Shown here: positions 1-64,000 of the stretch, piece by piece | How positions within the stretch are numbered: position 1 is the stretch's first letter | How the letters are laid out: each line of letters begins with the position of its first letter | NCBI GenBank assembly: GCA_944325115.1 | Contig: CALUYX010000001.1 | Span: 8,705 to 72,704 of the forward strand | Direction: 5' to 3' | Origin: Candidatus Gastranaerophilales bacterium | GTDB lineage: Bacteria; Cyanobacteriota; Vampirovibrionia; Gastranaerophilales; Gastranaerophilaceae | DNA: 64,000 nt | Program-made: the position numbers and the translations under genes | Notes under the pieces: model-generated | Told to the model about the DNA's origin: nothing | Databases searched by the model: none | What the model saw: only the letters and a program-made list of their open reading frames with translations

Positions 1-324
1 TTTTCTTGGTATAAGACATGTGCCTTCTTGAGTTGTTAAGTCGCAAAGAAATTCAAATTGTATAAAATCGCCTTCTTTGTAATATTTTGAATTAAAATTT
101 TGTGCAAATGATATTTCTATGACATTTTCTTTTTGTACTATGCTTTCGAAATTCTTTACCTTAACGAGGTTTACTTTTGAGTACTTGTTTGAGGTAAGAT
201 GTTCTATGGTTACATTTTCATCGCATGGAGGATTTTCAAAATCTGCAGCATATAACCCTTGCGAAAAAATTAAATTCATAAATAATAAAATAAATAATGC
301 GCTGAGGATTTTTTTTATTTTCAT
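1..324 (-). CDS. secreted hypothetical protein (N-terminal 108 codons; gene runs off the left edge)
   Basis: Not in the supplied ORF track. The reverse-strand frame is open for all 108 codons from the ATG at 324..322. An AAGGAG Shine-Dalgarno (complement of 330..335) lies 5 nt upstream. The N-terminus MKIKKILSALFILLFMNLIFSQGLYA looks like a signal peptide. It sits directly downstream of the PilZ gene on the same strand. Confidence 0.6.
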   Translation of the reverse strand, partial: MKIKKILSALFILLFMNLIFSQGLYAADFENPPCDENVTIEHLTSNKYSKVNLVKVKNFESIVQKENVIEISFAQNFNSKYYKEGDFIQFEFLCDLTTQEGTCLIPRK

Positions 325-334
325 ATAATCTCCT

Positions 335-985
335 TTACAGTCGATAATCCAACATTTTTTTTCTTTGCGCTGCCTCAAATTCAAAACATTTTTTTATTAT
401 AAAGTTCATTTCTTTTTCACTAATGGAAATAAACACCAAAGAAGTGCTGTAGTTTTGCTCTCCCCTTATAGCCATGGGGTTTATTTTTACAATCTGTGCT
501 ACGGTTGAAATGTTGCACTCAGGAAAAGCCATTGTTACATCAAGTTTTGAGCAGCCGGAAATATTTTCTTTCAGCAGTATATTCATTCCTTTTGCACTTA
601 TGTTTCTTGAAGTGCCCTGTATGGTTTTTTTGATACCGCCATAGTAAATATTCAAGGTGGTTTTAACCTTGATTTCTGCTCTGATATATTGTCTGCGTTG
701 AATTTTTTCTGCCTTAGTCGGGAATGAAAACTTGTAATTATCTTCTGACCTTCCAATATATCTGCACTCAAATTTGAATATGCCGTTTTTTGTGTAGATG
801 TATAGTTCAACAGTTTGTTTTGATGAACAATCGAACACCATTTCTTTGCTTCTTAATTTTTCTATGACAATTTCTTTGTCACTATGAGAGTTGAAAGTAC
901 CAAAAAATCTTGCAGTGCTGTTTAGGTTTTTTATTACAAGCTCTGCCTTGCAACCCTTATCAATATATTCAAAATAGCTTTCCAT
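335..985 (-). CDS. PilZ-domain c-di-GMP receptor, YcgR-like (putative flagellar brake type)
   Basis: 216-aa ORF. The C-terminal half carries the PilZ signature RRQYIR (RxxxR) followed by GTSRNISAKG (D/NxSxxG). The N-terminal ~100 aa matches a YcgR-type PilZN domain in size and position. Confidence 0.75.
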   Translation of the reverse strand: MESYFEYIDKGCKAELVIKNLNSTARFFGTFNSHSDKEIVIEKLRSKEMVFDCSSKQTVELYIYTKNGIFKFECRYIGRSEDNYKFSFPTKAEKIQRRQYIRAEIKVKTTLNIYYGGIKKTIQGTSRNISAKGMNILLKENISGCSKLDVTMAFPECNISTVAQIVKINPMAIRGEQNYSTSLVFISISEKEMNFIIKKCFEFEAAQRKKMLDYRL

Positions 986-1133
986 ATTTTGTTATTATAA
1001 CAGATTAAATATGATTTGAAAATGAGTGAAAAATTTGAAAAATTCAAAATAGCCTGAGTGGCTATTTACAACAACTGTTAAGACTTATATTATTTTTTTA
1101 GTGCATATTCCACTCTCACTCGTAAACTGTTTT

Positions 1134-1164
1134 GCCCGATAACATTATGTTATCGGCTTTTTTT
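1134..1164 (+). terminator. Rho-independent terminator-like hairpin (+ strand orientation)
   Basis: The stem ccgataaca (1136-1144) pairs with tgttatcgg (1148-1156) around a 3-nt loop. A run of 7 T follows on the + strand. No U-tract exists in the reverse orientation. Confidence 0.55.
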
Positions 1165-1413
1165 ATCTAAATCGGTGCTTTCAATAAAAAGTGTGTTGAA
1201 CACTTTGAATGGAGCACTACGTCTGCGACGTAAGAGTTTTAGAATAAAACTCCACAGGAGCATATCTAAATCGGTGCTTTCAATAAAAAGTGTGTTGAAC
1301 ACTTTGAATGGAGCACTACGTCTGCGACGTAAGAGTTTTAGAATAAAACTCCACAGGAGCATATCTAAATCGGTGCTTTCAATAAAAAGTGTGTTGAACA
1401 CTTTGAATGGAGC
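1165..1413. repeat. 99-bp perfect tandem repeat, 2.5 copies (A51-B48-A51-B48-A51)
   Basis: Unit starts are at 1165, 1264 and 1363. Copies 1 and 2 are identical over 99 nt. Copy 3 keeps the first 51 nt and then diverges. Each unit contains three hairpins: gtgct/ttc/aaagtg...cacttt/gaa/agcac, tacgtc-tgc-gacgta and gagtttta-gaa-taaaactc. Confidence 0.95.
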
Positions 1414-1754
1414 TATACAAGTCTAAATCTTCTTCTTGCTAAAATTCTTTTGTTGTTTATAAAATCTTCTTCACTTAAATATAATAATGGAAATTTCTTT
1501 TGCGAAAGCAAGCTCAGTTGGGTATTTAGTATGGGGTTTAGATTGTATAATGAAATATTGTTGTCACAGAGCATTGCAACTGTCTTTGCATCTTTGAGAT
1601 TACTTAATTCTTTGCAGTTTAGAGCAAGTCTGTCACAGTGTTTAAGGTTTTTTTTGACAAACTCAATTATTTCTTTAAGTATTTTTGTATCAAGCGTTTG
1701 TGTGCTGATGTCAAATATGCGAAGTCTTTTGTGCTTCCTTAAAACAAAATCCAT
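1413..1754 (-). CDS. hypothetical protein (possibly STAS / anti-sigma-antagonist-like)
   Basis: 113-aa ORF divergent from the kinase-like gene. Its size and alternating pattern (..LALNCKELSNL..AMLCD..ISLYNLNPIL..) loosely resemble STAS domains. I saw no diagnostic motif. Confidence 0.5.
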   Translation of the reverse strand: MDFVLRKHKRLRIFDISTQTLDTKILKEIIEFVKKNLKHCDRLALNCKELSNLKDAKTVAMLCDNNISLYNLNPILNTQLSLLSQKKFPLLYLSEEDFINNKRILARRRFRLV

Positions 1755-1904
1755 TTTGTATTGAAATCCTTGTAGAGTCCTTATTGGCTATTATATATTT
1801 TTATTTTCTTGAATTTAATCGTAAATTAGTTTGGAGCTTTTTATACTTTGGTATGAACTATAATTTGTTTTTTAATTTTTTTTTGTGTTAGTATAAGTTT
1901 TGTA

Positions 1905-3041
1905 ATGAATTTATTGAATTTTTTTAAAAGACCCAAAAAAGAAGATATTTTTAATAAACTCCCCGATGGCACTATTATTGTGTCACTTGAGGGAAGAATA
2001 CTTGATGCTAACAATAAAGCGCTTAAAATGTTTGGAGTTTCAAGACTTGAGATGGCAGGTGAATTTTTTTCTGCTTATGTTGAGGGCGGGTCTAATCTCT
2101 TAAATAAAATAATTTCACTTAAGAAGCCTCTTATTTCAAGAGTGAATGTTGCCAAAAAAGAAAATGAGGATTTTTATTACGAGATTTCTGCTCACAGGGA
2201 TAGTATAGAGCAAAAAGTATATGTAACCTTGCGTGATGTAAGCCAAAATTACAAAATGCAAAATATGGTAAACGGTCAGTTTGAGATAGCTAAAAATATC
2301 ATAGACGATAAAAATACTTATTTGGTAAATATTTCAGGCGAGATTCTTTCTTCTCTTGCAACGATTGAAGGGTTTTCAAAAGCTCTTTCAGACGGTGTAG
2401 GCGGCGTTTTGATAGACAAGCAAATGAAATATGTAAACATAATAAATAAAAATGCGCGCGACCTTACCTATGACTTAGAGAAGCTGTTTACTATTTTCAG
2501 ACTTGAATCAAATCTTTACCAGTATGACTTTAGAAATTTTGATGTAATTAACCTGCTTAGTACTATTGTTAATCAGTATGAACCGTTATTTACTTCAAAA
2601 AAAATGTTGTTTGAAACAAATTTCTCAACCCTTGCATCCAGAGCTTGTTTTCTTGACCCTGCGGTTTTTGAGTATGTTATAAGAAGTATTTTGGATGTGT
2701 TTTTAAATAATACTCAAATAGGCAGAATTTCATTCAGTGCAGGAAATCCTCCAATAGCATTCTTAGAGCAACATGACTTTGATGCAAAAGATGATTTAGA
2801 ACCTTCAAAGTATATGCTTTTTGAAATGAAGGCAAGTGAACTTTTTCTTGACGAGGAAGAGCTGGCAACGCTTTTTGATGCTTATTCCTGTTTAAATAAG
2901 AATAAACGTCCTATCGGCATGAAACTTGCATTTGTTCTAATTAAAAAATTTATCAAACAATTTAAGGGTGATATCTGGGTGTATTCAAAATCTTCTTTTG
3001 GAACAATGGTTAGTTTCGTAGTTCCTGTTGAGAGAAAATAA
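1905..3041 (+). CDS. PAS-containing histidine-kinase-like protein lacking the phospho-acceptor His (pseudo-kinase)
   Basis: There is a PAS-like N-terminus (LPDGTIIVSLEGRILDANNKALKMFG). In the DHp-like helix the H-box position reads VNISGEILSSL, with Gly in place of His. The C-terminal HATPase_c-like fold (GDIWVYSKSSFGTMVSFVVPV) has degenerate G1/G2 boxes. Confidence 0.7.
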   Translation: MNLLNFFKRPKKEDIFNKLPDGTIIVSLEGRILDANNKALKMFGVSRLEMAGEFFSAYVEGGSNLLNKIISLKKPLISRVNVAKKENEDFYYEISAHRDSIEQKVYVTLRDVSQNYKMQNMVNGQFEIAKNIIDDKNTYLVNISGEILSSLATIEGFSKALSDGVGGVLIDKQMKYVNIINKNARDLTYDLEKLFTIFRLESNLYQYDFRNFDVINLLSTIVNQYEPLFTSKKMLFETNFSTLASRACFLDPAVFEYVIRSILDVFLNNTQIGRISFSAGNPPIAFLEQHDFDAKDDLEPSKYMLFEMKASELFLDEEELATLFDAYSCLNKNKRPIGMKLAFVLIKKFIKQFKGDIWVYSKSSFGTMVSFVVPVERK

Positions 3042-4134
3042 TATAAAGGATAGAATTTTGTCTAAAGTAATACTTAAAAACATTACAAAACGCTTCGGCA
3101 AAAAGACAATACTTAACGATATTTCACTGGAGATAAAAGACAAGGAGTTTGTTGTATTAGTCGGTGCGTCAGGCTGCGGGAAGTCTACCCTTTTAAGAAC
3201 TATTGCGGGGCTTGAAACTCCAAGTTCGGGCGAGATATATATCGGTTCAAAATGTGTTAACAACGTATTGCCAAAAGACCGTGATATTGCTATGGTTTTT
3301 CAAAGTTATGCGCTTTATCCTCACTTGAGTGTTTTTGAGAATATGGCATTTCCCTTAAGTATTAAAAAAATGGCAAAATGTGAGATTAAAAGAAGAGTTA
3401 ATAATGCTGCGGATATATTAGGGCTTGAAGATTATCTTGAATACAAACCTCGTGAATTATCAGGAGGTCAAAGGCAAAGAGTTGCCCTAGGGCGCGCTAT
3501 TGTAAGAGAGCCAAAGGTTTTTCTTATGGATGAGCCGTTGAGTAATCTTGATGCAAAGCTAAGAGTCGCAATGCGTTCTGAAATAAAGAAGCTTCATAAA
3601 AAACTAAATACAACCTTTATATATGTTACACATGACCAAACTGAAGCGATGACTATGGGTGACAAGATAGTTGTGCTTGATAGCGGTAAAATTCAGCAGG
3701 CTGATAATGCTATAAATATATATAATCATCCTAAAAATACATTCGTAGCAGGCTTTATGGGTTCATATCCAATGAATCTTTTGCCTGCGACAATAGAGGA
3801 TGGTTTGCTTAATTTTGGAAGTATATATATTAACCTTGCAAAAACGCAAATTGCTTACCCCAAAAATGTAAAAGAAGTCATTGTAGGGGTAAGGGTTGAA
3901 GATATAGTTGACAAGAGCAATCCGGACTATTTATTTAATTTGATAAAATTTATGGCAAGACCTGAGTTTGAGGAAACTTTGGGTGCGTATAAGGTTGTTT
4001 ATTTCAAAATGGGAAATACGGACTGTATCGCCAAAGTTCCCCTTGCTATGGATACAACAGGTGTTATGGAATTTTCTATTGACCCAATGAAGCTCAAGTT
4101 TTTTGATGCAAAAACAAAAGAAGCGCTTAACTAA
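3028..4134 (+). CDS. ABC transporter ATP-binding protein, MalK/UgpC-type (carbohydrate importer ATPase)
   Basis: Walker A GASGCGKST, signature LSGGQRQR, Walker B FLMDEP and H-loop VTHDQ are present. A ~130-aa C-terminal regulatory extension is typical of MalK-like ATPases. The gene overlaps the upstream gene by 14 nt. Confidence 0.9.
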   Translation: MRENNIKDRILSKVILKNITKRFGKKTILNDISLEIKDKEFVVLVGASGCGKSTLLRTIAGLETPSSGEIYIGSKCVNNVLPKDRDIAMVFQSYALYPHLSVFENMAFPLSIKKMAKCEIKRRVNNAADILGLEDYLEYKPRELSGGQRQRVALGRAIVREPKVFLMDEPLSNLDAKLRVAMRSEIKKLHKKLNTTFIYVTHDQTEAMTMGDKIVVLDSGKIQQADNAINIYNHPKNTFVAGFMGSYPMNLLPATIEDGLLNFGSIYINLAKTQIAYPKNVKEVIVGVRVEDIVDKSNPDYLFNLIKFMARPEFEETLGAYKVVYFKMGNTDCIAKVPLAMDTTGVMEFSIDPMKLKFFDAKTKEALN

Positions 4135-4321
4135 GAGTTTTTTCGCTGTCGCTGTCTTCTTTTTCAACCCAAACATAGGTTTGCTTAAAAGCACCTTTAA
4201 AAGGGTTGTGTGAGTAGTCATAGTCAACAAAAGGATTTTTGACTCTTTTGTTTATTGTGTCTGCTTTTGAATTTATATCCTTAAAGTATTCTCCTAATTT
4301 CATAATTTTTCCAACCATCAT
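4127..4321 (-). CDS. small hypothetical protein
   Basis: 64-aa ORF convergent with, and overlapping by 8 nt, the ABC ATPase gene. Its composition is protein-like, but I recognise no motif. Confidence 0.3.
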   Translation of the reverse strand: MMVGKIMKLGEYFKDINSKADTINKRVKNPFVDYDYSHNPFKGAFKQTYVWVEKEDSDSEKTLS

Positions 4322-4471
4322 ATTTTACATTTATATTATGGCATATTTAATTTCCTTTTAATTCCACTTGGGTATACATATGGTATTAGTACTATAGTAG
4401 TATCCAACTTGTTGATTCATTAAATATTTAATGATAGTATTTTATTTGAGGAGAAGCATTTTGAGGATATT

Positions 4472-5635
4472 ATGAAGAAAAAAGTAGGCATTGTTTTGCT
4501 TGTGATAATTGTGCTTATTGCTTTTCGTTGGGGAAGCGGTAAGTTTGGCGAGTTTATGAGAGCTAAAATGATGGGCTCAATGATGACTCCCAAGGTAAAG
4601 CTCGCTCAAGTCGGAGAAATAGAATATAAAAACGAAATAGAGGCCCCCGGCAGAATTGTTGCAAAGTATTCTGTAGACCTTGTAGCAAGGGTTGACGGGT
4701 ATTTACAGGAAAAAAGATTTAATGAAGGTGATTTTGTCAAAAAAGGACAGGTGCTTTTTGTTATTGAACCTCAGCAGTATTTAATCGCATTAAATAAGGC
4801 ACAGGCTGAACTTGCAACAGCTCGTGCTCAGGCAGTCAAAGCAAGTAAAGATTATGCTCGCTCAAAGGAATTGGTAGCAAAAGACTACATTTCAAAATCC
4901 ACATACGATGATACACTTGCGCAGCGTGATATTGCAAATGCCTCTGTTAAGGCTGCAATTGCAATGGTTAACGATGCAAAAAGAAATTATAACTATACAA
5001 GAATAACCTCTCCGATTGATGGCAGAATCGGTATGCTAAATGTTACACAAGGTAATTATGTCAGCACTCAAAGCGGGGCTTTGGCACGTGTAGTAAGTAC
5101 TAATCCGATTTATGTAACATACAGCGTTGATTCAAAGCAATTTGCCAACCTAAGGGATAATGAAATTATTCCCGAAGATAAAAAAGAGCAGCCCATAAGT
5201 GTTGAAATTACTTTGCCTGACGGTACAAAGTATGAGCACAAGGGTGTAGAAGACTTTTGGGATAACCAAATCTCGCAAACTACAGGTACTATAGCTCTGC
5301 GTGCAACTTTTAAAAATCCTGACAACAAACTTATTCCTGGAGATTTTGTAAAAGTAAGAGTTTATTCAAACAAACTCAATAAAAAAATAGTTCTTCCTCA
5401 AGACTGTGTTTTGCAAGATTCTACAGGAAGATATGTCTATGTTGTTGATAAAGACTCTATAGCAAGAAAAAAATATGTAAAAATTTCAAATGAATATCAA
5501 AAATACTGGATTGTATCATCGGGGCTAAATGTTGGTGATGAGTATATTTCAGAAGGTGTAGTAAAAGTAATTGCCGACAAGCCTGTAGTTGTACTTAAAG
5601 ATGATGAGTTGGTTAAGTTAAAAGATAAGAAATAA
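4472..5635 (+). CDS. RND efflux membrane fusion (periplasmic adaptor) protein, HlyD/AcrA family
   Basis: An N-terminal membrane anchor is followed by lipoyl-like and coiled-coil segments (QAELATARAQAVKASKDYAR), a PIDGRIG motif and a beta-barrel C-terminus. It is the first gene of a three-gene efflux operon. Confidence 0.9.
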   Translation: MKKKVGIVLLVIIVLIAFRWGSGKFGEFMRAKMMGSMMTPKVKLAQVGEIEYKNEIEAPGRIVAKYSVDLVARVDGYLQEKRFNEGDFVKKGQVLFVIEPQQYLIALNKAQAELATARAQAVKASKDYARSKELVAKDYISKSTYDDTLAQRDIANASVKAAIAMVNDAKRNYNYTRITSPIDGRIGMLNVTQGNYVSTQSGALARVVSTNPIYVTYSVDSKQFANLRDNEIIPEDKKEQPISVEITLPDGTKYEHKGVEDFWDNQISQTTGTIALRATFKNPDNKLIPGDFVKVRVYSNKLNKKIVLPQDCVLQDSTGRYVYVVDKDSIARKKYVKISNEYQKYWIVSSGLNVGDEYISEGVVKVIADKPVVVLKDDELVKLKDKK

Positions 5636-5646
5636 CGGTATAAAAT

Positions 5647-8600
5647 ATGTTTTCAAAGTTTTTTATAGACAGACCAAGATTTGCAATTGTAATTTCGCTA
5701 GTTATAACACTTGCGGGGTTAATTGCTCTTAAGGGTTTACCGCTTGAACAATATCCGACAATTACACCTCCTCAGGTAATAGTGTCTGCTACATACCCAG
5801 GTGCAAGCTCTGATGTTATAGAGTCAACCGTTGCTGCCCCTATTGAATCTGCCGTAAACGGCGTTGAAGACATGCTTTATATGACATCAAGTTCTAAAAA
5901 CGGCAGCTATAAGCTCAGTATTTACTTTAAAGTCGGTACGAACCCTGATATGGCTGTTGTAAATGTTCAGAACAAAACCTCTCTTGCAACCGCACGTTTG
6001 CCTGATGAAGTTAAAAGGTACGGGCTTACAATTAAAGAATCAACTGCAGGTGCAGGTCTTGTAATATATAGGGTTTTTTCTCCCGACGGTTCAAAAGACC
6101 TTGTTGAGCTTGCGAACTATGCTTCAATCTTTATAAAAGATGAACTTGCCCGTGTTGAGGGCATTGGCGAGGTTGTTGTTTTTGGCGGTAGGGATTATGC
6201 CATGCGTATATGGCTGGATGCCCAAAAACTTGCTGCCTTAAATGTTTCTCCTGCTGATGTTAACGCTGCAATTGCCGCTCAAAATGCTCAAGTGCCTGCA
6301 GGTAATATAGGTAACGAGCCTTTGGTAAACAAAAAAGATATGTCTATTGTTTTAAGGACTCAAGGCAGGTTGAAAACGGTCGAAGAATTTGAAAATATTA
6401 TTGTAAAGTCAAATCCTGACGGCTCTGCAATAAAAGTGTCCGATGTTGCACGAGTTGAGCTGGCTTCAGAAACATATGACTATTTAGGACGTGTTGATTT
6501 GCAGCCTGTTGCGGTTATTCAGGTAATTCAGCTTGCTGATGCTAACGCAGTTGAGCTTGCAAATAACTGTAACAAAAAGATGGAAGAGCTTTCAAAGAAT
6601 TTCCCCGACGGTATTTCATATGAGATATTTAGGGACTCGACAGATTTTATCAAAGAATCTCTAAATGAAGTTATAAAAGCTATTATTCTTGCAATATTTC
6701 TTGTAATAATGGTAGTGTACCTGTTTTTGGGCGATGTTAGGGCTTCATTTATCCCATTTGTTGCAATTCCCGTATCTTTGATAGGTACTGTGATAATTTT
6801 TGCTATACTTGGTTTTTCAATAAACACGCTTACGTTGTTTGGCTTTGTACTTGCTGTAGGTACGGTTGTGGATGATGCCATTGTTGTTATTGAAAACGTG
6901 CAAAGACACATTGAGGCGGGTTTGTCACCAAGAGAGGCTTCTATTATCTCTATGGATGAGGTTTCAGGTGCGGTTCTTGCTACTTCACTTGTTTTGATGG
7001 CAGTTTTTGTTCCCGTTGCTTTTATCCCAGGTATTACAGGTAAAATGTATCAACAATTTGCCGTAACAATTGCGGTTTCAATCGGTTTTTCAACTCTTGT
7101 TGCACTGACTTTAGCTCCTGCTCTTTGTGCAACAATACTGAAATCAAAAGACGAATTGCCTAAGCGCACATTTTTTAATAAATACAGAGAATTGTATCGT
7201 GATTACTGGCAGCACCATGCTAATTTAAGCGGTCTTGAGTTGGTTAAGGCTTGGGGTGAGTTTTTTGCCACGGCATGGGATATTACAATTAAAAAATTCA
7301 ACAGAATGTTTGATAGGATACGTGACACTTATATAGAAGGGTCAAAGTATTATATAGAAAAACCATCCAGAACAAAAATCACCTATGTTGTTTTGGTTAT
7401 TGCTCTGTTATTTTTGTTTAAACTTATTCCAACCGGATTTTTACCAAACGAGGACTCGGGTGCATTATTTACGAGTGTGCAGCTAAAGGACGGTTCTTCT
7501 TTATCTAAAACAATGTCTATAACAGATGAACTTGAAAAAGATATTTTAAAAGTCCCCGGTGTACTTAATGTTTTAGGGCTTGAGGGTATAAACGGTCAGA
7601 ATACTTCTATGATTATCACCCACTTTTTACCTTGGGAAGAAAGAAGGGCGGTGCCTTGGTATAAGCAAATTTTTATGAGCAAGGAGAAAAAATATCAGGC
7701 AAAACGCTCTCTTGAAGATATAAAGGCAAATGTAAATGCGCTGAGTGCTAAGTATCCTGATGCAAAAATATTTTCATTTATACCGCCTGCAATAACAGGG
7801 CTAAGTATGTATGGCGGCTTTGAATATCAACTTTTGGACAAAGCAAACAGAACACCTCAGGAACTTAATGAAGAAGCCAATAAGCTAATTTATGAAGCTA
7901 ACAGAAGTTCTGTTGTAACAGGGGTATTTACTCAATATAACGCAAATATTCCTCAATTCTTAATTGATATTGACTACAAAAAAGCTCTCGCTCAGGGTAT
8001 ACCTGTTAATGAGATATATACCGCATTATCTTCTCAATTTGGTCAGACTTATGTAAATGACTTCAATTTATATGGTCGTGTTTTCCGTGTAGTTTTACAG
8101 GCTCAAGAGGCATTTCGCTCTGCTCCTGCGGATATGGACAAGGTATACATTAAATCTTCTGACGGCAAGTCCTCCCCTTTAAGTTCCGTTGTTAGAATTG
8201 AGCCTGTGACAGGTCCTTATGATATTACAAGGTTTAATATGTATAAGTCTGTTCAGTTGAGCGGTAACCCTGCAAAAGGAAAAAGTTCGGGTCAGGCAAT
8301 TAAAGAAATGGAGAGAATTTCAAATGAAATATTGCCTGAGGATATGACTTTTGCTTGGTCGGGTACAAGTTTGCAGGAAATCGAATCCAGTGGTCAGACA
8401 ACAGTTGTGCTTGCAATGTCTTTGATATTTGTATATTTATTCCTTGTTGCGCTGTATGAAAGCTGGATGCTTCCTGTTGGTGTAATGTTAATTGCGCCCA
8501 TTGCCATGCTTGGTGCTTTGATATTTCAGTACATTGCAGGTTATGCTCTTGATTTGTATGCGCAAATCGGGCTTATTATGTTAATCGGTCTTGCTGCAAA

Positions 8601-8928
8601 ACAGGCGATATTAATCATTGAGTTTGCCAAAACTGCGCGCGAAGAACAAGGAATGAGCATATTTGATGCTGCAATTGAGGCTGCAAGAATAAGATTCAGA
8701 GCTGTTATGATGACAGTTATTGCATTTATCTTAGGTATGTTACCTCTTGTTTTTGCAGTAGGTCCCGGGGCTGAAAGCCGCCGTTCTCTTGGTATGACTG
8801 TTTTTGGCGGTATGATAGCAGCTGCCATTGTTGGTACTATTCTTGTACCGGCATTTTATGTAATTATTCAGCAGGCAAGAGAAAACGCGGCTGAGAAAAG
8901 ACGTAAAAAGGGAAAGAAAAATGAATAG
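5647..8928 (+). CDS. RND multidrug efflux permease, AcrB/HAE1 family
   Basis: 1093 aa. The N-terminus [18 protein letters not shown] is characteristic of the family. It has 12-TM topology with two large periplasmic loops and a [12 protein letters not shown] motif in TM4. Confidence 0.95.
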
Positions 8929-10660
8929 GATTTTGTCGTTTTTTATAATATTCAATGTAGTTTTTCTTAACTGTCCGTTTGTATTTTCTCAGGACATTGA
9001 GGCTAACTGGCATGAAGGTATTAGCCTTGAGAATGAATATTTAGCATATGCTAAAACAAAAAATGACGATAAAAGCGAAAAGAAAATTGCCTTTAGTTTC
9101 TTTAAAAAAGACAAAAATGAACTAAGTGAAGAAACAAAAAGAGAAAGAAAAACCTTTGAGTTTTTCAAAAAAAGAGAGAGTAAAGTGCAAGTTGAAAAAG
9201 ACGACAAACAAGTTGAACAAAATAAAGAAAAAGAAAAGAAACTTGCGGATAATGACTCTAAAAAGCCTCAAGAAAAAGTAAAAACAAAAAAGAATAATAA
9301 GAAAAAAGAAAATAAATACGAAGAGTATTCAATACCTGTTGATGCTTATATGCCCGTGGGCAACAGTGCTGATAAATCAATTACAATATCAGGTTCCGTG
9401 CAAAAAACACTTGAGCTGAATCTTGCCGATTGTCTTGAGCTTGCACTTATTAATAACCCAAAAATTAAGGCTGCTTATGCTAACGCTGAAGCAATGAAAT
9501 ACAGGAAAGGACAGACTTTGTCCAACTATTCTCCCGTTGTAAACTTGCAAGGGGGTATTTCAAGAATTAAGCCCGATATGAGCAACTTTAGAAGCAGAGG
9601 GATTGTGATTGACCCTTTTACAAAATATGTAATGGGTTCAATAGGCATTTCTCAACTTGTATATGACTTTGGTCTTACACAAAATCAATATACGATAGAT
9701 AAACTCAACTGGGAGTCTTCAAAGTCTAATATAGATTCAGTTGTAAATGAGGTTGTATGTCAATTAAAGGACGGATATTATAATCTTATTTATGCAATTG
9801 AGGCAAAAAGAGTTGCTCAAGAAACGCTTGAGCAGTTTGAGATAATGTACAAACAAGCTCTTGCATTCTACGAAGTGGGTACAAAGCCAAAGGTGGACGT
9901 TACAATTGCTCAGGTTAATATGGAAGATGCAAGAGCAAAGCTAATCAGTGCAAGCAATAATGTGGATATAGCAATTTCAAATCTGAATAATATTATGGGA
10001 TTGCCTTTTATTCCTCCTTACATTATTGATACATCCGCTCCTTTTCAAGACGTTGAAATAGATATGAGAAAAGCGGTTGAGATTGCAAATGAAGCGCGTC
10101 CTGAGTTAAAGATTGCAAAAATAAATGTAGAAACTGCTGACCAAGCAGTAAAACTTGCAAAAAAGACATATTTTCCTTCTTTAAATGTGCAGGCGAATTA
10201 TTCAATCGGCGGTGTGAATAATACAATTGCCGATACAAACTGGTGGGATTTTGGCGGATATTTGACCTTTCCTGCAATTAATCCTTTTTTGATAAGAAAT
10301 CAAATTAAAGAAGCTCGTGCTCAACTGGAAAAGCAAAAATTTGATTCAAAGGCAACTGTTAATGATATTTACTATGATATTCAAAGCACTTTTGTAAAAT
10401 TGGTTGACGCTAAACAAAGAGTTCCTGTTGCAAGGCTTGCTGTTAAAAAAGCAAAAGAAAATTATGAACTCTCGCAAGGACGCTACAGTGTTGGCGTGAG
10501 TGATGCAATTGAGTATAAAGAAGCGCAGATTCAATACTATGATGCAAGACTTGCATATTTAAATACGCTTTATCAGTTTAACAGCGCGAAGGCAAATTTA
10601 GAGCGTGCTATAGGTCAAACCCTTCCGGGTGTTGATAGTGCTGATGATGAAGGTATTTAA
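8921..10660 (+). CDS. outer-membrane efflux protein (TolC/OprM family) with Lys/Glu-rich N-terminal extension
   Basis: It has a signal peptide ([23 protein letters not shown]) and two OEP-type repeats ([18 protein letters not shown]...; [16 protein letters not shown]...). The start overlaps the RND stop by 8 nt. Confidence 0.88.
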
Positions 10661-10929
10661 CCTGCAAAAAGTTTAATGAAAATTAAATAATATATAAATC
10701 CTGCACTTATGGCAGCTATTTGTTTTTTGTATGTGCTTTTACTTATGAAATAAGATGCTAATGCCAGCAAGAAAAGACCTGTTGCCATACTTCTGAAGCG
10801 ATAGGAACTGATGTAGATATATGGAATAAAATCAAGAAAAAACTTTGGTATTATCGTGAGTACCAAAAGTGCGGAGCACAAGAAAAATGTTCCTATCCAG
10901 AAAAAAGTTTTATCTTTGCTGTTTTCCAT
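10657..10929 (-). CDS. small integral membrane protein, hypothetical
   Basis: 90-aa ORF with three hydrophobic helices. It is convergent with the OMF gene, with a 4-nt overlap. Confidence 0.45.
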   Translation of the reverse strand: MENSKDKTFFWIGTFFLCSALLVLTIIPKFFLDFIPYIYISSYRFRSMATGLFLLALASYFISKSTYKKQIAAISAGFIYYLIFIKLFAG

Positions 10930-11060
10930 AATAACCTTGTCTAAATTGTAACATAAAGTTTACATTTTTGTAAAAAATTTAACATTACCATGTTCAAGAA
11001 AAAGTTTTTTTGTTTCGCCTGCTTGTACAATTTTTTTGTCATAAGTCAAAGGAGGCAAAA

Positions 11061-11303
11061 ATGGCTAAAGGTGAACTTATTAAAGATGTTTTTCTTAAAA
11101 TGTCTGCCCTTGCGGGGATTCTTGGGGATTATGCCAAAACAAAGAATAAAAAGACATTTATCTACAATTTTCTGCTTGAGTTGATTGACATTAAAGGAGT
11201 GGAAGAAGAGGAAGAAAAAGCCCTTGTTGAAAGCTTGATAGCTTTTATTGAATCTTTGGTAGGATTATTTAGTGTCGCAAGGCAATGCTTTTCTAAAAAA
11301 TAA
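11061..11303 (+). CDS. hypothetical small protein (80 aa)
   Basis: I chose the internal ATG at 11061 because it is preceded by AAAGGAGG (11049-11056). A hairpin terminator follows. Confidence 0.5.
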   Translation: MAKGELIKDVFLKMSALAGILGDYAKTKNKKTFIYNFLLELIDIKGVEEEEEKALVESLIAFIESLVGLFSVARQCFSKK

Positions 11304-11322
11304 AATTCCTTTAGGTGTCTGC

Positions 11323-11353
11323 ACTCCCTCTTTTGTTAAAGGAGGGAGTTTTT
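11323..11353 (+). terminator. Rho-independent terminator
   Basis: The stem actccctc (11323-11330) pairs with gagggagt (11342-11349), followed by TTTT. It lies between convergent genes. Confidence 0.7.
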
Positions 11354-13118
11354 AAAATTTTGACAGTTTTATTAGCCGTCTGAATGATTCGTGTTTTTCG
11401 CATAGCTCTTCAAGTGTACCTGTGTCTATGATTTGTCCTTTATCCATAAAAACAAGTCTGTCGCAGTTTTTAAGAGTTTTAATCCTATGAGCTATTGCTA
11501 TTATTGTTTTGCTGCCTTTTACGCTTTCTATGGTCTTTGTTATTGTATCTTCCGTTTCAACATCCAATGCTGAGGTCGCTTCATCCAGCATAATTATTTC
11601 TCTGTCATAGTAGAATGCTCTTGATAGAGCTATTCTGTGCCTTTGACCACAGGAAAGCTCTTTTGGGCTTTTGTTCAGTTCATCTCCTAATTCTTCAAGT
11701 ATTCCTGCTTTTTTAAGCGCGGTTTTAATTTTTTCAAAATCATAAATATCGCGTTTTGACGCATTTGGTTCAAATACCACATTTTGCCATATTGTTTCAA
11801 ACGGTAGGGAAAATTCTTGCGAAAGAATGCTTATGTTATTTTGCCACATCCTGATATTGTCATAGTTAAGTTCGCAATTATCTACGCTAAACGTTCCGTT
11901 TTGGGGTTGGAATAATGCGCATATAAGATTAAACAAGGTTGTTTTTCCACTTCCTGAAGCGCCTATTATGCCTATAAATTCGCCTTTTTTGATATCTAAA
12001 TTGAGATTTTTGAGCGCATGGGTGTTTTCATCGTAATAAAAATTTATGTTTTTGAGTGATAGCTTGTCGTTAAACGGTAATTTTTCGTCAGAACTTTTAA
12101 CTTTGTTGCTTGTATTTTCGAGTGATTTCATTGTGGTGATAAACCACTGTGCTTCAATTTTTGAACTGTTTATTGCATACAGGCAATTTTGTGTTTTGTT
12201 AATTGTTGGCACAATTCTTAATATTACGGCAGCAACTGCTGCAAGTCCGGCGCCCAGAGTCGTGCCTTGGGGGTTGCTCATAAGTTGCAGTACAACAAAA
12301 AGTATAAAGGTGCTCATTATGCCAATTTCTGTAAAATATGTCGGCATTGCCCTGTTTGTGCTCATATCGCCCAAGCTTTTTGAGTATTTTTTTTGAATTT
12401 TATTTGCTTCTGCAGTAAATTCTTCCTTTTTGTTGTAGATAATTACATCTTTTTGCGCGCTAATGGTTGAAAGCGTAAAATTTTGTTTCTCCCTCTCGGT
12501 TAAATGGAGCTCTTTTCCGTATTTTTTTGCTCGGCTTTTAAAATAAAAATTTTCTGCCAGCCATATTAAAAATATAAATAAGCCAATTGTAAGAGCTGTT
12601 AATTTGAATTTAATAAACAGATAAGACAAAATTCCAAATGCAATGATTAGATTTGAAAACAGCGAAAGCGTGCCGCCTACAAATTCACCCATGGTAGTAC
12701 TTATGGAGCCTCCAAGGATTCTTTGTTTGTCTGATTCGGGTATTTTTCTGGTGACTATATAATTTTGTCCCATAAAAATGTTGTAATTTCTTTCAAATAT
12801 TTTGTTTGTAATATTTACAATCAGAATGTTTGTAAAATTAATGTATGCTATCATAAACAAATCTTTGAAAATGTATGTAAAAGCAACAATTAGCCCCAAA
12901 AGTAAAGCGGTCTTAGGGCTGCCGCTTATAACACAATTGCCTAAAATATTGTAGTGCAGTTCATTTTTGCTTAAAAGTATTGCAAAGGCATAAATGAAAG
13001 ACAAGCCTAAGAATTCAAATCCTGCCGAAACGACTGATAAAACAACCATAAGAAAGAGTTTTAGTTTGTACTCTTTTGCAAATGTGTTTATAAAATCTAT
13101 AAATACCGTAATAAACAT
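11352..13118 (-). CDS. ABC exporter, fused permease/ATPase (MsbA-like family)
   Basis: The N-terminal domain has six TM helices. The C-terminal NBD carries GASGSGKTT, LSCGQRHRIALSRA, IIMLDEATSALD and IAIAHR. Confidence 0.88.
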   Translation of the reverse strand: MFITVFIDFINTFAKEYKLKLFLMVVLSVVSAGFEFLGLSFIYAFAILLSKNELHYNILGNCVISGSPKTALLLGLIVAFTYIFKDLFMIAYINFTNILIVNITNKIFERNYNIFMGQNYIVTRKIPESDKQRILGGSISTTMGEFVGGTLSLFSNLIIAFGILSYLFIKFKLTALTIGLFIFLIWLAENFYFKSRAKKYGKELHLTEREKQNFTLSTISAQKDVIIYNKKEEFTAEANKIQKKYSKSLGDMSTNRAMPTYFTEIGIMSTFILFVVLQLMSNPQGTTLGAGLAAVAAVILRIVPTINKTQNCLYAINSSKIEAQWFITTMKSLENTSNKVKSSDEKLPFNDKLSLKNINFYYDENTHALKNLNLDIKKGEFIGIIGASGSGKTTLFNLICALFQPQNGTFSVDNCELNYDNIRMWQNNISILSQEFSLPFETIWQNVVFEPNASKRDIYDFEKIKTALKKAGILEELGDELNKSPKELSCGQRHRIALSRAFYYDREIIMLDEATSALDVETEDTITKTIESVKGSKTIIAIAHRIKTLKNCDRLVFMDKGQIIDTGTLEELCEKHESFRRLIKLSKF

Positions 13119-13169
13119 AAGAATAAAAATTTCTTGAAAAATTGATTATAGTTAATTATACTCTTAAAT

Positions 13170-13790
13170 ATGGATGAAAAGTCAAGAAAAGAAAATTTCT
13201 TTATAGGATTATCGCTTTCCAATTCCTCTAATTACGATAGTTCGGTATGTGTGTTGGATAGAAATTCAAAAATTCTTCTGCTTGATAAATTTTACTATAC
13301 TCAAGATATGGAGTTGTTTTTTAATACTTCTCCATATGTTCACAATTCTCTTGTATGCGTATCTGTGCCTTCTGATAATTCGCTTTTAGAGGGTAAGTGG
13401 AGAATACATTCCAAAAATTATAAAATGCTTGGTGATTATTTTAAGGTTAACAGGCAAAAGTGGACAAAAAGACTTTCAAACAGGCTTTGCGATGTACTTT
13501 TAAACTTGAGAGAAGAAGGTATTAATGTTTGCCGTTGCGATATAAACCAGCTAAGACAGGCATATGGCTTGTGCGCACACTATCTTGCCAGGACTTCGCC
13601 TGATTGTAAAAGTCTGCAAAATTCACTTAAGCTAAAATATGATTTTAGCGAGCTTCCGGATAATATGCTTGCTGCATCTTCTCTTGAGGCCATAGTTTGC
13701 GCTATGTTTGCAAAGCACATTGCTCAAGGCGGAGAAGTTCACCAGTTGTATACTTTTGAGGGCTTGCAAGTTCTTTCAAAACCAATGTAG
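13170..13790 (+). CDS. hypothetical protein (possibly RNase H-fold, DUF429/YqgF-like)
   Basis: 206-aa ORF. The N-terminal FIGLSLSNS...SVCVLD resembles the first beta-strands of RNase H-fold proteins. The functional call is weak. Confidence 0.5.
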   Translation: MDEKSRKENFFIGLSLSNSSNYDSSVCVLDRNSKILLLDKFYYTQDMELFFNTSPYVHNSLVCVSVPSDNSLLEGKWRIHSKNYKMLGDYFKVNRQKWTKRLSNRLCDVLLNLREEGINVCRCDINQLRQAYGLCAHYLARTSPDCKSLQNSLKLKYDFSELPDNMLAASSLEAIVCAMFAKHIAQGGEVHQLYTFEGLQVLSKPM

Positions 13791-13793
13791 AGA

Positions 13794-16331
13794 TTATTTT
13801 CTTTTTGGCAGACTTGCTTTATCAATGTGAGGTCTGAAAAACTCTGTATTAATATTTAACATTTGACCTATTTCAAGTATTTTAAGGGCAAGCATTCTGT
13901 CACTGTTTTTATCTTTGGAATTTTCCAAATGCTCTATAAGTACACTGATTTTTGTATAAATAGATTCAAAAAATATGTTCTGCGCCTCGTTTATGTTTGC
14001 TTGAATATTAAGTTTTTCCAATATATCAAGAAGACCCAATATATTTTCTGCGGTTGTTATTTGCATATCAGAGGCAAGTTTTTCTATTAGCGATTCAAGT
14101 TTTTTGGAGATGATTGCCCCTGCTTTGCACTTGTTTAAATTTATTAAAAATTTGTCAGCATTTTGTTTTATAAGGACTATTCTTGCAATTGCTTTTTCAT
14201 CGCAAAAATCTTCCATTTTGCTAAGCTCGCTCTCAAGCTTTCTAAGTAGCGTAAACTTGGCACTTACCCTAAATACATCGGGAATATCCATACCTAAGTC
14301 AATATAATATGAAACAGGTGCTTTAAGTTCATCGTAGAGCTCTCTGTATGTTTTTTCGGTTTTAATAAGTTTTGATACCAGAATTTTCTCCAGAATAACT
14401 TTTCTTCTGTCGATTAAAATGTCTTTAAGAGTATAGTATGTTCCTGAAATGCTACCCTGTATTGCTCTTAGGGTTTCAATAAGGTCATCTGCCATAAATA
14501 CTCTTGTGATTTCATTTTTTATATCAGAGTATTCGTTTTGTGATGATAAGTGTTTTACGCTGCAATAATATTCGCCGCTTGAGGTGTTTAGTATTACAAA
14601 ACACATATCAAATTTTTCAAAAGTAATTTTTGATGTCAGTTCAATTCTGCCAAAGTTCAGTGAGGCTTGATTTTTCTTGACTGTTTTTGTATTTATTTTT
14701 TTAACTTTGTAGCAATATATTTCATCAAGTTCTTCAGGGTTTAAAAACTTGCTCGAAAAAGCCCACTGTGCGGCAACTTTTTCTATTGTTACAACAGATG
14801 GCTTCACAAATCTTTCATATACGTCTTTTCCTGTTCCAAAGCCTTCTATGTTGCTTTTTGCTTTGTTTAGAATTGAGAGGAATTTTTTTTCTATGTCGAT
14901 TTTGCTAAATTCGCTTGCCATTTCCATGGCACGAAGTGCATATTTCATTATTTGTGTGGTTTCTATGCCTGAAATTTCAGAGAAAAACCAGCCGCAGCTT
15001 GTGTACATAAGTTGGCAAAAGCGCTGAATTTCCATAAGTTTAATTGCTTTTGTTTTTTCTTTTAGGGTCAAGCTTTTTACTGCATTATCTTTAAAGAATT
15101 TCTCATAACTTTCTTCGCTTCTGTCAAGAATTACGTCAATGTATTTATTTCTGGCATCCCAGAAGTCTTTGTAATACTTAGAACCTTCGCAAGAGCAGAT
15201 TTTGATTAATTCATCTCTGACATAATCAAGCGCATCTCTTAGCGGTTTTCTCCATTTTTGGTTCCATCCGGGCTGCGCACCTGTTGAGCAGCCGCAGTCT
15301 TCTTTCCATCTGCCTACGCCGTGACAGCAGCTCCAAGAAGATTGTGGTTTAATTTCCACTTGAAAGCGTGGAGGAAAGTTTTCTAAAAACCAAGCGTAGT
15401 TGGTAATTTTAAAGCCTAATTCTTCCGCTTTAACTTCAAGTACGTACGAAAGTGCCATATCGCCAAATTTTGTATGGTGACCGTAACTTTCTCCATCGGT
15501 TGCGATGTTTACCAATTGCGGATGATTTCTGTCTTGTACGTAGCCGTCTTGAAGCCTGTGTGCAAATTTATTTCCATCGCAGAGCAGATTATCAAATGCT
15601 ACTGATTTAGAAATAGCGCCGTCATAGAAGAATAAATCTATGTATCTTTCTTTATCGTTTTCATCCGGATAATATCTATAGGGCATTGAGGGGTCAATAC
15701 TTCCCCAGCTTACATCATGCCATGTATCTTGTTTTTCAAGGCTCTTGACGCATTGTGCCTGATAGGGGGAGAGAATTGTATATTTAATGCCGCAATCTAT
15801 TAAAACTTCAAGAGTTTCAGGGTCAACGGCAGTTTCTGCAAGCCATATACCCTCGGGCTTTCTTTGAAATCTTTTTTCAAAGTCTTTCATTCCCCAAATA
15901 ACTTGAGTGTACTTGTCATTTAGGTTTGCAAGGGGCATAATTATGTGGTTGTACACCTGTGCTATGGCGCAACCGTGCCCACCGTGTATGCGGACAGAGT
16001 TTTTGTCTGCCTCTATTATTCTTTTGTACGCACTTTTTGCATGGGTTTCCATCCAACTTAAAAGTGTCGGACCAAAGTTGAAACTCATAAGTTCGTAGTT
16101 GTTTATGATGTTTAGAATTCTGTTTTGATTGTCGACAATCCTTGATACCGAATTTGGTTCATAGCACTGCCAGCAAATTTTGTCGTTCCAGTCGTGCCTT
16201 GGGGTGGCGCTTTCTTGGAGTTCTATTTCCTCTATCCAAGGATTTTCCCTTGGCGGTTGGTAAAAATGCCCGTGGATTGTGAGGTATTTGGTGTGCTTTG
16301 CGGTTTTGTTTTCTTTAGTTTTCTTATTCAT
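13794..16331 (-). CDS. glycoside hydrolase family 57 alpha-glucan enzyme with long helical C-terminal extension
   Basis: The HGHFYQPPRENPW motif sits near the N-terminus. WLAETAV and GESYGHH segments are typical of GH57. The protein is 845 aa. Confidence 0.85.
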   Translation of the reverse strand: MNKKTKENKTAKHTKYLTIHGHFYQPPRENPWIEEIELQESATPRHDWNDKICWQCYEPNSVSRIVDNQNRILNIINNYELMSFNFGPTLLSWMETHAKSAYKRIIEADKNSVRIHGGHGCAIAQVYNHIIMPLANLNDKYTQVIWGMKDFEKRFQRKPEGIWLAETAVDPETLEVLIDCGIKYTILSPYQAQCVKSLEKQDTWHDVSWGSIDPSMPYRYYPDENDKERYIDLFFYDGAISKSVAFDNLLCDGNKFAHRLQDGYVQDRNHPQLVNIATDGESYGHHTKFGDMALSYVLEVKAEELGFKITNYAWFLENFPPRFQVEIKPQSSWSCCHGVGRWKEDCGCSTGAQPGWNQKWRKPLRDALDYVRDELIKICSCEGSKYYKDFWDARNKYIDVILDRSEESYEKFFKDNAVKSLTLKEKTKAIKLMEIQRFCQLMYTSCGWFFSEISGIETTQIMKYALRAMEMASEFSKIDIEKKFLSILNKAKSNIEGFGTGKDVYERFVKPSVVTIEKVAAQWAFSSKFLNPEELDEIYCYKVKKINTKTVKKNQASLNFGRIELTSKITFEKFDMCFVILNTSSGEYYCSVKHLSSQNEYSDIKNEITRVFMADDLIETLRAIQGSISGTYYTLKDILIDRRKVILEKILVSKLIKTEKTYRELYDELKAPVSYYIDLGMDIPDVFRVSAKFTLLRKLESELSKMEDFCDEKAIARIVLIKQNADKFLINLNKCKAGAIISKKLESLIEKLASDMQITTAENILGLLDILEKLNIQANINEAQNIFFESIYTKISVLIEHLENSKDKNSDRMLALKILEIGQMLNINTEFFRPHIDKASLPKRK

Positions 16332-16359
16332 ACTTTCTTAATACCACATTTTCTGAGAA

Positions 16360-16824
16360 TTATTTTTTATTTTTTTCAGGATTTGGCTTTTTTTGAACAA
16401 TTGTAATTTTGCTAACATCTATCCAAGGGTCGCCAAGCGCTGTTGAGAATACCTTTCCCGTGATTTCTATTTTATCTCCGGTGTCAAGTTCAATGAATTT
16501 TTCGGCATATTCTCTTTTGATAAAAAGTTTCATCTCTGAAAGCGGAACATTGTGGTCAACAACATCATCTCGTTGAATTAAAAAGCCTATGTAATCAGCT
16601 GATGAGCGCATTGCTTTTTTGTAGTCAAGACCAAGTGTAGAGAATTTATCAAATGTTGCTTTCATAACTACTGTTTTATTTAAGTATTTTTGCGGTGCTT
16701 CAACCACGCTAAGCGGGGCAATTCTGAGTGAAGCGCTTGTTTGATTTGCTGCATAAACGGGCGAAACTGCGATAAATACTGCCGCCATAAGGCAAAGGGC
16801 TATATTTTTTATTTTTGTAAACAT
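16360..16824 (-). CDS. secreted hypothetical protein
   Basis: I moved the start to the ATG at 16824, which has AAGGAG 6 nt upstream. The signal peptide is MFTKIKNIALCLMAAVFIAVSPVYA. Confidence 0.6.
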   Translation of the reverse strand: MFTKIKNIALCLMAAVFIAVSPVYAANQTSASLRIAPLSVVEAPQKYLNKTVVMKATFDKFSTLGLDYKKAMRSSADYIGFLIQRDDVVDHNVPLSEMKLFIKREYAEKFIELDTGDKIEITGKVFSTALGDPWIDVSKITIVQKKPNPEKNKK

Positions 16825-16886
16825 GTAAAACTCCTTTTTAATATACAAATATTCTAGCATATTTTAATATTCTAACAATAGCCGAT

Positions 16887-17777
16887 TCATGCTAAATTTT
16901 CTATGTATTTTAGCTCGTTTTTATCTAAATTCAGGTGCTCAAGAGGGTTTTTGAATACAAAATTGTTTATTTCCTCGGCTGTTGCAATGCTGTTTTTTGC
17001 AACATAATCTGCTATTTCATCCAAAAACATTACTGAGCCTGCTATTGTGCCGTTAGAATCCTTGCCGCTTGGTAATATTTTTTTGTTACAGAATATAATT
17101 TCTTTATCAAGATGTGCGGCAGGCAGCGAATCGCTTATCATAATAATTTTTGTTTTATCTTTCACTTTGAAAAATAATTTGAGCATATTTTTGCTTACAT
17201 GTATGCCATCTGCAATTATTTCACAGTAAATATTATCATTTAAAAGCGCGTCCAGTGTGAGATTTTCCCCTCTGTGAGATAATTTTTCCATGGCATTAAA
17301 ATGATGTGTTGTAGCACTTGCAAGACCAATATTGCTTGCAAGTGTATGACCCGCGTGCACTCTTATGTTTTTGCTCTCTAAATATTTTGTAAGTTCGGAA
17401 TCTTTATCAAGCTCGGGGGCAAGAGTTACTATTTTTATAATATTTTCATAATCCCCCGCTAAATTTTTAAAATTATCTATATTGGGCTGCATAAAAACTT
17501 TATCATCTTGTATCCCCGGTTTATTTGGATTTAGAAATGTTCCCTCAAGATGCAGACCTATTATATAGCTTTCATCTTCCTTGTGTTCTTTTTTCAGATT
17601 GCAAAAAAGTTTAAATCTTTCCCTTAAATTGCTTATGCTATCGCCTACAAGAGTCGGGCATAGCGCAACTATGCCTCTTTGTTTGAGTTTTCTTAGAAAA
17701 AGTTTAATTTCCTCGCTGCTTGACGTATTAAAATTTACTCCGTATCCGCCGTGAGTATGTATATCTATTAGTTTCAT
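16887..17777 (-). CDS. N-acetylglucosamine-6-phosphate deacetylase-like amidohydrolase (short form)
   Basis: Motifs seen are DIHTHGGYG, GLHLEGTFLNP, HAGHTLAS, THHFNAM and EIIADGIHV. At 296 aa it lacks the usual N-terminal beta-sandwich segment. Confidence 0.75.
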   Translation of the reverse strand: MKLIDIHTHGGYGVNFNTSSSEEIKLFLRKLKQRGIVALCPTLVGDSISNLRERFKLFCNLKKEHKEDESYIIGLHLEGTFLNPNKPGIQDDKVFMQPNIDNFKNLAGDYENIIKIVTLAPELDKDSELTKYLESKNIRVHAGHTLASNIGLASATTHHFNAMEKLSHRGENLTLDALLNDNIYCEIIADGIHVSKNMLKLFFKVKDKTKIIMISDSLPAAHLDKEIIFCNKKILPSGKDSNGTIAGSVMFLDEIADYVAKNSIATAEEINNFVFKNPLEHLNLDKNELKYIENLA

Positions 17778-17919
17778 ATCTAAATTATACTCCTGATTTT
17801 AGTATTTGACTTCTTAAAAAAAATCCTTAATATTATCCTGAAAGGTCGATAAAAAGTGTGTTTTAGGGTTATAAATAATTTTTTTATGTTAAGAAATTGT
17901 AACAAAAAAACATTAAAAT

Positions 17920-17947
17920 TAAAGTTGTATTTTCTAATTGCCGATAT
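17920..17947 (+). promoter_or_regulatory. sigma-28 (FliA/SigD)-type promoter
   Basis: TAAAGTTG (17920-17927) is followed by a 12-nt spacer and GCCGATAT (17940-17947). The consensus is TAAA-N15-GCCGATAT, or TAAAGTTT-N11-GCCGATAA. The -10 is an exact match and the spacer is one nt longer. It lies 34 nt upstream of the ATG at 17982. Confidence 0.6.
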
Positions 17948-17981
17948 TAGTAACATAAGAACAATGGAGGCATAGAAAACA

Positions 17982-19007
17982 ATGGGAATGGCAGCAAGCC
18001 AAGCAAGATTTTTAGGTCTTACGGCAAGAAAAACAAACGTTGAATATGAAGGTCAACAAGTTAACCAACAAAGAACAGTACTCGCTAACGAAAGTGCGGG
18101 TTTGTTCAACCAAATGTTGACTTTACAAGTGCCCACTCCTCCGAGTGCTACTGATTACTATAACACTCGTTACACATTTGATTCTATGGGTGAAGATTTT
18201 TCAATTACTAAATATGACACCGCAGCAGGTGGTGCAGCAGGCGCATACAGCATTGTAATTGAATACTCCGAAACAGAACGTAAAGCCTATTCTTCAAGCC
18301 CCATTACCCAAGGTACTCCTGTTCAATTTGAAGACCAAACTCCCAAGAAAATATACATTGACGGTAAAGAATACGAAATTACACCAGCTGACGCCACTGG
18401 TATTGACAAAGGCAATATTGAAGTTATCAACTCTGCTATTATAAGTAATGATGCAACAAGACATCCTGAAAATGATACATACTACAAATACACTGTAAAC
18501 AAGGGTGAAACAGGCGAAAGAACTTATTATATCTCTTCATATGATATTAAAAATGCAAAATTGCCTAAAGACCCGTCAGAAATGTATACAGGTGGTTTAA
18601 CACAATACTTTGCTGCTGATGCTACAGTTAAAAAGACAGCAAATGCTACTGCTTCATTTGATACAACAACTGATGGCAGATTTGAATCCGTTAAAATTAC
18701 AAATGTTGATAATGAAACTTTAAGCGAAAAACTTTCAGGTAAGACATTTGAACTTGATTTGACTCAAGTTAATGATTCAGAAGGCTATGAAGCTGCAATG
18801 AAAGATTATGAATATCAAAAGATGGTATATGAAAGAGCTATCCAAGATATCAACGCAAGAACAGAAATTATCCAACAACAAGACAGAACTCTTGAATTGA
18901 GATTGAAACAGCTCGATACAGAGCAAGAAGCTCTTAAAACCGAAATGGATGCTGTTAAAGAAGTTATCCAAAAGAACGTTGAATCTACATTCAAAACATT
19001 TGCTTAG
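17982..19007 (+). CDS. hypothetical protein with conserved helical termini and T/Y/K/D-rich central domain (module gene A)
   Basis: 341 aa, with a GGAGG Shine-Dalgarno at 17966-17970 and no signal peptide. The N-terminal 45 aa and C-terminal ~80 aa are heptad-like helices. The N-terminus is paralogous to the ORF at 20378. Confidence 0.8.
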   Translation: MGMAASQARFLGLTARKTNVEYEGQQVNQQRTVLANESAGLFNQMLTLQVPTPPSATDYYNTRYTFDSMGEDFSITKYDTAAGGAAGAYSIVIEYSETERKAYSSSPITQGTPVQFEDQTPKKIYIDGKEYEITPADATGIDKGNIEVINSAIISNDATRHPENDTYYKYTVNKGETGERTYYISSYDIKNAKLPKDPSEMYTGGLTQYFAADATVKKTANATASFDTTTDGRFESVKITNVDNETLSEKLSGKTFELDLTQVNDSEGYEAAMKDYEYQKMVYERAIQDINARTEIIQQQDRTLELRLKQLDTEQEALKTEMDAVKEVIQKNVESTFKTFA

Positions 19008-19022
19008 TAAAATCGATAAAAT

Positions 19023-19050
19023 GCACCATGTCAACAAAAAGACATGGTGC
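19023..19050 (+). other. intercistronic 10-bp hairpin (attenuator/processing candidate)
   Basis: gcaccatgtc (19023-19032) pairs perfectly with gacatggtgc (19041-19050). No U-tract follows, so it is probably not a full terminator. Confidence 0.5.
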
Positions 19051-19085
19051 AATAATTAAAAAGTTATACACGAGGGTTAGTATTA

Positions 19086-19907
19086 ATGGTTTCTTACAAA
19101 AACATGCATGCGCTATCAATAGCAAATAAATACGGTTCTGCAAGCTCTATTGCAAAGGCAGAATTATATGAAACTTATGACAGATTAAGGGACTTAACCG
19201 TTTCAAGTTCAGCATCCTCTGGTAGCGGCTTTGGTACTGCAGGCGGTTTTTTGTGGCAATTAGCCAGCATGTTCTCCCCCAGTAGTTTTATGCCTATTAT
19301 GGGCGGAACAAATATGATGGATATTCCGGGGACTTCTTATTGGTCACCCATAACAGGTTCAACGGCATCATATGATGGTGCTACATCAGCCTTTGGCATT
19401 GGAAATCTTGGCTCTTACCCCGGTTTCCCATCCGGTGCCGCGGGTATTACACTTGGATTTGGTTCGGAAGGTATGCCAACAGGTGGTGCAGCAGGTCTTG
19501 CAACAGGCTATGCCGTAAGTTCAGCAGGAATTGCCGCCATGAATACGGCAAGTGCAGCTCTTGGTACTGCATCGGGCGGTTTTAGTTTTGGTCAAAATAT
19601 AGTTCTTCCCTTAGCCGGCATGATATCCGGTTGGGGCGGATTATTGCAAGCGATGTCACCTTATATGGGTGAATGGGGCTTGGGTGCAATTGTTGCAGGT
19701 AACTTAATGCAAGGTACCGGTAATGCTGCGGTAAGTGCTTATCAGAACGTTACGGGCAGAATTACAACAAATGCTGATGTCATTTTGTCGGATAGAGTAA
19801 AAAACATAGAAACAGTTTGTAAAATGCTTGATACTCAAGCGGATATTGTACGAAAAACTCTTAAAAATGATATTGAGTCAGATTCAAAACTATCTCAGGA
19901 TTTATAA
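19086..19907 (+). CDS. Gly/Ala/Ser-rich hypothetical protein (module gene B)
   Basis: 273 aa. Helical N- and C-terminal segments flank a ~190-aa G/A/S/M-rich core containing glycine-zipper-like stretches (AGIAAMNTASAALGTASGG, GLGAIVAGNLMQGTGNAAVSA). Confidence 0.7.
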   Translation: MVSYKNMHALSIANKYGSASSIAKAELYETYDRLRDLTVSSSASSGSGFGTAGGFLWQLASMFSPSSFMPIMGGTNMMDIPGTSYWSPITGSTASYDGATSAFGIGNLGSYPGFPSGAAGITLGFGSEGMPTGGAAGLATGYAVSSAGIAAMNTASAALGTASGGFSFGQNIVLPLAGMISGWGGLLQAMSPYMGEWGLGAIVAGNLMQGTGNAAVSAYQNVTGRITTNADVILSDRVKNIETVCKMLDTQADIVRKTLKNDIESDSKLSQDL

Positions 19908-19943
19908 TAATCATTAACTTTTGTAAATTTTTTATTTACCGAG

Positions 19944-19970
19944 TAAAGTTTATTTTTTCTGTGTCGATAT
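19944..19970 (+). promoter_or_regulatory. sigma-28 (FliA/SigD)-type promoter
   Basis: TAAAGTTT (19944-19951) is followed by an 11-nt spacer and GTCGATAT (19963-19970). The -35 is exact, the spacing is exact and the -10 matches 7/8. Confidence 0.6.
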
Positions 19971-20106
19971 TAGGAATATAGATATAGATTGAATTTTGGG
20001 AATGTTAACTTATCTGTAAAACAACAGGAGCAAATATTCACAGGCAATTTTATCTCAAATTTTGTTTTTATAAGTTTAGGGTTACCCCTAAAAAAGGAGT
20101 AAGCTC

Positions 20107-20376
20107 GTGCAACAAAGTATCCAAACAAATTTAAAAAGAATGAAGAATTTTTTGGGATTCTCAAGAAGCTTTCTAATAAGAAAGAACCCCATAAAAATAT
20201 TTTCAAAAGAATTTGTGACGATGCTGAAAAATTTCTTTTCTATGAACAAGAAAAGAAAAATGGTTAAGTACAGATTGAACTATCAACTTTATAAGTTGAA
20301 TCAAATGGAAAAACTGATTGCACAAAATAACGAGCATGTGTTCCTTAGAGGAAACAAGTTTAACGAAATGAGATAA
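20107..20376 (+). CDS. small basic hypothetical protein (module gene C)
   Basis: The GTG start is preceded by AAGGAG (20094-20099). The protein is 89 aa and Lys/Arg/Asn-rich. Its stop lies 1 nt before the next start. Confidence 0.55.
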   Translation: MQQSIQTNLKRMKNFLGFSRSFLIRKNPIKIFSKEFVTMLKNFFSMNKKRKMVKYRLNYQLYKLNQMEKLIAQNNEHVFLRGNKFNEMR

Positions 20377-20377
20377 A

Positions 20378-20701
20378 ATGGGCTTAATTGTATCGACAAT
20401 GAGATTAATACAATTGAATAGCATGAGGCTTGATATTGAATACAAGCTTATGCTAATCAACTCATCTCGTCTGCAATTAACCGCTTCAACCGGTGACCTG
20501 CAAACTCTTGGAACAGACCTTGACCCGGAATCTGCTGAAGCAAAAGCTCTTCAAAAACGACAGGAACGCTTGCAAATTGTTGAAAAACGCTTGGAAGAAC
20601 AGGCGCAGAGATATCAAATTCAACTCAAGATGATTGAAAGCGAAATCCAAAGCCTTAATTCAACTATTGATTCAAATATTCAAATGTCTTTCGGACGATA
20701 A
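20378..20701 (+). CDS. short coiled-coil protein, paralog of the termini of gene A (module gene D)
   Basis: 107 aa. MGLIVSTMRLIQLNSMRLDIEYKLMLINSSR aligns without gaps to MGMAASQARFLGLTARKTNVEYEGQQVNQQR of the 17982 ORF. The C-terminus is coiled-coil. Confidence 0.7.
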   Translation: MGLIVSTMRLIQLNSMRLDIEYKLMLINSSRLQLTASTGDLQTLGTDLDPESAEAKALQKRQERLQIVEKRLEEQAQRYQIQLKMIESEIQSLNSTIDSNIQMSFGR

Positions 20702-20711
20702 TATAAATTTA

Positions 20712-20735
20712 AAAGGCGGTTTTAAAACCGCCTTT
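20712..20735. terminator. bidirectional Rho-independent terminator
   Basis: This is a perfect 24-nt palindrome, aaaggcggttttaaaaccgccttt, between the convergent module gene D and leuS. Confidence 0.8.
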
Positions 20736-20739
20736 ATTG

Positions 20740-23202
20740 CTATTTAACAACCAGATTGATGAGTTTATTTGGTACAACAATTGATTTAACAAGTGTTTTA
20801 CCCTCAAGTGATTGTTTTATTTTTTCATTTTCAAGAGCAAGTTTCTTTAGCTCTTCTTCAGGTGTATCGACAGCTATTTCAACCTTGTCGCGGATTTTAC
20901 CGTTTACTTGAAGAATAAAAGTTATATCGGCTTGTTTAGCTAAGTTTTCATCATATTTTAGCCAAGGTTCGTTGTGTATTGATGTTTTTGCGCCAAGCCC
21001 TTCATAAATTGCTTCACTCATAAATACTGCAACGGGCGAGATGAGTCTTAGGAGTGCCAAAAGTGCAAAACTCAGGACATTTTTTTCTATTTTTGATTCG
21101 TCACGGATGTATTCGTATATGGCGTTAGTTAGCTCTCTGTATCTTGATGTTACGGTATTAAACTGAAATTCGTTTTCAATATCGTTTGTGATTTTTTTGA
21201 TAGATATGTGAACTTCGCGAAGCAGTTTTTCGCTTTCTTTATCAAGATTTTGAGGTATTTGATAGTTCAAGTCTATGATATCTTGGAATTTTGAATACAA
21301 TCTGTACACGCGGCATAGGAACTTATAGCAGCCCTCAACGCCTGCATCTGACCAGTCAAAATCTCTTGCCGGAGGTGAGTCTGATATAATAAACAATCTT
21401 GCAGTGTCTGCGCCGTAATTTGCAAATATTTCATCGGGGTCTACGGTATTACCTTTTGATTTAGACATTTTTGAACCGTCTTTTAGAACCATGCCTTGAG
21501 TTAATAGGTTTTTAAACGGTTCATCAAAATCAAGTAAACCAATATCCCTTAGAGCTTTTGTAAAGAATCTTGAGTACAAAAGGTGTAAAATAGCGTGTTC
21601 TATACCGCCTACGTATTGGTCAACGGGCAGCCATTTGTTTACAAGTTTCTTATCAAACGCTTTTTTGTCATTGCGAGCATCGGCATAGCGCATATAATAC
21701 CAGCTTGAGCACATAAATGTGTCCATAGTATCTGTTTCACGCTTTGCGGGAGCTCCGCAGATTGGACATTTTGTGTCCATAAAGGTTTTTGAAGTCAAAA
21801 TTGGTGATTTGCCAACTACGCTAAAATCGACATCTTCAGGCAGTTTAACAGGTAAATCTTCATCAGGAACAGGTACTGTGCCGCATTTATCACAGTAAAT
21901 AATAGGAATGGGCGCGCCCCAGTATCTTTGTCTTGAAATTAGCCAATCGCGAAGTCTGTATTGAGTTTTTGCGTAGCCAAAACCGCCGTTTTCGGCAATT
22001 TGAGTAACTTTTTTCTTTGCTTCTTCGCTTGTAAGTCCGTTGCATTCGCCTGAATTAATAAGTATACCGTATTGAGCATAGCAGTTTACGCCATCGTCAC
22101 CTTCGCCGGTAATTACTCTTATAACAGGAAGATTATATTTTTTTGCAAAATCCCAGTCACGCTCATCGTGAGCAGGAACTGCCATAACAGCACCTGTTCC
22201 GTAGTCAACAAGAGCGTAATCCGCAGTGTAGATTGGGCATTCGCGTCCTGTTAGAGGGTTAATAATATGTGTACCAAGGGCTACACCTGTTTTAACGCGC
22301 TCAGTGGAAAGTCGTTCTATTTCAGACATTTTTCTTGCATTTTCGCGATATTTTTCAACTTCCTCTTTTTGTTCAGGGGTTGTAAGTTTTTCAATATCGG
22401 GGTACTCAGGTGCTACAACAAGGTATGTTACACCATAAGCTGTATCTGGACGTGTAGTGTACACGGGTACTTCAAGACCTTCAATTTCTTTAACTTTAAA
22501 TTTTAAAATTGTACCTGTTGATTTGCCTATCCAGTTTGCCTGCATGGTTTTGACGTTGTCGCCCCAGCCTGTGAGCTTATCTAGGTCTTGAAGTAAAACC
22601 TCTGCGTAGTCAGTGATTTTTAAGAACCATTGCCACAAGTTTTTCTTTGTTACTTCATTGTCGCATCTCCAGCACTTGCCATCTATTACCTGTTCGTTTG
22701 CAAGTACTGTTGCGCAATGTTCGCACCAGTTAACGGCTGCTTGTTTTTTATATGCAAGACCTTTTTTATAAAGTTGCAAAAACAACCATTGAGTCCACTT
22801 GTAGTAGTCCTCTTTGCATGTTGTAACTTCTCTGTCCCAATCGACACTTAAACCAAGTTTTTTTAGCTGCATTTTCATATATGCAATGTTTTCATCAGTC
22901 CATTTTGCAGGGTTTGCGCCGTGTTGAATTGCTGCGTTTTCTGCAGGAAGACCAAAGCTGTCCCATCCCATAGGATGAAGCACATTGTAACCTTGGGATT
23001 TTTTAAATCTTGCAATTACATCGGTTATTGTATAGTTTCTAACGTGACCCATGTGAAGTTTTCCGCTCGGGTATGGAAACATTGAAAGGGCGTAGTATTT
23101 AGGTTTATCAGAATCGTCATATGTTTTATGAGGATTTGTTTTTTCCCATATTTCTAATCGTTCTTTTTCAATCTGTTGCGGAAAACATTCTTTTTCTAAC
23201 AC
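20740..23202 (-). CDS. leuS: leucine--tRNA ligase
   Basis: 820 aa. It has the class I HIGH motif (PSGKLHMGHVRNY), KMSKS (SKMSKSKGN) and a CP1 editing domain. The overall match is unmistakable. Confidence 0.97.
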   Translation of the reverse strand: MLEKECFPQQIEKERLEIWEKTNPHKTYDDSDKPKYYALSMFPYPSGKLHMGHVRNYTITDVIARFKKSQGYNVLHPMGWDSFGLPAENAAIQHGANPAKWTDENIAYMKMQLKKLGLSVDWDREVTTCKEDYYKWTQWLFLQLYKKGLAYKKQAAVNWCEHCATVLANEQVIDGKCWRCDNEVTKKNLWQWFLKITDYAEVLLQDLDKLTGWGDNVKTMQANWIGKSTGTILKFKVKEIEGLEVPVYTTRPDTAYGVTYLVVAPEYPDIEKLTTPEQKEEVEKYRENARKMSEIERLSTERVKTGVALGTHIINPLTGRECPIYTADYALVDYGTGAVMAVPAHDERDWDFAKKYNLPVIRVITGEGDDGVNCYAQYGILINSGECNGLTSEEAKKKVTQIAENGGFGYAKTQYRLRDWLISRQRYWGAPIPIIYCDKCGTVPVPDEDLPVKLPEDVDFSVVGKSPILTSKTFMDTKCPICGAPAKRETDTMDTFMCSSWYYMRYADARNDKKAFDKKLVNKWLPVDQYVGGIEHAILHLLYSRFFTKALRDIGLLDFDEPFKNLLTQGMVLKDGSKMSKSKGNTVDPDEIFANYGADTARLFIISDSPPARDFDWSDAGVEGCYKFLCRVYRLYSKFQDIIDLNYQIPQNLDKESEKLLREVHISIKKITNDIENEFQFNTVTSRYRELTNAIYEYIRDESKIEKNVLSFALLALLRLISPVAVFMSEAIYEGLGAKTSIHNEPWLKYDENLAKQADITFILQVNGKIRDKVEIAVDTPEEELKKLALENEKIKQSLEGKTLVKSIVVPNKLINLVVK

Positions 23203-23284
23203 GTTAAAATTCCTCTTTAATCATACTTTTACCAAGACATTATACAGCAAAACAAGCTGAAAACACAAATTGTATTTTTAAACC

Positions 23285-23317
23285 AAAAGCACTCCGTTAA
23301 TGAGGCGGAGTGCTTTT
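23285..23317 (-). terminator. Rho-independent terminator of rpsT
   Basis: The stem aaaagcactccg pairs with cggagtgctttt. On the minus strand the hairpin ends in a CTTTTGGTT tract. Confidence 0.7.
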
Positions 23318-23333
23318 GATAATGGTTTGCAAA

Positions 23334-23600
23334 TTAATTTTGAGATAATTTGTTAATTGCTTTTGTTAGGCGTGATTTTTTTCTTGCTGCAGTATTTTTG
23401 TGCAAAATACCTTTGCCTACTGCTTTGTCGCAAAGTTGGTAAACTTTAGAAATTGCTTGAGCAAGTTCTTTTTCATCGCCTTTTACTAAAGAAAGCGCTT
23501 TTTTAACTGCTGTTTTGATAGAAGATTTAAAAGCAACATTTCTTTCAGTGTTTCTTTTAGCAACTAGTACTCTTTTTTTTGCAGATTTGATATTTGCCAT
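23334..23600 (-). CDS. rpsT: 30S ribosomal protein S20
   Basis: The N-terminus is MANIKSAKKRVLVAKRNTERN. The protein is 88 aa and basic. Confidence 0.95.
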   Translation of the reverse strand: MANIKSAKKRVLVAKRNTERNVAFKSSIKTAVKKALSLVKGDEKELAQAISKVYQLCDKAVGKGILHKNTAARKKSRLTKAINKLSQN

Positions 23601-23669
23601 TGTTTTTTCCCTTTCGCATAATAAACCGTTGTTTTTCTGCAGAGGATTAGTGAGTTACTGTTATAATAC

Positions 23670-24062
23670 TCAAAAAGAAAAATTGTTGCAATATATTGTG
23701 TAGAATTTTTGGGCAAAAATAAGAGAGGCGATGAGTACGGATATTGTGGCTGAAAATAGTACCGCTCCTGCGGCTATGTCCTTTGAAAGTTTTGCCAGTT
23801 TTGCCCAGCGTCCTCTGTAGTATGCGTCAATTATAAATTCAATTACCGAGTTAAAAAGTTCGCAAATTAAAACAAGTGCATTTGAAAAGATTAAAAGACA
23901 AAATTCTACAATGCTTACCTTTAGAAACAGTGCAATTGAGAGTATAAAAAGAGCAATGATTATATGTTTTCTAAAATTGCGCTCTGATTTAAAAGCAAGT
24001 CTTAATCCGTTTAAGGCATACATTGCACTTCGCATAAAGCTTCTGGATTGAAATTTTTTCAT
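23670..24062 (-). CDS. dgkA: diacylglycerol/undecaprenol kinase, DgkA family
   Basis: 130 aa with three TM helices. Segments seen are LRLAFKSERNFRKH, ELFNSVIE and AKDIAAGAVL. Its ATGA overlaps ybeY. Confidence 0.85.
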   Translation of the reverse strand: MKKFQSRSFMRSAMYALNGLRLAFKSERNFRKHIIIALFILSIALFLKVSIVEFCLLIFSNALVLICELFNSVIEFIIDAYYRGRWAKLAKLSKDIAAGAVLFSATISVLIASLIFAQKFYTIYCNNFSF

Positions 24063-24580
24063 AAATTTCCAACTACGATATTTTGAATCCCTACAACAAA
24101 ATCATAATCTTTTTGCTCTAAATGGTCAAATCCGAGCAGGTGTAAAATACCATGGGTTATTAGGGTTTGAAGTTCTTTTTCTGTGGTGTTATTGTTTTCT
24201 TGCGCCTGTTTTACAAGGGTTTCAACACTGATTATTATTTCGCCCAATTCGGCTGTTTTGTTGCACAGGATAGCTTCGTTGTCATCTGCAAAAAGCGCAA
24301 AAGTGATGACATCTGTTGTTTTGTCTTTATCTCTGTATTCTCGGTTAATTTCTTGTATTATTTTGTCGCTGCAAAATGATATTTCAAAAGAAACTTGTTG
24401 GCATTTTGTCTTATTTAGTGCCCAGGAAGAAGTTATTTCAGGCATTTGAGAAAGCATCTCAAAAATCTGCTTGGCAGCATTTTTGACAGCCGTTTTTCCA
24501 AGCGGTATTCTGACTTTATCAAGGGTATTTACCTCGACTTTACTCTTCATCGTCTTTTGTACCGTTTTCACCATTTTCAA
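24059..24580 (-). CDS. ybeY: rRNA maturation endoribonuclease YbeY
   Basis: The HGILHLLGFDH zinc motif is present. The start is uncertain; the ATG at 24550 is an alternative that would overlap the upstream gene by only 11 nt. Confidence 0.88.
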   Translation of the reverse strand: MKMVKTVQKTMKSKVEVNTLDKVRIPLGKTAVKNAAKQIFEMLSQMPEITSSWALNKTKCQQVSFEISFCSDKIIQEINREYRDKDKTTDVITFALFADDNEAILCNKTAELGEIIISVETLVKQAQENNNTTEKELQTLITHGILHLLGFDHLEQKDYDFVVGIQNIVVGNL

Positions 24581-26768
24581 GACGCTGTTCCTGTTTTTTT
24601 ATCTTGTCTTGGATTCTTTTTTCAAGTTTTTCTTCTTTTGTGGGTTGCAGTTTGATTTTATTCTTGTCCTCAAACTCATTTAGTATATTTTCCTGATATT
24701 TTATTCTATCGTGTTGCATACCGCGAAGTATTCTGTTGAAAGTGTTTGCGATAAGCTTAATATCTTTAAGCGTTAGTGGGCTGTCAGAGAGCTGCCCGTC
24801 GTTTAGGCGTTCGGTTATTATTTTATTAATCATATTTTCAATTTGCTCTTGTGACGGGTTTTTAAGTGAGCGAACGGCACTTTCAACGGCGTCTGCCAGC
24901 ATAAGTATGGCTGTTTCCTTCATAAGCGGTTTGGGTCCGGGGTAGCGGAATTGTTCTTCTTGCACATTTTCTCTGCCTTCAAGGTCTACCGCTTGTTTAT
25001 AGAAATGTCCCGCAAGACCTTCACCGTGGTGTTGTTGTATGAAATCAATAATAACTTGCGGTAATCCGTATTCTTTTGCAAGTTCTACACCGTCTTTGGT
25101 GTGAGAAGTAATTACCATTTTTGAAAGCCTCGGGTTAAGTTTGGTGTGAGGGTTTTCAATGCCAAAGTACGACTGGTTTTCAATGAAAAACAAAGGACGT
25201 TTTAGTTTTCCTATGTCATGGTAAAATGCACCGACGCGCGCAAGAATAGGGTTTGCGCCAATTGCCTCTGCTGCAGCCTCGCAAAGATTTGCAACCATTA
25301 ACGAGTGGTGATAAGTCCCGGGGGCTTTGTATTGAAGTTTTGATAACAATTCCTGATTGTGGTCGGCAAGCTCGATAAGTCCGTACGGTGTCACGATTTT
25401 AAATACATTTTCAATAATCGGCAGTACGCCAAGCGCTATTATGCTTGAGAATAAGCCGTTTAAAAATCCTGCCGTGGCGTTAGATAAGAAAGACAGATTT
25501 GTAAATATTTCAAACTGTTCTTCAAACATTGCAATAAGCATTATTGACAAAAATATCACAGCGCCGACCTCAAGACCGCACTTAATAATATCAAAACGCT
25601 TTGTGTAACAAATTTTTGATACCGAATATGCCGCCATAACTGAAGAGAACACAAATACTGCAGTAATTTGAGGGTCGAGAAATAATGTAAGCGATAACAA
25701 TGAAAGAAGTAATATTGATGCCAAAAACGCTATTATGGGGTTTGTAAATATTGCAATAATTATGGTAAAGGCGGGGAATGGGATGTAGTAATTTTGTATC
25801 ACGTCAAGCGGTGTGATTAAGACGCATATGTATGTTAAAACTATTGAAAAAGCCCCGATAATTGCCATATATTGCGGAGTAAAGAACCTTTTTTCGTACT
25901 TTTTGGTGTAAAGCACAAGGAATAATATTGTAAGGCATGTTAGGAAAAATACTCCAAAAATACCGCCTTTGTTTAATTCAAAGGCATTGTAGCCTGATTT
26001 TTTAAGGGCTTCCCTTTTAACTTGGGTTAACTGTTCACCTACATCAAGAATCTTGTCCCCTTTTTTGAATGTTACTATGTAGGGTTTAACTGAATTTACC
26101 GCATTTTTTCTTGCAATTTCAGTTGCGTACTCATCAACTATGAGGTTTGGCATAATGACATGTTCCAATATGCCTGATATTGGTCTTATTTGGCTTCTTC
26201 TCAGATTTTGTCCGAGCTTGGATATGATATAGTTGTCCGAAGCCAAAAGGTCGATGTCTGTTTCGTTTATGCCCGTGCTTAAAAGTTCGTCGAGTATAAA
26301 TTTTGCATTACCAAAAGTTGCAGCGACAGCCTGAGGAGTTGAATTAAGAAGATAGTTTGCAACCGCCTCTTCTTTTTGAGAGTCTTGAATTTCAAGATAT
26401 ACGCATAATTCTTTGAACTTTGAATCGTATTTTGAATTTTGATTTCTGATTCTTTTTACATTATCTTGAAGTGCTTGCAGGCTTGTTTTTAGGTAGTTGT
26501 CTTCAACAGGGGTTACAACAGGTCTTATTTTGTTTGAGACCTCTCTTTTCACAAGCTCTGTTTTTTGTGTATCAACAACTTCAATGTTTTTCTTTGCAAT
26601 AATCTGCTTTTTGCTTACGCCGTTTTCAATTATGTTTTGGTACAAATAATACCTTGAAGAAAGAATTGCCGTCATAATTATTGCAACAGCTAAAAACGCC
26701 ACAACCGACAAGAATGAAGAAGAGTGAAAAACTCCGTTTTTATCAAAAATTTTTTCTATTTTACCCAT
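24540..26768 (-). CDS. 7TM-receptor HD-domain phosphohydrolase (PgpH/YqfF-like, candidate cyclic-di-AMP phosphodiesterase)
   Basis: 742 aa. It has an extracytoplasmic N-domain, seven TM helices and a C-terminal HD domain (HSLMVANL...FYHDIGK...HHG). The PgpH-ybeY-dgkA gene order is conserved in many bacteria. Confidence 0.85.
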   Translation of the reverse strand: MGKIEKIFDKNGVFHSSSFLSVVAFLAVAIIMTAILSSRYYLYQNIIENGVSKKQIIAKKNIEVVDTQKTELVKREVSNKIRPVVTPVEDNYLKTSLQALQDNVKRIRNQNSKYDSKFKELCVYLEIQDSQKEEAVANYLLNSTPQAVAATFGNAKFILDELLSTGINETDIDLLASDNYIISKLGQNLRRSQIRPISGILEHVIMPNLIVDEYATEIARKNAVNSVKPYIVTFKKGDKILDVGEQLTQVKREALKKSGYNAFELNKGGIFGVFFLTCLTILFLVLYTKKYEKRFFTPQYMAIIGAFSIVLTYICVLITPLDVIQNYYIPFPAFTIIIAIFTNPIIAFLASILLLSLLSLTLFLDPQITAVFVFSSVMAAYSVSKICYTKRFDIIKCGLEVGAVIFLSIMLIAMFEEQFEIFTNLSFLSNATAGFLNGLFSSIIALGVLPIIENVFKIVTPYGLIELADHNQELLSKLQYKAPGTYHHSLMVANLCEAAAEAIGANPILARVGAFYHDIGKLKRPLFFIENQSYFGIENPHTKLNPRLSKMVITSHTKDGVELAKEYGLPQVIIDFIQQHHGEGLAGHFYKQAVDLEGRENVQEEQFRYPGPKPLMKETAILMLADAVESAVRSLKNPSQEQIENMINKIITERLNDGQLSDSPLTLKDIKLIANTFNRILRGMQHDRIKYQENILNEFEDKNKIKLQPTKEEKLEKRIQDKIKKQEQRLENGENGTKDDEE

Positions 26769-26835
26769 TTTCTACCACGCTAAATATTATGTAACATTAT
26801 TATACAATAATTTTTTTTGTTATATACTACATGAT

Positions 26836-28392
26836 ATGAAAAGTAAAGTTTTTATTAGGGGTTTTGCATTAGTTGTACTATTTTCCATGATTAATCTTTG
26901 TGCATTTTGTGCGCAGGATGAGTGGAGTAATGACTTAAGGACACTTTTTATAGGTAATAAGTCTGTAATTTACGCGCTTAATATTCGTTCATTCGGTGCG
27001 TCGGATAAAAATTTGGATGATGTCATAGAGCCACTTGCGGGCGATGAAACAGGTACATTTATAAATGCAATTCCAAGGCTTAAAGAACTTACAAAAACAG
27101 GTATTAATACAATTTATTTGTTGCCGATTACAAAAACGGGCAAGCTAAAGGCTCTTGGGACAGCAGGTTCGCTATATGCTCTTGACAGTTTTGAAAAACT
27201 GAATCCGCAGCTGGATGATAAAAATAATCCTTTAAGCGTGGAAGAAGAGGCAAAATTATTTGTAAATGAAGCACATAAATTGGGTTTAAGAGTAATAGTC
27301 GATATTCCAAGCTGCGGTTCTTATGATATGTCGCTTGAAAAACCTGATTTATTTATAAAGGATAAAAACGGAAACGCTGTCACTCCTGCTGATTGGACTG
27401 ATGTAAGACTTTTTAAAGTGTATGACGATGACGGTAAGTTGAATCGTACCCTTGTTGAGAATTATCAAAAAATGATAAAAATGCTTCAAGATATTGGCGT
27501 AGATGGCATAAGAGCAGATGTTGCGGCAATTAAACCTTATGAGTTCTGGAAAGAAGTAATTGATTATGCCAGAATGAAAGACCCTCAGTTTTTATTTATT
27601 GCGGAAGCATGCACATCTTGGACAAATCCTGCAAAACAGTGGGGCGAGTATACTCCCGTAGAAAAGCTTCTTGAAGCGGGTTTTGACGGTTATTACGGCG
27701 ATTGGGCAGGTTTTTCGGACTTTACAAAAGCCAAAGATATTACTAAAAGAGTAAAAGCTGACCTTAAAATAACAAAAGAATTTAATAATCAAAAAACCAC
27801 AATGTCATCTTTTGCAACACATGACCAGCAAAGTGTCATTGTAAGGGGAGGTGTTCCTCTATGGGAGATGATTACTTGGTTAAATATTACACTTCCTATG
27901 AACCCCTACTTTTTAGACGGATATGTTAGTGGCGACAATTATATTTATCGTTACGAAAATAAAAAAGCTCAAAGAACTATGACAGATGATGACTACTATT
28001 TTGTTCACAGGGGTAAATTTGATATTTTTAACCTTTCAAGACGTCCCGGCGGAAATTATGCCGAATTGAAAGAAAAATTTGTAAGAGCAATGAAATTTAA
28101 ATATTGGGCAAAAGATATACTTAACGAGGGCAAATTTATGACCCTCTCTACAAGTAACCCGTCAATCTTTGCTTTTGCAAGAAAAAAAGGTGATGATGCA
28201 GTCATTGTAATAGGAAACTTAAACAAGAGTCAGGAGCTTCAGGGTAAAATCTTTATAAGAAATATAAAAGAATCCAGTTTTGTATCTCCGATAAAAATGG
28301 AGGAAGCTCCGGTTGTTAAAAGAGGCAAAATGCTTGTTACGCTTAAACCTTATGAGATACAAGTTTACATGTTAAACAAGGTTAATTTTTAA
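26836..28392 (+). CDS. secreted alpha-amylase-family (GH13) glycosidase
   Basis: A signal peptide is present. GH13 regions seen are VIVDIPSCG, GIRADVAAIKP, FIAEA and FATHDQ. Confidence 0.8.
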   Translation: MKSKVFIRGFALVVLFSMINLCAFCAQDEWSNDLRTLFIGNKSVIYALNIRSFGASDKNLDDVIEPLAGDETGTFINAIPRLKELTKTGINTIYLLPITKTGKLKALGTAGSLYALDSFEKLNPQLDDKNNPLSVEEEAKLFVNEAHKLGLRVIVDIPSCGSYDMSLEKPDLFIKDKNGNAVTPADWTDVRLFKVYDDDGKLNRTLVENYQKMIKMLQDIGVDGIRADVAAIKPYEFWKEVIDYARMKDPQFLFIAEACTSWTNPAKQWGEYTPVEKLLEAGFDGYYGDWAGFSDFTKAKDITKRVKADLKITKEFNNQKTTMSSFATHDQQSVIVRGGVPLWEMITWLNITLPMNPYFLDGYVSGDNYIYRYENKKAQRTMTDDDYYFVHRGKFDIFNLSRRPGGNYAELKEKFVRAMKFKYWAKDILNEGKFMTLSTSNPSIFAFARKKGDDAVIVIGNLNKSQELQGKIFIRNIKESSFVSPIKMEEAPVVKRGKMLVTLKPYEIQVYMLNKVNF

Positions 28393-29581
28393 AAGGTTCA
28401 AGCGCTCTATCTAAAATGCCTAAACACTTTGCAATTGTTATGCCATAGTTTGAAATTGCAACATTTTTAGCAAGCGACTGCTCTATTCTGCTTAGAACTT
28501 CGCGCCTGTTTGTCATGCAGGCACCACAGTGTATAATAAGTTTGTATTTTTCAATATCTTTTGGAAATGCATGTCCGCTTGAGTGCTCAAAAGTCACCTC
28601 TTTGTTTGTGTATTTTTTAATAAGATTTGGTATTTTAACCCTTCCTATATCGTCTTCAATCGGGTGATGCGAACAACTCTCGCATATCAAAATCTTATCT
28701 CCGTCTTGAATATTATCAAGGGTATCTGCTCCTTTTGCAAATGTTTTTAAGTCGCCTTTTAATTTGGCAAAAATTATTGAAAAAGATGTCATTTGAATAT
28801 TTTTATCTACGATTTCATTAACTTCTTTAAAAGCCTGTGAGTCTGTTATGACAAGTTTTGGAGGCTTTTTTAGATTTTCTATTGCGTATTTTAGATTCTC
28901 TGTGCCACATACAATGCTTATTGCTTTATTATCAAGCATATCGCGGATTGTCTGAACTTGAGGCAAGATAATCCTTCCCTTTGGTGCTTCTTTATCAATC
29001 GGTATGACAAGTATGGCGATATCGTCTTTGTTTAATATATTTTCAAGCAGTTTTGGTGAATTTATATAGTTTTCGTCAATGCTTAAAATAATGCTTTGTT
29101 TTATTTTTTTTATAATATTTTTATCGTCTTTTGCACTCAGGTATATTGTTTGTTTAGAGTTTTTCTCAATTATTTCCGTATCTTTTTTATCGGGCAGTGC
29201 TATATCTGTTTTGTTTATGATGGAAACTATGGGAATTTTTCTGTTTTGAAGTTCTTTAAAAAGCTCTAAGTCGCAGTCTTTTAGTCCGTTATTGTCAAAA
29301 ACAACAAGAGCTACGTCAGTTCTGTCAAGTGCTTCAAGAGTTTTAGAGATTCTTTTTTCTCCCAGTTCTCCGTGGTCATCAATACCTGCGGTGTCAAGAA
29401 GACTAACCGGACCTATGGGTAAAAGTTCCATTGCTTTTTGGTTTACATCGGTTGTGGTGCCTGCAAAATCTGAAACTATCGAGATTTCACGATTAAACAG
29501 TCTGTTAATCAGACTGGATTTTCCCGTATTCATTTTGCCCAAAAACGTTATATGAAGTCTGTTTCCTCTTGTTTCTTTCAT
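28382..29581 (-). CDS. hydF: [FeFe]-hydrogenase maturation GTPase HydF
   Basis: The N-terminal GTPase has G1 GKMNTGKSS and DTAG. The C-terminal FeS-binding residues are CESCSHHP....HCGACM (the CxH...HCxxC pattern). Confidence 0.85.
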   Translation of the reverse strand: MKETRGNRLHITFLGKMNTGKSSLINRLFNREISIVSDFAGTTTDVNQKAMELLPIGPVSLLDTAGIDDHGELGEKRISKTLEALDRTDVALVVFDNNGLKDCDLELFKELQNRKIPIVSIINKTDIALPDKKDTEIIEKNSKQTIYLSAKDDKNIIKKIKQSIILSIDENYINSPKLLENILNKDDIAILVIPIDKEAPKGRIILPQVQTIRDMLDNKAISIVCGTENLKYAIENLKKPPKLVITDSQAFKEVNEIVDKNIQMTSFSIIFAKLKGDLKTFAKGADTLDNIQDGDKILICESCSHHPIEDDIGRVKIPNLIKKYTNKEVTFEHSSGHAFPKDIEKYKLIIHCGACMTNRREVLSRIEQSLAKNVAISNYGITIAKCLGILDRALEPFKN

Positions 29582-29648
29582 AATTACCTTACTATGTGTT
29601 ATAATGTTTATGTGTATTATACATCATTTCAAATTTTGGAGGAAATAA

Positions 29649-29837
29649 ATGGCAAGGATTTTGGTTTCTATGCCCGATGATTTTCTAAAGTCTGTAGATA
29701 AACTTGCGGATAATGAAAGAAGAACACGTTCTGAACTTGTAAGGGAAGCTCTTCGAGCTTACATCAGAAAAACCAATAGTTTGAACTCCAAAAAAGCTGT
29801 TGAAAACGCAAAAACACTTGAAAATTTGCTTGATTAA
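29649..29837 (+). CDS. ribbon-helix-helix (CopG/Arc/MetJ-type) DNA-binding protein
   Basis: 62 aa. ILVSMPDDFLKSVDKLADNERRTRSELVREALRAYI fits the canonical RHH pattern of a beta-strand plus two helices. Confidence 0.75.
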   Translation: MARILVSMPDDFLKSVDKLADNERRTRSELVREALRAYIRKTNSLNSKKAVENAKTLENLLD

Positions 29838-30871
29838 AGTGTTTTGATTTTTTCAATTATTGTTTTTATTTCTTCGGTCAAATCTTCTTTTTTGGGCGGA
29901 TAAATTGTAATGTAATCTTTTATGGTTTTTGCAAAATCAGCTTTTTTGAAATCTCCAAAACCTTTTTGTTTGAATATTTCATATAGTTCCTTGGCTGTTT
30001 TTGCGTCTTTGTGGAAATCTTCTTCTTTGCAGTTGTAACAGCTGCTGTATCTGTAGTTTAGTGCATCTGTAATTATTTTTTTTGGCAATATGTCTTCAAA
30101 TTCGCCGTTATGTATTATATAGATTCTGTCTTTTGCTCTTAGTTTTGGCAATATTAAGTCTTTTGTTGCCTGCGCATCGGAGTCAAGAAGTATGAAAATG
30201 GGAATATTATACTCTTCTGCCATAGAATAGTATTTTCTTGCTACCTGATTTTTACCTCCTGCGCCAAGTACGTAAATCCCGTTTTTCTTGAAATCGTATT
30301 CACAAATTGTCGAAAATTTGCCAAGCAGTATTTCTTCCGTTGCACCCTCACACAGAAGAACTTTTTCAATAGGATAAAGCAGCGATTTTTCTTTTCTCAA
30401 CTCTTGAGCTTCACATTTAAGAGTGTTTAATTGAAGCATTTGTAAAAGGTTTAATTTTAAATCTTCTTCATCTTTTATTGCCTCAAGTGCAGCATTGAAG
30501 TTAATATCCGCTTCAAGATATTTTTTTGAGAGCGGGTTTAATAAAAAAAGGCGCTCTTCTTCTTTTTTTAAATATTCATTTATAAAATGGTCATTTTTGA
30601 TATTGTTATCAAGGCTTGAATTAAAAATTTTGCAAACCAGACTTATTTTTTCATCGGGATTTAGGCATGATGTGTCTGTTTCTTCTCTGTTTTCAAAAAT
30701 TAGAAATTTATTTAATATGTCGTTAAAAACTCGCTCGTACCTTTCTGATGCGGGTTTTAGGCGAAACAATCGGTCAAGAATAACCTTAATATAAGATTTT
30801 GGTATTTTTTTAAACTTCATAAATGTTAACTTTTTCAACTTTACTTTATAAAAAAAAGCCAAAAAAAGCAA
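29834..30871 (-). CDS. stand-alone OLD-type Toprim-domain protein (no ATPase domain)
   Basis: The C-terminal half has VLLCEGATEE (Toprim Glu), GAGGKNQV and ILLDSDAQ (DxD). The N-terminal ~170 aa is helical without a Walker A. The start is uncertain: TTG at 30871 or ATG at 30820. Confidence 0.65.
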   Translation of the reverse strand: MLFLAFFYKVKLKKLTFMKFKKIPKSYIKVILDRLFRLKPASERYERVFNDILNKFLIFENREETDTSCLNPDEKISLVCKIFNSSLDNNIKNDHFINEYLKKEEERLFLLNPLSKKYLEADINFNAALEAIKDEEDLKLNLLQMLQLNTLKCEAQELRKEKSLLYPIEKVLLCEGATEEILLGKFSTICEYDFKKNGIYVLGAGGKNQVARKYYSMAEEYNIPIFILLDSDAQATKDLILPKLRAKDRIYIIHNGEFEDILPKKIITDALNYRYSSCYNCKEEDFHKDAKTAKELYEIFKQKGFGDFKKADFAKTIKDYITIYPPKKEDLTEEIKTIIEKIKTL

Positions 30872-30917
30872 TTTTTATCTTTATTTGGGTTTAAAATAAA
30901 TAAGGGAAGATTGGTGT

Positions 30918-32351
30918 ATGTCACAGCAGCTTAACTCGCTAAATTTCATAAAATTTTCCGGTAATAATGCTACGGTAAATAACGTAAAAGATGTAACAGA
31001 ACCGGCTTTTGCGCGAAAAACAGGTGCGTCGGGCAATTCTGTCTACGGTAAAGACAGCTTATTGCCTTATAACCTTGCAAATGTTGTGCCAATCAGGACA
31101 AAACTTTCATCAAAAGAAGAAAGGCAAATGTATTCTGAGATTTCTTCCGCCATTTCTTCTTCCCATTTTAATATTTCCGTTCAAGACGGTGTTTCCGTAA
31201 CAAAAAAATTGGATGCACTGTTAAAGAGCGGTAAGCTTTTAAATGCATCTTCTAATGATGACTCCTCTACCTTGAAAAATCTTTATGATATTTTAAAAAC
31301 CCCAAGGTGTTTGAATTTAGATAATACAAAAATACTTTCTCAAGTTATTGATGCACTGTATAACCCTACGGTTATTACGCAAAATTTTGGTGATATTCCA
31401 AGTAATGTTAAGAAAAATATCTTGTCGGGTCAGCAGATTGCAGATGATGTAAAGGCTAATCCTACACTTATGGATGTTGATGCATCGGGTACTTGTGTTG
31501 CTGCAAGTGTAGAATTTCACATGGCAAATAAGCACCCTGCAGAGTTTGCTCGCTGGGTATCGGGTTTGACATCTCAAAATCAGGAAGTAGAACAAAAAGT
31601 TCGTCTTGACGCTTTATCTGAAAATGTTTTAGACGCGGTTACTTTTTTGAATATATTTGAAGCTAAACAAAAGAAATTTAACTTTGACTTTACAACACTT
31701 TCTCTAAAACCTGATGATGCTGCATATGTTCGTGCTCAAGTACAAAATGAACATTGGGATAAGGGCGAGAGAACAATAATTGACGCCCTTGTACAATCTA
31801 CCCTTATGCAGCTTGGTTCTCAAGGCAGCTATGACTCGCTTACGGATATAAGAGGCGGCAAGTTTTCTACAAATCCGCAAGGTCTTGTTGAAACAGAAAA
31901 AACCTTTATAGAATCAGTTATCGAAAACAACGAAAAGCTTTCAATCAGATATCAAAAAGTTGATGACAACCAAAACCTTATCGGTTGGGAGTGTGACTTT
32001 GGCAAGATTCAAAAACATATCATAGACACATTAAACATTGGCGAAGATGTTATTGTCGGCTATGTGTTAACAAATGAAACAAGCGGAAGAACCAAAAAGC
32101 CTGATTACGTTAACACTGCTGATAATGCTCCAAATAAAATAATTAACGGACATGAAATCACAATTGTAGGCTATAAAACTGATAACAACGGCAAAGTTAC
32201 ATTTATTTGCAATGATACCGATGATGATGAGCAAAAACTCGTTGAATATTCGGCTGACTTTTTAATACCGAAAATTCACCACGCTGCTTATCCTGTATCT
32301 ATTGTCGAAGAAGATTTGAAAATGATTGAAGCTCAACAAATGGCCGCATAA
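30918..32351 (+). CDS. hypothetical protein with papain-fold cysteine-peptidase-like C-terminal region
   Basis: 477 aa. The candidate catalytic Cys lies in DVDASGTCVAASVEF and the candidate His in IINGHEITIVGY, followed by ICNDTDDDE. This order and spacing (Cys ... His ... Asn/Asp) matches C39-like/BtrH-like peptidases. There is no signal peptide. Confidence 0.6.
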   Translation: MSQQLNSLNFIKFSGNNATVNNVKDVTEPAFARKTGASGNSVYGKDSLLPYNLANVVPIRTKLSSKEERQMYSEISSAISSSHFNISVQDGVSVTKKLDALLKSGKLLNASSNDDSSTLKNLYDILKTPRCLNLDNTKILSQVIDALYNPTVITQNFGDIPSNVKKNILSGQQIADDVKANPTLMDVDASGTCVAASVEFHMANKHPAEFARWVSGLTSQNQEVEQKVRLDALSENVLDAVTFLNIFEAKQKKFNFDFTTLSLKPDDAAYVRAQVQNEHWDKGERTIIDALVQSTLMQLGSQGSYDSLTDIRGGKFSTNPQGLVETEKTFIESVIENNEKLSIRYQKVDDNQNLIGWECDFGKIQKHIIDTLNIGEDVIVGYVLTNETSGRTKKPDYVNTADNAPNKIINGHEITIVGYKTDNNGKVTFICNDTDDDEQKLVEYSADFLIPKIHHAAYPVSIVEEDLKMIEAQQMAA

Positions 32352-32423
32352 GGCTTTTTGTCATTATTGACAGTATTTTTTATTGACTATACTATCTAAT
32401 TGTGTGCTGGCTAAGGAGATAGT

Positions 32424-33053
32424 ATGAGAGTTTATTTTAACAACGCGGTTGCAAATTTTTCTCCGATTTTTAAGTCAAATAACAATAAAAAACAAGAAGT
32501 TGTTGCTGTATTGGGAAGTTCAAAAGCAACGGATTCCATAATGGATTATATGTCTATGTGTGCTAATGCGGTTAAATCAATTGTATTGAGCGGAAATAGC
32601 ATTATCCACGGTGCTGGTAAATACGGAATAATGGGTGCTGCATCTAAAAGTGCCGCAAAATATTCTGAAATTGATGAAAACGGAAAACCGAAACAAAGCC
32701 TTGCAATTATTACAGACCCGCTCTGGGGTAATGAAGACCTTGATAACTGTGTTATAAAGGACACTGCCACAAGTGAGGCAGCAAGAATTGAGAAATTTTC
32801 CCAAAGAGCGGATAAAGTGGTTATTTTCCCCGGTAGCTCAGGCACAATTCAAGAGGCGGCAAGTTTTATTTCATCCAATAATTATGCGCCTTTTGACGAA
32901 AGAAAAAAAGTAATTCTTGTAGGTAAGAAATATTATGAGGGTCTTGTCAGTCAGTATGAAAATATGTACAAAAACGGTCTGCTTAATGACAAACCCGAAA
33001 ATCTTTTTACTGTCGTTGACAGCGAAGATGAAATATTGAAAGAGTTAAACTAA
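32424..33053 (+). CDS. LOG-family (TIGR00730-type) nucleotide phosphoribohydrolase
   Basis: Motifs seen are HGAGKYGIMG and the LOG signature PGSSGTIQE (PGGxGTxxE). Confidence 0.8.
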   Translation: MRVYFNNAVANFSPIFKSNNNKKQEVVAVLGSSKATDSIMDYMSMCANAVKSIVLSGNSIIHGAGKYGIMGAASKSAAKYSEIDENGKPKQSLAIITDPLWGNEDLDNCVIKDTATSEAARIEKFSQRADKVVIFPGSSGTIQEAASFISSNNYAPFDERKKVILVGKKYYEGLVSQYENMYKNGLLNDKPENLFTVVDSEDEILKELN

Positions 33054-33056
33054 AAA

Positions 33057-33127
33057 AGGCGGCACCCAGATTCGAACTGGGGGTAAAAGCTTTGCAGGCT
33101 TCTGCCTTACCACTTGGCCATGCCGCC
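33057..33127 (-). tRNA. tRNA-Cys (anticodon GCA)
   Basis: The reverse complement is GGCGGCATGGCCAAGTGGTAAGGCAGAAGCCTGCAAAGCTTTTACCCCCAGTTCGAATCTGGGTGCCGCC+U. It folds as a cloverleaf with a 7-bp acceptor stem, D arm GCC/GGC, anticodon loop CUGCAAA and T arm CCCAG-TTCGAAT-CTGGG. The discriminator is U73, as expected for tRNA-Cys. No CCA is encoded. Confidence 0.92.
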
Positions 33128-33273
33128 ACTAAAACTTTCAACTTGTTTTATGTTAATAAAGACAAGTTTTTATGTCAAGATTATTTTGTTAAAAACTATT
33201 AATATATCGGTTGAAATTAAATATTTAGCCAATATAATATTATCACATAAGGTAGATTACAATGAGGTAAATT

Positions 33274-33477
33274 ATGAAAAAAGGTATACATCCTGATTAC
33301 AAAAAAACAACTATAAAGTGTGTTTGCGGCAACGAAATCGAAACAGGTTCAGTTCAAGAAGATATCACTGTTGAAATTTGCAACGCTTGCCACCCTTTCT
33401 TTACAGGTAACCAAAAAATCTTAGACTCAGAAGGTAGAGTTGAAAGATTCAAAAAACGTTACGAAAAGAAAAACTAA
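33274..33477 (+). CDS. rpmE: 50S ribosomal protein L31
   Basis: The sequence [26 protein letters not shown]....[10 protein letters not shown] shows the Zn-ribbon form. The protein is 67 aa. Confidence 0.95.
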
Positions 33478-33485
33478 CTTTTTAC

Positions 33486-33506
33486 GGGCGGGCAAAATAC
33501 CCGCCC
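33486..33506 (+). terminator. GC-rich hairpin downstream of rpmE (weak terminator)
   Basis: gggcggg (33486-33492) pairs with cccgccc (33500-33506). The following T-tract is poor (tatt). Confidence 0.45.
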
Positions 33507-33538
33507 TATTAGTGATGATGAGATAGTGAGAGGTTATA

Positions 33539-34225
33539 ATGCCTGAAGTTAAAATGAGTGTAAAGCTGATATCTAAGCCGCAAAATATTCTAAAGACGGT
33601 TTATACTGCATGCAGAACTTGCTATAGCGCTCTTTCACCTGAGGAAATAAATGCTGCTGCAGATGATGAAGAAAAAATGCTTAAACTCATTGAAAGAGTT
33701 ATCTCATCAGGACACTACTCTACTATAGAACATATACAGCTTTCTTTTGCAATTTCAAATGTCTCAAGGGCTTGTACTCACCAGCTTGTAAGACACAGAC
33801 ATATGTCGTTTTCTCAAAAATCTCAGCGTTATGTCAAAGAAAAAGGCGAATTTGACTATATTATTCCTAATCAAATTTCAGCGAACGCAGAATTAAAAGA
33901 AAAATTTGAAAAACATATGCAAGAGGTTGCAAAACTCTATCAGGAGTTTGTTGAAAGCGGTATAAAAGCCGAAGACGCACGCGCAATACTACCTAATGCA
34001 ACTGCAAGCTCTATGGTTGCAAGTTTAAACTTAAGGGAGTTAATTCACCTTGCAAATTTAAGATTGTGTACTCGTGCTCAGCTTGAAATTCGCCAATTAA
34101 TTCAGAAAATGTGCGATGAAGTTATAAAAGAAGAACCTTGGCTTAAATCTCACCTTGTACCAAAGTGCGAGCGCCTCGGTTATTGCGATGAAGATAAATC
34201 TTGCGGAAGGATGCCACAGCGATGA
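33539..34225 (+). CDS. thyX: flavin-dependent thymidylate synthase ThyX
   Basis: The ThyX signature [14 protein letters not shown] (RHRxxSxxxxSxR) is present. The protein is 228 aa. Confidence 0.92.
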
Positions 34226-35304
34226 AAGACATGCTTGATAAAATAAAAAAAATTGAAGAAAAATATAAAGAACTCGGTGTGACATTATCCGACCCCGATG
34301 TTATAGCAGATTACAATAAGTTCCGTGACCTCTCTAAACAAAGAAAGGCTATGGAGGAAACTGTTGAAACATATAACGCTTACAAAGAAGCGCAAGAAGC
34401 GATTGACGAGGCTCGTGAAATGCTCCATGGCGAAAAAGACCAGACCATGAGAGATTATTTGAACAATGAAATTTCATCAAACGAAGAAAAAATTGCTCAA
34501 TACGAAGAAAAAATGAAAGTTTTGCTTCTTCCAAAAGACCCTATGGATGATAAAGATATTATGCTTGAAATCAGAGGCGGCGCAGGCGGTGATGAAGCAA
34601 ATATCTTTGCGGGCGACCTTATGAGAATGTATATGAAATATGCTTCTTCAAAGGGCTGGCAGACAAAAATATTGTCTATCAACGAATGTGAAGCGGGTGG
34701 TGTTTCAGAAGTCGTTATATCGATAAAAGGCGGAGAAAATATTTATTCTCAGCTTAAATATGAATCGGGCGTTCACAGGGTGCAAAGAGTCCCCCAAACA
34801 GAATCACAAGGAAGGGTGCATACATCAACCGCAACGGTTGCTGTTATGCCTGAAGTTGATGATGTTGAGGTAGAACTAAACCCTTCTGACTTAGAAATTT
34901 CAACAGCTCGCTCAGGCGGTGCCGGCGGTCAGAACGTTAATAAGGTTGAAACTGCGGTTCGTGTTGTGCACAAGCCAACGGGATTAATGGTATTTTGTAC
35001 TGAAGAACGTTCTCAATTGCAGAACAAAGAGCGTGCGCTGCAAATTATCAAAGCAAAACTTTATGATATGGAAGTACAAAAACAAATGCAGGAAGTAACA
35101 GACCTTCGCCGTTCTCAAGTTGGAACAGGTGACAGGTCAGAGCGCATTCGTACATATAACTTCCCTCAAGGGCGCTTAACAGACCATAGAATAGGGCAAA
35201 ACCTAAATGTTTGGACGGTTATTGAGGGCGAGTTGGATGAACTTATTAATCTTTTAATTCAGTACGACCAAAAACTCAAACTTGAAAAGCTTGCCGAGTC
35301 ATAG
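34222..35304 (+). CDS. prfA: peptide chain release factor 1
   Basis: It has the GGQ motif ([17 protein letters not shown]) and a PxT-type anticodon tripeptide ([14 protein letters not shown]). I set the start at the ATG at 34222, which overlaps the thyX stop (ATGA). The track's 34201 start would overlap by 25 nt. Confidence 0.93.
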
Positions 35305-35443
35305 ATACCTCTGTCGGCGGTATAGTTTTTTTGTTTGTTTCGCAATAATATTTAATTATTTTTGCCTTATTTTGCTTGTCGTTTTTTGCTGTTTTAATGT
35401 TTAATTTGTGCATATTTCACCTCTTGAACATTTTCTTTAAGTA

Positions 35444-37453
35444 ATGAAAAATTTACATCAGGCATGGAATCTTACATGGTATAATCTTTTTAATATGAAA
35501 GATTTAAAATTAATAGTATGTGCGGTTTTGGTTTTTGTTGTTGTTACAATTTTAATGTTTGTAGTATCAATAAATCGCGATTCAAGCAGAGCGCACAAGC
35601 TTTATGAACAGGGGTTGGAGTTTTATCAAGAACAGGATTATCAAAATGCCTATTATAATTTTTCAAAAATTTCCTGTTTTTCTAAACTCTATCAACTCTC
35701 TCTTTTAAAACAGGCGCAATGCGCCCTTAGTATTGGTGACAAAAAGACTGCTTATTCTAAATTTAAGCATTTGGGTAGTGTTTCAAAAGACCCTCACCTT
35801 GCACCCCTTGCACTATTTAATGCTGCGCTTATAAATATGGAACATAAAAAATATCACCATGCGTATAAAAAGCTTAAAAAGTTGTACAAAAATTACCCAG
35901 ATAGCGATTATCAAAAGGCTTCTTGTTATCTGTTCGGGCTCTTATACAAGCAAAAAAATCCACACTTAGCAAAAGATTATTTTCTTGAGTATCTTGAGTA
36001 TGCCCCCGGGGGAAGATATTCAAAAAATGCTATTGACGAGTTAAGTGAACTTAATTTGTATTTAAACAATAGTGAAAAATACATACTTGCAAATGCTTTT
36101 TACGAAAATGCGCTTTATGAAAAGGCTCTTGCCTATTCAAAAGATTTGGATTTACCGTTATCTGCAATGCTAAGTGCGAAAATATATGAATATTCGGGAA
36201 ACAAAGATGCTGCCCTTGAATATTATAAAAAGGCTATTATGCTAAGTGATGAAACAGTTAAACCCGAGCAAATTTCATTTTTGGTTGAGAAATTTACAAC
36301 CTTATCTCCACTTTCTAAAAAAGATGCGTGTGCGATTTTGGTAAAACAAACAAAAAAAACTGCCGCTTATCCTGCTGTTTTGTTTGAATATGCAAAATAC
36401 TTACCCAAGATGAGCTCTGTAAAATGTTGGCAGCTGATATACAATAAATACCCGCAATCCTATTGGGCACCGCAGTCGCTTTGGAATACTTTTCTTTATA
36501 ATTACGAATTGGGGTACATTAAAAAATCAAAAGAACTCGCACAGCTTCATATAAATAGTTATAAAAATAAGCTTTCAACGCCTGCAATGAAGTTTTGGCA
36601 TGCAAAAATATTGCTGGATGAAAGAAAGCTCTCTGCTGCAAGGCAGGAATTTAAAGAACTTATAAAGACTCATCCGGAAAGTTATTATTCCTATGTTGCA
36701 GATAATATACTTGATGGAAAGACAACGCCGCTAAATGCTCTAAATGTCGGCAATGTAAAATTTGATAATAATTTTAACAAGAATGATTTAAAACAAATCT
36801 TTAATAATGACAAAACACTTATTCTTTTGGCTGAGTTAGGTGATATTGAAACCATTAAAAACTTAAGAGTACATGATGATTTTGTGAGCAGTTATGTTGC
36901 ATACAAGGACGGCAACCTGCCATATTCGATTTATTATGCTCAAAAAGGTTTTGATTTGCTTGAAATAAAGCCGCAGCATTTAGATGCAAGGTATAAGTTG
37001 CTCTATCCTCTGGATTATATAGAGCAAATCAACGAGAATTCAAATATATACGGGCAAAATCCCTATTTAATGCTTGCGCTTATGAGGGAGGAAAGCAGAT
37101 TTAATCCAAAAGCCTACAGCCCTGTTGGTGCAACGGGTTTAATGCAGCTAATGCCTGCTACCGCATCTTCCTTGGGTCTGGGCGAACTAAGTGTGCAAGA
37201 TTTATACAAGCCGGAGTTAAATATTAAGCTGGGCATAAAATATTTTTCCGATTTAAAAAACATGTTTGAACAAAATGAAATGCTGTCAGTGCTTTCATAC
37301 AACGGTGGTCCGTATAATGTTATGAACTGGGCAAAAGAGCTTGAACATAAGAGTTTTGATGAATTTGTCGAAGATATTCCGTTTTCTGAAACACAAAATT
37401 ACATAAAAAAAGTGTTTGGCAGCTACTGGAATTATGTAAAAATCTACAATTAA
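35444..37453 (+). CDS. soluble lytic murein transglycosylase (Slt family) with TPR-like superhelical N-domain
   Basis: The C-terminal SLT motif is LMREESRFNPKAYSPVGATGLMQLMP ... YNGGP. An N-terminal TM/signal anchor is present. Confidence 0.88.
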   Translation: MKNLHQAWNLTWYNLFNMKDLKLIVCAVLVFVVVTILMFVVSINRDSSRAHKLYEQGLEFYQEQDYQNAYYNFSKISCFSKLYQLSLLKQAQCALSIGDKKTAYSKFKHLGSVSKDPHLAPLALFNAALINMEHKKYHHAYKKLKKLYKNYPDSDYQKASCYLFGLLYKQKNPHLAKDYFLEYLEYAPGGRYSKNAIDELSELNLYLNNSEKYILANAFYENALYEKALAYSKDLDLPLSAMLSAKIYEYSGNKDAALEYYKKAIMLSDETVKPEQISFLVEKFTTLSPLSKKDACAILVKQTKKTAAYPAVLFEYAKYLPKMSSVKCWQLIYNKYPQSYWAPQSLWNTFLYNYELGYIKKSKELAQLHINSYKNKLSTPAMKFWHAKILLDERKLSAARQEFKELIKTHPESYYSYVADNILDGKTTPLNALNVGNVKFDNNFNKNDLKQIFNNDKTLILLAELGDIETIKNLRVHDDFVSSYVAYKDGNLPYSIYYAQKGFDLLEIKPQHLDARYKLLYPLDYIEQINENSNIYGQNPYLMLALMREESRFNPKAYSPVGATGLMQLMPATASSLGLGELSVQDLYKPELNIKLGIKYFSDLKNMFEQNEMLSVLSYNGGPYNVMNWAKELEHKSFDEFVEDIPFSETQNYIKKVFGSYWNYVKIYN

Positions 37454-37454
37454 A

Positions 37455-37476
37455 AAGCCGCTTTTTAAGGCGGCTT
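37455..37476. terminator. hairpin terminator between convergent genes
   Basis: aagccgc (37455-37461) pairs with gcggctt (37470-37476). A/T tracts flank both sides. Confidence 0.6.
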
Positions 37477-37506
37477 AAATATTTTTTGTGCTTATTTACC
37501 TGATGT

Positions 37507-38373
37507 TTAGAACAGTGCAGGTTTTTTAACGGGAGCTGCACCGGGGATTGATTCCCAGTTAGCTGCCATAATTTTCTTGAATGATTTAAGAGCTGTATCT
37601 TCAAGTTCACCCAATTCCTCTGCTTGCATAATCAACTCACGAAGCGGAAGAAGTGCTCTTTGGTCTCTTAGTACGCCAAGAGCAGCTGCTGCGCCTGCAC
37701 GTACCAAATCGTTTTCTTGGGTATTTTTCATAACTTCAATTAGAGCGGGAACTGCTTTTGTATCGTTAAGTTTACCAAGAGAAGTTACTGCGTAGATTCT
37801 TACGTTAACCCATTCGTCTTTAAGCATTTTGATGATTTTTTCAACAGCTTTTTTGTTGCCGATTTCACCCAATGCTCTTGTAGCATCGCATCTTACGTTT
37901 ACTTTTTCATGGTCCAGTGACTCAATTAAAGCATCTGTTGCAACGTCACCAATTTCAATTAAAGCATCAGTTGCTGTAATACAAACTTGAGGGTTTTCGT
38001 CATTAAGAGCTTCAACAAGCGGTTCAACAACGATTTTTCCGCCCAAGCGACCAAGTGCACGAGCTGCACGAACACGAACATCGACGTTTCTGTCTTCTCT
38101 TAGAGATTCAATAAGAGGTACTGTCGCTGTTGTGTCGCCCAATTCACCGAGAGCTCTTGCTGCATAAAGGCGTACAGAACCGTTTTTGTCGTTTTTAAGT
38201 ACATCAATAAGCGGTTCTACTGCATTAAAGTCGCCCATTTCTCCAAGAACTCTTGCAGCATTATAGCGAACTTTTTCGGAGTTGCTGGCTTTAAGGTCTT
38301 TAATCAACTCTTCAAAAGATTTTTTTGCCTGTTTTTTTCTATTGTTCACACTAATTGTCATTGCTTCCTCCAA
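37507..38373 (-). CDS. HEAT-repeat (PBS-lyase-type) protein
   Basis: About eight tandem ~31-aa repeats follow the form VRxxAAxALGxxGDxxAVxPLIxxLxD. Confidence 0.85.
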   Translation of the reverse strand: MEEAMTISVNNRKKQAKKSFEELIKDLKASNSEKVRYNAARVLGEMGDFNAVEPLIDVLKNDKNGSVRLYAARALGELGDTTATVPLIESLREDRNVDVRVRAARALGRLGGKIVVEPLVEALNDENPQVCITATDALIEIGDVATDALIESLDHEKVNVRCDATRALGEIGNKKAVEKIIKMLKDEWVNVRIYAVTSLGKLNDTKAVPALIEVMKNTQENDLVRAGAAAALGVLRDQRALLPLRELIMQAEELGELEDTALKSFKKIMAANWESIPGAAPVKKPALF

Positions 38374-38765
38374 TAGACATTATTCTCTTCACACAAAATT
38401 TTCACTAACCTTATTAATAAAAACTTACTTCAAGAGAATATTTACCTTTTTGCTACTACCTTTAACCTATTTTTTACATTTTTTAACATTAAATTTTAAT
38501 TTTTTAATGGTAAAAAGAACACTTTATGTTAATAATATAACATTTTTTTTGAGGTTTGTCTTAGTTTATTTATATTAGTTAACAATTTATGACATATGTT
38601 TTAGTAAAGTAAGGTAACATAGTGAAATGTCGCATATTGTTATCTTTACAAAAGTTTACACTATTAAATAGCACATGACTTTATTTTGGTGTATTGTATA
38701 TATGGTCGTTTTGACGTGTTGTTAATATAAAATAGGTTGTTAGGTAAGACAAAAGGAGAGAAACT

Positions 38766-40748
38766 TTGTTAGTTAGTGCGATTAAACCAAATCTTTACAA
38801 AAACAAACAGTATGCTACTATGCCGAGTTTTACGGGTAGAAATTCTCAAGCTCCTGCTTCAAAAAAATCTGCCGCTGTTGATGAAAATTTGAGTGAAAAT
38901 ATTAAAAAAGCACTCGATGTTTTGGGCAACAAAAAGCTTGAATTAATTATCCATAACGCAAGTGCCCCAAGTATTCCTTCAAAAGATGTGGGCATTGGTT
39001 CACTCTACAGTGAAACATCAAAAGAGAAATTAATTCCTTTCTTGGAAAAATATGGTTTCTCGGGTGTTCAGGTTGACCCTGAGGGCAGAAGACCATCTCA
39101 TGACCCATCTCCTTATGTTTCAAATTCTTTTGTTTATAATCCTTTGATAATAGATTTGGAGGATTTAACAAAACCCGAAAACGGTGCGCTTTTGGATAAA
39201 AATATATATAAAACAATTGTAAGACTTAACCCTGCAAAAGACACCGATAATGGTGACTATGAGCACGCTCGAGACAGTTACGAATTAGCTCTTGGGCATG
39301 TTTGGAATAATTTTAAGGCAAAAAGTTCGGACGATGATTTAGTGGATGACCCTACAGAAGCCGACGCTATTGAAGAACTAAAGAGCGATTATGCCGAATA
39401 TGTTGAAGAAAATGGTGAAATGCTTGAGCCTTATGCAATTTATTCTGTTCTGACAGACAAGTTTAACAATGACTACTACAAAAATTGGCCTCAAGAGTAT
39501 CAAAATTTATACAATCCGAGAAATGAAAGCCTTATAACTCAAATTAAAGCAGAAAATGCTGATGAAATTGATAAATATATGTTTGTTGATATGCTTGCAA
39601 AGAAAGCAAGAGATGAAGGCATTGAAGCGTACGAACAAGCAGGTATAAAGACAGAGGGTGATAATCCTGTAGCTTTTTCAAACCAAGAAGTATGGGCTCA
39701 TCCGAATGCTTTCTTAAAAGATTACAAAATGGGTTGTCCTCCGGATAACGATAATCCTGAAGGTCAAGCTTGGGGGTTTGCTGTTTTAAACCCGTCAAAA
39801 CTTTTTAACAATGATGGCTCACTTGGTGAATCAGGTCAACTTTTGTACGATAAATGCAAAAAATTGGCACAAGATAACCAAGGTGGTATTAGAATTGACC
39901 ATATAGTAGGTCTTATTGACCCTTATGTATATAAAGGTACACCTGTTGATAATACCGCAGGCAGACTTTTTTCTTCGCCTCATAATCACGATTTGAAAAA
40001 GTTTGCCATACCTGTTAATTCTCCACAAAGTGCACAAAGATTTGCTTCAATTTTAGAAAACATTGTTCTTCCTGCATGTGAAGAAGCGGGACTTACAAAA
40101 GATGATATTATTTGTGAGAACTTAGGTGCAATGCCTGACCATACAAGAGCAGCTTTTGAAAAATTAGGTCTGGGTGGTATGGTTGTGACTCAATATCATA
40201 ACGGTATGATGGCAAAACCTGAAGATACAATTATGCTTGGCTCTCATGACACCCTTCCTTTTGTTTCATATGTCAATAAATTGTATGGCAAATACGGACA
40301 GGATAAGTTTAACCATGCACTATGGCCGGCTGTTGAAAATTCCATGCCAAAAAATGCAACCCATGCACAAAAACAGGCTGAGTTTGACAAATACAGATTT
40401 GATATGAACAGGCATCAACCTGATGTAAACAAAGCGGCTTTTGCTCAAAAGAAATTTACGGAACTCTTTACAAGTCCTGCTCAGAGAGTACAAATTTTCT
40501 GGACTGATTTACTTGGTATGGAAAAAAGATACAATACTCCGGGTACTTCAAGCGGAAACTGGACACTTAGACTTAGTTCCGATTTTGACAAACAATTTGA
40601 CCCGTCAATGCTGATACAAGGAATTTCTGACGCACTTAAGGCGCAAGACGCAAAAACGGTAAGAGAAAATCAAGATTTAATTAACTCTCTTGATAAAAGT
40701 GCTGCACAGGCTCGTGCCAATAATAAAGGGTTAAATATTATAGGCTAG
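38766..40748 (+). CDS. malQ: 4-alpha-glucanotransferase (GH77, amylomaltase-like) with ~60-aa N-terminal extension
   Basis: The TTG start is preceded by AAAGGAGAG. GH77-like regions seen are GIGSLYSE, GGIRIDHIVGL, ENLGAMP and GSHDT. Confidence 0.75.
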   Translation: MLVSAIKPNLYKNKQYATMPSFTGRNSQAPASKKSAAVDENLSENIKKALDVLGNKKLELIIHNASAPSIPSKDVGIGSLYSETSKEKLIPFLEKYGFSGVQVDPEGRRPSHDPSPYVSNSFVYNPLIIDLEDLTKPENGALLDKNIYKTIVRLNPAKDTDNGDYEHARDSYELALGHVWNNFKAKSSDDDLVDDPTEADAIEELKSDYAEYVEENGEMLEPYAIYSVLTDKFNNDYYKNWPQEYQNLYNPRNESLITQIKAENADEIDKYMFVDMLAKKARDEGIEAYEQAGIKTEGDNPVAFSNQEVWAHPNAFLKDYKMGCPPDNDNPEGQAWGFAVLNPSKLFNNDGSLGESGQLLYDKCKKLAQDNQGGIRIDHIVGLIDPYVYKGTPVDNTAGRLFSSPHNHDLKKFAIPVNSPQSAQRFASILENIVLPACEEAGLTKDDIICENLGAMPDHTRAAFEKLGLGGMVVTQYHNGMMAKPEDTIMLGSHDTLPFVSYVNKLYGKYGQDKFNHALWPAVENSMPKNATHAQKQAEFDKYRFDMNRHQPDVNKAAFAQKKFTELFTSPAQRVQIFWTDLLGMEKRYNTPGTSSGNWTLRLSSDFDKQFDPSMLIQGISDALKAQDAKTVRENQDLINSLDKSAAQARANNKGLNIIG

Positions 40749-40770
40749 TTTGTTATATTCTACATAAATA

Positions 40771-40800
40771 AAAACCTCCGATAAAAGTCGGAGGTTTTTT
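40771..40800. terminator. bidirectional Rho-independent terminator
   Basis: aaaacctccg (40771-40780) pairs with cggaggtttt (40789-40798). It has an A-tract upstream and a T-tract downstream, and lies between convergent genes. Confidence 0.85.
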
Positions 40801-40824
40801 GTATAAATAATTTAGTTTTATTCT

Positions 40825-41736
40825 TCAAAACTTGCCATTCATTCCGTCCGATATTATTTCTTGGACGGTTTCATTCATTTCTTCAGGTCTTTGTTCTGCA
40901 GTTTTAATGAGTGTGGCATTATCTGTAATAAACCAATCTGGTACAGTATGTTCGTATTTGTTTTGTGCTTTGCCGAAAAGTGAGTTGATTTCTCGTACTT
41001 CTTCTCTTGTTGCCATCATTTCTTTAATATTTTTATCAAAAGTTTTTTGTTCTTTATTTGCCACTTTTGCTGCAAGACCTAGTGCTGCAAGTATGCCACT
41101 TGCCATAATAATTAATTTGGAATTGTTTGATAATGCTTTTGTCAGTTTGGGGTGTTTTGCTGCAAGGTTTTTAAGAGGGCTCGCTATGTTTTTCTTAACA
41201 GCTTTTACAAAACCGTTAGACTTAACTGTATTGTCAAAATTTAAAGCAGCTTTTGAGATATGCTTTTCAGCTCCGGGTATTTTACCCATTAAGTAGTTGA
41301 TGCCTTTGCCGATAACTTTGCTTGCTGTAAGGTAAAGTGCTGTTCCGCCTGCAAGCATTCCGCCAACCATTATGCCTCTTTTTGTATTTTCATTTTTTAC
41401 ATTGTCTGAAGCTTTTAAAGAAACTTTTTGCGCTATATTGAATGATTTGTTTAATATTACCCAAGAAGCCAAGCTTCCAAGACCAACTGCTAATTTAGCC
41501 GAGGGTGAGCCTTTTGTTTTTACAACGTTATCTGCAATTAAAGCACCTATTGTAGCGGGGAAAACAATTTTTGATGCAATTTTAGATGGTGATTTGTCCA
41601 TCTCTTTTTTAGTCTTTAAGGCGCTTTCAATCAGCACTTGTTCATCAGTCATATTTGCAATTTTGTTCATATTTTTTTGCATTTGTTGCGTATTATTGTC
41701 GTAATAAGGTATTTTCTGCATTTTTACATAAGCCAT
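40825..41736 (-). CDS. hypothetical membrane-associated protein
   Basis: 303 aa with a GAAGG-type Shine-Dalgarno upstream. It is Lys-rich with 3-4 hydrophobic/glycine-zipper helices. I prefer it over the two antisense + strand ORFs, which are rich in S/F/C/L. Confidence 0.6.
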   Translation of the reverse strand: MAYVKMQKIPYYDNNTQQMQKNMNKIANMTDEQVLIESALKTKKEMDKSPSKIASKIVFPATIGALIADNVVKTKGSPSAKLAVGLGSLASWVILNKSFNIAQKVSLKASDNVKNENTKRGIMVGGMLAGGTALYLTASKVIGKGINYLMGKIPGAEKHISKAALNFDNTVKSNGFVKAVKKNIASPLKNLAAKHPKLTKALSNNSKLIIMASGILAALGLAAKVANKEQKTFDKNIKEMMATREEVREINSLFGKAQNKYEHTVPDWFITDNATLIKTAEQRPEEMNETVQEIISDGMNGKF

Positions 41737-41880
41737 ATTAACCTTCTTTCATAATAGTTTGCAAAAAGCTGATTTTCATATATTATATTGTAATACGATA
41801 AGTGTCATAAATGCAATTAGTTGCTTTAATACCGTATTTATAAGCAGAATTTTTACAAAAATATACAAAGGGGAAGGCAA

Positions 41881-43188
41881 TTGAACTACATTAAAATAGT
41901 TGATGTTACAAACAGGGATGGCGTACAAACTTCAAGATTGGGTTTAGCTAAACTGCAGAAAACAATAATAAATATCATGCTCAATGAAATGGGTATAAAT
42001 CAATCGGAATTTGGCTTCCCTACCACAGAACACGAAATTAATTATCTGAATGGTAATTTGCAGCTTGTTGAGCGTGGTTTGATTAACAAGACAAAGCTTT
42101 CGGGCTGGATGAGAGCAATTGCTTCAGACGTACAGAAGGCCTTTAACAATGTGCCGAAATTGCAGTATATCAATCTTTCTCAGTCTACTTCAGATCAGAT
42201 GATTAAGGGTAAGTATCAAGGTAAGAAAAGCAAAAAAGACATTTTAAATCAAACTTGCGAAGCGATAAATGAAGCTATTGCTCAAGGGGCGAAGATTATC
42301 GGTGTTAATGCTGAAGATGCTTCAAGAAGTGACCTTGATTATCTTATTGAATATGCCAAAGAATGTAAGCGCTACGGAGCCGTGCGTTTTAGATACTGTG
42401 ATACTTTAGGATATGATGACCCTCAAACTGCTTATGAAAGAATCTTTCAAATTGCAAAAGAGGCACAAATGGATGTAGAAATGCATTTTCACAATGACCT
42501 TGGTATGGCAACCGCTTGCTCTGTTATGGGTGCAAAGGCTGCAATTGATGCCGGTGTTGATGCTTGGATTAATACCGCAATAAACGGCATGGGCGAGCGT
42601 GCCGGAAATGCCGATTTGGTATCTTGCATTCTTGCAATTGAAAAATCAAGCGGTTTTAGAGGCAAATATATGCTTGACCCTCAAATTGATATTTCAAAAG
42701 CTTGGCGACTGGCAAAATATACTTCATACGCTTTTGGTGTGCCAATTCCTATGAATCAGCCGGCGGTGGGCGATAACGCATTTGCTCATGAAAGCGGTAT
42801 ACACGCAGATGGCGCGCTTAAAGACAGAAGAAATTATGAATTGTATGATTATGAAGAACTGGGTAAAGGTGAACCTGAAATCATTGAAACAGGCAGAATG
42901 ATTACTGTTGGTGAGTACTCGGGTATTAAAGGTTTTAGAAACGTATATCAGAATCTTGAACTTGAGTTTAATGATGAAGATGAAGCAAGAAACATTTTGG
43001 AACTTGTTCGTTATGCAAACGTACATACTCAAAAACCTCTGACAGACAGTGAGTTAAGATTCATCTATTACTACCCAAACATCGCTGCAAAAATTATGAC
43101 TGTTGAACCATACTACAAGCCTCATGGTGCACTAAAAGAAAGAATTGAAAGAGTTGATAATTTGGTTGAGGGTTCAAAAATAGTATAA
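41881..43188 (+). CDS. homocitrate/2-isopropylmalate/citramalate synthase-family enzyme (HMGL-like aldolase)
   Basis: Motifs seen are IVDVTNRDGVQ, CDTLGY, HFHNDLGMATA and NGMGERAGNA. Substrate specificity cannot be judged by eye. The start is TTG. Confidence 0.8.
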   Translation: MNYIKIVDVTNRDGVQTSRLGLAKLQKTIINIMLNEMGINQSEFGFPTTEHEINYLNGNLQLVERGLINKTKLSGWMRAIASDVQKAFNNVPKLQYINLSQSTSDQMIKGKYQGKKSKKDILNQTCEAINEAIAQGAKIIGVNAEDASRSDLDYLIEYAKECKRYGAVRFRYCDTLGYDDPQTAYERIFQIAKEAQMDVEMHFHNDLGMATACSVMGAKAAIDAGVDAWINTAINGMGERAGNADLVSCILAIEKSSGFRGKYMLDPQIDISKAWRLAKYTSYAFGVPIPMNQPAVGDNAFAHESGIHADGALKDRRNYELYDYEELGKGEPEIIETGRMITVGEYSGIKGFRNVYQNLELEFNDEDEARNILELVRYANVHTQKPLTDSELRFIYYYPNIAAKIMTVEPYYKPHGALKERIERVDNLVEGSKIV

Positions 43189-44486
43189 TGGCAAGCGAAT
43201 TTAAAAAGGTCTATATTGAAACCCTTGGTTGTCAGATGAATAAGTCCGACAGTGAAAGAATTTTTGGAATACTTTCGCATTTTGGTTACGAGCCATGCGA
43301 GGATGAAAACGAAGCAGATTTTTGCATTGTAAATACTTGTTCAATAAGGCAATTATCAGAAGAAAAAGCATACTCTAAACTTGGCGTTTGGGGCAAGATG
43401 AAAAAAGATAAGCCACTAAAAATCGCTATTTGCGGCTGCGTGGCTCAGCAGGAAAAAGAAAAATTATTAAAGCGTTTTCCTTATGTTGACCTTGTTTTTG
43501 GTACTCAAAATATATATGAACTTCCCGAATTGATAAAAAAAGACGGCAGAGTTTGCGCCGTTAGAGAGAACCCTGTAAAAGAGGGTGATTATAATATCAT
43601 CAGGGCAAAAAACTTAAACGCTTGGCTTCCGATAATTGAAGGGTGCAACAACTTCTGCTCATATTGTGTTGTTCCATACACAAGAGGTCGTGAGCACTCA
43701 AGAGAGCCCGAGAGGATAATTGATGAAGCAAAAAGTATAATAGCACAAGGATATAAGGAAATTACACTGTTAGGACAAAATGTGGACAGTTACGGTAAAG
43801 ACCTTGAAGCTAAACCTACACTTGCATATTTGCTTCGAGAAATCGACAAGCTGGATGGGGATTTTAGAATCAGATTCACTACATCATACCCTACAGATAT
43901 AACAGATGAATTGATTGAAACAGTGAAAAATTCAAAAAAAGTTTGCGAGTGCTTTCACATTCCTATGCAAAGCGGTTCGGATAGAGTGCTAAAGTCCATG
44001 AACCGTCGTTATAACAGGGAAAAATATGCGCAAATAGTGAAAAAAATTCGTGAAAATATAAAAGATGTTACGATTACTTCAGATTTTATTGCCGGCTTCC
44101 CGTCTGAAACGGATGAAGAATTTAAAATGACGCTTAGCGCGTTTGACGAGTTTGAACTGGATTATTCAAACACTGCAGCATATTCACCACGTCCCAATAC
44201 TCCTGCAGGAAAAATGGTTGATAAATTTATTGACGAAGATGAAAAAAAGAAAAGACTTGCGATTTTAAACGACAAAGTAAAAGAAATGTCGCTAAAGTCT
44301 AACCAAAAATATTTGGGTCGAAGCCTTGAAGTGCTTATCGAATCTTTTAAAAACGGCAAATACGAAGGAAGAACAAGAAACAATAAAGTCGTTCATGTTA
44401 CAGGTGAAAACATCAATATTGGCGACTTTATATGGGCAGAAATCGATAGGGCGTCCACTTGGTGTCTTTTTGGCAGCAAAAAATAA
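43188..44486 (+). CDS. miaB: tRNA (i6A37) methylthiotransferase MiaB
   Basis: It has the UPF0004 N-domain (YIETLGCQMNKSDSE), the radical-SAM cluster CNNFCSYCVVPYTRG and a C-terminal TRAM domain. Confidence 0.88.
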   Translation: MASEFKKVYIETLGCQMNKSDSERIFGILSHFGYEPCEDENEADFCIVNTCSIRQLSEEKAYSKLGVWGKMKKDKPLKIAICGCVAQQEKEKLLKRFPYVDLVFGTQNIYELPELIKKDGRVCAVRENPVKEGDYNIIRAKNLNAWLPIIEGCNNFCSYCVVPYTRGREHSREPERIIDEAKSIIAQGYKEITLLGQNVDSYGKDLEAKPTLAYLLREIDKLDGDFRIRFTTSYPTDITDELIETVKNSKKVCECFHIPMQSGSDRVLKSMNRRYNREKYAQIVKKIRENIKDVTITSDFIAGFPSETDEEFKMTLSAFDEFELDYSNTAAYSPRPNTPAGKMVDKFIDEDEKKKRLAILNDKVKEMSLKSNQKYLGRSLEVLIESFKNGKYEGRTRNNKVVHVTGENINIGDFIWAEIDRASTWCLFGSKK

Positions 44487-44488
44487 TT

Positions 44489-45874
44489 CTATCTACCTAT
44501 TTTTTGTGTTAACTCTTCTCTTGATTCTTCATACCCTGCTCTTCCCATAAGAGCGTATGTGTAGTTTTTGGCTTGTTCTACACCGGGTTGGTTGAAAGCA
44601 TTTATGTTATACAATTCACCAATTATTGCGGTTTGCACCTCAAGCATATAAAACAGTTGTGCAAGGTTTCTTGCATCTACTTTTGGAAGTGTAATAGTTA
44701 AATTTGGGCGTTTAAAATCTGTAAGTGCAACGGCTGTCGAGTCTGCCTCGGCGTTTATAAGGTTGTTAATTGTGTTTCCGCCAAGATAGCCAATGCCTGT
44801 GTATTCAAAAATTTTAGGTATTTCAAGTGTTGTGTCAAATTCGCCTACTCGTATGAAAGTAATTATTTTGTCGTTTTTACCTTCGTTGTACAGTTGAATT
44901 TGTGAGTGCTGGTCTGTTGCGCCAAGGGCTTTTATTGGCGTTGGTCCGATGTTTACCTTGTTGCCGTCACGGTCAACTTCTTTGCCAAGCGACTCTGCCC
45001 AAAGTTGTACGTACCAGTCGGCAACATATTTCAGTCTGCTTGAATACGGCATCATAACGGAGATATAATTACCTTTTTGAGTATCCATAAGATAGTGTAT
45101 AAGGGCGTTTTGAGCTGCTATATTTTTTCTTATGTCTGTATTTTTGAGCGTTAAATCCATAATTTTAACGCCTTCCATAATTTCATCGATGTCTATACCT
45201 ACAAGAGCCATAGGTACAAGACCTACTGCAGAAAACACCGAAAATCTTCCGCCTACATCATCGGGGACAACAAAAGTTTTATAGCCTTCTTCGTTTGCTA
45301 TTTGCCTTAATATGCCTGATTGTTTGTCTGTCGTAGCAACAATATTTTTTCTGTAGTCGTCACCAAGCAGATTCTGCATTCTGTCTTTTATTATCATAAA
45401 CTGTGACATGGTTTCTGCAGTTGAGCCTGATTTTGTAATGACATTTACCAGAGTCTTTTTTAAATCAAGCATATCAAGAAGTGCATTTATCTGGTCAGGG
45501 TCTATATTATCAATGAAAAATATTCTCGGAAGTCCGCCCCGCTCTTCTTTAGACAACATATTCCAATACGGTTTCAAAAGGGCTTCGCACATAGCTATTG
45601 AGCCAAGTGCACTACCACCGATACCTAAGACGAGTATATTGTCAAAACGCCCTTCAACCATTGCTGCGTATTCTTTTACGTACCATACGGTTTCTTCGTT
45701 GTAGCCAAGATTCATCCACTGCAACCATTGACCGGGCTTATCTTTTCTTAAATTCAAATCAAGGATAATGTCGCTGATTTTCTTTTCATACTGATTAAAT
45801 GCTTCCTCAAGGTTTATGCCTCTTTCTTCGCCAAGAATATCGGCACTAACATTTCTACAGTTGAATTCTATCAT
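44489..45874 (-). CDS. pgi: glucose-6-phosphate isomerase
   Basis: 461 aa. Segments seen are GIGGSALG, TKSGSTAET, GGRFSVFSAVG and DQHSQIQLYNEG. Confidence 0.92.
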   Translation of the reverse strand: MIEFNCRNVSADILGEERGINLEEAFNQYEKKISDIILDLNLRKDKPGQWLQWMNLGYNEETVWYVKEYAAMVEGRFDNILVLGIGGSALGSIAMCEALLKPYWNMLSKEERGGLPRIFFIDNIDPDQINALLDMLDLKKTLVNVITKSGSTAETMSQFMIIKDRMQNLLGDDYRKNIVATTDKQSGILRQIANEEGYKTFVVPDDVGGRFSVFSAVGLVPMALVGIDIDEIMEGVKIMDLTLKNTDIRKNIAAQNALIHYLMDTQKGNYISVMMPYSSRLKYVADWYVQLWAESLGKEVDRDGNKVNIGPTPIKALGATDQHSQIQLYNEGKNDKIITFIRVGEFDTTLEIPKIFEYTGIGYLGGNTINNLINAEADSTAVALTDFKRPNLTITLPKVDARNLAQLFYMLEVQTAIIGELYNINAFNQPGVEQAKNYTYALMGRAGYEESREELTQKIGR

Positions 45875-45997
45875 TTGTACTCCCTTGATAAACTAAAAAT
45901 ACGCCCTTTACTTTATTGTATACGCTGAGAGCGATATGTAAAGAGTTAAAAAATTACCATGATGTGTAATTTAAAAATGTTGTTTTCCTGAAAATAT

Positions 45998-46819
45998 TTG
46001 AATATGGAGAATAAATTTTATCAAGATTTAAAAAGAAATTTTGATGAAGAAAATTTTGACTACAAGGTCTATTTGTCTATGCTCGACAGGCATTTAGACA
46101 AGCTTGAATGCCATGGGGATGTTTGTTTGAGGTTGTCGGGCGTAAAAAAGAGTTTTAAGTATATTTTTTCTAAATACAAAAATCTTTTTAAACTAAAGAA
46201 GCAAAATGACGAAATTTTCTCCCAAATACTTCATGATATCAAAAGCCCCATGCTTGGGATTAAATATGCTCTTGAAAACACTCAAAGAAGCGAGCTTGAT
46301 GAAGAAATATATAAAATAAACTTGGGTATTTTAGATACCATAGGAGATTTTTTAACTCTATATACGTTTAATGAGGGCTATGTACGCCTTGATTATCTTT
46401 TGTTTTCGCCTCCGGTTAGCATAAAACAAGTTCTTTCTCTTTATTCTCCAATGATAAAAAGCAAAAAACTGGAGCTTGAGTTTTGTGTAGATTCGAAATT
46501 AACTGAAATTTATTCAAATGAAAGTGTATTTAAGAGAATAATTTCAAACTTGATTTCAAATGCGATTAAGTACTCTGCGCAAGAGGGTAAAATCATATTT
46601 GATTTAAAAGATAAGCCAAATCATTTTGTGTTTAGCATTACTAACTCTGTGCAAAAAGATTCGCAAGCAGGCAAAAAAGATGAGAATTCCTACGGGTTAG
46701 GGCTTTTTATAACAAAAAGGTTGACAAAGAGAATAAAAGCAAGCCTTGCTGTTAAAAAGAGCAAGGATAAAGTTACGTTTATTTTAAAAGTGCCTAAAAT
46801 TGTCCGTCTAAGTCGCTGA
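45998..46819 (+). CDS. soluble orphan histidine kinase
   Basis: The H-box is ILHDIKSPMLGI, the N-box LISNAIKYS and the G2 box YGLGLFITKRL. There are no TM segments and no adjacent response regulator. Confidence 0.75.
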   Translation: MNMENKFYQDLKRNFDEENFDYKVYLSMLDRHLDKLECHGDVCLRLSGVKKSFKYIFSKYKNLFKLKKQNDEIFSQILHDIKSPMLGIKYALENTQRSELDEEIYKINLGILDTIGDFLTLYTFNEGYVRLDYLLFSPPVSIKQVLSLYSPMIKSKKLELEFCVDSKLTEIYSNESVFKRIISNLISNAIKYSAQEGKIIFDLKDKPNHFVFSITNSVQKDSQAGKKDENSYGLGLFITKRLTKRIKASLAVKKSKDKVTFILKVPKIVRLSR

Positions 46820-47063
46820 CGGTTATTTTGGCTGACATTTCAGCTATTACACGAGAAATCTCAAAGCCGCTTATCATAACTTCCAGTATTAGCTGAGAGT
46901 TGATAAGTACGGTTTCGGTGTATTCCATAGAATCCATGTCTAAAATTTCAAATTCTATAAAATCATCGCCGACATACTTAATTTTGCCAAATTCCGCATC
47001 TGTTGCCCATCTCAGGAATACTACGGCTTTTTCTAATGCCTTTAATTTTTGAATCATCCTCAT
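46794..47063 (-). CDS. hypothetical small protein (possibly Sm/barrel-like)
   Basis: 89-aa ORF. GKIKYVGDDFIEFEIL resembles small beta-barrel (DUF2642/LSm-like) proteins. It overlaps the kinase 3' end by 26 nt. Confidence 0.4.
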   Translation of the reverse strand: MRMIQKLKALEKAVVFLRWATDAEFGKIKYVGDDFIEFEILDMDSMEYTETVLINSQLILEVMISGFEISRVIAEMSAKITVSDLDGQF

Positions 47064-47074
47064 ACTTACATGAT

Positions 47075-47746
47075 ATGATTATTTTTATGAATGTCAATTT
47101 TATAAATACCGATTGTAACATTGTAAATTGCGGTAAGAAAAACATGGAACTTGATTTAAAGATGTTGCAGGATGCAATATTAAGCAAGCAGGATTTTTTG
47201 TCTTTGCGTTTTTATAACTGGTCGCCAAAGTGCTTAAGTCTGGGCAAAAATCAACCGTGGGAAGAATTTTATAATGATTTAGATATTGATATTGTAAGGC
47301 GACCCACAGGCGGTAGAGCTTTGTTACATGATATGGAGCTTACCTATTGTGTTGTTTGTCCGCAAAAAGAGGGGCAGAGTGTAATAGAATCATACAAAGA
47401 AATATCTGACGCTTTAATTTTGGGATTCAAGAAATTAAACATTGATTTAGAATACGCCTCTCATCGCAGCGCAAATATGCGCTATTGTATGAATATTTCT
47501 TGCGGGGCTGATGTTAGCTATATGGGTAAAAAATTAATCGGCTCGGCTCAGTTTCGCTCTCAGGGGTATATTCTTCAACATGGTTCAATTTTGTATGATT
47601 TGGATTTTGATTTAGCTGAAAAAATTTTCAGACAAAAAATTGATAAAGATTCTATTATCACGCTTAATGAAATAGATGGCAGTATTTCTCAAGAAAACCT
47701 TATTGAAGCTCTTAGACTTGGTTTTTGTGAAAAATTTCAAAAATAA
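47075..47746 (+). CDS. lipoate-protein ligase / octanoyltransferase family catalytic domain protein (LplA/LipM-like)
   Basis: It has RRPTGGRALLHDMELTYCVV and the catalytic-Lys region GKKLIGSAQFRSQG. The start is uncertain. I chose 47075 so as not to overlap the divergent gene; 47087 and 47144 are alternatives. Confidence 0.7.
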   Translation: MIIFMNVNFINTDCNIVNCGKKNMELDLKMLQDAILSKQDFLSLRFYNWSPKCLSLGKNQPWEEFYNDLDIDIVRRPTGGRALLHDMELTYCVVCPQKEGQSVIESYKEISDALILGFKKLNIDLEYASHRSANMRYCMNISCGADVSYMGKKLIGSAQFRSQGYILQHGSILYDLDFDLAEKIFRQKIDKDSIITLNEIDGSISQENLIEALRLGFCEKFQK

Positions 47747-47888
47747 TGTAAATTTTATTTTAATTAATAAAATTTAATTTTTTAGCAATTTTTATATTTA
47801 CGGTTTTTGTATATAATGCTAGTACCTGCTTTTTTATAAAAGTTTGTGAAGTCTGAATATGAAATATAAAGTTGAAGTTTAACAACAA

Positions 47889-50081
47889 ATGCAAATAAAG
47901 CCTTTATCCCTTGGAAATCTGTTTCAAAAACAGGGAGTTAATAAAAATAAATATCTTACATTGCCTGACTTTTCCAAATTAGAGAGAAGTCCAAAGGCTG
48001 ATATGTTTTCTTTTTGCGGCGCAGGGGCTGCTTTTTTGGATAAAGAAACAAGTACGAATAAAAAAAATACTTCCACAATAGAAGATTTTAGCTCTTACGA
48101 GCAAAGAAGGAAATATCTTGATAACAATAAAAGATATCAAGAATTGGTAAATGATAACTCTTTATACTACGACGAAGATGACATGGACCTTGCAGTTGTA
48201 GATGAAGACGGTTTTAGAAAAATAATTTCGTGTTTGGATAATGAATATTATTACAAGCTTGTAAGTCGCACCGCCTCTCCGTTTGCAGAGTTAAAAGATT
48301 CGGCGGATGTCGACAAAATGACGCTAGAGCACTTGGATAATATTTTGCAAAATGAAGATGTGCAAAAGGTCATAGATAAAAGAGGTGTTAGATATGATGA
48401 GTTAATGCAGGCTGCCCTTTTAAAAGAGGACGAATTTTCTCAATTTGATTCGTTTATTAATAATAGCAGTATCAGAAAGCTTTTTCTGACAGGCGGTATT
48501 AAAATTCAAACCCTAATCAGGTTTACAAAATTTAGTCCGTCTGCGATTAATAAATTGCACTCTATATTAAATAACAGCAGTATTCAAAAGCTGGCACAAG
48601 AGAATAAAATTAACGGTAGCGACTTTACTAATTTCCTGTATCTAAATTCTGATGAATACGAAAGGCTTGCAGGTTTATTGACTGATTTTCGAATCAGAAG
48701 AATGATAGATAACAATAAAGCCACTGCAAGTGACTTGACTGATATTGCGTATATGAGTGATGAAGAGATTGGTAACTACAATAGAATCGTAAATAACGAT
48801 AATATCTCAAAACTCATTGATAATGGGGGTATTGGTGCAGAGCATATTGTTCGTATGGCGTGTTTAGATAAGTATGATTTTAAAAATGTTGATTTTGTAA
48901 TATCAAGCGAAGTGTTTCAAAAGCTTTTGGAAAATAAAAAAATTGACCCTTTGTTTTTTGATTTTTTTGTTAATTTAAACTATGACGGTTTAGATAGATT
49001 TACAAAATTACTAAAAGATAAAAGAATTAAGATGCTTGTAAAAAACAATAAGATAAATTCTTCAAATCTTCTTAATATGATTCCTTTTAATATTAAGGGA
49101 GAAACAATAAAAAATACCCTGTATTTACAAAATAACGGTTTTGAAGAAGTTAACCCTTTAACTGTTGCACAAATATTAAAGAGCAATCCTGACTTTGATG
49201 CCAAAGATTTTTGTGCTTATGCAAAACAAGTTGATTTTAATGAGATAGAAAAAATCGTGCCGGAGGTTAAAAACTTTAACTCCACAAATAGGTTGTATTT
49301 TCTAAATTATCATTATGGCGAAAGAAAAACACATTTTGAACCTCAAGATTTTCAACTTGGTGAGGATTTTGGTGAATATTTAACCAAAAAATTCTCCAAT
49401 GCAGATGAGGTAGTTAAGCTTTATTCGATATTTCCTACAATTTCAAGAAATGTCGGAAATTTGCCTGATGGCTGGACAAAAGATATAGCAGATGAAGATG
49501 TTGATTTTGTTAAGGATGAAGTTATAAATTCTATAGACAATTTTATAAAAACAAAAAATCCTGATTCTCTTCAAGAGTCCTTGAGTGATATTTTTAATAA
49601 AAAAGTAACAGTGGAAAAAATTGGCGAAGGCTCTTTTGGTGCGGCGTATAAAATCTCTGTGCCTGATTCAAAAGATGTATGTCTTAAGATATTTCATGAA
49701 GTTTCAAAAAATCCTGACTTTATTGCAAAGCCGGGGCTAAAAAATGAGCACGGACGTTTTATTGAAGTTCAAAACGCTCTGTTTGCAAATGCGCACAGTA
49801 GAGATTATGTAAAAATGTATTTTGGGCGCGTTGGTCTTGAGGGTAGAAATGACGCTTTTATGGTCACTCAGTATTTAACAAATATGGATAAGGTTGAAGA
49901 AACTCAAATGCTTTCTGATGCTGATGATTATAGAATTATACCATTGGACGATACTACCGGTAATTATGTATACACTAACGGAAGGCTTATCTATATTGAT
50001 TTTGGTGCGCTAAAAATTGTTAATAAAAAAACCGGTGAAAACATAACAAAGGGTAAATGGGCAAGGACGGGCGCTTTTTAA
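47889..50081 (+). CDS. repeat protein (seven ~37-aa helical repeats) fused to a minimal protein-kinase-like domain
   Basis: 730 aa. The repeats span roughly 48327-49128, with consensus NNxxIxKLIxNxKIxxxDL. The C-terminal kinase motifs are IGEGSFGAAYKI (Gly loop), VCLKIF (VAIK Lys), LDDTTGN (catalytic D...N) and IDFG (DFG). The protein ends ~25 aa after the DFG. Confidence 0.75.
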   Translation: MQIKPLSLGNLFQKQGVNKNKYLTLPDFSKLERSPKADMFSFCGAGAAFLDKETSTNKKNTSTIEDFSSYEQRRKYLDNNKRYQELVNDNSLYYDEDDMDLAVVDEDGFRKIISCLDNEYYYKLVSRTASPFAELKDSADVDKMTLEHLDNILQNEDVQKVIDKRGVRYDELMQAALLKEDEFSQFDSFINNSSIRKLFLTGGIKIQTLIRFTKFSPSAINKLHSILNNSSIQKLAQENKINGSDFTNFLYLNSDEYERLAGLLTDFRIRRMIDNNKATASDLTDIAYMSDEEIGNYNRIVNNDNISKLIDNGGIGAEHIVRMACLDKYDFKNVDFVISSEVFQKLLENKKIDPLFFDFFVNLNYDGLDRFTKLLKDKRIKMLVKNNKINSSNLLNMIPFNIKGETIKNTLYLQNNGFEEVNPLTVAQILKSNPDFDAKDFCAYAKQVDFNEIEKIVPEVKNFNSTNRLYFLNYHYGERKTHFEPQDFQLGEDFGEYLTKKFSNADEVVKLYSIFPTISRNVGNLPDGWTKDIADEDVDFVKDEVINSIDNFIKTKNPDSLQESLSDIFNKKVTVEKIGEGSFGAAYKISVPDSKDVCLKIFHEVSKNPDFIAKPGLKNEHGRFIEVQNALFANAHSRDYVKMYFGRVGLEGRNDAFMVTQYLTNMDKVEETQMLSDADDYRIIPLDDTTGNYVYTNGRLIYIDFGALKIVNKKTGENITKGKWARTGAF

Positions 50082-50093
50082 TTTAAAAGGATT

Positions 50094-50489
50094 TTGTTGA
50101 CAGGATTGAATATGAATAAAAAAGAATACAGTTTTGACGCTTTGCCTCTTGATATCAATATTGCAAAAATGCAATTTAATATTTTAAGGTATGTTGAAAA
50201 AGAAATTTTAAATGAAGAAAATTTTAAGTCGATTACTGAATCATACAAAAACAAAGATACAAGAGTCAGTATTGATGAAATTAAAATTTCTTGTAAATAT
50301 TCAGATACAAGCACGTATGAAGTGATTGTAGCAATCTGCGCTGTTTCTTCTAAGATACATTGCGAGCAAAAACTTTTTTGCGGCACAAAAGAAGAGCTAA
50401 TGAAGTATTTAAAAGATTCGGATAAACAGTTTTTCTCTAAAGTAAAAGAGCTTGCTTTAGGTGTTTCTGAACAAAGCAAGACTTTGTAG
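50094..50489 (+). CDS. hypothetical protein
   Basis: 131-aa ORF just downstream of the kinase-like gene, with an alternative ATG at 50112. Its composition is far more protein-like than the fully overlapping minus-strand ORF 50078..50497. Confidence 0.5.
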   Translation: MLTGLNMNKKEYSFDALPLDINIAKMQFNILRYVEKEILNEENFKSITESYKNKDTRVSIDEIKISCKYSDTSTYEVIVAICAVSSKIHCEQKLFCGTKEELMKYLKDSDKQFFSKVKELALGVSEQSKTL

Positions 50490-51548
50490 TTAAACAAGTA
50501 TTTCGCTGCATTTTTTTTCGTATTTTTTTATTTGCAAGAGAGAAAACTCTTCCATATTGCAATTTGAATAAAAATTCTTGTACCATTCAACAGTTGCGCT
50601 GACCGTTTGTTCAATATCAAGTACGCATTGCCAACCTAACTGAGTTTTTGCTTTTTGGGGGTTTAGCATAAGCAAAGTTGCCTCATGCAGAGAGTCTTTT
50701 TTGTTGATTTCGACCTTTCCTTGTCCCCAGTAGTTGATTGTTTTTTTTACAATGTCGCCAACACACAGTATCGAGTTTTCATTGGGACCAAAATTGTACC
50801 CTTGAGCATACTTTTGTCCGCAGGAAAAAAGTTTTTCTCCAAGTATCATATAGCCTCTTAGGGGTTCTAATACATGCTGCCAGGGTCTTGTTGCTTCAGG
50901 GTGGCGTATTTCTATTGTTTCGCCCTTGGCAAGGCTTTTTATGCAGTCGGGAATAAGCCTGTCTTGTGCCCAGTCTCCACCGCCGATTACATTTCCGGCT
51001 CGCGCTGTTGCCATTGCGTATCCGTTTTGTAAAAAAGAGCGCCTGAATGACGACGACATAATTTCTACACATCCTTTTGATGATGAGTACATGTCGTATC
51101 CGCCCATAGGGTCGTCTTCGTCGTAGCCTCTTTTAATTTCTTTATTTTCATAACACTTATCTGTTGTGATATTCACAAAAGATTTGACACTTTCGCATTC
51201 TCTTGCTGCCTGAAGTACATTTAAAGTGCCCATTACGTTTGTTTGATACGTTTCAATGGGCTGTGAGTATGAAAGCCTTACAAGGGGTTGTGCTGCAAGG
51301 TGAAAAACAATTTCCGGTTTAAAAGAGTTAAAAGCTTTTTTCAGGCTTTCAAAGTCTCTTATGTCGCCAATTTTAGAATTGCAAAATGATGAAATGTTTG
51401 ACTGATTATACAGAGATATTTCTTCCTGTTTAAGTGCATAGCCAAGTACTTCTGCTCCAAGGTATGACAACCATAGCGCGAGCCAAGAGCCCTTAAAACC
51501 TGTGTGACCTGTTATAAGTACTTTTTTATTTTTATAAAATTCAAACAC
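50490..51548 (-). CDS. rfbG: CDP-glucose 4,6-dehydratase
   Basis: VLITGHTGFKGSWLALWL is present, with an SDR YxxxK in YSSSKGCVE. The 352-aa length is typical of RfbG/DdhB. Confidence 0.88.
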   Translation of the reverse strand: MFEFYKNKKVLITGHTGFKGSWLALWLSYLGAEVLGYALKQEEISLYNQSNISSFCNSKIGDIRDFESLKKAFNSFKPEIVFHLAAQPLVRLSYSQPIETYQTNVMGTLNVLQAARECESVKSFVNITTDKCYENKEIKRGYDEDDPMGGYDMYSSSKGCVEIMSSSFRRSFLQNGYAMATARAGNVIGGGDWAQDRLIPDCIKSLAKGETIEIRHPEATRPWQHVLEPLRGYMILGEKLFSCGQKYAQGYNFGPNENSILCVGDIVKKTINYWGQGKVEINKKDSLHEATLLMLNPQKAKTQLGWQCVLDIEQTVSATVEWYKNFYSNCNMEEFSLLQIKKYEKKCSEILV

Positions 51549-52328
51549 TTAATTTCTCCATATCGCCCAAGGTGCTGAGCCTGTCATCCACATATCCGTG
51601 AGCTGCATTTTGTCTTTTAATGTATCCATCGGTCGCCAAAAGCCCTCATGTTTGTATGAATTCAGCTTATTGTCGCGCGCCAGATTTTCAAGAGGTTCTT
51701 TTTCAAACACTGTCGAACTTGTGTTTTTTATGTAATCATATACTTCAGGTTCACAAACAAAGAATCCGCCATTAACCCAAGAGTTATCCCCTTTTGGTTT
51801 TTCGCTGAATGAAGAAATTGAGCCATCGGACTCTATGTTTAGCGCGCCATATTTACCGCTTGGTTGTACGGCTGTCATGGTAACTGTTTTCTTTGATTTT
51901 TTGTGATTCTCAATCAGTTTTTTGATATCTATATCTGCAACGCCATCTCCATATGTGAGAAGGAAGGGGTGATTTTTGGTGTATGCTTTAGCTTTTGCTA
52001 TTCTGCCGCCAGTCATTGTGTCTTGTCCTGTATACAACATTGTTACTTTCCAGGGTTCAACTCTTTGTTTGTGAATTTCGACAGAATTTCTTTTCATATC
52101 GATTGTTATATCGGAGTATCGGGTGTAGTAGTTTATAAAATACTCCTTAATAATATGTGATTTGTAGCCTGTTAGGATAATAAAATCGTTAAATCCGAAG
52201 TACGAGTATATTTTCATGATGTGCCACAAAATAGGTCTCCCGCCTATTTCTACCATTGGTTTTGGTCGAAGCTCCGTTTCTTCGCTTAATCTTGTCCCCA
52301 GCCCGCCGGCCAAAATTACTACTTTCAT
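51549..52328 (-). CDS. rfbF: glucose-1-phosphate cytidylyltransferase
   Basis: The sequence MKVVILAGGLGTRLSEETELRPKPMVEIGGRPILWHIMK matches RfbF/DdhA. It abuts rfbG with no gap. Confidence 0.9.
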   Translation of the reverse strand: MKVVILAGGLGTRLSEETELRPKPMVEIGGRPILWHIMKIYSYFGFNDFIILTGYKSHIIKEYFINYYTRYSDITIDMKRNSVEIHKQRVEPWKVTMLYTGQDTMTGGRIAKAKAYTKNHPFLLTYGDGVADIDIKKLIENHKKSKKTVTMTAVQPSGKYGALNIESDGSISSFSEKPKGDNSWVNGGFFVCEPEVYDYIKNTSSTVFEKEPLENLARDNKLNSYKHEGFWRPMDTLKDKMQLTDMWMTGSAPWAIWRN

Positions 52329-52388
52329 AAAATACCTTTATATATAATATTTGTTTTTATGTTATCATGACAAAAAACATGGTGGAAT

Positions 52389-52925
52389 ATGAAGTTTACA
52401 AAACTTGAAATTGAGGGTGCATATTTAATTGAAATTGAACCGCATAACGATAATCGCGGTTTTTTTGCGAGAGGTTTTTGTGCAAAAGAATTAAAAGAAA
52501 AAACAGGAATAGACTTTAAGGTTTGTCAGGCTAATGTTTCTTTTAATGCTAAAAAAGGTACAATTCGGGGTATGCACTATCAGATTCATCCTTATGAAGA
52601 GCAAAAAATTGTTTCTTGTGTAAAGGGTGCAATTTTTGATGTTGTGCTTGATTTAAGAAAGAATAGTCCAACATATCTTAAATGGCTCGGTTATGAACTA
52701 AGTGAGGATAACTATAAAATGCTCCTTATTCCAAGGGGATGTGCACATGGGTTTCAGTCACTAAGAGATGATACGGTGCTTAATTATAAGGTTGACCAAT
52801 ACTTCACTCCTAATGCAGATAGTGGTGTGAGGTATGATGACCCGCTTGTAAATATTGATTTTCCGATAAAAGAAAACATTGTAATTTCTGATAAAGATAA
52901 ATCGCATAAGGACTGGGTGTATTAG
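52389..52925 (+). CDS. NDP-4-keto-6-deoxyhexose 3,5-epimerase-like cupin (RfbC family)
   Basis: It has DNRGFF, GTIRGMHYQ and CAHGFQSL in RmlC-type order. The protein is 178 aa. Confidence 0.85.
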   Translation: MKFTKLEIEGAYLIEIEPHNDNRGFFARGFCAKELKEKTGIDFKVCQANVSFNAKKGTIRGMHYQIHPYEEQKIVSCVKGAIFDVVLDLRKNSPTYLKWLGYELSEDNYKMLLIPRGCAHGFQSLRDDTVLNYKVDQYFTPNADSGVRYDDPLVNIDFPIKENIVISDKDKSHKDWVY

Positions 52926-52941
52926 TTGTGAGGGGCTAAGT

Positions 52942-53943
52942 ATGGATGTGATAAAATTTTTAGAGAAAAATACGAGGTCGATAACAAGGCCTGTAAAAAA
53001 AATGTGTAAGTGGGCGTATTATGATATGGGTTTAAACGTTGCTCATTCCAGGTTTGTGAATAGTAGAATTAATAAAATTATAAAATCTAAAAACGTTAAA
53101 TATATAAAAATAAGAAATAAGGAAGATTATTATCAATTTGAAAAAGAGCAAAGCGAGCTACTTGCTTTTTCTAGAAAATATGCTCTTGATTTGAAAAACT
53201 GCTTAAAATATCCGCTAGAATATAGTGGTGTTTGTATTTCTTGTGGTAGAAAAGTTAAATTTAGTTCCGAAATGTTATATGAGTATTCGCAAGAGCCAAT
53301 GCTTTCGGAAACAATAGTATGTCCAAAATGTGGGCTTTCAAACAGGGTAAGGCAACTTTTTTATATCCTGTACAGAGAATTGCCTTTGAATAAAAAACTG
53401 AGTATTTTTGCGTTAGAGCGTGTTACTCCTTTTTACAAAAGTTTGGAGTCGAATTTTGGCTATAGGAGTAAAATTATAGCAAGCGAATTTTTAGGTGGCG
53501 ACTTAAAAAGTGGAGAAGTAGTAAATGGAATTTTGCACGAAGATGCAACTTCTTTAAGCTTTGAAAATAATAGTTTTGACGCAGTTGTTTCTAATCATGT
53601 ATACGAACATGTTGCTGATATAGATAAAACTTTAAGTGAGGCATACAGGGTCTTGAAAGTTGGTGGAAAGGTTATAGCGGGAATACCTATTGATATTAAA
53701 AAAGATAAAACTTTTGTGCGGGCAAAAATTGAAGATGGACAAATAGTATATCTTGCCGAAAAAGAGATACATGGCAATCCTTTGTCTGATAGTGGTTGTC
53801 TATGTTTTTATAATTATGGTTGGGATTTATTTGAAAAGTTTAAAAAAGCAGGCTTTAAAGATGTTTATTTATTAAATATCTTGAGTAAAGAACTTGGCAA
53901 TGTTTGTGATTATCCGGTAGCAACATTTGTGGCTGTAAAGTAG
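52942..53943 (+). CDS. class I SAM-dependent methyltransferase with N-terminal Cys4 zinc-ribbon-like insert
   Basis: CISCGRKV...CPKCG is followed by Methyltransf_11-like segments (FDAVVSNHVYEHVADIDKTLSEAYRVLKVGGKV). Confidence 0.75.
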   Translation: MDVIKFLEKNTRSITRPVKKMCKWAYYDMGLNVAHSRFVNSRINKIIKSKNVKYIKIRNKEDYYQFEKEQSELLAFSRKYALDLKNCLKYPLEYSGVCISCGRKVKFSSEMLYEYSQEPMLSETIVCPKCGLSNRVRQLFYILYRELPLNKKLSIFALERVTPFYKSLESNFGYRSKIIASEFLGGDLKSGEVVNGILHEDATSLSFENNSFDAVVSNHVYEHVADIDKTLSEAYRVLKVGGKVIAGIPIDIKKDKTFVRAKIEDGQIVYLAEKEIHGNPLSDSGCLCFYNYGWDLFEKFKKAGFKDVYLLNILSKELGNVCDYPVATFVAVK

Positions 53944-53948
53944 GGAAT

Positions 53949-54821
53949 ATGAAAAGAGTTATTATTACAGGTTCTACGGGCTTAATAGGCAAAGAGGCAA
54001 TTTTGCCCCTTAAAGATGCCGGATTTGAAGTCTTTGAACTCAGGCATGAAGTTTGTGATTTATTTGACAGCAGTTCTCTTGAAGAATTTTTTGCTAAAAT
54101 TAAGCCTCAGTATTTACTGCATTTTGCTTGGATAACGGGCGGCGATTATTTGACAAATCCGATAAACGAAAAATTTGTTACGTCAAGTATGGAAATGCTG
54201 AAGATTTTTAAAAAATACGGTGGCACAAGAGCTGTTTTTGCAGGAACTTGCTTTGAATACAAATTTAAAAACGAGCCTATAAAAGAAAATGACGAGCTAA
54301 ATCCTGCTACTTTGTATGCAATATCAAAAGATAAATTAAGAAAGCTTGCCCATGAGTTTTGCGCTCAAAACGGTATAAACTTTGGTTGGGGCAGGATATT
54401 TTATGTCTTTGGTCAAAATGAAAAGACAGGCAGACTAACCTCGACAATCGTAAATAATTTGCGTCAAAACAAGCCTGTTACAATAAACTCAGGCTCATTG
54501 CTCAGGGATTATATGTACACAAAAGATATTGCAAATGCATTTGTAAAGTTTCTCTGTACAGATGTAGATGGTTGTGTTAACATTGCAACAGGAAAGGCGA
54601 TTAGTTTAGAGGACTTTGCGCTAACATTTGCAAATTTAAAGGGAAAAGAAGAGTTGGTTATTGTTAAAAATGAAGTTGGAAATCAACCGCCTTTGATAGT
54701 TGCAGATATTGCAAGATTAAAAGATGAAGTGAAATTTGAAAACAAATATACTGTTGAGCAAGCTGTAAGAGAGATATTGAACGGGGAGAGTATTACCAAT
54801 ACCAAAGTTTTTTGTAGATAA
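53949..54821 (+). CDS. NAD(P)-dependent sugar epimerase/reductase (extended SDR)
   Basis: It has VIITGSTGLIGKE (the GxxGxxG region) and YAISKDKL (YxxxK). The protein is 290 aa. Confidence 0.85.
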   Translation: MKRVIITGSTGLIGKEAILPLKDAGFEVFELRHEVCDLFDSSSLEEFFAKIKPQYLLHFAWITGGDYLTNPINEKFVTSSMEMLKIFKKYGGTRAVFAGTCFEYKFKNEPIKENDELNPATLYAISKDKLRKLAHEFCAQNGINFGWGRIFYVFGQNEKTGRLTSTIVNNLRQNKPVTINSGSLLRDYMYTKDIANAFVKFLCTDVDGCVNIATGKAISLEDFALTFANLKGKEELVIVKNEVGNQPPLIVADIARLKDEVKFENKYTVEQAVREILNGESITNTKVFCR

Positions 54822-54981
54822 TTCTAAGGAAAAACAAGGAACTAAAATTTGCGGCAGCAAGGTTGAAATAATTTCTTTTGAAGATTATCTAAAATTAGAA
54901 AATCGTCCGGTTGTTATACTTTCTACATGTGCTAATTATTTAGAGCAAATAAAGACTTTGTTGGAGTTACACAATGTTTAG
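54781..54981 (+). pseudogene. start-less relic of the N-terminal domain of an FkbM-type methyltransferase
   Basis: This 66-codon open frame has no ATG/GTG/TTG near its 5' end. Its translation, TGRVLPIPKFFVDNSKEKQGTKICGSKVEIISFEDYLKLENRPVVILSTCANYLEQIKTLLELHNV, aligns with residues ~55-115 of the downstream paralog (HSILPVAFLDKNKTGTKLSVPIFHPKEYKNKDSLVVIAIVLNKSDRIELIKYLNSLGYNNI). It overlaps the SDR gene's 3' end and is out of frame with the 54974 ORF. Confidence 0.65.
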
Positions 54982-55753
54982 CTATTTTGTAAATAGTTTT
55001 ATATCTTTTGACGCACATTCAATGACAGATACCTCTAATGTTTTGCTTCAAAAGTTCTCAAATTATGTTGATTTGTTTAATTCTCTAGAAGATACTGCTT
55101 CAAAGGAAGTGTTAGATAGTCTGTTAAGGTATCGTTTAAATTTTGATGAAAATGAGTTAAAAAATGTGTACAACCCGTCTTGTATTCAATATTTTGAGTC
55201 GGATATATATCAAATTAGCACAAAGGATTCAATAGTTGACTGTGGTGCATTTGATGGTGATACTTTGGCTACCGTTTTGCGTCTGACTAATGAAAAACTA
55301 AGAAATTATTATGCTTTTGAACCAGATAAGGAAAATTACAATGAACTTAAAAATAAAGCCATAAAGTATCAGCTGCCAGGAAGTATATATCAACTAGGAT
55401 GTTGGAGCGCTAAAACACAATTGACCTTTGCGGATTCAGGTACCACTTCTTCTCAAATTACGGAAAGTGGTAGTATAAAAGTAGATGTCACTTCTTTAGA
55501 TATTGAGCTAAAAGATAAAGATGTCACTTTTATCAAAATGGACATTGAGGGTGCAGAAATAGAAGCGCTTAAAGGTGCAAAAAATATTATTCAGAACCAA
55601 AAGCCGGTGCTTGCAATATGTGTGTATCATAAATTTAATGACATTTTTGATATTCCTGAGCTTGTAAAAAGTTTTGGAGTTGATTACAAATATTATTTAA
55701 GACACTATACTAAAGATGTCAGAGAAACAGTGCTTTATGCCGTGCCTGTTTAG
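54974..55753 (+). CDS. FkbM-family methyltransferase (catalytic domain only)
   Basis: Motifs seen are IVDCGAFDGDT, YAFEPD and FIKMDIEGAEIEALKGA. It is paralogous to the C-terminal 250 aa of the next gene. Confidence 0.8.
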   Translation: MFSYFVNSFISFDAHSMTDTSNVLLQKFSNYVDLFNSLEDTASKEVLDSLLRYRLNFDENELKNVYNPSCIQYFESDIYQISTKDSIVDCGAFDGDTLATVLRLTNEKLRNYYAFEPDKENYNELKNKAIKYQLPGSIYQLGCWSAKTQLTFADSGTTSSQITESGSIKVDVTSLDIELKDKDVTFIKMDIEGAEIEALKGAKNIIQNQKPVLAICVYHKFNDIFDIPELVKSFGVDYKYYLRHYTKDVRETVLYAVPV

Positions 55754-55787
55754 TTAATGACTATATGTTTGATGTATTTTTACTAAC

Positions 55788-56873
55788 TTGATTTTTAAAT
55801 ATCTTGCATATATACTTACAAATGTTATGTTTACAAATTTATCTTGTAAAACACTGGATGATTATCTGGTAAGTTTGCGGAACTCGGATATACTGTTATA
55901 CGGTGCAGGGGCTTTTGGTGGTGAGCTTTGTGACGTGTTAAAAAAGCACTCGATTTTACCTGTAGCCTTTTTAGATAAGAATAAAACCGGCACTAAACTC
56001 TCTGTTCCGATTTTTCATCCAAAGGAATACAAAAATAAAGATTCGCTTGTTGTTATAGCAATTGTGCTTAACAAGTCAGATAGAATTGAACTTATTAAAT
56101 ACTTAAATTCGCTTGGTTATAATAATATCCTTGATGGACAGATAATTAGGGCGCATTATGTACAATTTGAATCAGGCAAAACATATTGCCCCAATGAAGC
56201 GAGCTTGCCGCTGGCGTATCTTGCTGATGAAGAAAGTGTTATAACATATAAAACAAATGTCCTGGCACATTTAAATCGTAATTATGACAACTGTGTACAA
56301 ACTGATGAGAAATTTCAATATTTTGTAAATATAGAAGGTAATAATCGTTTTTCAAATTTTGTAGATTGTGGCGCATATATTGGTGATACATACCTTGAGG
56401 CTAAAAAGGCCGGGGTTGTTATTGATAATTACTATGCTTTTGAACCAATGCTTAATAATTTTGAAAAATTAAGGGAAAATCTGAAAGATATTAACTGTTA
56501 TGCTTATAACTATGCAGTTTCAGATAGCAAAAAGACCTTGTGTTTTCAAGATATGCTTGGCTCTTCGCATTCATGTGAAAACGGCGGCGTGCTTGTGAGT
56601 GCAATAAATTTAGACAACATATTGTCCGATAAGAAGATAGATTTTATTAAAATGGATATCGAGGGAGAGGAGCTCGGTGCTCTTATTGGGGCACAGAAAA
56701 TAATAAAAACCCAGAAGCCTAACCTTGCAATATGTCTGTATCATTACATCAATCATTTTTGGGAGATACCAAATTTGATACATAGTTGGAACTTGGGTTA
56801 TAAACTCTATGTAAGAACTCACTCGGGTGCTTGTATGGAGACTGTACTGTATGCAATTAAGGAGGAAAAATGA
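55788..56873 (+). CDS. FkbM-family methyltransferase with N-terminal Rossmann-like domain
   Basis: The N-domain has LLYGAGAFGGELCDVL. The catalytic part has FVDCGAYIGDT, YAFEP and FIKMDIEGEELGAL. The start is uncertain: TTG at 55788 or ATG at 55827. Confidence 0.8.
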   Translation: MIFKYLAYILTNVMFTNLSCKTLDDYLVSLRNSDILLYGAGAFGGELCDVLKKHSILPVAFLDKNKTGTKLSVPIFHPKEYKNKDSLVVIAIVLNKSDRIELIKYLNSLGYNNILDGQIIRAHYVQFESGKTYCPNEASLPLAYLADEESVITYKTNVLAHLNRNYDNCVQTDEKFQYFVNIEGNNRFSNFVDCGAYIGDTYLEAKKAGVVIDNYYAFEPMLNNFEKLRENLKDINCYAYNYAVSDSKKTLCFQDMLGSSHSCENGGVLVSAINLDNILSDKKIDFIKMDIEGEELGALIGAQKIIKTQKPNLAICLYHYINHFWEIPNLIHSWNLGYKLYVRTHSGACMETVLYAIKEEK

Positions 56874-57865
56874 GTACATCACAGTGCACAAAAAGGGTGG
56901 AGCTTGCAAAACAACTCCCGTTGAAGACTCCCTTTTCGGTTCACATTTTTCCTATTTATATGTGCAATTTTAAATGCAAATATTGCCTGCACTCAATGAG
57001 TACTTCTGAGCTTGCAAAAAAAGGTTTTAAGAAGTCTGTTATGGACTTTTCAATATATAAAAAAGCCATAGATGGCATAAAAGAATATGATGACAAACTA
57101 AAAGCTCTTATTTTTGCAGGGCATGGTGAGCCTCTTTTGCATAAAGACATTTGTAAAATGGTTAAATATGCAAAAGATGCCAATATTGCACAACGCGTTG
57201 AGATAGTTACCAATGCTTCATTGTTGGATAAAAAAATGTCTGACGGGCTTATTGAAGCAGGAGTTGATAGACTAAAAATATCAATTCAGGGTACCAATGC
57301 AAAAAAATATAAAGAAGTATCTGATTATGATATGGACTATAGTGAATTTTTGTCAAATCTTAAATATTTTAAAGAAAACAAAAAACATACCGAAGTTTAC
57401 ATAAAAATTATAGATATCGCACTTGACGGCAAAGAGGATGAGATGCTTTTTAAAAACTTATTTGAACCCGTTGCCGATTATGTTGATATTGAATATGCCA
57501 TACCTTTTATAAATGAGCTCAATGAAGACGTTTATGGTGATAAAGAATTTGATAAATGCAAACAGGGTAACTTGCAAAAGTCGAAAATATGTTCAATGCC
57601 ATTTTACATGCAGGTTGTAGCTCCTAATGGCGATATTTTACCCTGTTGTTCTACTGACGTTCCGATTGTTCTTGGAAATATAGATGACACTTCAATTAAG
57701 GAAATTTGGAATAATAAAACAACAAAAGGCTTTCTAAAGACCATGTTAACAGACAAAAATAAAAATGCAGTATGTGCAAATTGTTGTGTGCCCGAATTTG
57801 GTCTGCAGGAAGGCGATTATTTGGATGAGTATAAAGATGAATTATTGAAAAAATACGAGGAATAA
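56870..57865 (+). CDS. radical SAM / SPASM-domain protein (paralog 1)
   Basis: It has the CNFKCKYC (CxxxCxxC) cluster and a GHGEPLL GGE-like motif. The C-terminal auxiliary-cluster region is CSMPFYMQVVAPNGDILPCC...CANCC. ATGA overlaps the upstream gene. Confidence 0.85.
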   Translation: MSTSQCTKRVELAKQLPLKTPFSVHIFPIYMCNFKCKYCLHSMSTSELAKKGFKKSVMDFSIYKKAIDGIKEYDDKLKALIFAGHGEPLLHKDICKMVKYAKDANIAQRVEIVTNASLLDKKMSDGLIEAGVDRLKISIQGTNAKKYKEVSDYDMDYSEFLSNLKYFKENKKHTEVYIKIIDIALDGKEDEMLFKNLFEPVADYVDIEYAIPFINELNEDVYGDKEFDKCKQGNLQKSKICSMPFYMQVVAPNGDILPCCSTDVPIVLGNIDDTSIKEIWNNKTTKGFLKTMLTDKNKNAVCANCCVPEFGLQEGDYLDEYKDELLKKYEE

Positions 57866-58888
57866 ATGGAAGCAAAAGTTAAGCCAGGTTATGATGATAA
57901 AAGAACAATTTTAAAAGATGTTGTACCTCTAGATACACCATACACTCTTTTTATTTCGCCATCTCAGTTGTGTAATTTCAGATGTCATTTTTGTGCACAA
58001 TCATTGAGTAATGAAGAAAAAAAACAAAAGGGACTCATACAGATTAATCAGGATATGGATGTTTTCTTGAAAATCGTAGAGCAGTCAAAGAAGTTTCCAA
58101 ACAAGTTTAAGCGCATACTTTTAACCGGTCTTGGCGAGCCGCTTATGAATAAAAATATTGCCAAGATGGTAGAAATGGTTAAAGAAGCAGAGATTTCAGA
58201 GAAAATTGAAATATTTACAAATGCTGCGCTTTTAAATCACAAATTAAGTGATGACTTGATTAACGCAGGACTTACAAAATTAAGAATTTCTACACAGGGT
58301 ACGGATGCTGCTATGTATAAAAAACACAGTGGCGTAGATATTGATTTTGATAAGTTTGTAAGTGAAATTAAATATTTTTATGAAAAAAGCAGAGGAAAAT
58401 GCCAAGTATACATAAAAATAATTGAGGAAGAATTAAGGGATGCAAATGATAGAGAAAAATTCTTTGATATTTTTGGCAATATATGTGACGAAATATATGT
58501 TGAGAATCTGACACAAGCTCAACCTGCTATGGGTGATTATGAAAACAAGGTAGAGCATACAAGAACTTTTTACGGTGAAAAAGCAAAGGTAAGAGAAGTT
58601 TGCCCTTACATTTTTTATTCTTTACAGACTGACTCTGAAGGAAATTGTTTCCCTTGTCCGCCTTTAAGTCTTCCTTTGAGTTTTAGTATTGGAAATATCA
58701 ATGATACTCCAATTACAGAAATATGGAACGGTAAAAAACACAAAGATATAATGATTTCGCACTTGAATGGTAATAAGTGTGATTTGTGTAAAAAGTGTAC
58801 AAATTATCTGTGTTTTACTCCTGATGAAGATAACTTGGACATGCATAAAGAAGAAATTTTAGAGAGGTTGAATTTATGTCTAAAATAG
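57866..58888 (+). CDS. radical SAM / SPASM-domain protein (paralog 2)
   Basis: Motifs seen are CNFRCHFC, GLGEPLM and CPYIFYSLQTDSEGNCFPC...CDLCKKC. It is clearly paralogous to the flanking genes. Confidence 0.85.
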   Translation: MEAKVKPGYDDKRTILKDVVPLDTPYTLFISPSQLCNFRCHFCAQSLSNEEKKQKGLIQINQDMDVFLKIVEQSKKFPNKFKRILLTGLGEPLMNKNIAKMVEMVKEAEISEKIEIFTNAALLNHKLSDDLINAGLTKLRISTQGTDAAMYKKHSGVDIDFDKFVSEIKYFYEKSRGKCQVYIKIIEEELRDANDREKFFDIFGNICDEIYVENLTQAQPAMGDYENKVEHTRTFYGEKAKVREVCPYIFYSLQTDSEGNCFPCPPLSLPLSFSIGNINDTPITEIWNGKKHKDIMISHLNGNKCDLCKKCTNYLCFTPDEDNLDMHKEEILERLNLCLK

Positions 58889-59907
58889 AGCCTATATCGG
58901 GTCATAATGACAGGGTGGAACTAAAGAAAGTTTTGCCTTTAATGACTCCTTTTACATTAAATGTTTTCCCGATTAATTCTTGCAACTTTAAATGCAACTT
59001 TTGTGCTCAAAGTTTGGGTGTTCAGGGGTTAAAAGAAGAATACGGTTATGACGTTGCAGAAAAAATGTCACTTGCAACTTTTGAAAATATTGTCAGGCAG
59101 TCAATGGAGTTTGACGAGCAATACAAGCTCCTTTCTTTTATGGGACATGGAGAGCCGCTTTTGAATAAAGATTTGCCAAAGATGATTAAAATGGCAAGTG
59201 ATGCTAAAATAGCTCAAAGGATTGAAATAATTACAAATGGTTCTCTGCTTACGCCTGAATTATCTGATGCGCTTATTGAATCAGGTATAACAAATGTGAG
59301 ATTATCTCTTGAGGGATTGAGTGCAAAAGTATACAAAGAAGTAAGTAATGTTGATATTGATTTTGATAATTTTTTATCAAATCTTGAGTATTTTCATACA
59401 AAGGGTGAAAAATACGGTGCAAAATTATTTGTAAAAGTTATTGACTGCTCTCTGAAACAAGGTGAACAGGTGAAGTTTTACAAAATGTTTGATAAAATTT
59501 CATCCAGAATGTATGTTGAAAAGGTTAAGCCTGTTTATTCGGGCGTTGAGGCTACATGTGGAATTAAAGATTTGACTACGGACAGATACGGTAATACACA
59601 TGAAAAAAGGTTGGTTTGCCCCATGGCATTTTTCTCTTTAGCGGTTTGGCCAAACGGTGACGTTGCTCCATGTGATGCTATATATAAACCATGTAATCTT
59701 GGCAATGTAAATAGCGGTAGCTTAAGGGAAATGTTTTGCGGCGAGAGGGTAAACAACTTTAGGATTTCACTGTTGCAGAACAAAAAAGAACAAATGTTTG
59801 GTTGCAAAAAGTGCTGTGCTCCTGATGATGTATCACATGAGTTGGATGAATTAGACAGTGACAGGACTAATCTTCTTGGTAAATACGGTGCTTTTTTAAA
59901 TGCTTGA
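58876..59907 (+). CDS. radical SAM / SPASM-domain protein (paralog 3)
   Basis: Motifs seen are CNFKCNFC, GHGEPLL and CPMAFFSLAVWPNGDVAPC...CKKCC. It overlaps paralog 2 by 13 nt. Confidence 0.85.
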   Translation: MSKIEPISGHNDRVELKKVLPLMTPFTLNVFPINSCNFKCNFCAQSLGVQGLKEEYGYDVAEKMSLATFENIVRQSMEFDEQYKLLSFMGHGEPLLNKDLPKMIKMASDAKIAQRIEIITNGSLLTPELSDALIESGITNVRLSLEGLSAKVYKEVSNVDIDFDNFLSNLEYFHTKGEKYGAKLFVKVIDCSLKQGEQVKFYKMFDKISSRMYVEKVKPVYSGVEATCGIKDLTTDRYGNTHEKRLVCPMAFFSLAVWPNGDVAPCDAIYKPCNLGNVNSGSLREMFCGERVNNFRISLLQNKKEQMFGCKKCCAPDDVSHELDELDSDRTNLLGKYGAFLNA

Positions 59908-61135
59908 TAAAACAAATAAAAAGATACTGCATATAACGCCACATTTAGGTGGTGGCGTGGGACATGTTATACTTGGTTGGGTTTGCACTGATAAGGCGTA
60001 TAATCATGAGATTGTAACCTTGGATTATGCAAATGAGAAAGCAAAAAAGATTTGTGCTGAAAATTCAATCAATTTGTATTCATGTGTTTCGCACTTAAAC
60101 ATACTTGAACTAATACCCAAATTTGATGTTATTATTTTGCATTTTTGGAATCACCCGCTTTTGTATGACTTTATTGTAAAAAATCAACTGCCGCCTTGCA
60201 GGCTGATAATATATTCTCATATATCAGGGTTATATGCGCCAAATTTAATAACAAAAAAAATTCTCAGGTATCCTGAAAAATTTATTTATACAACTAGAAT
60301 AAGTAAAGAAATTGATTCATCTAACGATGTTATTTTATCGACCGCAGGTATAGAACATGTTAAGAACTTAAATCATAAAACTCAGGAGCAATACAGTCTT
60401 GGTTATATAGGAACTGTAGATTATGCAAAAATGCATCCTGATTACATAGGAACTATGGGTAAGATAAAAAATGCCAAATTTTTAATTGTTGGCGGTGGAA
60501 ATGAAAAAGAAATTGCAAAATCTGCAGATGAGCGTTTTGAGTTTTACGGTCAGGTAGAAGATGTACGTCCTTATTTGTCAAAAATGGATGTATTTGCTTA
60601 TCTTTTGAACCCTACGCATTTTGGTACTGCAGAGCAAGTGTTACAAGAGGCTATGGCCGCAGGGGTTGTTCCTGTTGTATTGAATAATAAATGCGAAACT
60701 ACGCTTGTAGAGCATGGGTTGACGGGACTTGTTGCAAAAAATCTTGATGAATATGTTTCTTTTGTAGAGCTTTTAAGAAAAGATGTTAGCTTGAGGAATA
60801 AACTTTCAGTAAACGCAAAAAAATACGCCAAAGATAATTTTTCGCTAGAAACTTTTGTGAAAAAATGGAGAGAGGTATTAAATAAAGTTTTGTTAATGAA
60901 AAAAAAGTCTAAAAAGTGGTCAGTGCGACAAGGTGCTGATAATCTTAAATCTTATGACATTTTTTTGGAGAGTCTTGGTGATTATGCGTCAGATTTTGTG
61001 TTAAAATCAGATAAAGAATTAAAAGAATTATTTAAGGAGCCTAATTGGCAGTCTGAAAATAAGGGTACACCAAAACAATACTACAGATTCCTTGGTGGTA
61101 GAGGATTAGAAAGATTGGTAAAGTTGTATGAATAA
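59900..61135 (+). CDS. glycosyltransferase, GT4-like (GT-B fold)
   Basis: The N-terminus has ILHITPHLGGGVG. The C-terminal EX7E-type region is GTAEQVLQEAMAAGVVPVV. Confidence 0.78.
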   Translation: MLDKTNKKILHITPHLGGGVGHVILGWVCTDKAYNHEIVTLDYANEKAKKICAENSINLYSCVSHLNILELIPKFDVIILHFWNHPLLYDFIVKNQLPPCRLIIYSHISGLYAPNLITKKILRYPEKFIYTTRISKEIDSSNDVILSTAGIEHVKNLNHKTQEQYSLGYIGTVDYAKMHPDYIGTMGKIKNAKFLIVGGGNEKEIAKSADERFEFYGQVEDVRPYLSKMDVFAYLLNPTHFGTAEQVLQEAMAAGVVPVVLNNKCETTLVEHGLTGLVAKNLDEYVSFVELLRKDVSLRNKLSVNAKKYAKDNFSLETFVKKWREVLNKVLLMKKKSKKWSVRQGADNLKSYDIFLESLGDYASDFVLKSDKELKELFKEPNWQSENKGTPKQYYRFLGGRGLERLVKLYE

Positions 61136-62102
61136 TGAAAATCTGCTAATTACAGTAGGTTTAACTACATATAATCGTCTTGAAATGCTAAAAAAAGCGC
61201 TTACGAGTTTAAGGAATCAAACGTATAAAAATATTGAAATTATAATTGCTGATAACCACTCAACGGATGGAACCGAGGAATATTGCAAAGAATGTGCAAT
61301 AAAAGATTCAAGGATAAGGTATTACAGACATGATGAAAATATTGGTCTGTATAAAAACGGACAGTTTTTACTTGGACAGATAAGAACAAAGTATGCACTA
61401 CTTGTTTGTGATGACGACTGGGTTAGTGAAAATTTTGTTGAAGAAGCTGTTAAGGTTATAAACAAAAAACGGGATTTTACTTCAATATCTTCGGCAGTAT
61501 ATTTATATGATGAAAATTACAATATTATGGACAAAGGTATTGCTGATGGTATTTTATCTAATTCGTATACAAAAAGGATGTGCGCTTATGCAAATACTAT
61601 AAATAGGCTTAAAATTACATCATTTTTTGTTGATGTTGACAGTTGCAAAAAGTCTTTAGGTTTTTCAAAAGGTTGTTATTGTGGCGACCAGCTATATTCT
61701 TTAAGATTGTTGTTTTTGGGAAAAATGCCAATATTAAAAAACGCGATATATCATAAAGTTCATAACGGATGCACAAAAGACCTTGAAACTTTGACCAAAA
61801 GTTTTAATCTCGAAGGATTTACAAATGAAAATTATCCATATAAGCTTGCGCAGACTCAGGCAAATTTTATTATGGAGGATGAGTTTTTCAAAAGCAGATT
61901 GAGTGAAAGAAAAAGAAAAAAACTTGCAAGGGCTGTATATAAGAGCGTAATAAAGGCACATACGCCAAAGACAAGCTTTAAAGATGTGTATGGTTTTGTT
62001 CGTGTTCGTCCGTTCTTTTTGTTCTATAGACAATTTTACGATTTGGTATACAGTTTTCTTGGCTTGGATATTAATTACAAATTTGAGGAGTACTTTAGCT
62101 GA
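61128..62102 (+). CDS. glycosyltransferase family 2
   Basis: It has ITVGLTTYNR, IIIADNHSTDGT and a DDD (DxD) motif in VCDDDW. Confidence 0.85.
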   Translation: MNNENLLITVGLTTYNRLEMLKKALTSLRNQTYKNIEIIIADNHSTDGTEEYCKECAIKDSRIRYYRHDENIGLYKNGQFLLGQIRTKYALLVCDDDWVSENFVEEAVKVINKKRDFTSISSAVYLYDENYNIMDKGIADGILSNSYTKRMCAYANTINRLKITSFFVDVDSCKKSLGFSKGCYCGDQLYSLRLLFLGKMPILKNAIYHKVHNGCTKDLETLTKSFNLEGFTNENYPYKLAQTQANFIMEDEFFKSRLSERKRKKLARAVYKSVIKAHTPKTSFKDVYGFVRVRPFFLFYRQFYDLVYSFLGLDINYKFEEYFS

Positions 62103-63097
62103 TGAATATACCTATTTTCCTTGCGAGTGATGAAAATTATGCGCCGTATTTGTGCGCAACAATGTTTTCGATTTTAATGCACACAACTTCGCAAATTGAC
62201 TTCTATGTTATGTCTAATAAAATAAGTGATGATTCAAAAGCCAAAATAAAAGAGTCTTTGAGTTGTTATAATAATTTTTCAATTGAATATATAGACATTT
62301 CAAATTTTGATTTATCAAGGTTTCCAATTAAAAGACACTATTCTGTTAATACTTTTGCAAGATATTTTATACCTGATATAAAGCCTGATTTAAAAAAAGT
62401 TTTATACCTGGATTCAGATATTATTATGAGGGATGATATAGTTAATCTTTGGAATTACGACTTGAATAGAAAGCTAATTGCAGCTGTTAGCGAAAAATTT
62501 AACAGAACAAACGGTATTTATCTGAAAGAAAAAATTGATTCCAATTATTCGGATATTGAAAAATATTTTAACGCAGGTGTTCTTGTCCTTGATGTAGAAG
62601 GTATTAAAAAAGAAAACCTGATGCAGCAATGCATTGAAAAAACTATAGAATTATCCGACAAGCTTTCTTGTCCTGATCAGGATGTAATGAATATTGTTTT
62701 TGAAAATAAGGTTCAGTACTTACCTGACGAATTTAATTTTATGCCTGATTTGCTTGAAGCCTCGTATTTTCCGTTTTATGGGGAAGTGTATTCTAATAAA
62801 ATTAAAGACAATGCAAAAATTATTCATTATGTCGTAGGAAAGCCTTGGTTTAATCTTTCTTGTGTTAGTGATTATTTTTGGGAAGTTGCAAAAAAGACCA
62901 AATTTTATGAATCCATAAAAAATAAGCCCGATGAGCCTGAAAAAAAACGAATTTTCGAGCTTGATGAAGAAATAAAAGGTATAAAAAAAGTTTTTTATAA
63001 GAGAATAAAACAAAGAAGTCTGAAGAAAAAAAGACACGTTTATATTTTATTCTGGTCTTTTGTAATTAAAACTCCGTGGAAATATATAAAAAGCTAG
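62102..63097 (+). CDS. glycosyltransferase family 8 (RfaJ/LgtC-like retaining hexosyltransferase)
   Basis: Motifs seen are IPIFLASDENYAPYL, LYLDSDIIM (DxD) and NAGVLVLD. It shares a 1-nt overlap (TGATG) with the upstream gene. Confidence 0.85.
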   Translation: MNIPIFLASDENYAPYLCATMFSILMHTTSQIDFYVMSNKISDDSKAKIKESLSCYNNFSIEYIDISNFDLSRFPIKRHYSVNTFARYFIPDIKPDLKKVLYLDSDIIMRDDIVNLWNYDLNRKLIAAVSEKFNRTNGIYLKEKIDSNYSDIEKYFNAGVLVLDVEGIKKENLMQQCIEKTIELSDKLSCPDQDVMNIVFENKVQYLPDEFNFMPDLLEASYFPFYGEVYSNKIKDNAKIIHYVVGKPWFNLSCVSDYFWEVAKKTKFYESIKNKPDEPEKKRIFELDEEIKGIKKVFYKRIKQRSLKKKRHVYILFWSFVIKTPWKYIKS

Positions 63098-63153
63098 AAA
63101 ATTGCATTTAAAAAACTTGCAACTTGTTTTGAAATGTACTTGAGTAGCTTATA

Positions 63154-63966
63154 TTAAGTCCATTCTTCGATTTTTTGCTCTGTTATTCTGTGTGCTATAT
63201 CAACTGTTCTTTTTTTGACGTAGCAATATTTGCAAAATGGTACGGGTTTAGCTAAAAAATACATTATCTCTTGCATATTCCTTGCTTTGTATATATCAAT
63301 GTAGTCATTTGGGGTTATTTGTATATTCTGGTTGAATTTTTTATTAAAGTGTCTTATGTATGGTATAACGCAACAGGTATACAACTTACCCTTGTGCAAT
63401 TGAACGCACTCATTTGAAAAAGGACAAGTGAGGAAATTTTCTTGAGCATTTTGTGCGCCCTCTAGGTCTAAGGGGAGTTTGTAAAGAGTTTTCTCTTCTT
63501 TTTCGCTGTTTGAATAAAATTCAAGCTTTATTCCAAAATGTTTGCACTTTTTTCTTATTTCTTCCCAGTTTACCTTTATTGGATATTTTGTTGGGGATAT
63601 TACTATTGAATGTTTTGCTACTTCGTTGTAAAAAGCGTCATCTTGCTGTTCAAGTAAAATGGCGTTTGTTATGAGAATAATTTTTGAATTTTCAAAATAT
63701 TTTCTCGCTATTTGAAAGAAATCTTTGCATTGTGGGTGGAGCAAAGGTTCACCGCCCATTAGGTGTATTTCGTTTATTTCTCCAAAAGTGAGCTCTTTTA
63801 GTCTTTTTAAATCGCTTTCAAATTCTTCTATCGAAAGATATTCTTCCTCTGCTATACTTGAAAAATGTGCACAGTGGGCGCATTTTAGGTTGCAATGTTC
63901 GCAAAGATGAATTTCTAAATAATTTATATTTGGTCTTACCGACATTGAATAAAATTTCTGAAACAA
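63154..63966 (-). CDS. radical SAM protein with Cys-rich C-terminal (SPASM/twitch-like) region (diverged fourth copy)
   Basis: Motifs seen are CEHCNLKCAHC, MGGEPLL and CPFSNECVQLHKGKLYTCC...FCKYC. The reading frame stays open to the right window edge. The most likely start is the ATG at 63945; the track uses the TTG at 63966. Confidence 0.75.
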   Translation of the reverse strand: MFQKFYSMSVRPNINYLEIHLCEHCNLKCAHCAHFSSIAEEEYLSIEEFESDLKRLKELTFGEINEIHLMGGEPLLHPQCKDFFQIARKYFENSKIILITNAILLEQQDDAFYNEVAKHSIVISPTKYPIKVNWEEIRKKCKHFGIKLEFYSNSEKEEKTLYKLPLDLEGAQNAQENFLTCPFSNECVQLHKGKLYTCCVIPYIRHFNKKFNQNIQITPNDYIDIYKARNMQEIMYFLAKPVPFCKYCYVKKRTVDIAHRITEQKIEEWT

Positions 63967-64000
63967 AAGACTTGTTCTTTTGTTTACATATGTTTCTATA

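What the first reader, a model, noticed from the sequence alone, without database searches (positions are those of the whole stretch)
17920..20735. Sigma-28-driven four-gene module encoding proteins with flagellin-like architecture but no recognisable flagellar sequence
Two transcription units each sit behind a near-consensus FliA/SigD promoter and end at a perfect palindromic terminator. They are A-B (17982-19907) and C-D (20107-20701).

A (341 aa) and D (107 aa) are paralogs at their ends.
- The first 41 residues align without gaps: MGMAASQARFLGLTARKTNVEYEGQQVNQQRTVLANESAGL versus MGLIVSTMRLIQLNSMRLDIEYKLMLINSSRLQLTASTGDL. I count 11 identities (M1 G2 S6 R9 L13 E21 Y22 N28 R31 L34 L41) plus many V/I/L, K/R and N/D conservative pairs.
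- Both end in heptad-like coiled coils that finish with I..N[VI]..S.F.
- A carries a ~230-aa T/Y/K/D/E-rich, probably beta-rich insert between the helices. D is essentially the helices alone.

Conserved terminal helices with a variable middle, sigma-28 control and no signal peptide are the hallmarks of exported flagellar axial or filament proteins. However, I cannot match either terminus to flagellin, FlgK/FlgL, FliD, FlaG, FliS or FlgM sequence patterns. Gene B is a Gly/Ala/Ser-rich protein and gene C is a small basic protein. This could be an undescribed filament, sheath or accessory set of the motility regulon.
Basis: partly seen in the sequence, partly recalled or inferred. Interest (0 to 1): 0.75.

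Follow-up and report, generated by a model that had tools for sequence, protein, structure and literature searches.

The report
Sigma-28-driven hairpin-protein module, function unproven
A four-gene module in a gut non-photosynthetic cyanobacterium (Gastranaerophilales) sits behind conserved flagellar-type sigma-28 promoters and encodes a large undescribed protein family laid out like flagellin but with no detectable sequence relationship to it, so it may form an unknown exported filament or filament accessory.

Summary
The four genes are real. They are A 17982-19007, B 19086-19907, C 20107-20376 and D 20378-20701. They are conserved as an A-B-C-D module in about 43 of 85 related Gastranaerophilales loci.

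**Promoters.** Sigma-28-type promoters (TAAAGTT-N11/12-GCCGATAT) occur only twice in the 64 kb window, upstream of A and of C. They are kept at the same places in distant relatives while the spacers diverge.

**Proteins.** A and D are true paralogs (hhalign 97%). D is a confident antiparallel helical hairpin. A is the same hairpin with a ~205-aa beta-rich domain inserted at its tip. Its termini are nearly invariant and its middle is variable. Neither Pfam, NCBIfam, PDB sequence searches nor profile-profile comparison links A, B, C or D to flagellin, hook-associated proteins or any known family. Foldseek matches to flagellar filaments are weak (TM below 0.2) and no better than matches to phage proteins.

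**Link to flagella.** Some relatives' contigs carry flagellar export genes and a FliA-like sigma factor, but not more often than chance would give.

**Verdict.** This is a new protein superfamily in a sigma-28 regulon. It most likely encodes flagellar-type-III-exported axial or filament-like proteins, but export and polymerisation are untested.

The parts
17920..17947 (+). Sigma-28 (FliA/SigD)-type promoter of gene A: TAAAGTTG-N12-GCCGATAT. Its last base is 34 nt upstream of the ATG.
   Evidence: One of only 2 matches in the window. The same motif lies at -58 to -79 of 40 of 100 A-homolog starts under a strict pattern, and most of the rest have degenerate variants. Under a relaxed motif, 48 of 75 hits in 1.49 Mb lie upstream of A genes.
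17982..19007 (+). Gene A, 341 aa, acidic (pI 4.66), with no hydrophobic segment. It is a helical hairpin (helix 2-47 and helix 266-340) with a ~205-aa beta-rich domain inserted at the tip. It is the major member of a new superfamily.
   Evidence: ORF. More than 5000 homologs, none with a Pfam domain. Termini nearly invariant and middle variable. AF2 model with pLDDT 80. dN is 0.016-0.020 in the termini and 0.117 in the middle.
19022..19051 (+). Perfect 11-bp stem with an 8-nt loop in the A-B spacer. It has no U-tract on the + strand. Probable attenuator or mRNA-stabilising hairpin after A, not a terminator at the end of B.
   Evidence: Conserved in 10 close relatives with 2 compensatory pairs. 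Absent in distant relatives, where the A-B spacer is only 20-65 nt.
19086..19907 (+). Gene B, 273 aa, rich in Gly, Ser and Ala, with conserved predicted-helical N- and C-termini. It is well conserved along its whole length (53-71% identity across the order) and always follows an A gene.
   Evidence: No Pfam, NCBIfam or PDB match. Maximum Kyte-Doolittle hydropathy is 1.44, so it is not a clear membrane protein.
19944..19970 (+). Sigma-28-type promoter of the C-D unit: TAAAGTTT-N11-GTCGATAT. It implies a 5' leader of roughly 130 nt.
   Evidence: The second of the 2 window matches. 17 relaxed-motif hits lie 126-176 nt upstream of C genes in relatives.
20107..20376 (+). Gene C, 89 aa, GTG start, very basic (pI 10.96), with a conserved C-terminal half (KMAKYRVNYQ.YKLNQMEQLIAENNEHVFLRGNK). 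Its stop lies 1 nt before D's start, so it is probably translationally coupled to D.
   Evidence: Found in 43 loci, always immediately before D. No family match.
20378..20701 (+). Gene D, 107 aa, the bare helical hairpin (helix 2-45, loop, helix 53-105). It is the minimal paralog of A.
   Evidence: AF2 model with pLDDT 89.8 and pTM 0.71. 143 representative clusters with E below 1e-3 among 1.84 billion proteins. hhalign against the A family gives 97.1%.
20712..20735 (.). Perfect 12+12 palindrome AAAGGCGGTTTT/AAAACCGCCTTT. It is a bidirectional terminator-like hairpin shared by D and the convergent leuS gene (20740-23202, minus strand).

Best explanation
This is a late-class module of the FliA (sigma-28) regulon of Gastranaerophilales. 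It encodes a previously undescribed superfamily of helical-hairpin proteins.

**Proposed roles**
- D is the bare antiparallel hairpin.
- A is the same hairpin with a variable beta-rich domain inserted at the tip.
- I propose that A and D are Sec-independent substrates of the flagellar type III export apparatus. They would assemble through their near-invariant terminal helices into, or onto, an extracellular axial structure, with A's variable domain facing outward as in flagellin. That structure could be a filament, a filament layer, or a junction or cap.
- C is basic and translationally coupled to D. It would act as D's cytoplasmic partner, either a chaperone or a regulator.
- B is conserved and Gly-rich, has helical termini, and always follows A. 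It would be a further structural or assembly partner.
- The hairpin after A would let A mRNA outnumber B mRNA.

**Shown**
- The genes and their conservation as a module.
- The promoter motifs and their conservation.
- The A/D paralogy and the hairpin fold.
- The absence of homology to known families.
- Co-occurrence with flagellar export genes and a FliA-like sigma factor in relatives.

**Inferred**
- Sigma-28 dependence.
- Export.
- Polymerisation.
- The roles of B and C.
For: **Promoters**
- Near-consensus sigma-28 motifs occur only upstream of A and C in the 64 kb window.
- They are conserved in position while the spacers diverge in relatives down to about 40% A identity.
- In 1.49 Mb of related DNA, 65 of 75 relaxed-motif hits lie upstream of A or C genes.
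- A more distant relative (L089) and a 579-aa paralog (L057) and its homolog in L095 also carry the motif.

**Architecture**
- The N-terminal ~60 aa and C-terminal ~80 aa are nearly invariant and the middle is variable.
- Nonsynonymous change is about 6-fold faster in the middle than in the termini.
- Tandem paralogs are common.
- A is acidic, has no signal peptide or hydrophobic segment, and contains no Cys or Trp (read from the translation).
- D is a confident hairpin and is homologous to A's termini. A is therefore a hairpin with an insert at its tip, which is the chain topology of flagellin D0 and its outer domains.

**Flagellar context**
- Contigs carrying the family also carry flhB plus a FliA/WhiG-like sigma factor (L049), fliP/fliO/fliMN (L057), fliJ, a weak FliK-like match (below the Pfam cut-off) and a FlgE/F/G-like gene (L023/L024), and fliN (L030).
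- Published work reports that most Gastranaerophilales retain flagellar export genes while lacking a complete annotated set (PMC4040986; bioRxiv 10.64898/2026.04.24.720558).
- The top Foldseek PDB hits for A are flagellar filaments, though weakly.
Against: - No sequence or profile similarity to flagellin, to FlgK, FlgL, FliD, FlgE, FlgG or FliE, or to the flagellar chaperones. The best hhalign probability was under 5%.
- A has a single N-terminal helix (46 aa) and a single C-terminal helix (75 aa). It lacks the D0 plus D1 helix set of flagellin.
- Foldseek matches to flagellins have TM 0.12-0.18. Phage PA14 and tail proteins match with similar E-values.
- D matches any long antiparallel coiled coil: IpaB, HP0958, Vipp1, Rad50.
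- Flagellar genes lie within 10 kb in only 5 of 85 loci, about what chance would give. The adjacency of the 579-aa paralog to fliMN in L057 is not conserved in L095.
- The middle domain is under purifying selection, not diversifying selection (dN/dS 0.065).
- Canonical flagellins have been reported in gut Melainabacteria (PMC3787301), so the filament role may already be filled.
- The window itself carries no flagellar gene.
Confidence: 0.4

Rival explanations
1. A and D are secreted but do not polymerise. They would be surface, adhesin or effector proteins released by the flagellar export apparatus that many non-motile Gastranaerophilales retain. The conserved helices would serve as the export and chaperone-binding module, and the variable domain would be the functional part.
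For: Literature reports that about 75% of genomes retain flhB, fliI and flgG without a complete flagellar set, 'postulated to be involved in extracellular secretion' (bioRxiv 10.64898/2026.04.24.720558). Insert sizes in the superfamily vary widely, from 160 to about 620 aa. No flagellin-type D1 helices are present.
Against: The extreme conservation covers both entire long helices (about 45 and 75 aa), and a hairpin-only paralog exists (D). Both fit a structural packing interface better than an export signal. B, C and D are conserved together with A.
Confidence: 0.2
2. The proteins are intracellular coiled-coil proteins under sigma-28 control. They could be a cytoskeletal, polar-scaffold or motor/chemoreceptor-associated assembly, and would not be exported at all.
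For: D's closest structural matches are generic cytoplasmic coiled-coil hairpins: HP0958, CT398, Vipp1/PspA, Rad50. No export signal can be demonstrated. The middle domain is under purifying selection. The genes are scattered among housekeeping genes.
Against: A variable inserted beta domain, frequent tandem duplication with different promoters, an acidic Cys-free composition and wide variation in insert length are typical of surface-exposed subunits and unusual for cytoplasmic scaffolds.
Confidence: 0.2
3. A, D and the larger paralogs are true but extremely diverged homologs of flagellin and the hook-associated proteins. They would be the lineage's own FliC, FlgL, FlgK and FliD, which annotation pipelines miss.
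For: The size classes (107, about 340 and about 580 aa) loosely recall the flagellin and hook-associated-protein size range. Most genomes are reported as having 'incomplete' flagellar sets. Control by sigma-28 fits. The top PDB Foldseek hits are flagellins.
Against: Profile-profile comparison gives 0.14% probability against a flagellin profile and under 5% against every E. coli flagellar protein tested, axial proteins included. The flagellin profile used was of low diversity (Bacillus plus Salmonella). The helix count differs. Canonical flagellins are reported in some gut Melainabacteria.
Confidence: 0.1
4. The TAAAG...GCCGATA motif is read by a different group-3 sigma factor, and the module has nothing to do with the flagellar system. 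It could be an envelope, stress or developmental function.
For: Sigma-28-type factors control non-flagellar genes in non-flagellated bacteria (own knowledge: Chlamydia sigma-28, Streptomyces WhiG). In the sampled DNA the motif is almost exclusive to this family and was not seen in front of recognisable flagellar genes. Linkage to flagellar genes is at chance level.
Against: The motif matches the FliA/SigD consensus, including the extended TAAAGTTT -35 element. The only small sigma factor seen in the sampled DNA lies directly after flhB and scores best against the FliA/WhiG model.
Confidence: 0.1

Closest known systems
Flagellin (FliC/Hag; Pfam Flagellin_N PF00669 plus Flagellin_C PF00700)
   Same: Sigma-28-type promoter. 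No signal peptide. Conserved N- and C-terminal helices that pair antiparallel, with a variable beta-rich domain inserted between them. Multiple paralogs, often in tandem. Acidic and free of Cys. A stem-loop follows the structural gene.
   Different: No sequence or profile similarity. Only one helix at each end instead of the D0 plus D1 helices. Structural matches have TM below 0.2. The module carries three partner genes (B, C, D) that have no flagellar counterparts.
Flagellar axial and hook-associated proteins (FlgK, FlgL, FliD, FlgE, FlgG)
   Same: Heptad-like terminal helices with a central insert of variable size. Several size classes within one superfamily (107, about 340 and about 580 aa).
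   Different: No Flg_bb_rod or Flg_bbr_C motifs. hhalign probabilities are under 5%. Genuine FlgE/F/G-like genes exist separately in relatives.
Coiled-coil hairpin proteins of virulence type III secretion systems (IpaB N-terminal coiled coil; by analogy EspA filament and needle subunits)
   Same: D superposes on the IpaB 74-224 coiled-coil hairpin with TM 0.86-0.88. It is a small hairpin protein preceded by a small partner gene, as with chaperone and substrate pairs (the last point is from own knowledge).
   Different: The Foldseek E-value is only about 1e-2, and equal TM scores are obtained with unrelated coiled coils. There is no sequence similarity. No injectisome genes were seen.
Non-flagellar members of sigma-28 regulons (own knowledge: Chlamydia hctB; B. 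subtilis SigD-dependent autolysins)
   Same: A FliA-type promoter in front of genes that are not canonical flagellar parts.
   Different: Those genes belong to known families. Here the whole four-gene module is unannotated and lineage-specific.

Membership tests
Flagellin (FliC/Hag) | Flagellin_N (PF00669) and Flagellin_C (PF00700) sequence domains | tested here: not met
   No hit for A at E up to 1. No hit in any of 25 diverse A homologs at E up to 10. The A HMM scores 2.6 bits against Hag. hhalign of the A family against a flagellin alignment gives 0.14% probability.
Flagellin (FliC/Hag) | D0 plus D1 architecture: ND0, ND1a and ND1b helices at the N-terminus, CD1 and CD0 at the C-terminus | tested here: not met
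   The AF2 model has one N-terminal helix (2-47) and one C-terminal helix (266-340). Foldseek against flagellar filaments gives TM 0.12-0.18, no better than phage controls.
Flagellin (FliC/Hag) | Conserved termini, variable central domain, no signal peptide | tested here: met
   Alignment A1. dN by region. Hydropathy.
Flagellin (FliC/Hag) | Export by the flagellar type III apparatus and polymerisation into a helical filament | not testable with these tools
   No multimer prediction, proteomics or imaging was available.
Flagellar axial proteins (FlgB/C/F/G/E/K/L, FliD, FliE) | Flg_bb_rod N-terminal and Flg_bbr_C C-terminal motifs, or detectable profile similarity | tested here: not met
   No Pfam or NCBIfam hits. 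hhalign of the A, B, C and D families against every E. coli flagellar protein gives at most 4.2% probability.
FliA (sigma-28) regulon | Promoter matching TAAA-N15-GCCGATAA at a suitable distance from the gene | tested here: met
   Window sites at 17920-17947 and 19944-19970. Conserved in orthologous positions.
FliA (sigma-28) regulon | A FliA-type sigma factor and a flagellar apparatus present in the same organism | tested here: inconclusive
   Not present in the 64 kb window. Relatives' contigs carry flhB plus a sigma factor whose best match is FliA/WhiG (E = 1.4e-21, below the curated cut-off), as well as fliP, fliO, fliMN, fliJ and a flgE-like gene. The rest of this genome could not be read.
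FliA (sigma-28) regulon | Transcription that depends on sigma-28 | not testable with these tools
   Needs transcription start-site mapping, a fliA mutant or in-vitro transcription.
T3SS coiled-coil hairpin proteins (IpaB/EspA/needle) | Specific structural or sequence similarity beyond a generic antiparallel coiled coil | tested here: inconclusive
   D against IpaB gives TM 0.86-0.88 but E about 1e-2. Similar TM scores arise with HP0958, CT398, moesin, STAT5 and Vipp1. The PDB sequence search returns only coiled-coil noise.
PspA/Vipp1/ESCRT-III | Hairpin plus further helices in a protein of about 220 aa, with sequence similarity | tested here: not met
   Only the hairpin superposes (TM 0.77-0.81, E above 0.3). 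There is no Pfam PspA_IM30 hit. D is only 107 aa.

The most novel reading that the evidence does not exclude
The A/D superfamily, with B and C, builds a previously unknown extracellular filament or needle-like appendage that is not made of flagellin. It would be assembled by the flagellar-type III export apparatus that most Gastranaerophilales retain even though their annotated flagellar gene sets look incomplete. This would be a third kind of T3SS-built polymer alongside the flagellar filament and the injectisome needle or EspA filament. It would explain the 'incomplete flagella' of this widespread human-gut lineage.
Probability: 0.25. Interest if true: 0.9.

Novelty: new variant of a known kind. 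Interest (0 to 1): 0.7.

Why it matters
Gastranaerophilales are widespread gut relatives of Cyanobacteria with no cultured, characterised representative. Published genome surveys disagree on whether they are motile, because most genomes keep the flagellar export genes but not a complete annotated set.

This family has thousands of members and sits behind conserved sigma-28 promoters. Its members are laid out like flagellin but are invisible to Pfam, NCBIfam and (by inference) KEGG-type annotation. It is therefore an obvious candidate for the missing exported component.

If it is a filament or a secreted surface protein, it would also be a major and variable surface antigen of a human-gut lineage. 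That would bear on host recognition, since it lacks the flagellin sequence, and with it presumably the TLR5-recognised region. If it is cytoplasmic, it is still a new, abundant coiled-coil family tied to a motility sigma factor.

Tried and rejected
- **Family searches.** Pfam and NCBIfam scans of A-D returned nothing, or only coiled-coil noise for D. A Pfam scan of 25 A homologs individually returned only coiled-coil noise.
- **PDB sequence searches.** Profiles of A, B and D returned nothing meaningful.
- **Third database search poorly spent.** I used the last homologous-protein search on a Hag plus FliC profile to obtain diverse flagellins. It returned only Salmonella and Citrobacter sequences, so the flagellin profile used for hhalign is of low diversity.
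- **hhalign against single E. coli flagellar proteins.** No signal.
- **Cluster-member look-up for organism names.** No names were held.
- **Supplement searches for flagellar gene tables.** Two Melainabacteria papers gave nothing. Literature searches for a prior description of the family found none.
- **Rfam scan of the region.** Nothing above noise.
- **Conserved linkage of the 579-aa paralog to fliMN.** Tested with a metagenome scan and not conserved.
- **Diversifying selection on A's middle domain.** Rejected, dN/dS 0.065.
- **B as an integral membrane protein.** Only one borderline hydrophobic window.
- **Phage origin.** Rejected. BFVD hits have TM below 0.25, and the family sits among housekeeping genes in many genomes.


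Full report
**What is there**

The window is low-GC (35%) DNA of a member of the Gastranaerophilales, the non-photosynthetic gut Cyanobacteria also called Melainabacteria or Vampirovibrionia. The nearest genome-collection matches to gene A (85-94% identity) are Gastranaerophilales MAGs. One homolog is annotated as coming from Candidatus Gastranaerophilus.

- A, 17982-19007, 341 aa
- B, 19086-19907, 273 aa
- C, 20107-20376, 89 aa, GTG start
- D, 20378-20701, 107 aa

A and C have clear ribosome-binding sites. C's stop and D's start are 1 nt apart.

**Promoters**

The pattern TAAA-N14-16-GYCGATAW occurs twice in the 64 kb window, at 17920-17947 and 19944-19970. These sites lie directly upstream of A and of C. 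Shuffles give 0.14 expected matches. Both sites carry the extended TAAAGTT(T/G) -35 element of the FliA consensus.

The stronger evidence is comparative.
- Under a strict pattern the motif lies 58-79 nt upstream of 40 of 100 A-homolog start codons in 85 related loci. The spacers between the two elements have diverged.
- Most of the remaining starts carry recognisable degenerate versions, such as GCCGACTA, GTCGTAAA or TCCGATAC. The exceptions are second copies in tandem arrays, which share a different, sigma-70-like upstream region.
- Under a relaxed pattern there are 75 hits in 1.49 Mb. Of these, 48 lie upstream of A genes and 17 lie 126-176 nt upstream of C genes.
- A more distant relative also has a perfect TAAAG-N15-GCCGATAA motif. 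This is L089, whose housekeeping proteins are about 54% identical to Gastranaerophilales.
- A divergent 579-aa paralog has the motif as well.

**Hairpins**

That is between A and B, and it has no U-tract on the + strand. Nothing comparable follows B.

This stem is conserved in ten close relatives, with two compensatory base pairs and a free-varying loop. It is absent from distant relatives, where A and B are only 20-65 nt apart. I read it as an attenuator or stabiliser that lets A mRNA exceed B mRNA. This is an inference.

The palindrome at 20712-20735 after D is real. It is shared with the convergent leuS gene.

**The proteins**

*Gene A.* A has more than 5000 homologs with E at or below 1e-3, and none carries a Pfam domain. 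The genome collection holds at least 543 encoding loci, essentially all in Gastranaerophilales bins.

The alignment shows an almost invariant N-terminus (MGMAASQARFLGLTARKTNVEYEGQQVNQQR..., about 60 aa). The C-terminus is equally conserved (...QQQDRTLELRLKQLDTEQ.AL.TEM.AVK.VI.KNVE.TFKTFA, about 80 aa). Between them lies a length-variable middle that can hardly be aligned.

The AF2 model (pLDDT 80) gives helix 2-47, a beta-rich region 60-264, and helix 266-340.

Among eight close orthologs, dN is 0.020 in the N-terminus, 0.117 in the middle and 0.016 in the C-terminus. dN/dS is 0.03, 0.065 and 0.017 respectively. The middle is therefore relaxed, not positively selected.

*Gene D.* The AF2 model of D is a confident antiparallel hairpin: helix 2-45, a loop, then helix 53-105, with pLDDT 89.8 and pTM 0.71.

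*A and D are paralogs.* Four results agree:
- Iterated HMMs merge the two families.
- phmmer with D alone against 1.84 billion representatives finds 143 proteins. Several are 196-323 aa A-like proteins matched at both ends.
- hhalign gives 97.1% probability, E = 5.7e-11.

So A is D's hairpin with a domain inserted at the tip. The superfamily spans about 100 to 620 aa.

*Genes B and C.* B is rich in Gly, Ser and Ala. It is conserved over its full length, at 53-71% identity across the order, and has conserved N- and C-termini predicted to be helical. It always follows an A gene. C is very basic (pI 10.96), has a conserved C-terminal half, and always directly precedes D.

*Module conservation.* The order [extra A]-A-B-C-D holds in about 43 loci and in different genomic neighbourhoods.

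**Relationship to known families**

I found none at sequence level.
- Pfam and NCBIfam give no hit for A-D, for 25 diverse A homologs, or for distant superfamily members.
- PDB sequence searches with profiles of A, B and D give nothing or coiled-coil noise.
- hhalign of the A family against a flagellin alignment gives 0.14%. That alignment was Hag plus Salmonella and Citrobacter FliC, so it is of limited diversity.
- hhalign of A, B, C and D against each E. coli flagellar protein peaks at 4.2%.

At structure level the evidence is weak.
- The best PDB Foldseek hits for A are flagellar filaments: 9n59 (E = 1.4e-4), 8sug, and Salmonella cap and junction complexes. Their TM scores are only 0.12-0.18.
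- A control search of viral models gives phage PA14 and tail proteins with equal E-values and equal TM scores. This match therefore says little beyond "long helices plus a beta domain".
- D superposes well on any long antiparallel coiled coil: IpaB (TM 0.88), HP0958, CT398, Vipp1, Rad50. All have E above 1e-2.

The flagellin likeness is one of design only: a hairpin of conserved terminal helices, an insert at the tip, no signal peptide, sigma-28 control, and paralog arrays. It is not membership. A also lacks the D1 helices of flagellin.

**Link to the flagellar system**

The window itself has no flagellar or chemotaxis gene. It holds efflux, glycogen and starch enzymes, leuS, hydF, prfA, and a sugar-modification cluster.

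I used E. coli K-12 flagellar proteins as queries against all ORFs of the related loci, then confirmed hits with Pfam and NCBIfam. Several contigs that carry the family also carry flagellar genes:
- L049: flhB, followed directly by a 220-aa sigma factor whose best model is FliA/WhiG (E = 1.4e-21)
- L057: fliP, fliO and fliMN
- L023 and L024: fliJ, a weak FliK-like match (E = 0.002, below the Pfam cut-off) and a FlgE/F/G-like gene
- L030: fliN

It is not evidence of linkage. Five of 85 loci is about what random 20-kb windows would give; this is my rough estimate of 6-8%. In L057 the 579-aa paralog sits next to fliMN, but that adjacency is not kept in its homolog in L095.

The literature gives mixed context.
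- Canonical flagellins were reported in four Melainabacteria genomes (PMC3787301).
- Only 3 of 9 Gastranaerophilales genomes (PMC4040986), or about 25% (bioRxiv 10.64898/2026.04.24.720558), have complete flagellar sets.
- The remaining genomes retain flhB, fliI and flgG.

**Interpretation**

My best explanation (confidence 0.4) is that this is a late, FliA-dependent module. Its hairpin proteins A and D would be exported by the flagellar type III apparatus. They would assemble through their invariant helices into or onto an extracellular axial structure, with A's variable domain exposed. C would be D's coupled cytoplasmic partner, and B a conserved structural or assembly partner.

Shown:
- the genes, the module and the promoter motifs, and their conservation
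- the paralogy and the fold
- the lack of known homology
- co-occurrence with flagellar genes in the lineage

Inferred:
- sigma-28 dependence
- export
- polymerisation
- the roles of B and C

The rivals are:
- secreted but non-polymerising surface or effector proteins (0.2)
- intracellular coiled-coil scaffold proteins (0.2)
- undetectably diverged true flagellin or hook-associated-protein homologs (0.1)
- a motif read by another sigma factor, with no flagellar connection (0.1)

**Novelty and score**

I found no description of this family in Pfam, NCBIfam, PDB or the searchable literature. It is a large, lineage-restricted, unannotated superfamily.

I file it as a new variant of a known kind: sigma-28-controlled proteins with flagellin-like design. 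The open and more exciting possibility is that it is a categorically new T3SS-built polymer. I give that a probability of about 0.25.

I score interest at 0.7. The mechanism, however, remains inferential.

Noticed in passing
window 56870-59907 (within the 50.5-63 kb cluster): Three tandem radical-SAM/SPASM paralogs lie inside a sugar and glycan modification cluster. The cluster also holds dTDP-sugar enzymes, two FkbM-type methyltransferases, and GT1, GT2 and GT8 glycosyltransferases. This is an unusual combination, and its product is unknown.
   Followed up: partly
L001/L002 12785-14930: In an 84%-identical relative, a third sigma-28 motif drives an extra 695-aa protein. It is Ser/Thr-rich, has a coiled coil, and carries DxDGDG calcium-binding-like repeats. 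The gene is inserted between D and leuS and is absent from the window.
   Followed up: partly
window 19022-19051 and orthologous spacers: The A-B spacer hairpin is conserved, with compensatory changes, in the window's clade and a neighbouring clade. Distant clades lack it, and there A and B are only 20-65 nt apart.
   Followed up: yes
L046, L047, L052, L072, L074, L057 (about 7000-10000): In another clade, solo A paralogs sit in a conserved cluster. It comprises a 234-aa Cys-motif (CPHG..CPIC) coiled-coil protein, a 500-aa membrane protein, a 168-aa protein, and then A. None of the three has a known family.
   Followed up: no
L029, L031, L033-L036, L038, L043, L045, L051, L058, L060, L064, L068 (second A copy): The second A paralog in tandem arrays has its own conserved upstream region, which is sigma-70-like (...TGACA...N17...TTAAAT) rather than the sigma-28 motif. 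The paralogs are therefore differently regulated.
   Followed up: partly
L057 2866-4602 and L095 about 8001-9614: A divergent superfamily member of 540-580 aa (MGLAASQARLLTITARK...SKNIEKSFKRYDA) carries a large alpha/beta insert and its own sigma-28-like motif. It lies next to fliMN-fliO-fliP in L057 but not in L095. A conserved 273-275-aa gene follows it on the opposite strand in both loci.
   Followed up: partly
L051 5939-6786 and L068 4555-5397: A 274-aa protein of unknown family (METIMRLSGIQASNYSTK...) is the only other gene family in the sampled DNA that repeatedly has the sigma-28-like motif upstream.
   Followed up: no
L003 11876-12025; L023 11782-12012; L077 3216-3446: In 15 loci of other clades a small ORF of 49-76 aa lies between B and C. 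The window has no such ORF in its 199-bp B-C spacer.
   Followed up: no
window 335-985 (-) and 29649-30871: A PilZ-domain protein lies at the left end of the window. Further along, an OLD-like TOPRIM protein is preceded by a 62-aa ORF that was not characterised further.
   Followed up: no
L057 11392-12483, L083 downstream of A, L046/L072 about 3 kb downstream: Type IV prepilin-like proteins (N-terminal FTLAEVLIALAIIGIV) recur close to solo A paralogs, directly downstream in two loci. This may be chance in genomes with many pilin-like genes.
   Followed up: no

Follow-up and report, generated by a model that had tools for sequence, protein, structure and literature searches.

Three translationally coupled radical SAM paralogues with a C-terminal iron-sulfur domain (A, B and C) stand in a CDP-hexose glycan operon in the window, that is, the whole stretch of 64,000 nucleotides that was analyzed. 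This raises the question of what these enzymes act on and by which chemistry. The arrangement had been described in a first-pass annotation, and it was confirmed by the open reading frames, the domains and the flanking genes. A, B and C are genuine genes, as identical or orthologous copies were found on many independent contigs. Judging from sequence, the cassette to which they belong is widespread and most likely uses radical chemistry to remodel a 6-deoxy sugar activated with CDP. Our proposals on substrate and reaction type draw entirely on genomic context and distant homology.

Organization of the operon

On the reverse strand, we observed an rfbG gene for CDP-glucose 4,6-dehydratase (50490..51548; NCBIfam TIGR02622, 476 bits against a cutoff of 278; orthologues in related loci 38-50% identical) and an rfbF-type gene for glucose-1-phosphate cytidylyltransferase (51549..52328; Pfam NTP_transferase; 53-63% identical to the genes of related loci), the Brachyspira orthologue of which (53% identity) is annotated as rfbF. 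On the forward strand, an RmlC-type 3,5-epimerase of a 4-keto-6-deoxy nucleotide sugar is encoded at 52389..52925 (NCBIfam TIGR01221, 175.9 bits against a cutoff of 155.75; Pfam dTDP_sugar_isom, E = 3e-61) and a short-chain dehydrogenase/reductase (SDR) at 53949..54821 (Pfam Epimerase and RmlD_sub_bind). The SDR, related in the PDB to GDP-6-deoxy-4-hexulose reductase, GDP-fucose synthase and RmlD, among others, is probably the C4 ketoreductase. Taken together, these genes strongly support a four-enzyme set for a CDP-6-deoxy-L-hexose. The same set of cytidylyltransferase, CDP-glucose 4,6-dehydratase, 3,5-epimerase and C4 reductase leads to CDP-6-deoxy-L-altrose in the CDP-6-deoxy-L-altrose/CDP-D-fucose pathway of Campylobacter jejuni HS:41 (PMC12369002). 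That pathway differs in its final FADH2-dependent pyranose-furanose mutase (PMC12369002), and it contains neither radical SAM enzymes nor FkbM methyltransferases.

Several methyltransferase genes accompany this set on the forward strand. A class I SAM methyltransferase (52942..53943; Pfam Methyltransf_11, E = 2e-14) carries two CxxC pairs, zinc-ribbon-like, in its N-terminal half; it has a counterpart in only one related locus (L033) and is an accessory gene outside the conserved core. A TcaB9-like identity for this protein was rejected on comparison. Two FkbM-family methyltransferases follow, FkbM1 (54974..55753; Pfam PF05050 and TIGR01444, each over cutoff) and FkbM2 (55788..56873; PF05050 and TIGR01444), the latter with an N-terminal Rossmann-like domain that gives a weak PglD_N/NeuD match; gene callers place the start of FkbM2 at 55827.

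The genes of A (56870..57865, 331 aa), B (57866..58888, 340 aa) and C (58876..59907, 343 aa) come next on the same strand and lead into a GT1-family glycosyltransferase dedicated to the cassette (59900..61135; Pfam Glycos_transf_1). Two further forward-strand glycosyltransferases are specific to this locus: a GT2 (61128..62102; Pfam Glycos_transf_2), not conserved alongside the cassette in the 14 long related loci, and a GT8 (62102..63097; Pfam Glyco_transf_8, E = 3e-50), present in one of the 14. Consecutive genes overlap by 4 nt (FkbM2/A), 13 nt (B/C), 8 nt (C/GT1), 8 nt (GT1/GT2) and 1 nt (GT2/GT8), while A and B abut.

At the end of the window, the reverse-strand radical SAM gene D (63154..64000) had been read as a fourth diverged copy of the trio, with an open reading frame at 63154-63966. 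These coordinates hold only the window-internal part of the gene: the frame remains open through base 64000, and identical contigs call a longer gene of 304 aa that extends beyond the window end. Nor is D a copy of the trio. It has the radical SAM core alone in common with A, its best sequence match is SpeY (structure 7wzv), it is missing from all 14 long related loci, and its orthologues in Campylobacter and Brachyspira lie in non-glycan neighbourhoods. D is a SpeY-like enzyme of another family that lies beside the conserved cassette without being part of it.

Auxiliary domain and nearest relatives of A, B and C

All three proteins exceed the Pfam cutoffs for Radical_SAM (53-70 bits against 29.5) and SPASM (39-51 bits against 21.5), and the motifs quoted earlier are all present: CNFKCKYC, CNFRCHFC and CNFKCNFC for the radical SAM cluster of A, B and C, and GHGEPL, GLGEPL and GHGEPL for the glycine motif. 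The C-terminal pattern C-x2-[PI]-x9-12-G-x3-PC proposed for the trio holds for A and B but not for C, which has Ala at the [PI] position. In each orthogroup, we observed an invariant CX3CX2C and exactly four invariant C-terminal cysteines. The radical SAM cluster residues are Cys 32, 36 and 39 in A and Cys 36, 40 and 43 in both B and C; those of the auxiliary cluster are Cys 241, 259, 302 and 305 in A, Cys 246, 264, 308 and 311 in B, and Cys 248, 266, 310 and 313 in C. These alignments strongly support, for each enzyme, a predicted SAM-cleaving [4Fe-4S] site and four conserved cysteines for one fully ligated auxiliary cluster.

A twitch domain is defined by three or four conserved cysteines that bind one cluster (PMC9477430), and the auxiliary cluster of BtrN has four cysteine ligands (PMC9012708). 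Since only four C-terminal cysteines are conserved per orthogroup, and since each of those in A aligns with one of the four cysteines of BtrN segment 166-238, the enzymes are with strong support assigned by sequence to the BtrN-like twitch type, with one auxiliary cluster. Of the SPASM/twitch-type label given earlier, the twitch half was thus retained and the full SPASM half was not.

In phmmer searches of the PDB, BtrN was the best match for A (1.6e-12) and B (1.8e-8), and the best matches for C were MoaA, BtrN and BlsE. With an AlphaFold2 model of A (pLDDT 93.7), the predicted fold matched in Foldseek BtrN (3e-14), DesII (1e-12) and BlsE (1e-11), the top PDB matches being 15-19% identical to A. 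The closest solved structures are those of the sugar-acting enzymes BtrN, DesII and BlsE, and the nearest solved relatives of the trio as a whole handle small molecules, sugars or nucleotides. BtrN, the 2-deoxy-scyllo-inosamine dehydrogenase of butirosin synthesis and founding twitch radical SAM enzyme, shares with A-C the radical SAM core and a C-terminal twitch domain with one four-Cys auxiliary [4Fe-4S] cluster (about 19% identity to A; query-normalised TM-score 0.56), and its target is a carbinol C-H in a small molecule, a cyclitol or sugar-like compound (PMC9012708). By contrast, BtrN has about 250 aa and serves aminoglycoside biosynthesis, whereas A-C have 331-343 aa, share a conserved N-terminal motif R-x2-L-x4-P-x3-P as a feature of their own, number two to five distinct paralogues in each locus and belong to a CDP-hexose glycan operon.

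DesII and BlsE rank second and third among the structural matches of A (16-18% identity); they act on TDP-4-amino-4,6-dideoxyglucose and cytosylglucuronic acid, respectively. DesII shows that radical SAM action directly on a nucleotide-activated 6-deoxyhexose is possible; however, it has about 490 aa with no twitch domain detected, and the reactions of the two enzymes are deamination and decarboxylation/dehydration. NeoN, HygY and SpeY are twitch radical SAM sugar epimerases or dehydrogenases of aminoglycoside pathways with one auxiliary cluster; they take hydrogen from a sugar carbinol carbon and resolve the radical by hydrogen return from a cysteine (epimerase) or by oxidation. These enzymes work on pseudo-oligosaccharide antibiotics and not on nucleotide sugars. 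SpeY is also among the structural matches of A, of which it covers only about 170 residues with no detectable close sequence relationship. In NCBIfam, A-C match no curated family and fall outside every characterised subgroup.

Conservation of the cassette

Orthologues of A were found in every related locus (40-70% identity). Those of B are 50-67% identical, with an additional B' group at 34-39%, and those of C 43-66%. The paralogues are less similar to each other (31-39% overall; A-B 35%, A-C 39%) than to their orthologues elsewhere (40-70%), and B is missing from four loci (L022, L025, L026 and L030). Sequence comparison places A, B and C in long-separated orthogroups whose order is kept across phyla, with B dispensable, which makes them non-redundant enzymes rather than iterative copies. 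The triplication had been taken to suggest sequential or iterative steps; read as a recent duplication, this does not agree with ancient separate orthogroups and a B that several loci lack.

Many metagenomic and genomic loci repeat the order rfbF-rfbG-RmlC-like-SDR-FkbM-A-(B)-C-GT1, which is maintained in Magnetovirga frankeli and in some 20 loci from metagenomes. Among the 14 related loci of at least 9 kb, we counted C in 14, FkbM in 13, the RmlC-like gene and GT1 in 12 each, SDR in 10, rfbF in 8 and rfbG in 7. Co-occurrence of the trio with rfbF/rfbG and FkbM genes, a check put forward in the first-pass annotation, is thus borne out. In most loci, an FkbM2 orthologue lies immediately upstream of A and GT1 comes right after C; fusion proteins join GT1 to a radical SAM domain (P0301) and FkbM to a radical SAM domain (P0393). 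Overall, a genetic lock of A-C to an upstream FkbM methyltransferase and a downstream dedicated GT1 is strongly supported.

Proposed pathway and alternatives

We consider it fairly probable, by analogy, that the cassette makes the CDP-activated form of a 6-deoxyhexose destined for a surface glycan and tailors it by sequential, position-specific hydrogen-atom abstraction before transfer by GT1. A, B and C would each cleave SAM reductively to a 5'-deoxyadenosyl radical, which would take a hydrogen atom from a carbinol carbon of the CDP-sugar, a different one for each enzyme. The alpha-hydroxyalkyl radical so formed could regain hydrogen on the opposite face (epimerisation, as in NeoN and HygY), lose an electron to the auxiliary cluster (ketone formation, as in BtrN and SpeY) or lose a vicinal OH (dehydration/deoxygenation, as in BlsE and AprD4). 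O-methylation of the product would fall to the FkbM enzymes and the class I methyltransferase; GT1 would then transfer the finished rare sugar, and GT2 and GT8 would extend the glycan. Because of their additional conserved cysteines (invariant Cys 260 in A; Cys 314 in C, kept in 19 of 20 orthologues), A and C are the better candidates for Cys-dependent epimerases, although these residues adjoin cluster ligands rather than a demonstrated substrate-facing position. Unusual sugar chemistry by the trio, as suggested earlier, is the best inference. C-methylation, one of the reactions then named, is unlikely for A-C, since they have no cobalamin domain and since separate B12-radical SAM and TcaB9-like genes cover this role in sister loci.

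Could A-C instead act after glycosyl transfer, on a lipid-, LOS- or protein-linked 6-deoxyhexose residue? The GT1 fusion fits this reading equally well, C and GT1 adjoin and are translationally coupled, and TPR-GT41 protein-glycosylation-type genes, or FliT and MotAB, lie beside some loci. We nevertheless regard it as unlikely, as the radical SAM genes are placed between the nucleotide-sugar genes and the glycosyltransferase, their nearest structural relatives use small soluble substrates, and accessory cassette enzymes bear domains like NDP-sugar-binding modules. One accessory radical SAM enzyme of sister loci carries a Methyltransf_14 domain of the TcaB9 type; in TcaB9 itself, this domain helps to hold the NDP-sugar. 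Together with the weakly PglD_N-like N-terminus of FkbM2, this hints at tailoring at the nucleotide-sugar level. Open reading frame and domain profile searches found no E1/E3-type genes in the locus, which bears out the reported absence of a DdhC/DdhD-type pair. The trio, or one member with the SDR, might then be an anaerobic stand-in for PMP/[2Fe-2S] E1/E3, a radical 1,2-diol dehydratase leading to a 3,6- or 2,6-dideoxyhexose; BlsE, of diol-dehydratase type, is among the nearest structures, and HydF shows the host, a gut bacterium probably from the Gastranaerophilales, to be an anaerobe. This seems improbable to us, given a single SDR for all required reductions and two to five paralogues, more than deoxygenation needs.

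We give still less credence to radical methyl chemistry, in which the twitch enzymes and methyltransferases would combine (FkbM O-methyls, a carbon prepared for methylation) to form branched or bridged sugars. It would account for FkbM directly upstream of A and the FkbM fusion, for the B12-radical SAM genes interleaved with A and C in many loci and for TcaB9-like 3-C-methyltransferases in L022, L026 and L030; however, the Brachyspira plasmids hold one to five twitch enzymes with no intact FkbM, and we know of no twitch enzyme that sets a precedent for such chemistry. A RiPP or protein-maturation system (SPASM-type peptide maturases or anSME-like) that merely neighbours the glycan locus is close to refuted. 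Many SPASM enzymes are peptide maturases, and the Pfam SPASM match recalls them, but only four auxiliary cysteines are conserved and every RiPP-maturase NCBIfam model scored far under cutoff. As the first-pass annotation had noted for the operon, there was no trace of a precursor peptide: the operon has no small open reading frame (gaps of at most 153 bp), none lies just downstream of the window and none is conserved across 20 related loci. No RRE domain was found in the trio, and because CX3CX2C starts at residue 32-36, there is no room for an RRE/PqqD-like leader-binding domain. The tight synteny with sugar genes and the GT1 and FkbM fusions also oppose this reading.

A point against the favoured reading, CDP-sugar tailoring before transfer, comes from loci with a smaller gene set. 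In L014 and L020, rfbG and SDR were not found within 10 kb although rfbF and the RmlC-like gene are present, and in the Brachyspira hyodysenteriae plasmid pBHWA1 (about 36 kb) no rfbG is adjacent; the starting sugar may therefore differ, or a radical SAM enzyme may supply the keto group. pBHWA1 carries the same cassette type, with a radical SAM, GT1, SDR and rfbC block (PMC4267127), orthologues of the window genes (rfbF 53%, RmlC-like 52%, SDR 44% and GT1 45% identity) and a tandem array of five twitch radical SAM genes that belong to the same family (33-37% identical). The Brachyspira twitch paralogues form their own clade and are not orthologues of A, B or C; their copy number depends on the strain, with five in pBHWA1 and one in pBHZ375. 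The swine-dysentery pathogen thus carries a related cassette on a plasmid linked to virulence, the link being a correlation only (PMC4267127).

The A-B-C operon and its radical SAM enzymes

We first describe the three adjoining radical SAM genes A (56870-57865, 331 aa), B (57866-58888, 340 aa) and C (58876-59907, 343 aa), which are consecutive open reading frames on the + strand. A and B abut, and B and C overlap by 13 nt. On the same strand, FkbM2, an FkbM-family methyltransferase gene (55788-56873), overlaps A by 4 nt, and the gene of a GT1 glycosyltransferase (59900-61135) overlaps C by 8 nt. With further overlaps of 8 nt between GT1 and GT2 and of 1 nt between GT2 and GT8, FkbM2-A-B-C-GT1-GT2-GT8 form a single translationally coupled string. 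FkbM2 has two candidate starts: its longest reading frame begins at a TTG at 55788 (361 aa), whereas gene callers place the start on identical contigs at about 55827 (348 aa). Upstream of the trio, the genes encode another FkbM methyltransferase, an SDR, a class I methyltransferase in which two CxxC pairs occur, and an RmlC-type epimerase (TIGR01221, above cutoff); the gene of a CDP-glucose 4,6-dehydratase (TIGR02622, 476 bits) and that of a cytidylyltransferase of the rfbF type run divergently. The reading frames, the Pfam matches and the flanking genes thus confirm the first-pass annotation in placing the trio and its cysteine motifs inside a CDP-hexose glycan operon. It had also reported the absence of a DdhC-like PMP E1 and DdhD-like [2Fe-2S] E3 pair, and in agreement, no aminotransferase-like or ferredoxin-reductase-like family of Pfam or NCBIfam matched any operon protein. 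No export or polymerase genes were found in the window. Promoter-like sites were no more frequent than in shuffled controls (49 against 58 expected), and the terminator-like sites (17 against 7.2 expected) were weak, with none marking a clear operon end.

Each of the three proteins scored above the gathering thresholds of the Pfam Radical_SAM and SPASM models, with PF04055 scores of 53-70 bits against a cutoff of 29.5. The CX3CX2C motif was invariant, as CNFKCKYC in 29 orthologues of A, CNFRCHFC in 15 of B and CNFKCNFC in 20 of C. By motif and Pfam match, A, B and C are therefore assigned to the radical SAM superfamily. In the alignments of these orthologues (29 for A, 15 for B and 20 for C), exactly four C-terminal cysteines besides CX3CX2C were invariant per orthogroup, at positions 241, 259, 302 and 305 in A, 246, 264, 308 and 311 in B, and 248, 266, 310 and 313 in C. 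The quartet of A coincides in a phmmer alignment with the four cysteines of BtrN residues 166-238, and in BtrN four cysteines ligate the auxiliary cluster (PMC9012708). A SPASM domain has seven or eight conserved cysteines and two auxiliary [4Fe-4S] clusters, whereas the twitch domain is a shortened SPASM-like C-terminal domain with three or four conserved cysteines and one cluster (PMC9477430). The four invariant cysteines and the BtrN alignment therefore identify A-C, at the level of sequence, as BtrN-type twitch enzymes with one predicted auxiliary cluster each. The SPASM label of the first-pass annotation has to be replaced, since the conserved-cysteine count rules out a full SPASM domain although the Pfam SPASM model scores above threshold.

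Group-specific cysteines were also observed: C260 in A (29/29 orthologues), C314 in C (19/20) and both C179 and C207 in B (13/15). An N-terminal R-x2-L-x4-P-x3-P, common to the three groups, stands just ahead of the cluster motif. The cluster motif begins at residue 32-36, too near the N-terminus for an RRE domain to fit in front of it, and no RRE/PqqD-like leader-binding Pfam domain was matched in A-C. Likewise, the B12-binding domain (PF02310) had no match in A, B, C or the radical SAM protein D encoded at the right end of the window. Lacking this N-terminal domain, A-C are not class B (cobalamin-dependent) radical SAM methyltransferases.

No curated NCBIfam model reached its cutoff with A-C, in line with the earlier expectation that they fall outside any characterised subgroup. 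The best scores were 90 bits against 170 for N_Twi_rSAM and 89 against 380 for the tungsten-cofactor maturase model W_rSAM_matur. All scores being below cutoff, BtrN itself (the DOIA dehydrogenase) and every curated NCBIfam radical SAM family were rejected as identities. Among PDB sequences, A matched BtrN best (1.6e-12), then viperin, DesII, MoaA and BlsE; the best match of B was also BtrN (1.8e-8), and C matched MoaA, then BtrN and BlsE. With 40 orthologues as input, AlphaFold gave a model of A with a mean pLDDT of 93.7, and a Foldseek search of the PDB with this model returned BtrN first (3e-14) and DesII and BlsE next, with the peptide-modifying SPASM enzymes SuiB, SkfB, EpeE and anSME ranking below them. 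Sugars or cyclitols are the substrates of BtrN, DesII and BlsE alike, DesII using a TDP-6-deoxyhexose. Since the identity of A to these nearest folds is just 15-19%, we read the resemblance as a likeness of kind and not as membership.

Conservation of the cassette

Homologues of A were found by the hundreds at 50-76% identity, in metagenomes, Magnetovirga frankeli, Synergistales and Clostridiales, and phmmer, run against 1.84 billion representatives, gave 464 clusters at E <= 1e-30. A contig scan with the single protein A gave, among the matches listed, distant relatives at 23-33% identity; the three nearest were checked and had no cassette genes nearby. For synteny, neighbourhoods were fetched and each reading frame was compared with the window proteins. 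A, B and C each had their own orthologues, at 40-70%, 50-67% and 43-66% identity respectively, with a diverged group B' at 34-39% to B, while identity between the paralogue groups stayed at 31-39%. A neighbour-joining tree separated the clades A, B/B' and C, an accessory clade E and a Brachyspira expansion. The separate orthologues and the tree therefore indicate, as judged from sequence comparison, that the triplication is ancient and that A, B and C are non-redundant enzymes, and they rule out a recent tandem duplication giving redundant copies.

The consensus order was rfbF-rfbG-RmlC-like-SDR-FkbM-A-(B)-C-GT1, and the window holds all of these elements in this order. Co-occurrence was counted in 14 related loci of at least 9 kb. 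A and C were present in all 14, FkbM in 13, the RmlC-like gene and GT1 in 12 each, B or B' in 11 and the SDR in 10; rfbF was found in 8 and rfbG in 7, several loci being incomplete. The question raised earlier of whether the trio travels with rfbF, rfbG and FkbM is thus answered positively, and in conserved order. We also found natural fusions of a twitch radical SAM domain to GT1 (P0301, 775 aa) and to FkbM (P0393, 585 aa), which connect the radical enzymes in function with FkbM and GT1. A-C are therefore linked to FkbM and GT1 genetically and, through the fusions, physically.

B is missing from four loci (L022, L025, L026 and L030), in which a B12-binding radical SAM gene lies between FkbM and A; many other loci likewise have separate B12-radical SAM genes in among those of the cassette. 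L022, L026 and L030 additionally carry a genuine sugar 3-C-methyltransferase of the TcaB9/MycC3 type. In the window, an assignment of the class I methyltransferase with zinc-ribbon-like CxxC pairs (52942-53943) to the TcaB9 type was unsupported; in L022 the same position is taken by the genuine TcaB9 homologue. Some loci contain an accessory pair (L015:4256-5608, L029:4176-5501 and L042:618-1928), composed of a radical SAM protein of about 450 aa with an N-terminal TcaB9-type Methyltransf_14 domain and a member of the fifth twitch clade, E. Two variant loci, L014 and L020, have rfbF, the RmlC-like gene, B', A, C and a B12-radical SAM gene, with no CDP-glucose 4,6-dehydratase or SDR within 10 kb. 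TPR-GT41 genes or FliT and MotAB adjoin some metagenome loci, and an Azospirillum plasmid has the arrangement rfbC-TPR-twitch radical SAM-GT41; such neighbours are a hint that some hosts glycosylate proteins in this way (flagellin-type glycosylation).

The family was also detected by tblastn on plasmids of Brachyspira hyodysenteriae. Plasmid pBHWA1 (NC_012226.1) encodes proteins with 53% (rfbF), 52% (RmlC-like), 44% (SDR) and 45% (GT1) identity to those of the window, and holds five tandem twitch radical SAM genes plus one more radical SAM gene. By contrast, pBHZ375 (NZ_CP046931.1) has the order rfbF-rfbG-radical SAM-rfbC-SDR-GT with one twitch paralogue only; rfbG adjoins rfbF there, whereas pBHWA1 has no rfbG beside rfbF. 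Copy number is therefore variable within the species, and the difference between the two plasmids looks like strain-level glycan variation. The presence of the plasmid radical SAM/glycosyltransferase/epimerase block correlates with virulence in pigs, as a correlation only (PMC4267127). For this pBHWA1-type block, virulence-correlated since 2014, the cassette offers a concrete biochemical hypothesis, and the variation from one to five copies suggests that these enzymes generate antigenic glycan diversity.

Proposed chemistry and rival explanations

The front-end gene set corresponds to the four-enzyme route of C. jejuni HS:41; the enzymes are alike in both, and the product in C. jejuni is CDP-6-deoxy-L-altrose or CDP-D-fucose (PMC12369002). 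A-C carry the sequence requisites for SAM cleavage and for one auxiliary cluster. We propose that each paralogue would remove a hydrogen atom from a particular ring carbon of a CDP-6-deoxyhexose, and that the radical would then be resolved by epimerisation, two-electron oxidation or vicinal dehydration. These three outcomes are documented among SpeY, NeoN, HygY, BlsE and AprD4. BtrN, too, is among the enzymes with such documented outcomes (PMC9012708). The product would probably be O-methylated by the FkbM enzymes and transferred by GT1. FkbM-family members that O-methylate sugars are known.

One paralogue may supply the keto group needed by the RmlC-type epimerase, given that L014 and L020 have neither rfbG nor an SDR nearby and pBHWA1 lacks rfbG alone. 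As to the stage of tailoring, the accessory radical SAM protein of sister loci has a TcaB9-type Methyltransf_14 domain (29 bits against a cutoff of 23.5) and the FkbM2 N-terminus shows a weak likeness to the UDP-sugar-binding PglD_N domain, and both hint at tailoring at the nucleotide level. Action of A-C after glycosyl transfer is the reading that we consider unlikely yet the least so among the rivals. A trio serving as an anaerobic substitute for the E1/E3 deoxygenation is less probable again, and cooperative radical methyl chemistry with the FkbM or B12 enzymes appears very improbable.

We give hardly any weight to a RiPP system. The operon gaps are at most 153 bp and contain no precursor ORF, downstream of the window there are D, a GT2 gene and larger proteins, and no small ORF is conserved in 20 related loci, so that the first-pass annotation was right in seeing no precursor peptide. 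The missing RRE domain, the four auxiliary cysteines, the tight synteny with sugar genes and the fusions to GT1 and FkbM speak against it as well, and we rejected a RiPP cluster on these grounds.

Returning to the position-specific modification of a CDP-6-deoxyhexose, the cassette might go further and act as a radical-SAM "assembly line". In this picture a single CDP-6-deoxyhexose would undergo several successive C-H functionalisations by a set of two to five twitch enzymes, each specific for a position and the set often interspersed with B12-radical SAM methylases; one or more of the steps would be new to sugar radical SAM enzymes (e.g., C-C/C-O bridge formation or carbocyclisation). We regard this extension as speculative and rather unlikely; if true, the product would belong to an undescribed class of surface sugars of anaerobes, with the virulence-linked plasmid glycan of Brachyspira among them.

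Twitch radical SAM enzymes that act on sugars are already known, and to our knowledge sugar-modifying radical SAM enzymes in general come almost solely from antibiotic pathways. A literature search, with subscription journals mostly outside its coverage, returned no report of CDP-sugars as radical SAM substrates, and as far as we found, there is no description of a family that is bound to surface-glycan operons for CDP-hexoses and used in sets of distinct paralogues. A conserved family dedicated to CDP-sugars, in sets of two to five non-redundant paralogues, would bring radical carbohydrate chemistry into the primary surface-glycan biosynthesis of anaerobes, and would probably reveal rare or new monosaccharides.

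Gene D and the surrounding chromosome

Gene D lies on the - strand at 63154-64000 and continues past the window end. The reading frame of the ORF at 63154-63966 is open to base 64000, and a 304-aa protein is called on identical contigs (full gene L001:8622-9536). D matched the Pfam Radical_SAM model and not SPASM, its hhalign alignment with the A profile covered 79 columns of the radical SAM core only, and its best PDB match was the twitch dehydrogenase SpeY (3e-10). A C-x16-CC ... CxxC pattern, seen by eye, suggests that D may be a twitch enzyme too. No counterpart of D was present in any of the 14 long related loci. Campylobacter, Helicobacter and Brachyspira commonly have an orthologue of D (45-53% identity), and the two orthologues inspected had unrelated, non-glycan housekeeping genes as neighbours. 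On the core-only alignment, the proximity to SpeY, the absence from the cassette loci and these contexts, we rejected membership of D in the A/B/C family; what had been described as a "fourth diverged copy" is a neighbour from another family. This SpeY-like family is large and uncharacterised, occurs in Campylobacter, Helicobacter, Brachyspira and Treponema, and often stands alone among housekeeping genes.

The remaining window is ordinary chromosome, encoding LeuRS, RF, ThyX, MiaB and PGI. A diderm cell is indicated by an RND pump and its outer-membrane factor, and an anaerobic one by HydF. MiaB has its closest named homologues, about 70% identical, in Candidatus Gastranaerophilales, and a gut melainabacterium is the probable host. 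Directly upstream of the glycan locus, a 730-aa protein (47889-50081, +) has no significant Pfam domain, and the 131-aa ORF after it (50094-50489) is likewise without a match. An OLD-like TOPRIM-domain protein (29834-30871, -) adjoins a 477-aa protein with no Pfam match (30918-32351, +), and the two may constitute a small defence module. A 288-aa protein (37507-38373, -) consists almost entirely of HEAT/PBS-lyase-like repeats, notable in a probable non-photosynthetic relative of cyanobacteria. Beyond the window end, D and a GT2 gene are accompanied by six consecutive genes of 273-506 aa (L049:13052-20786), with no Pfam match except a faint LysM, which may be glycan targets or export components.
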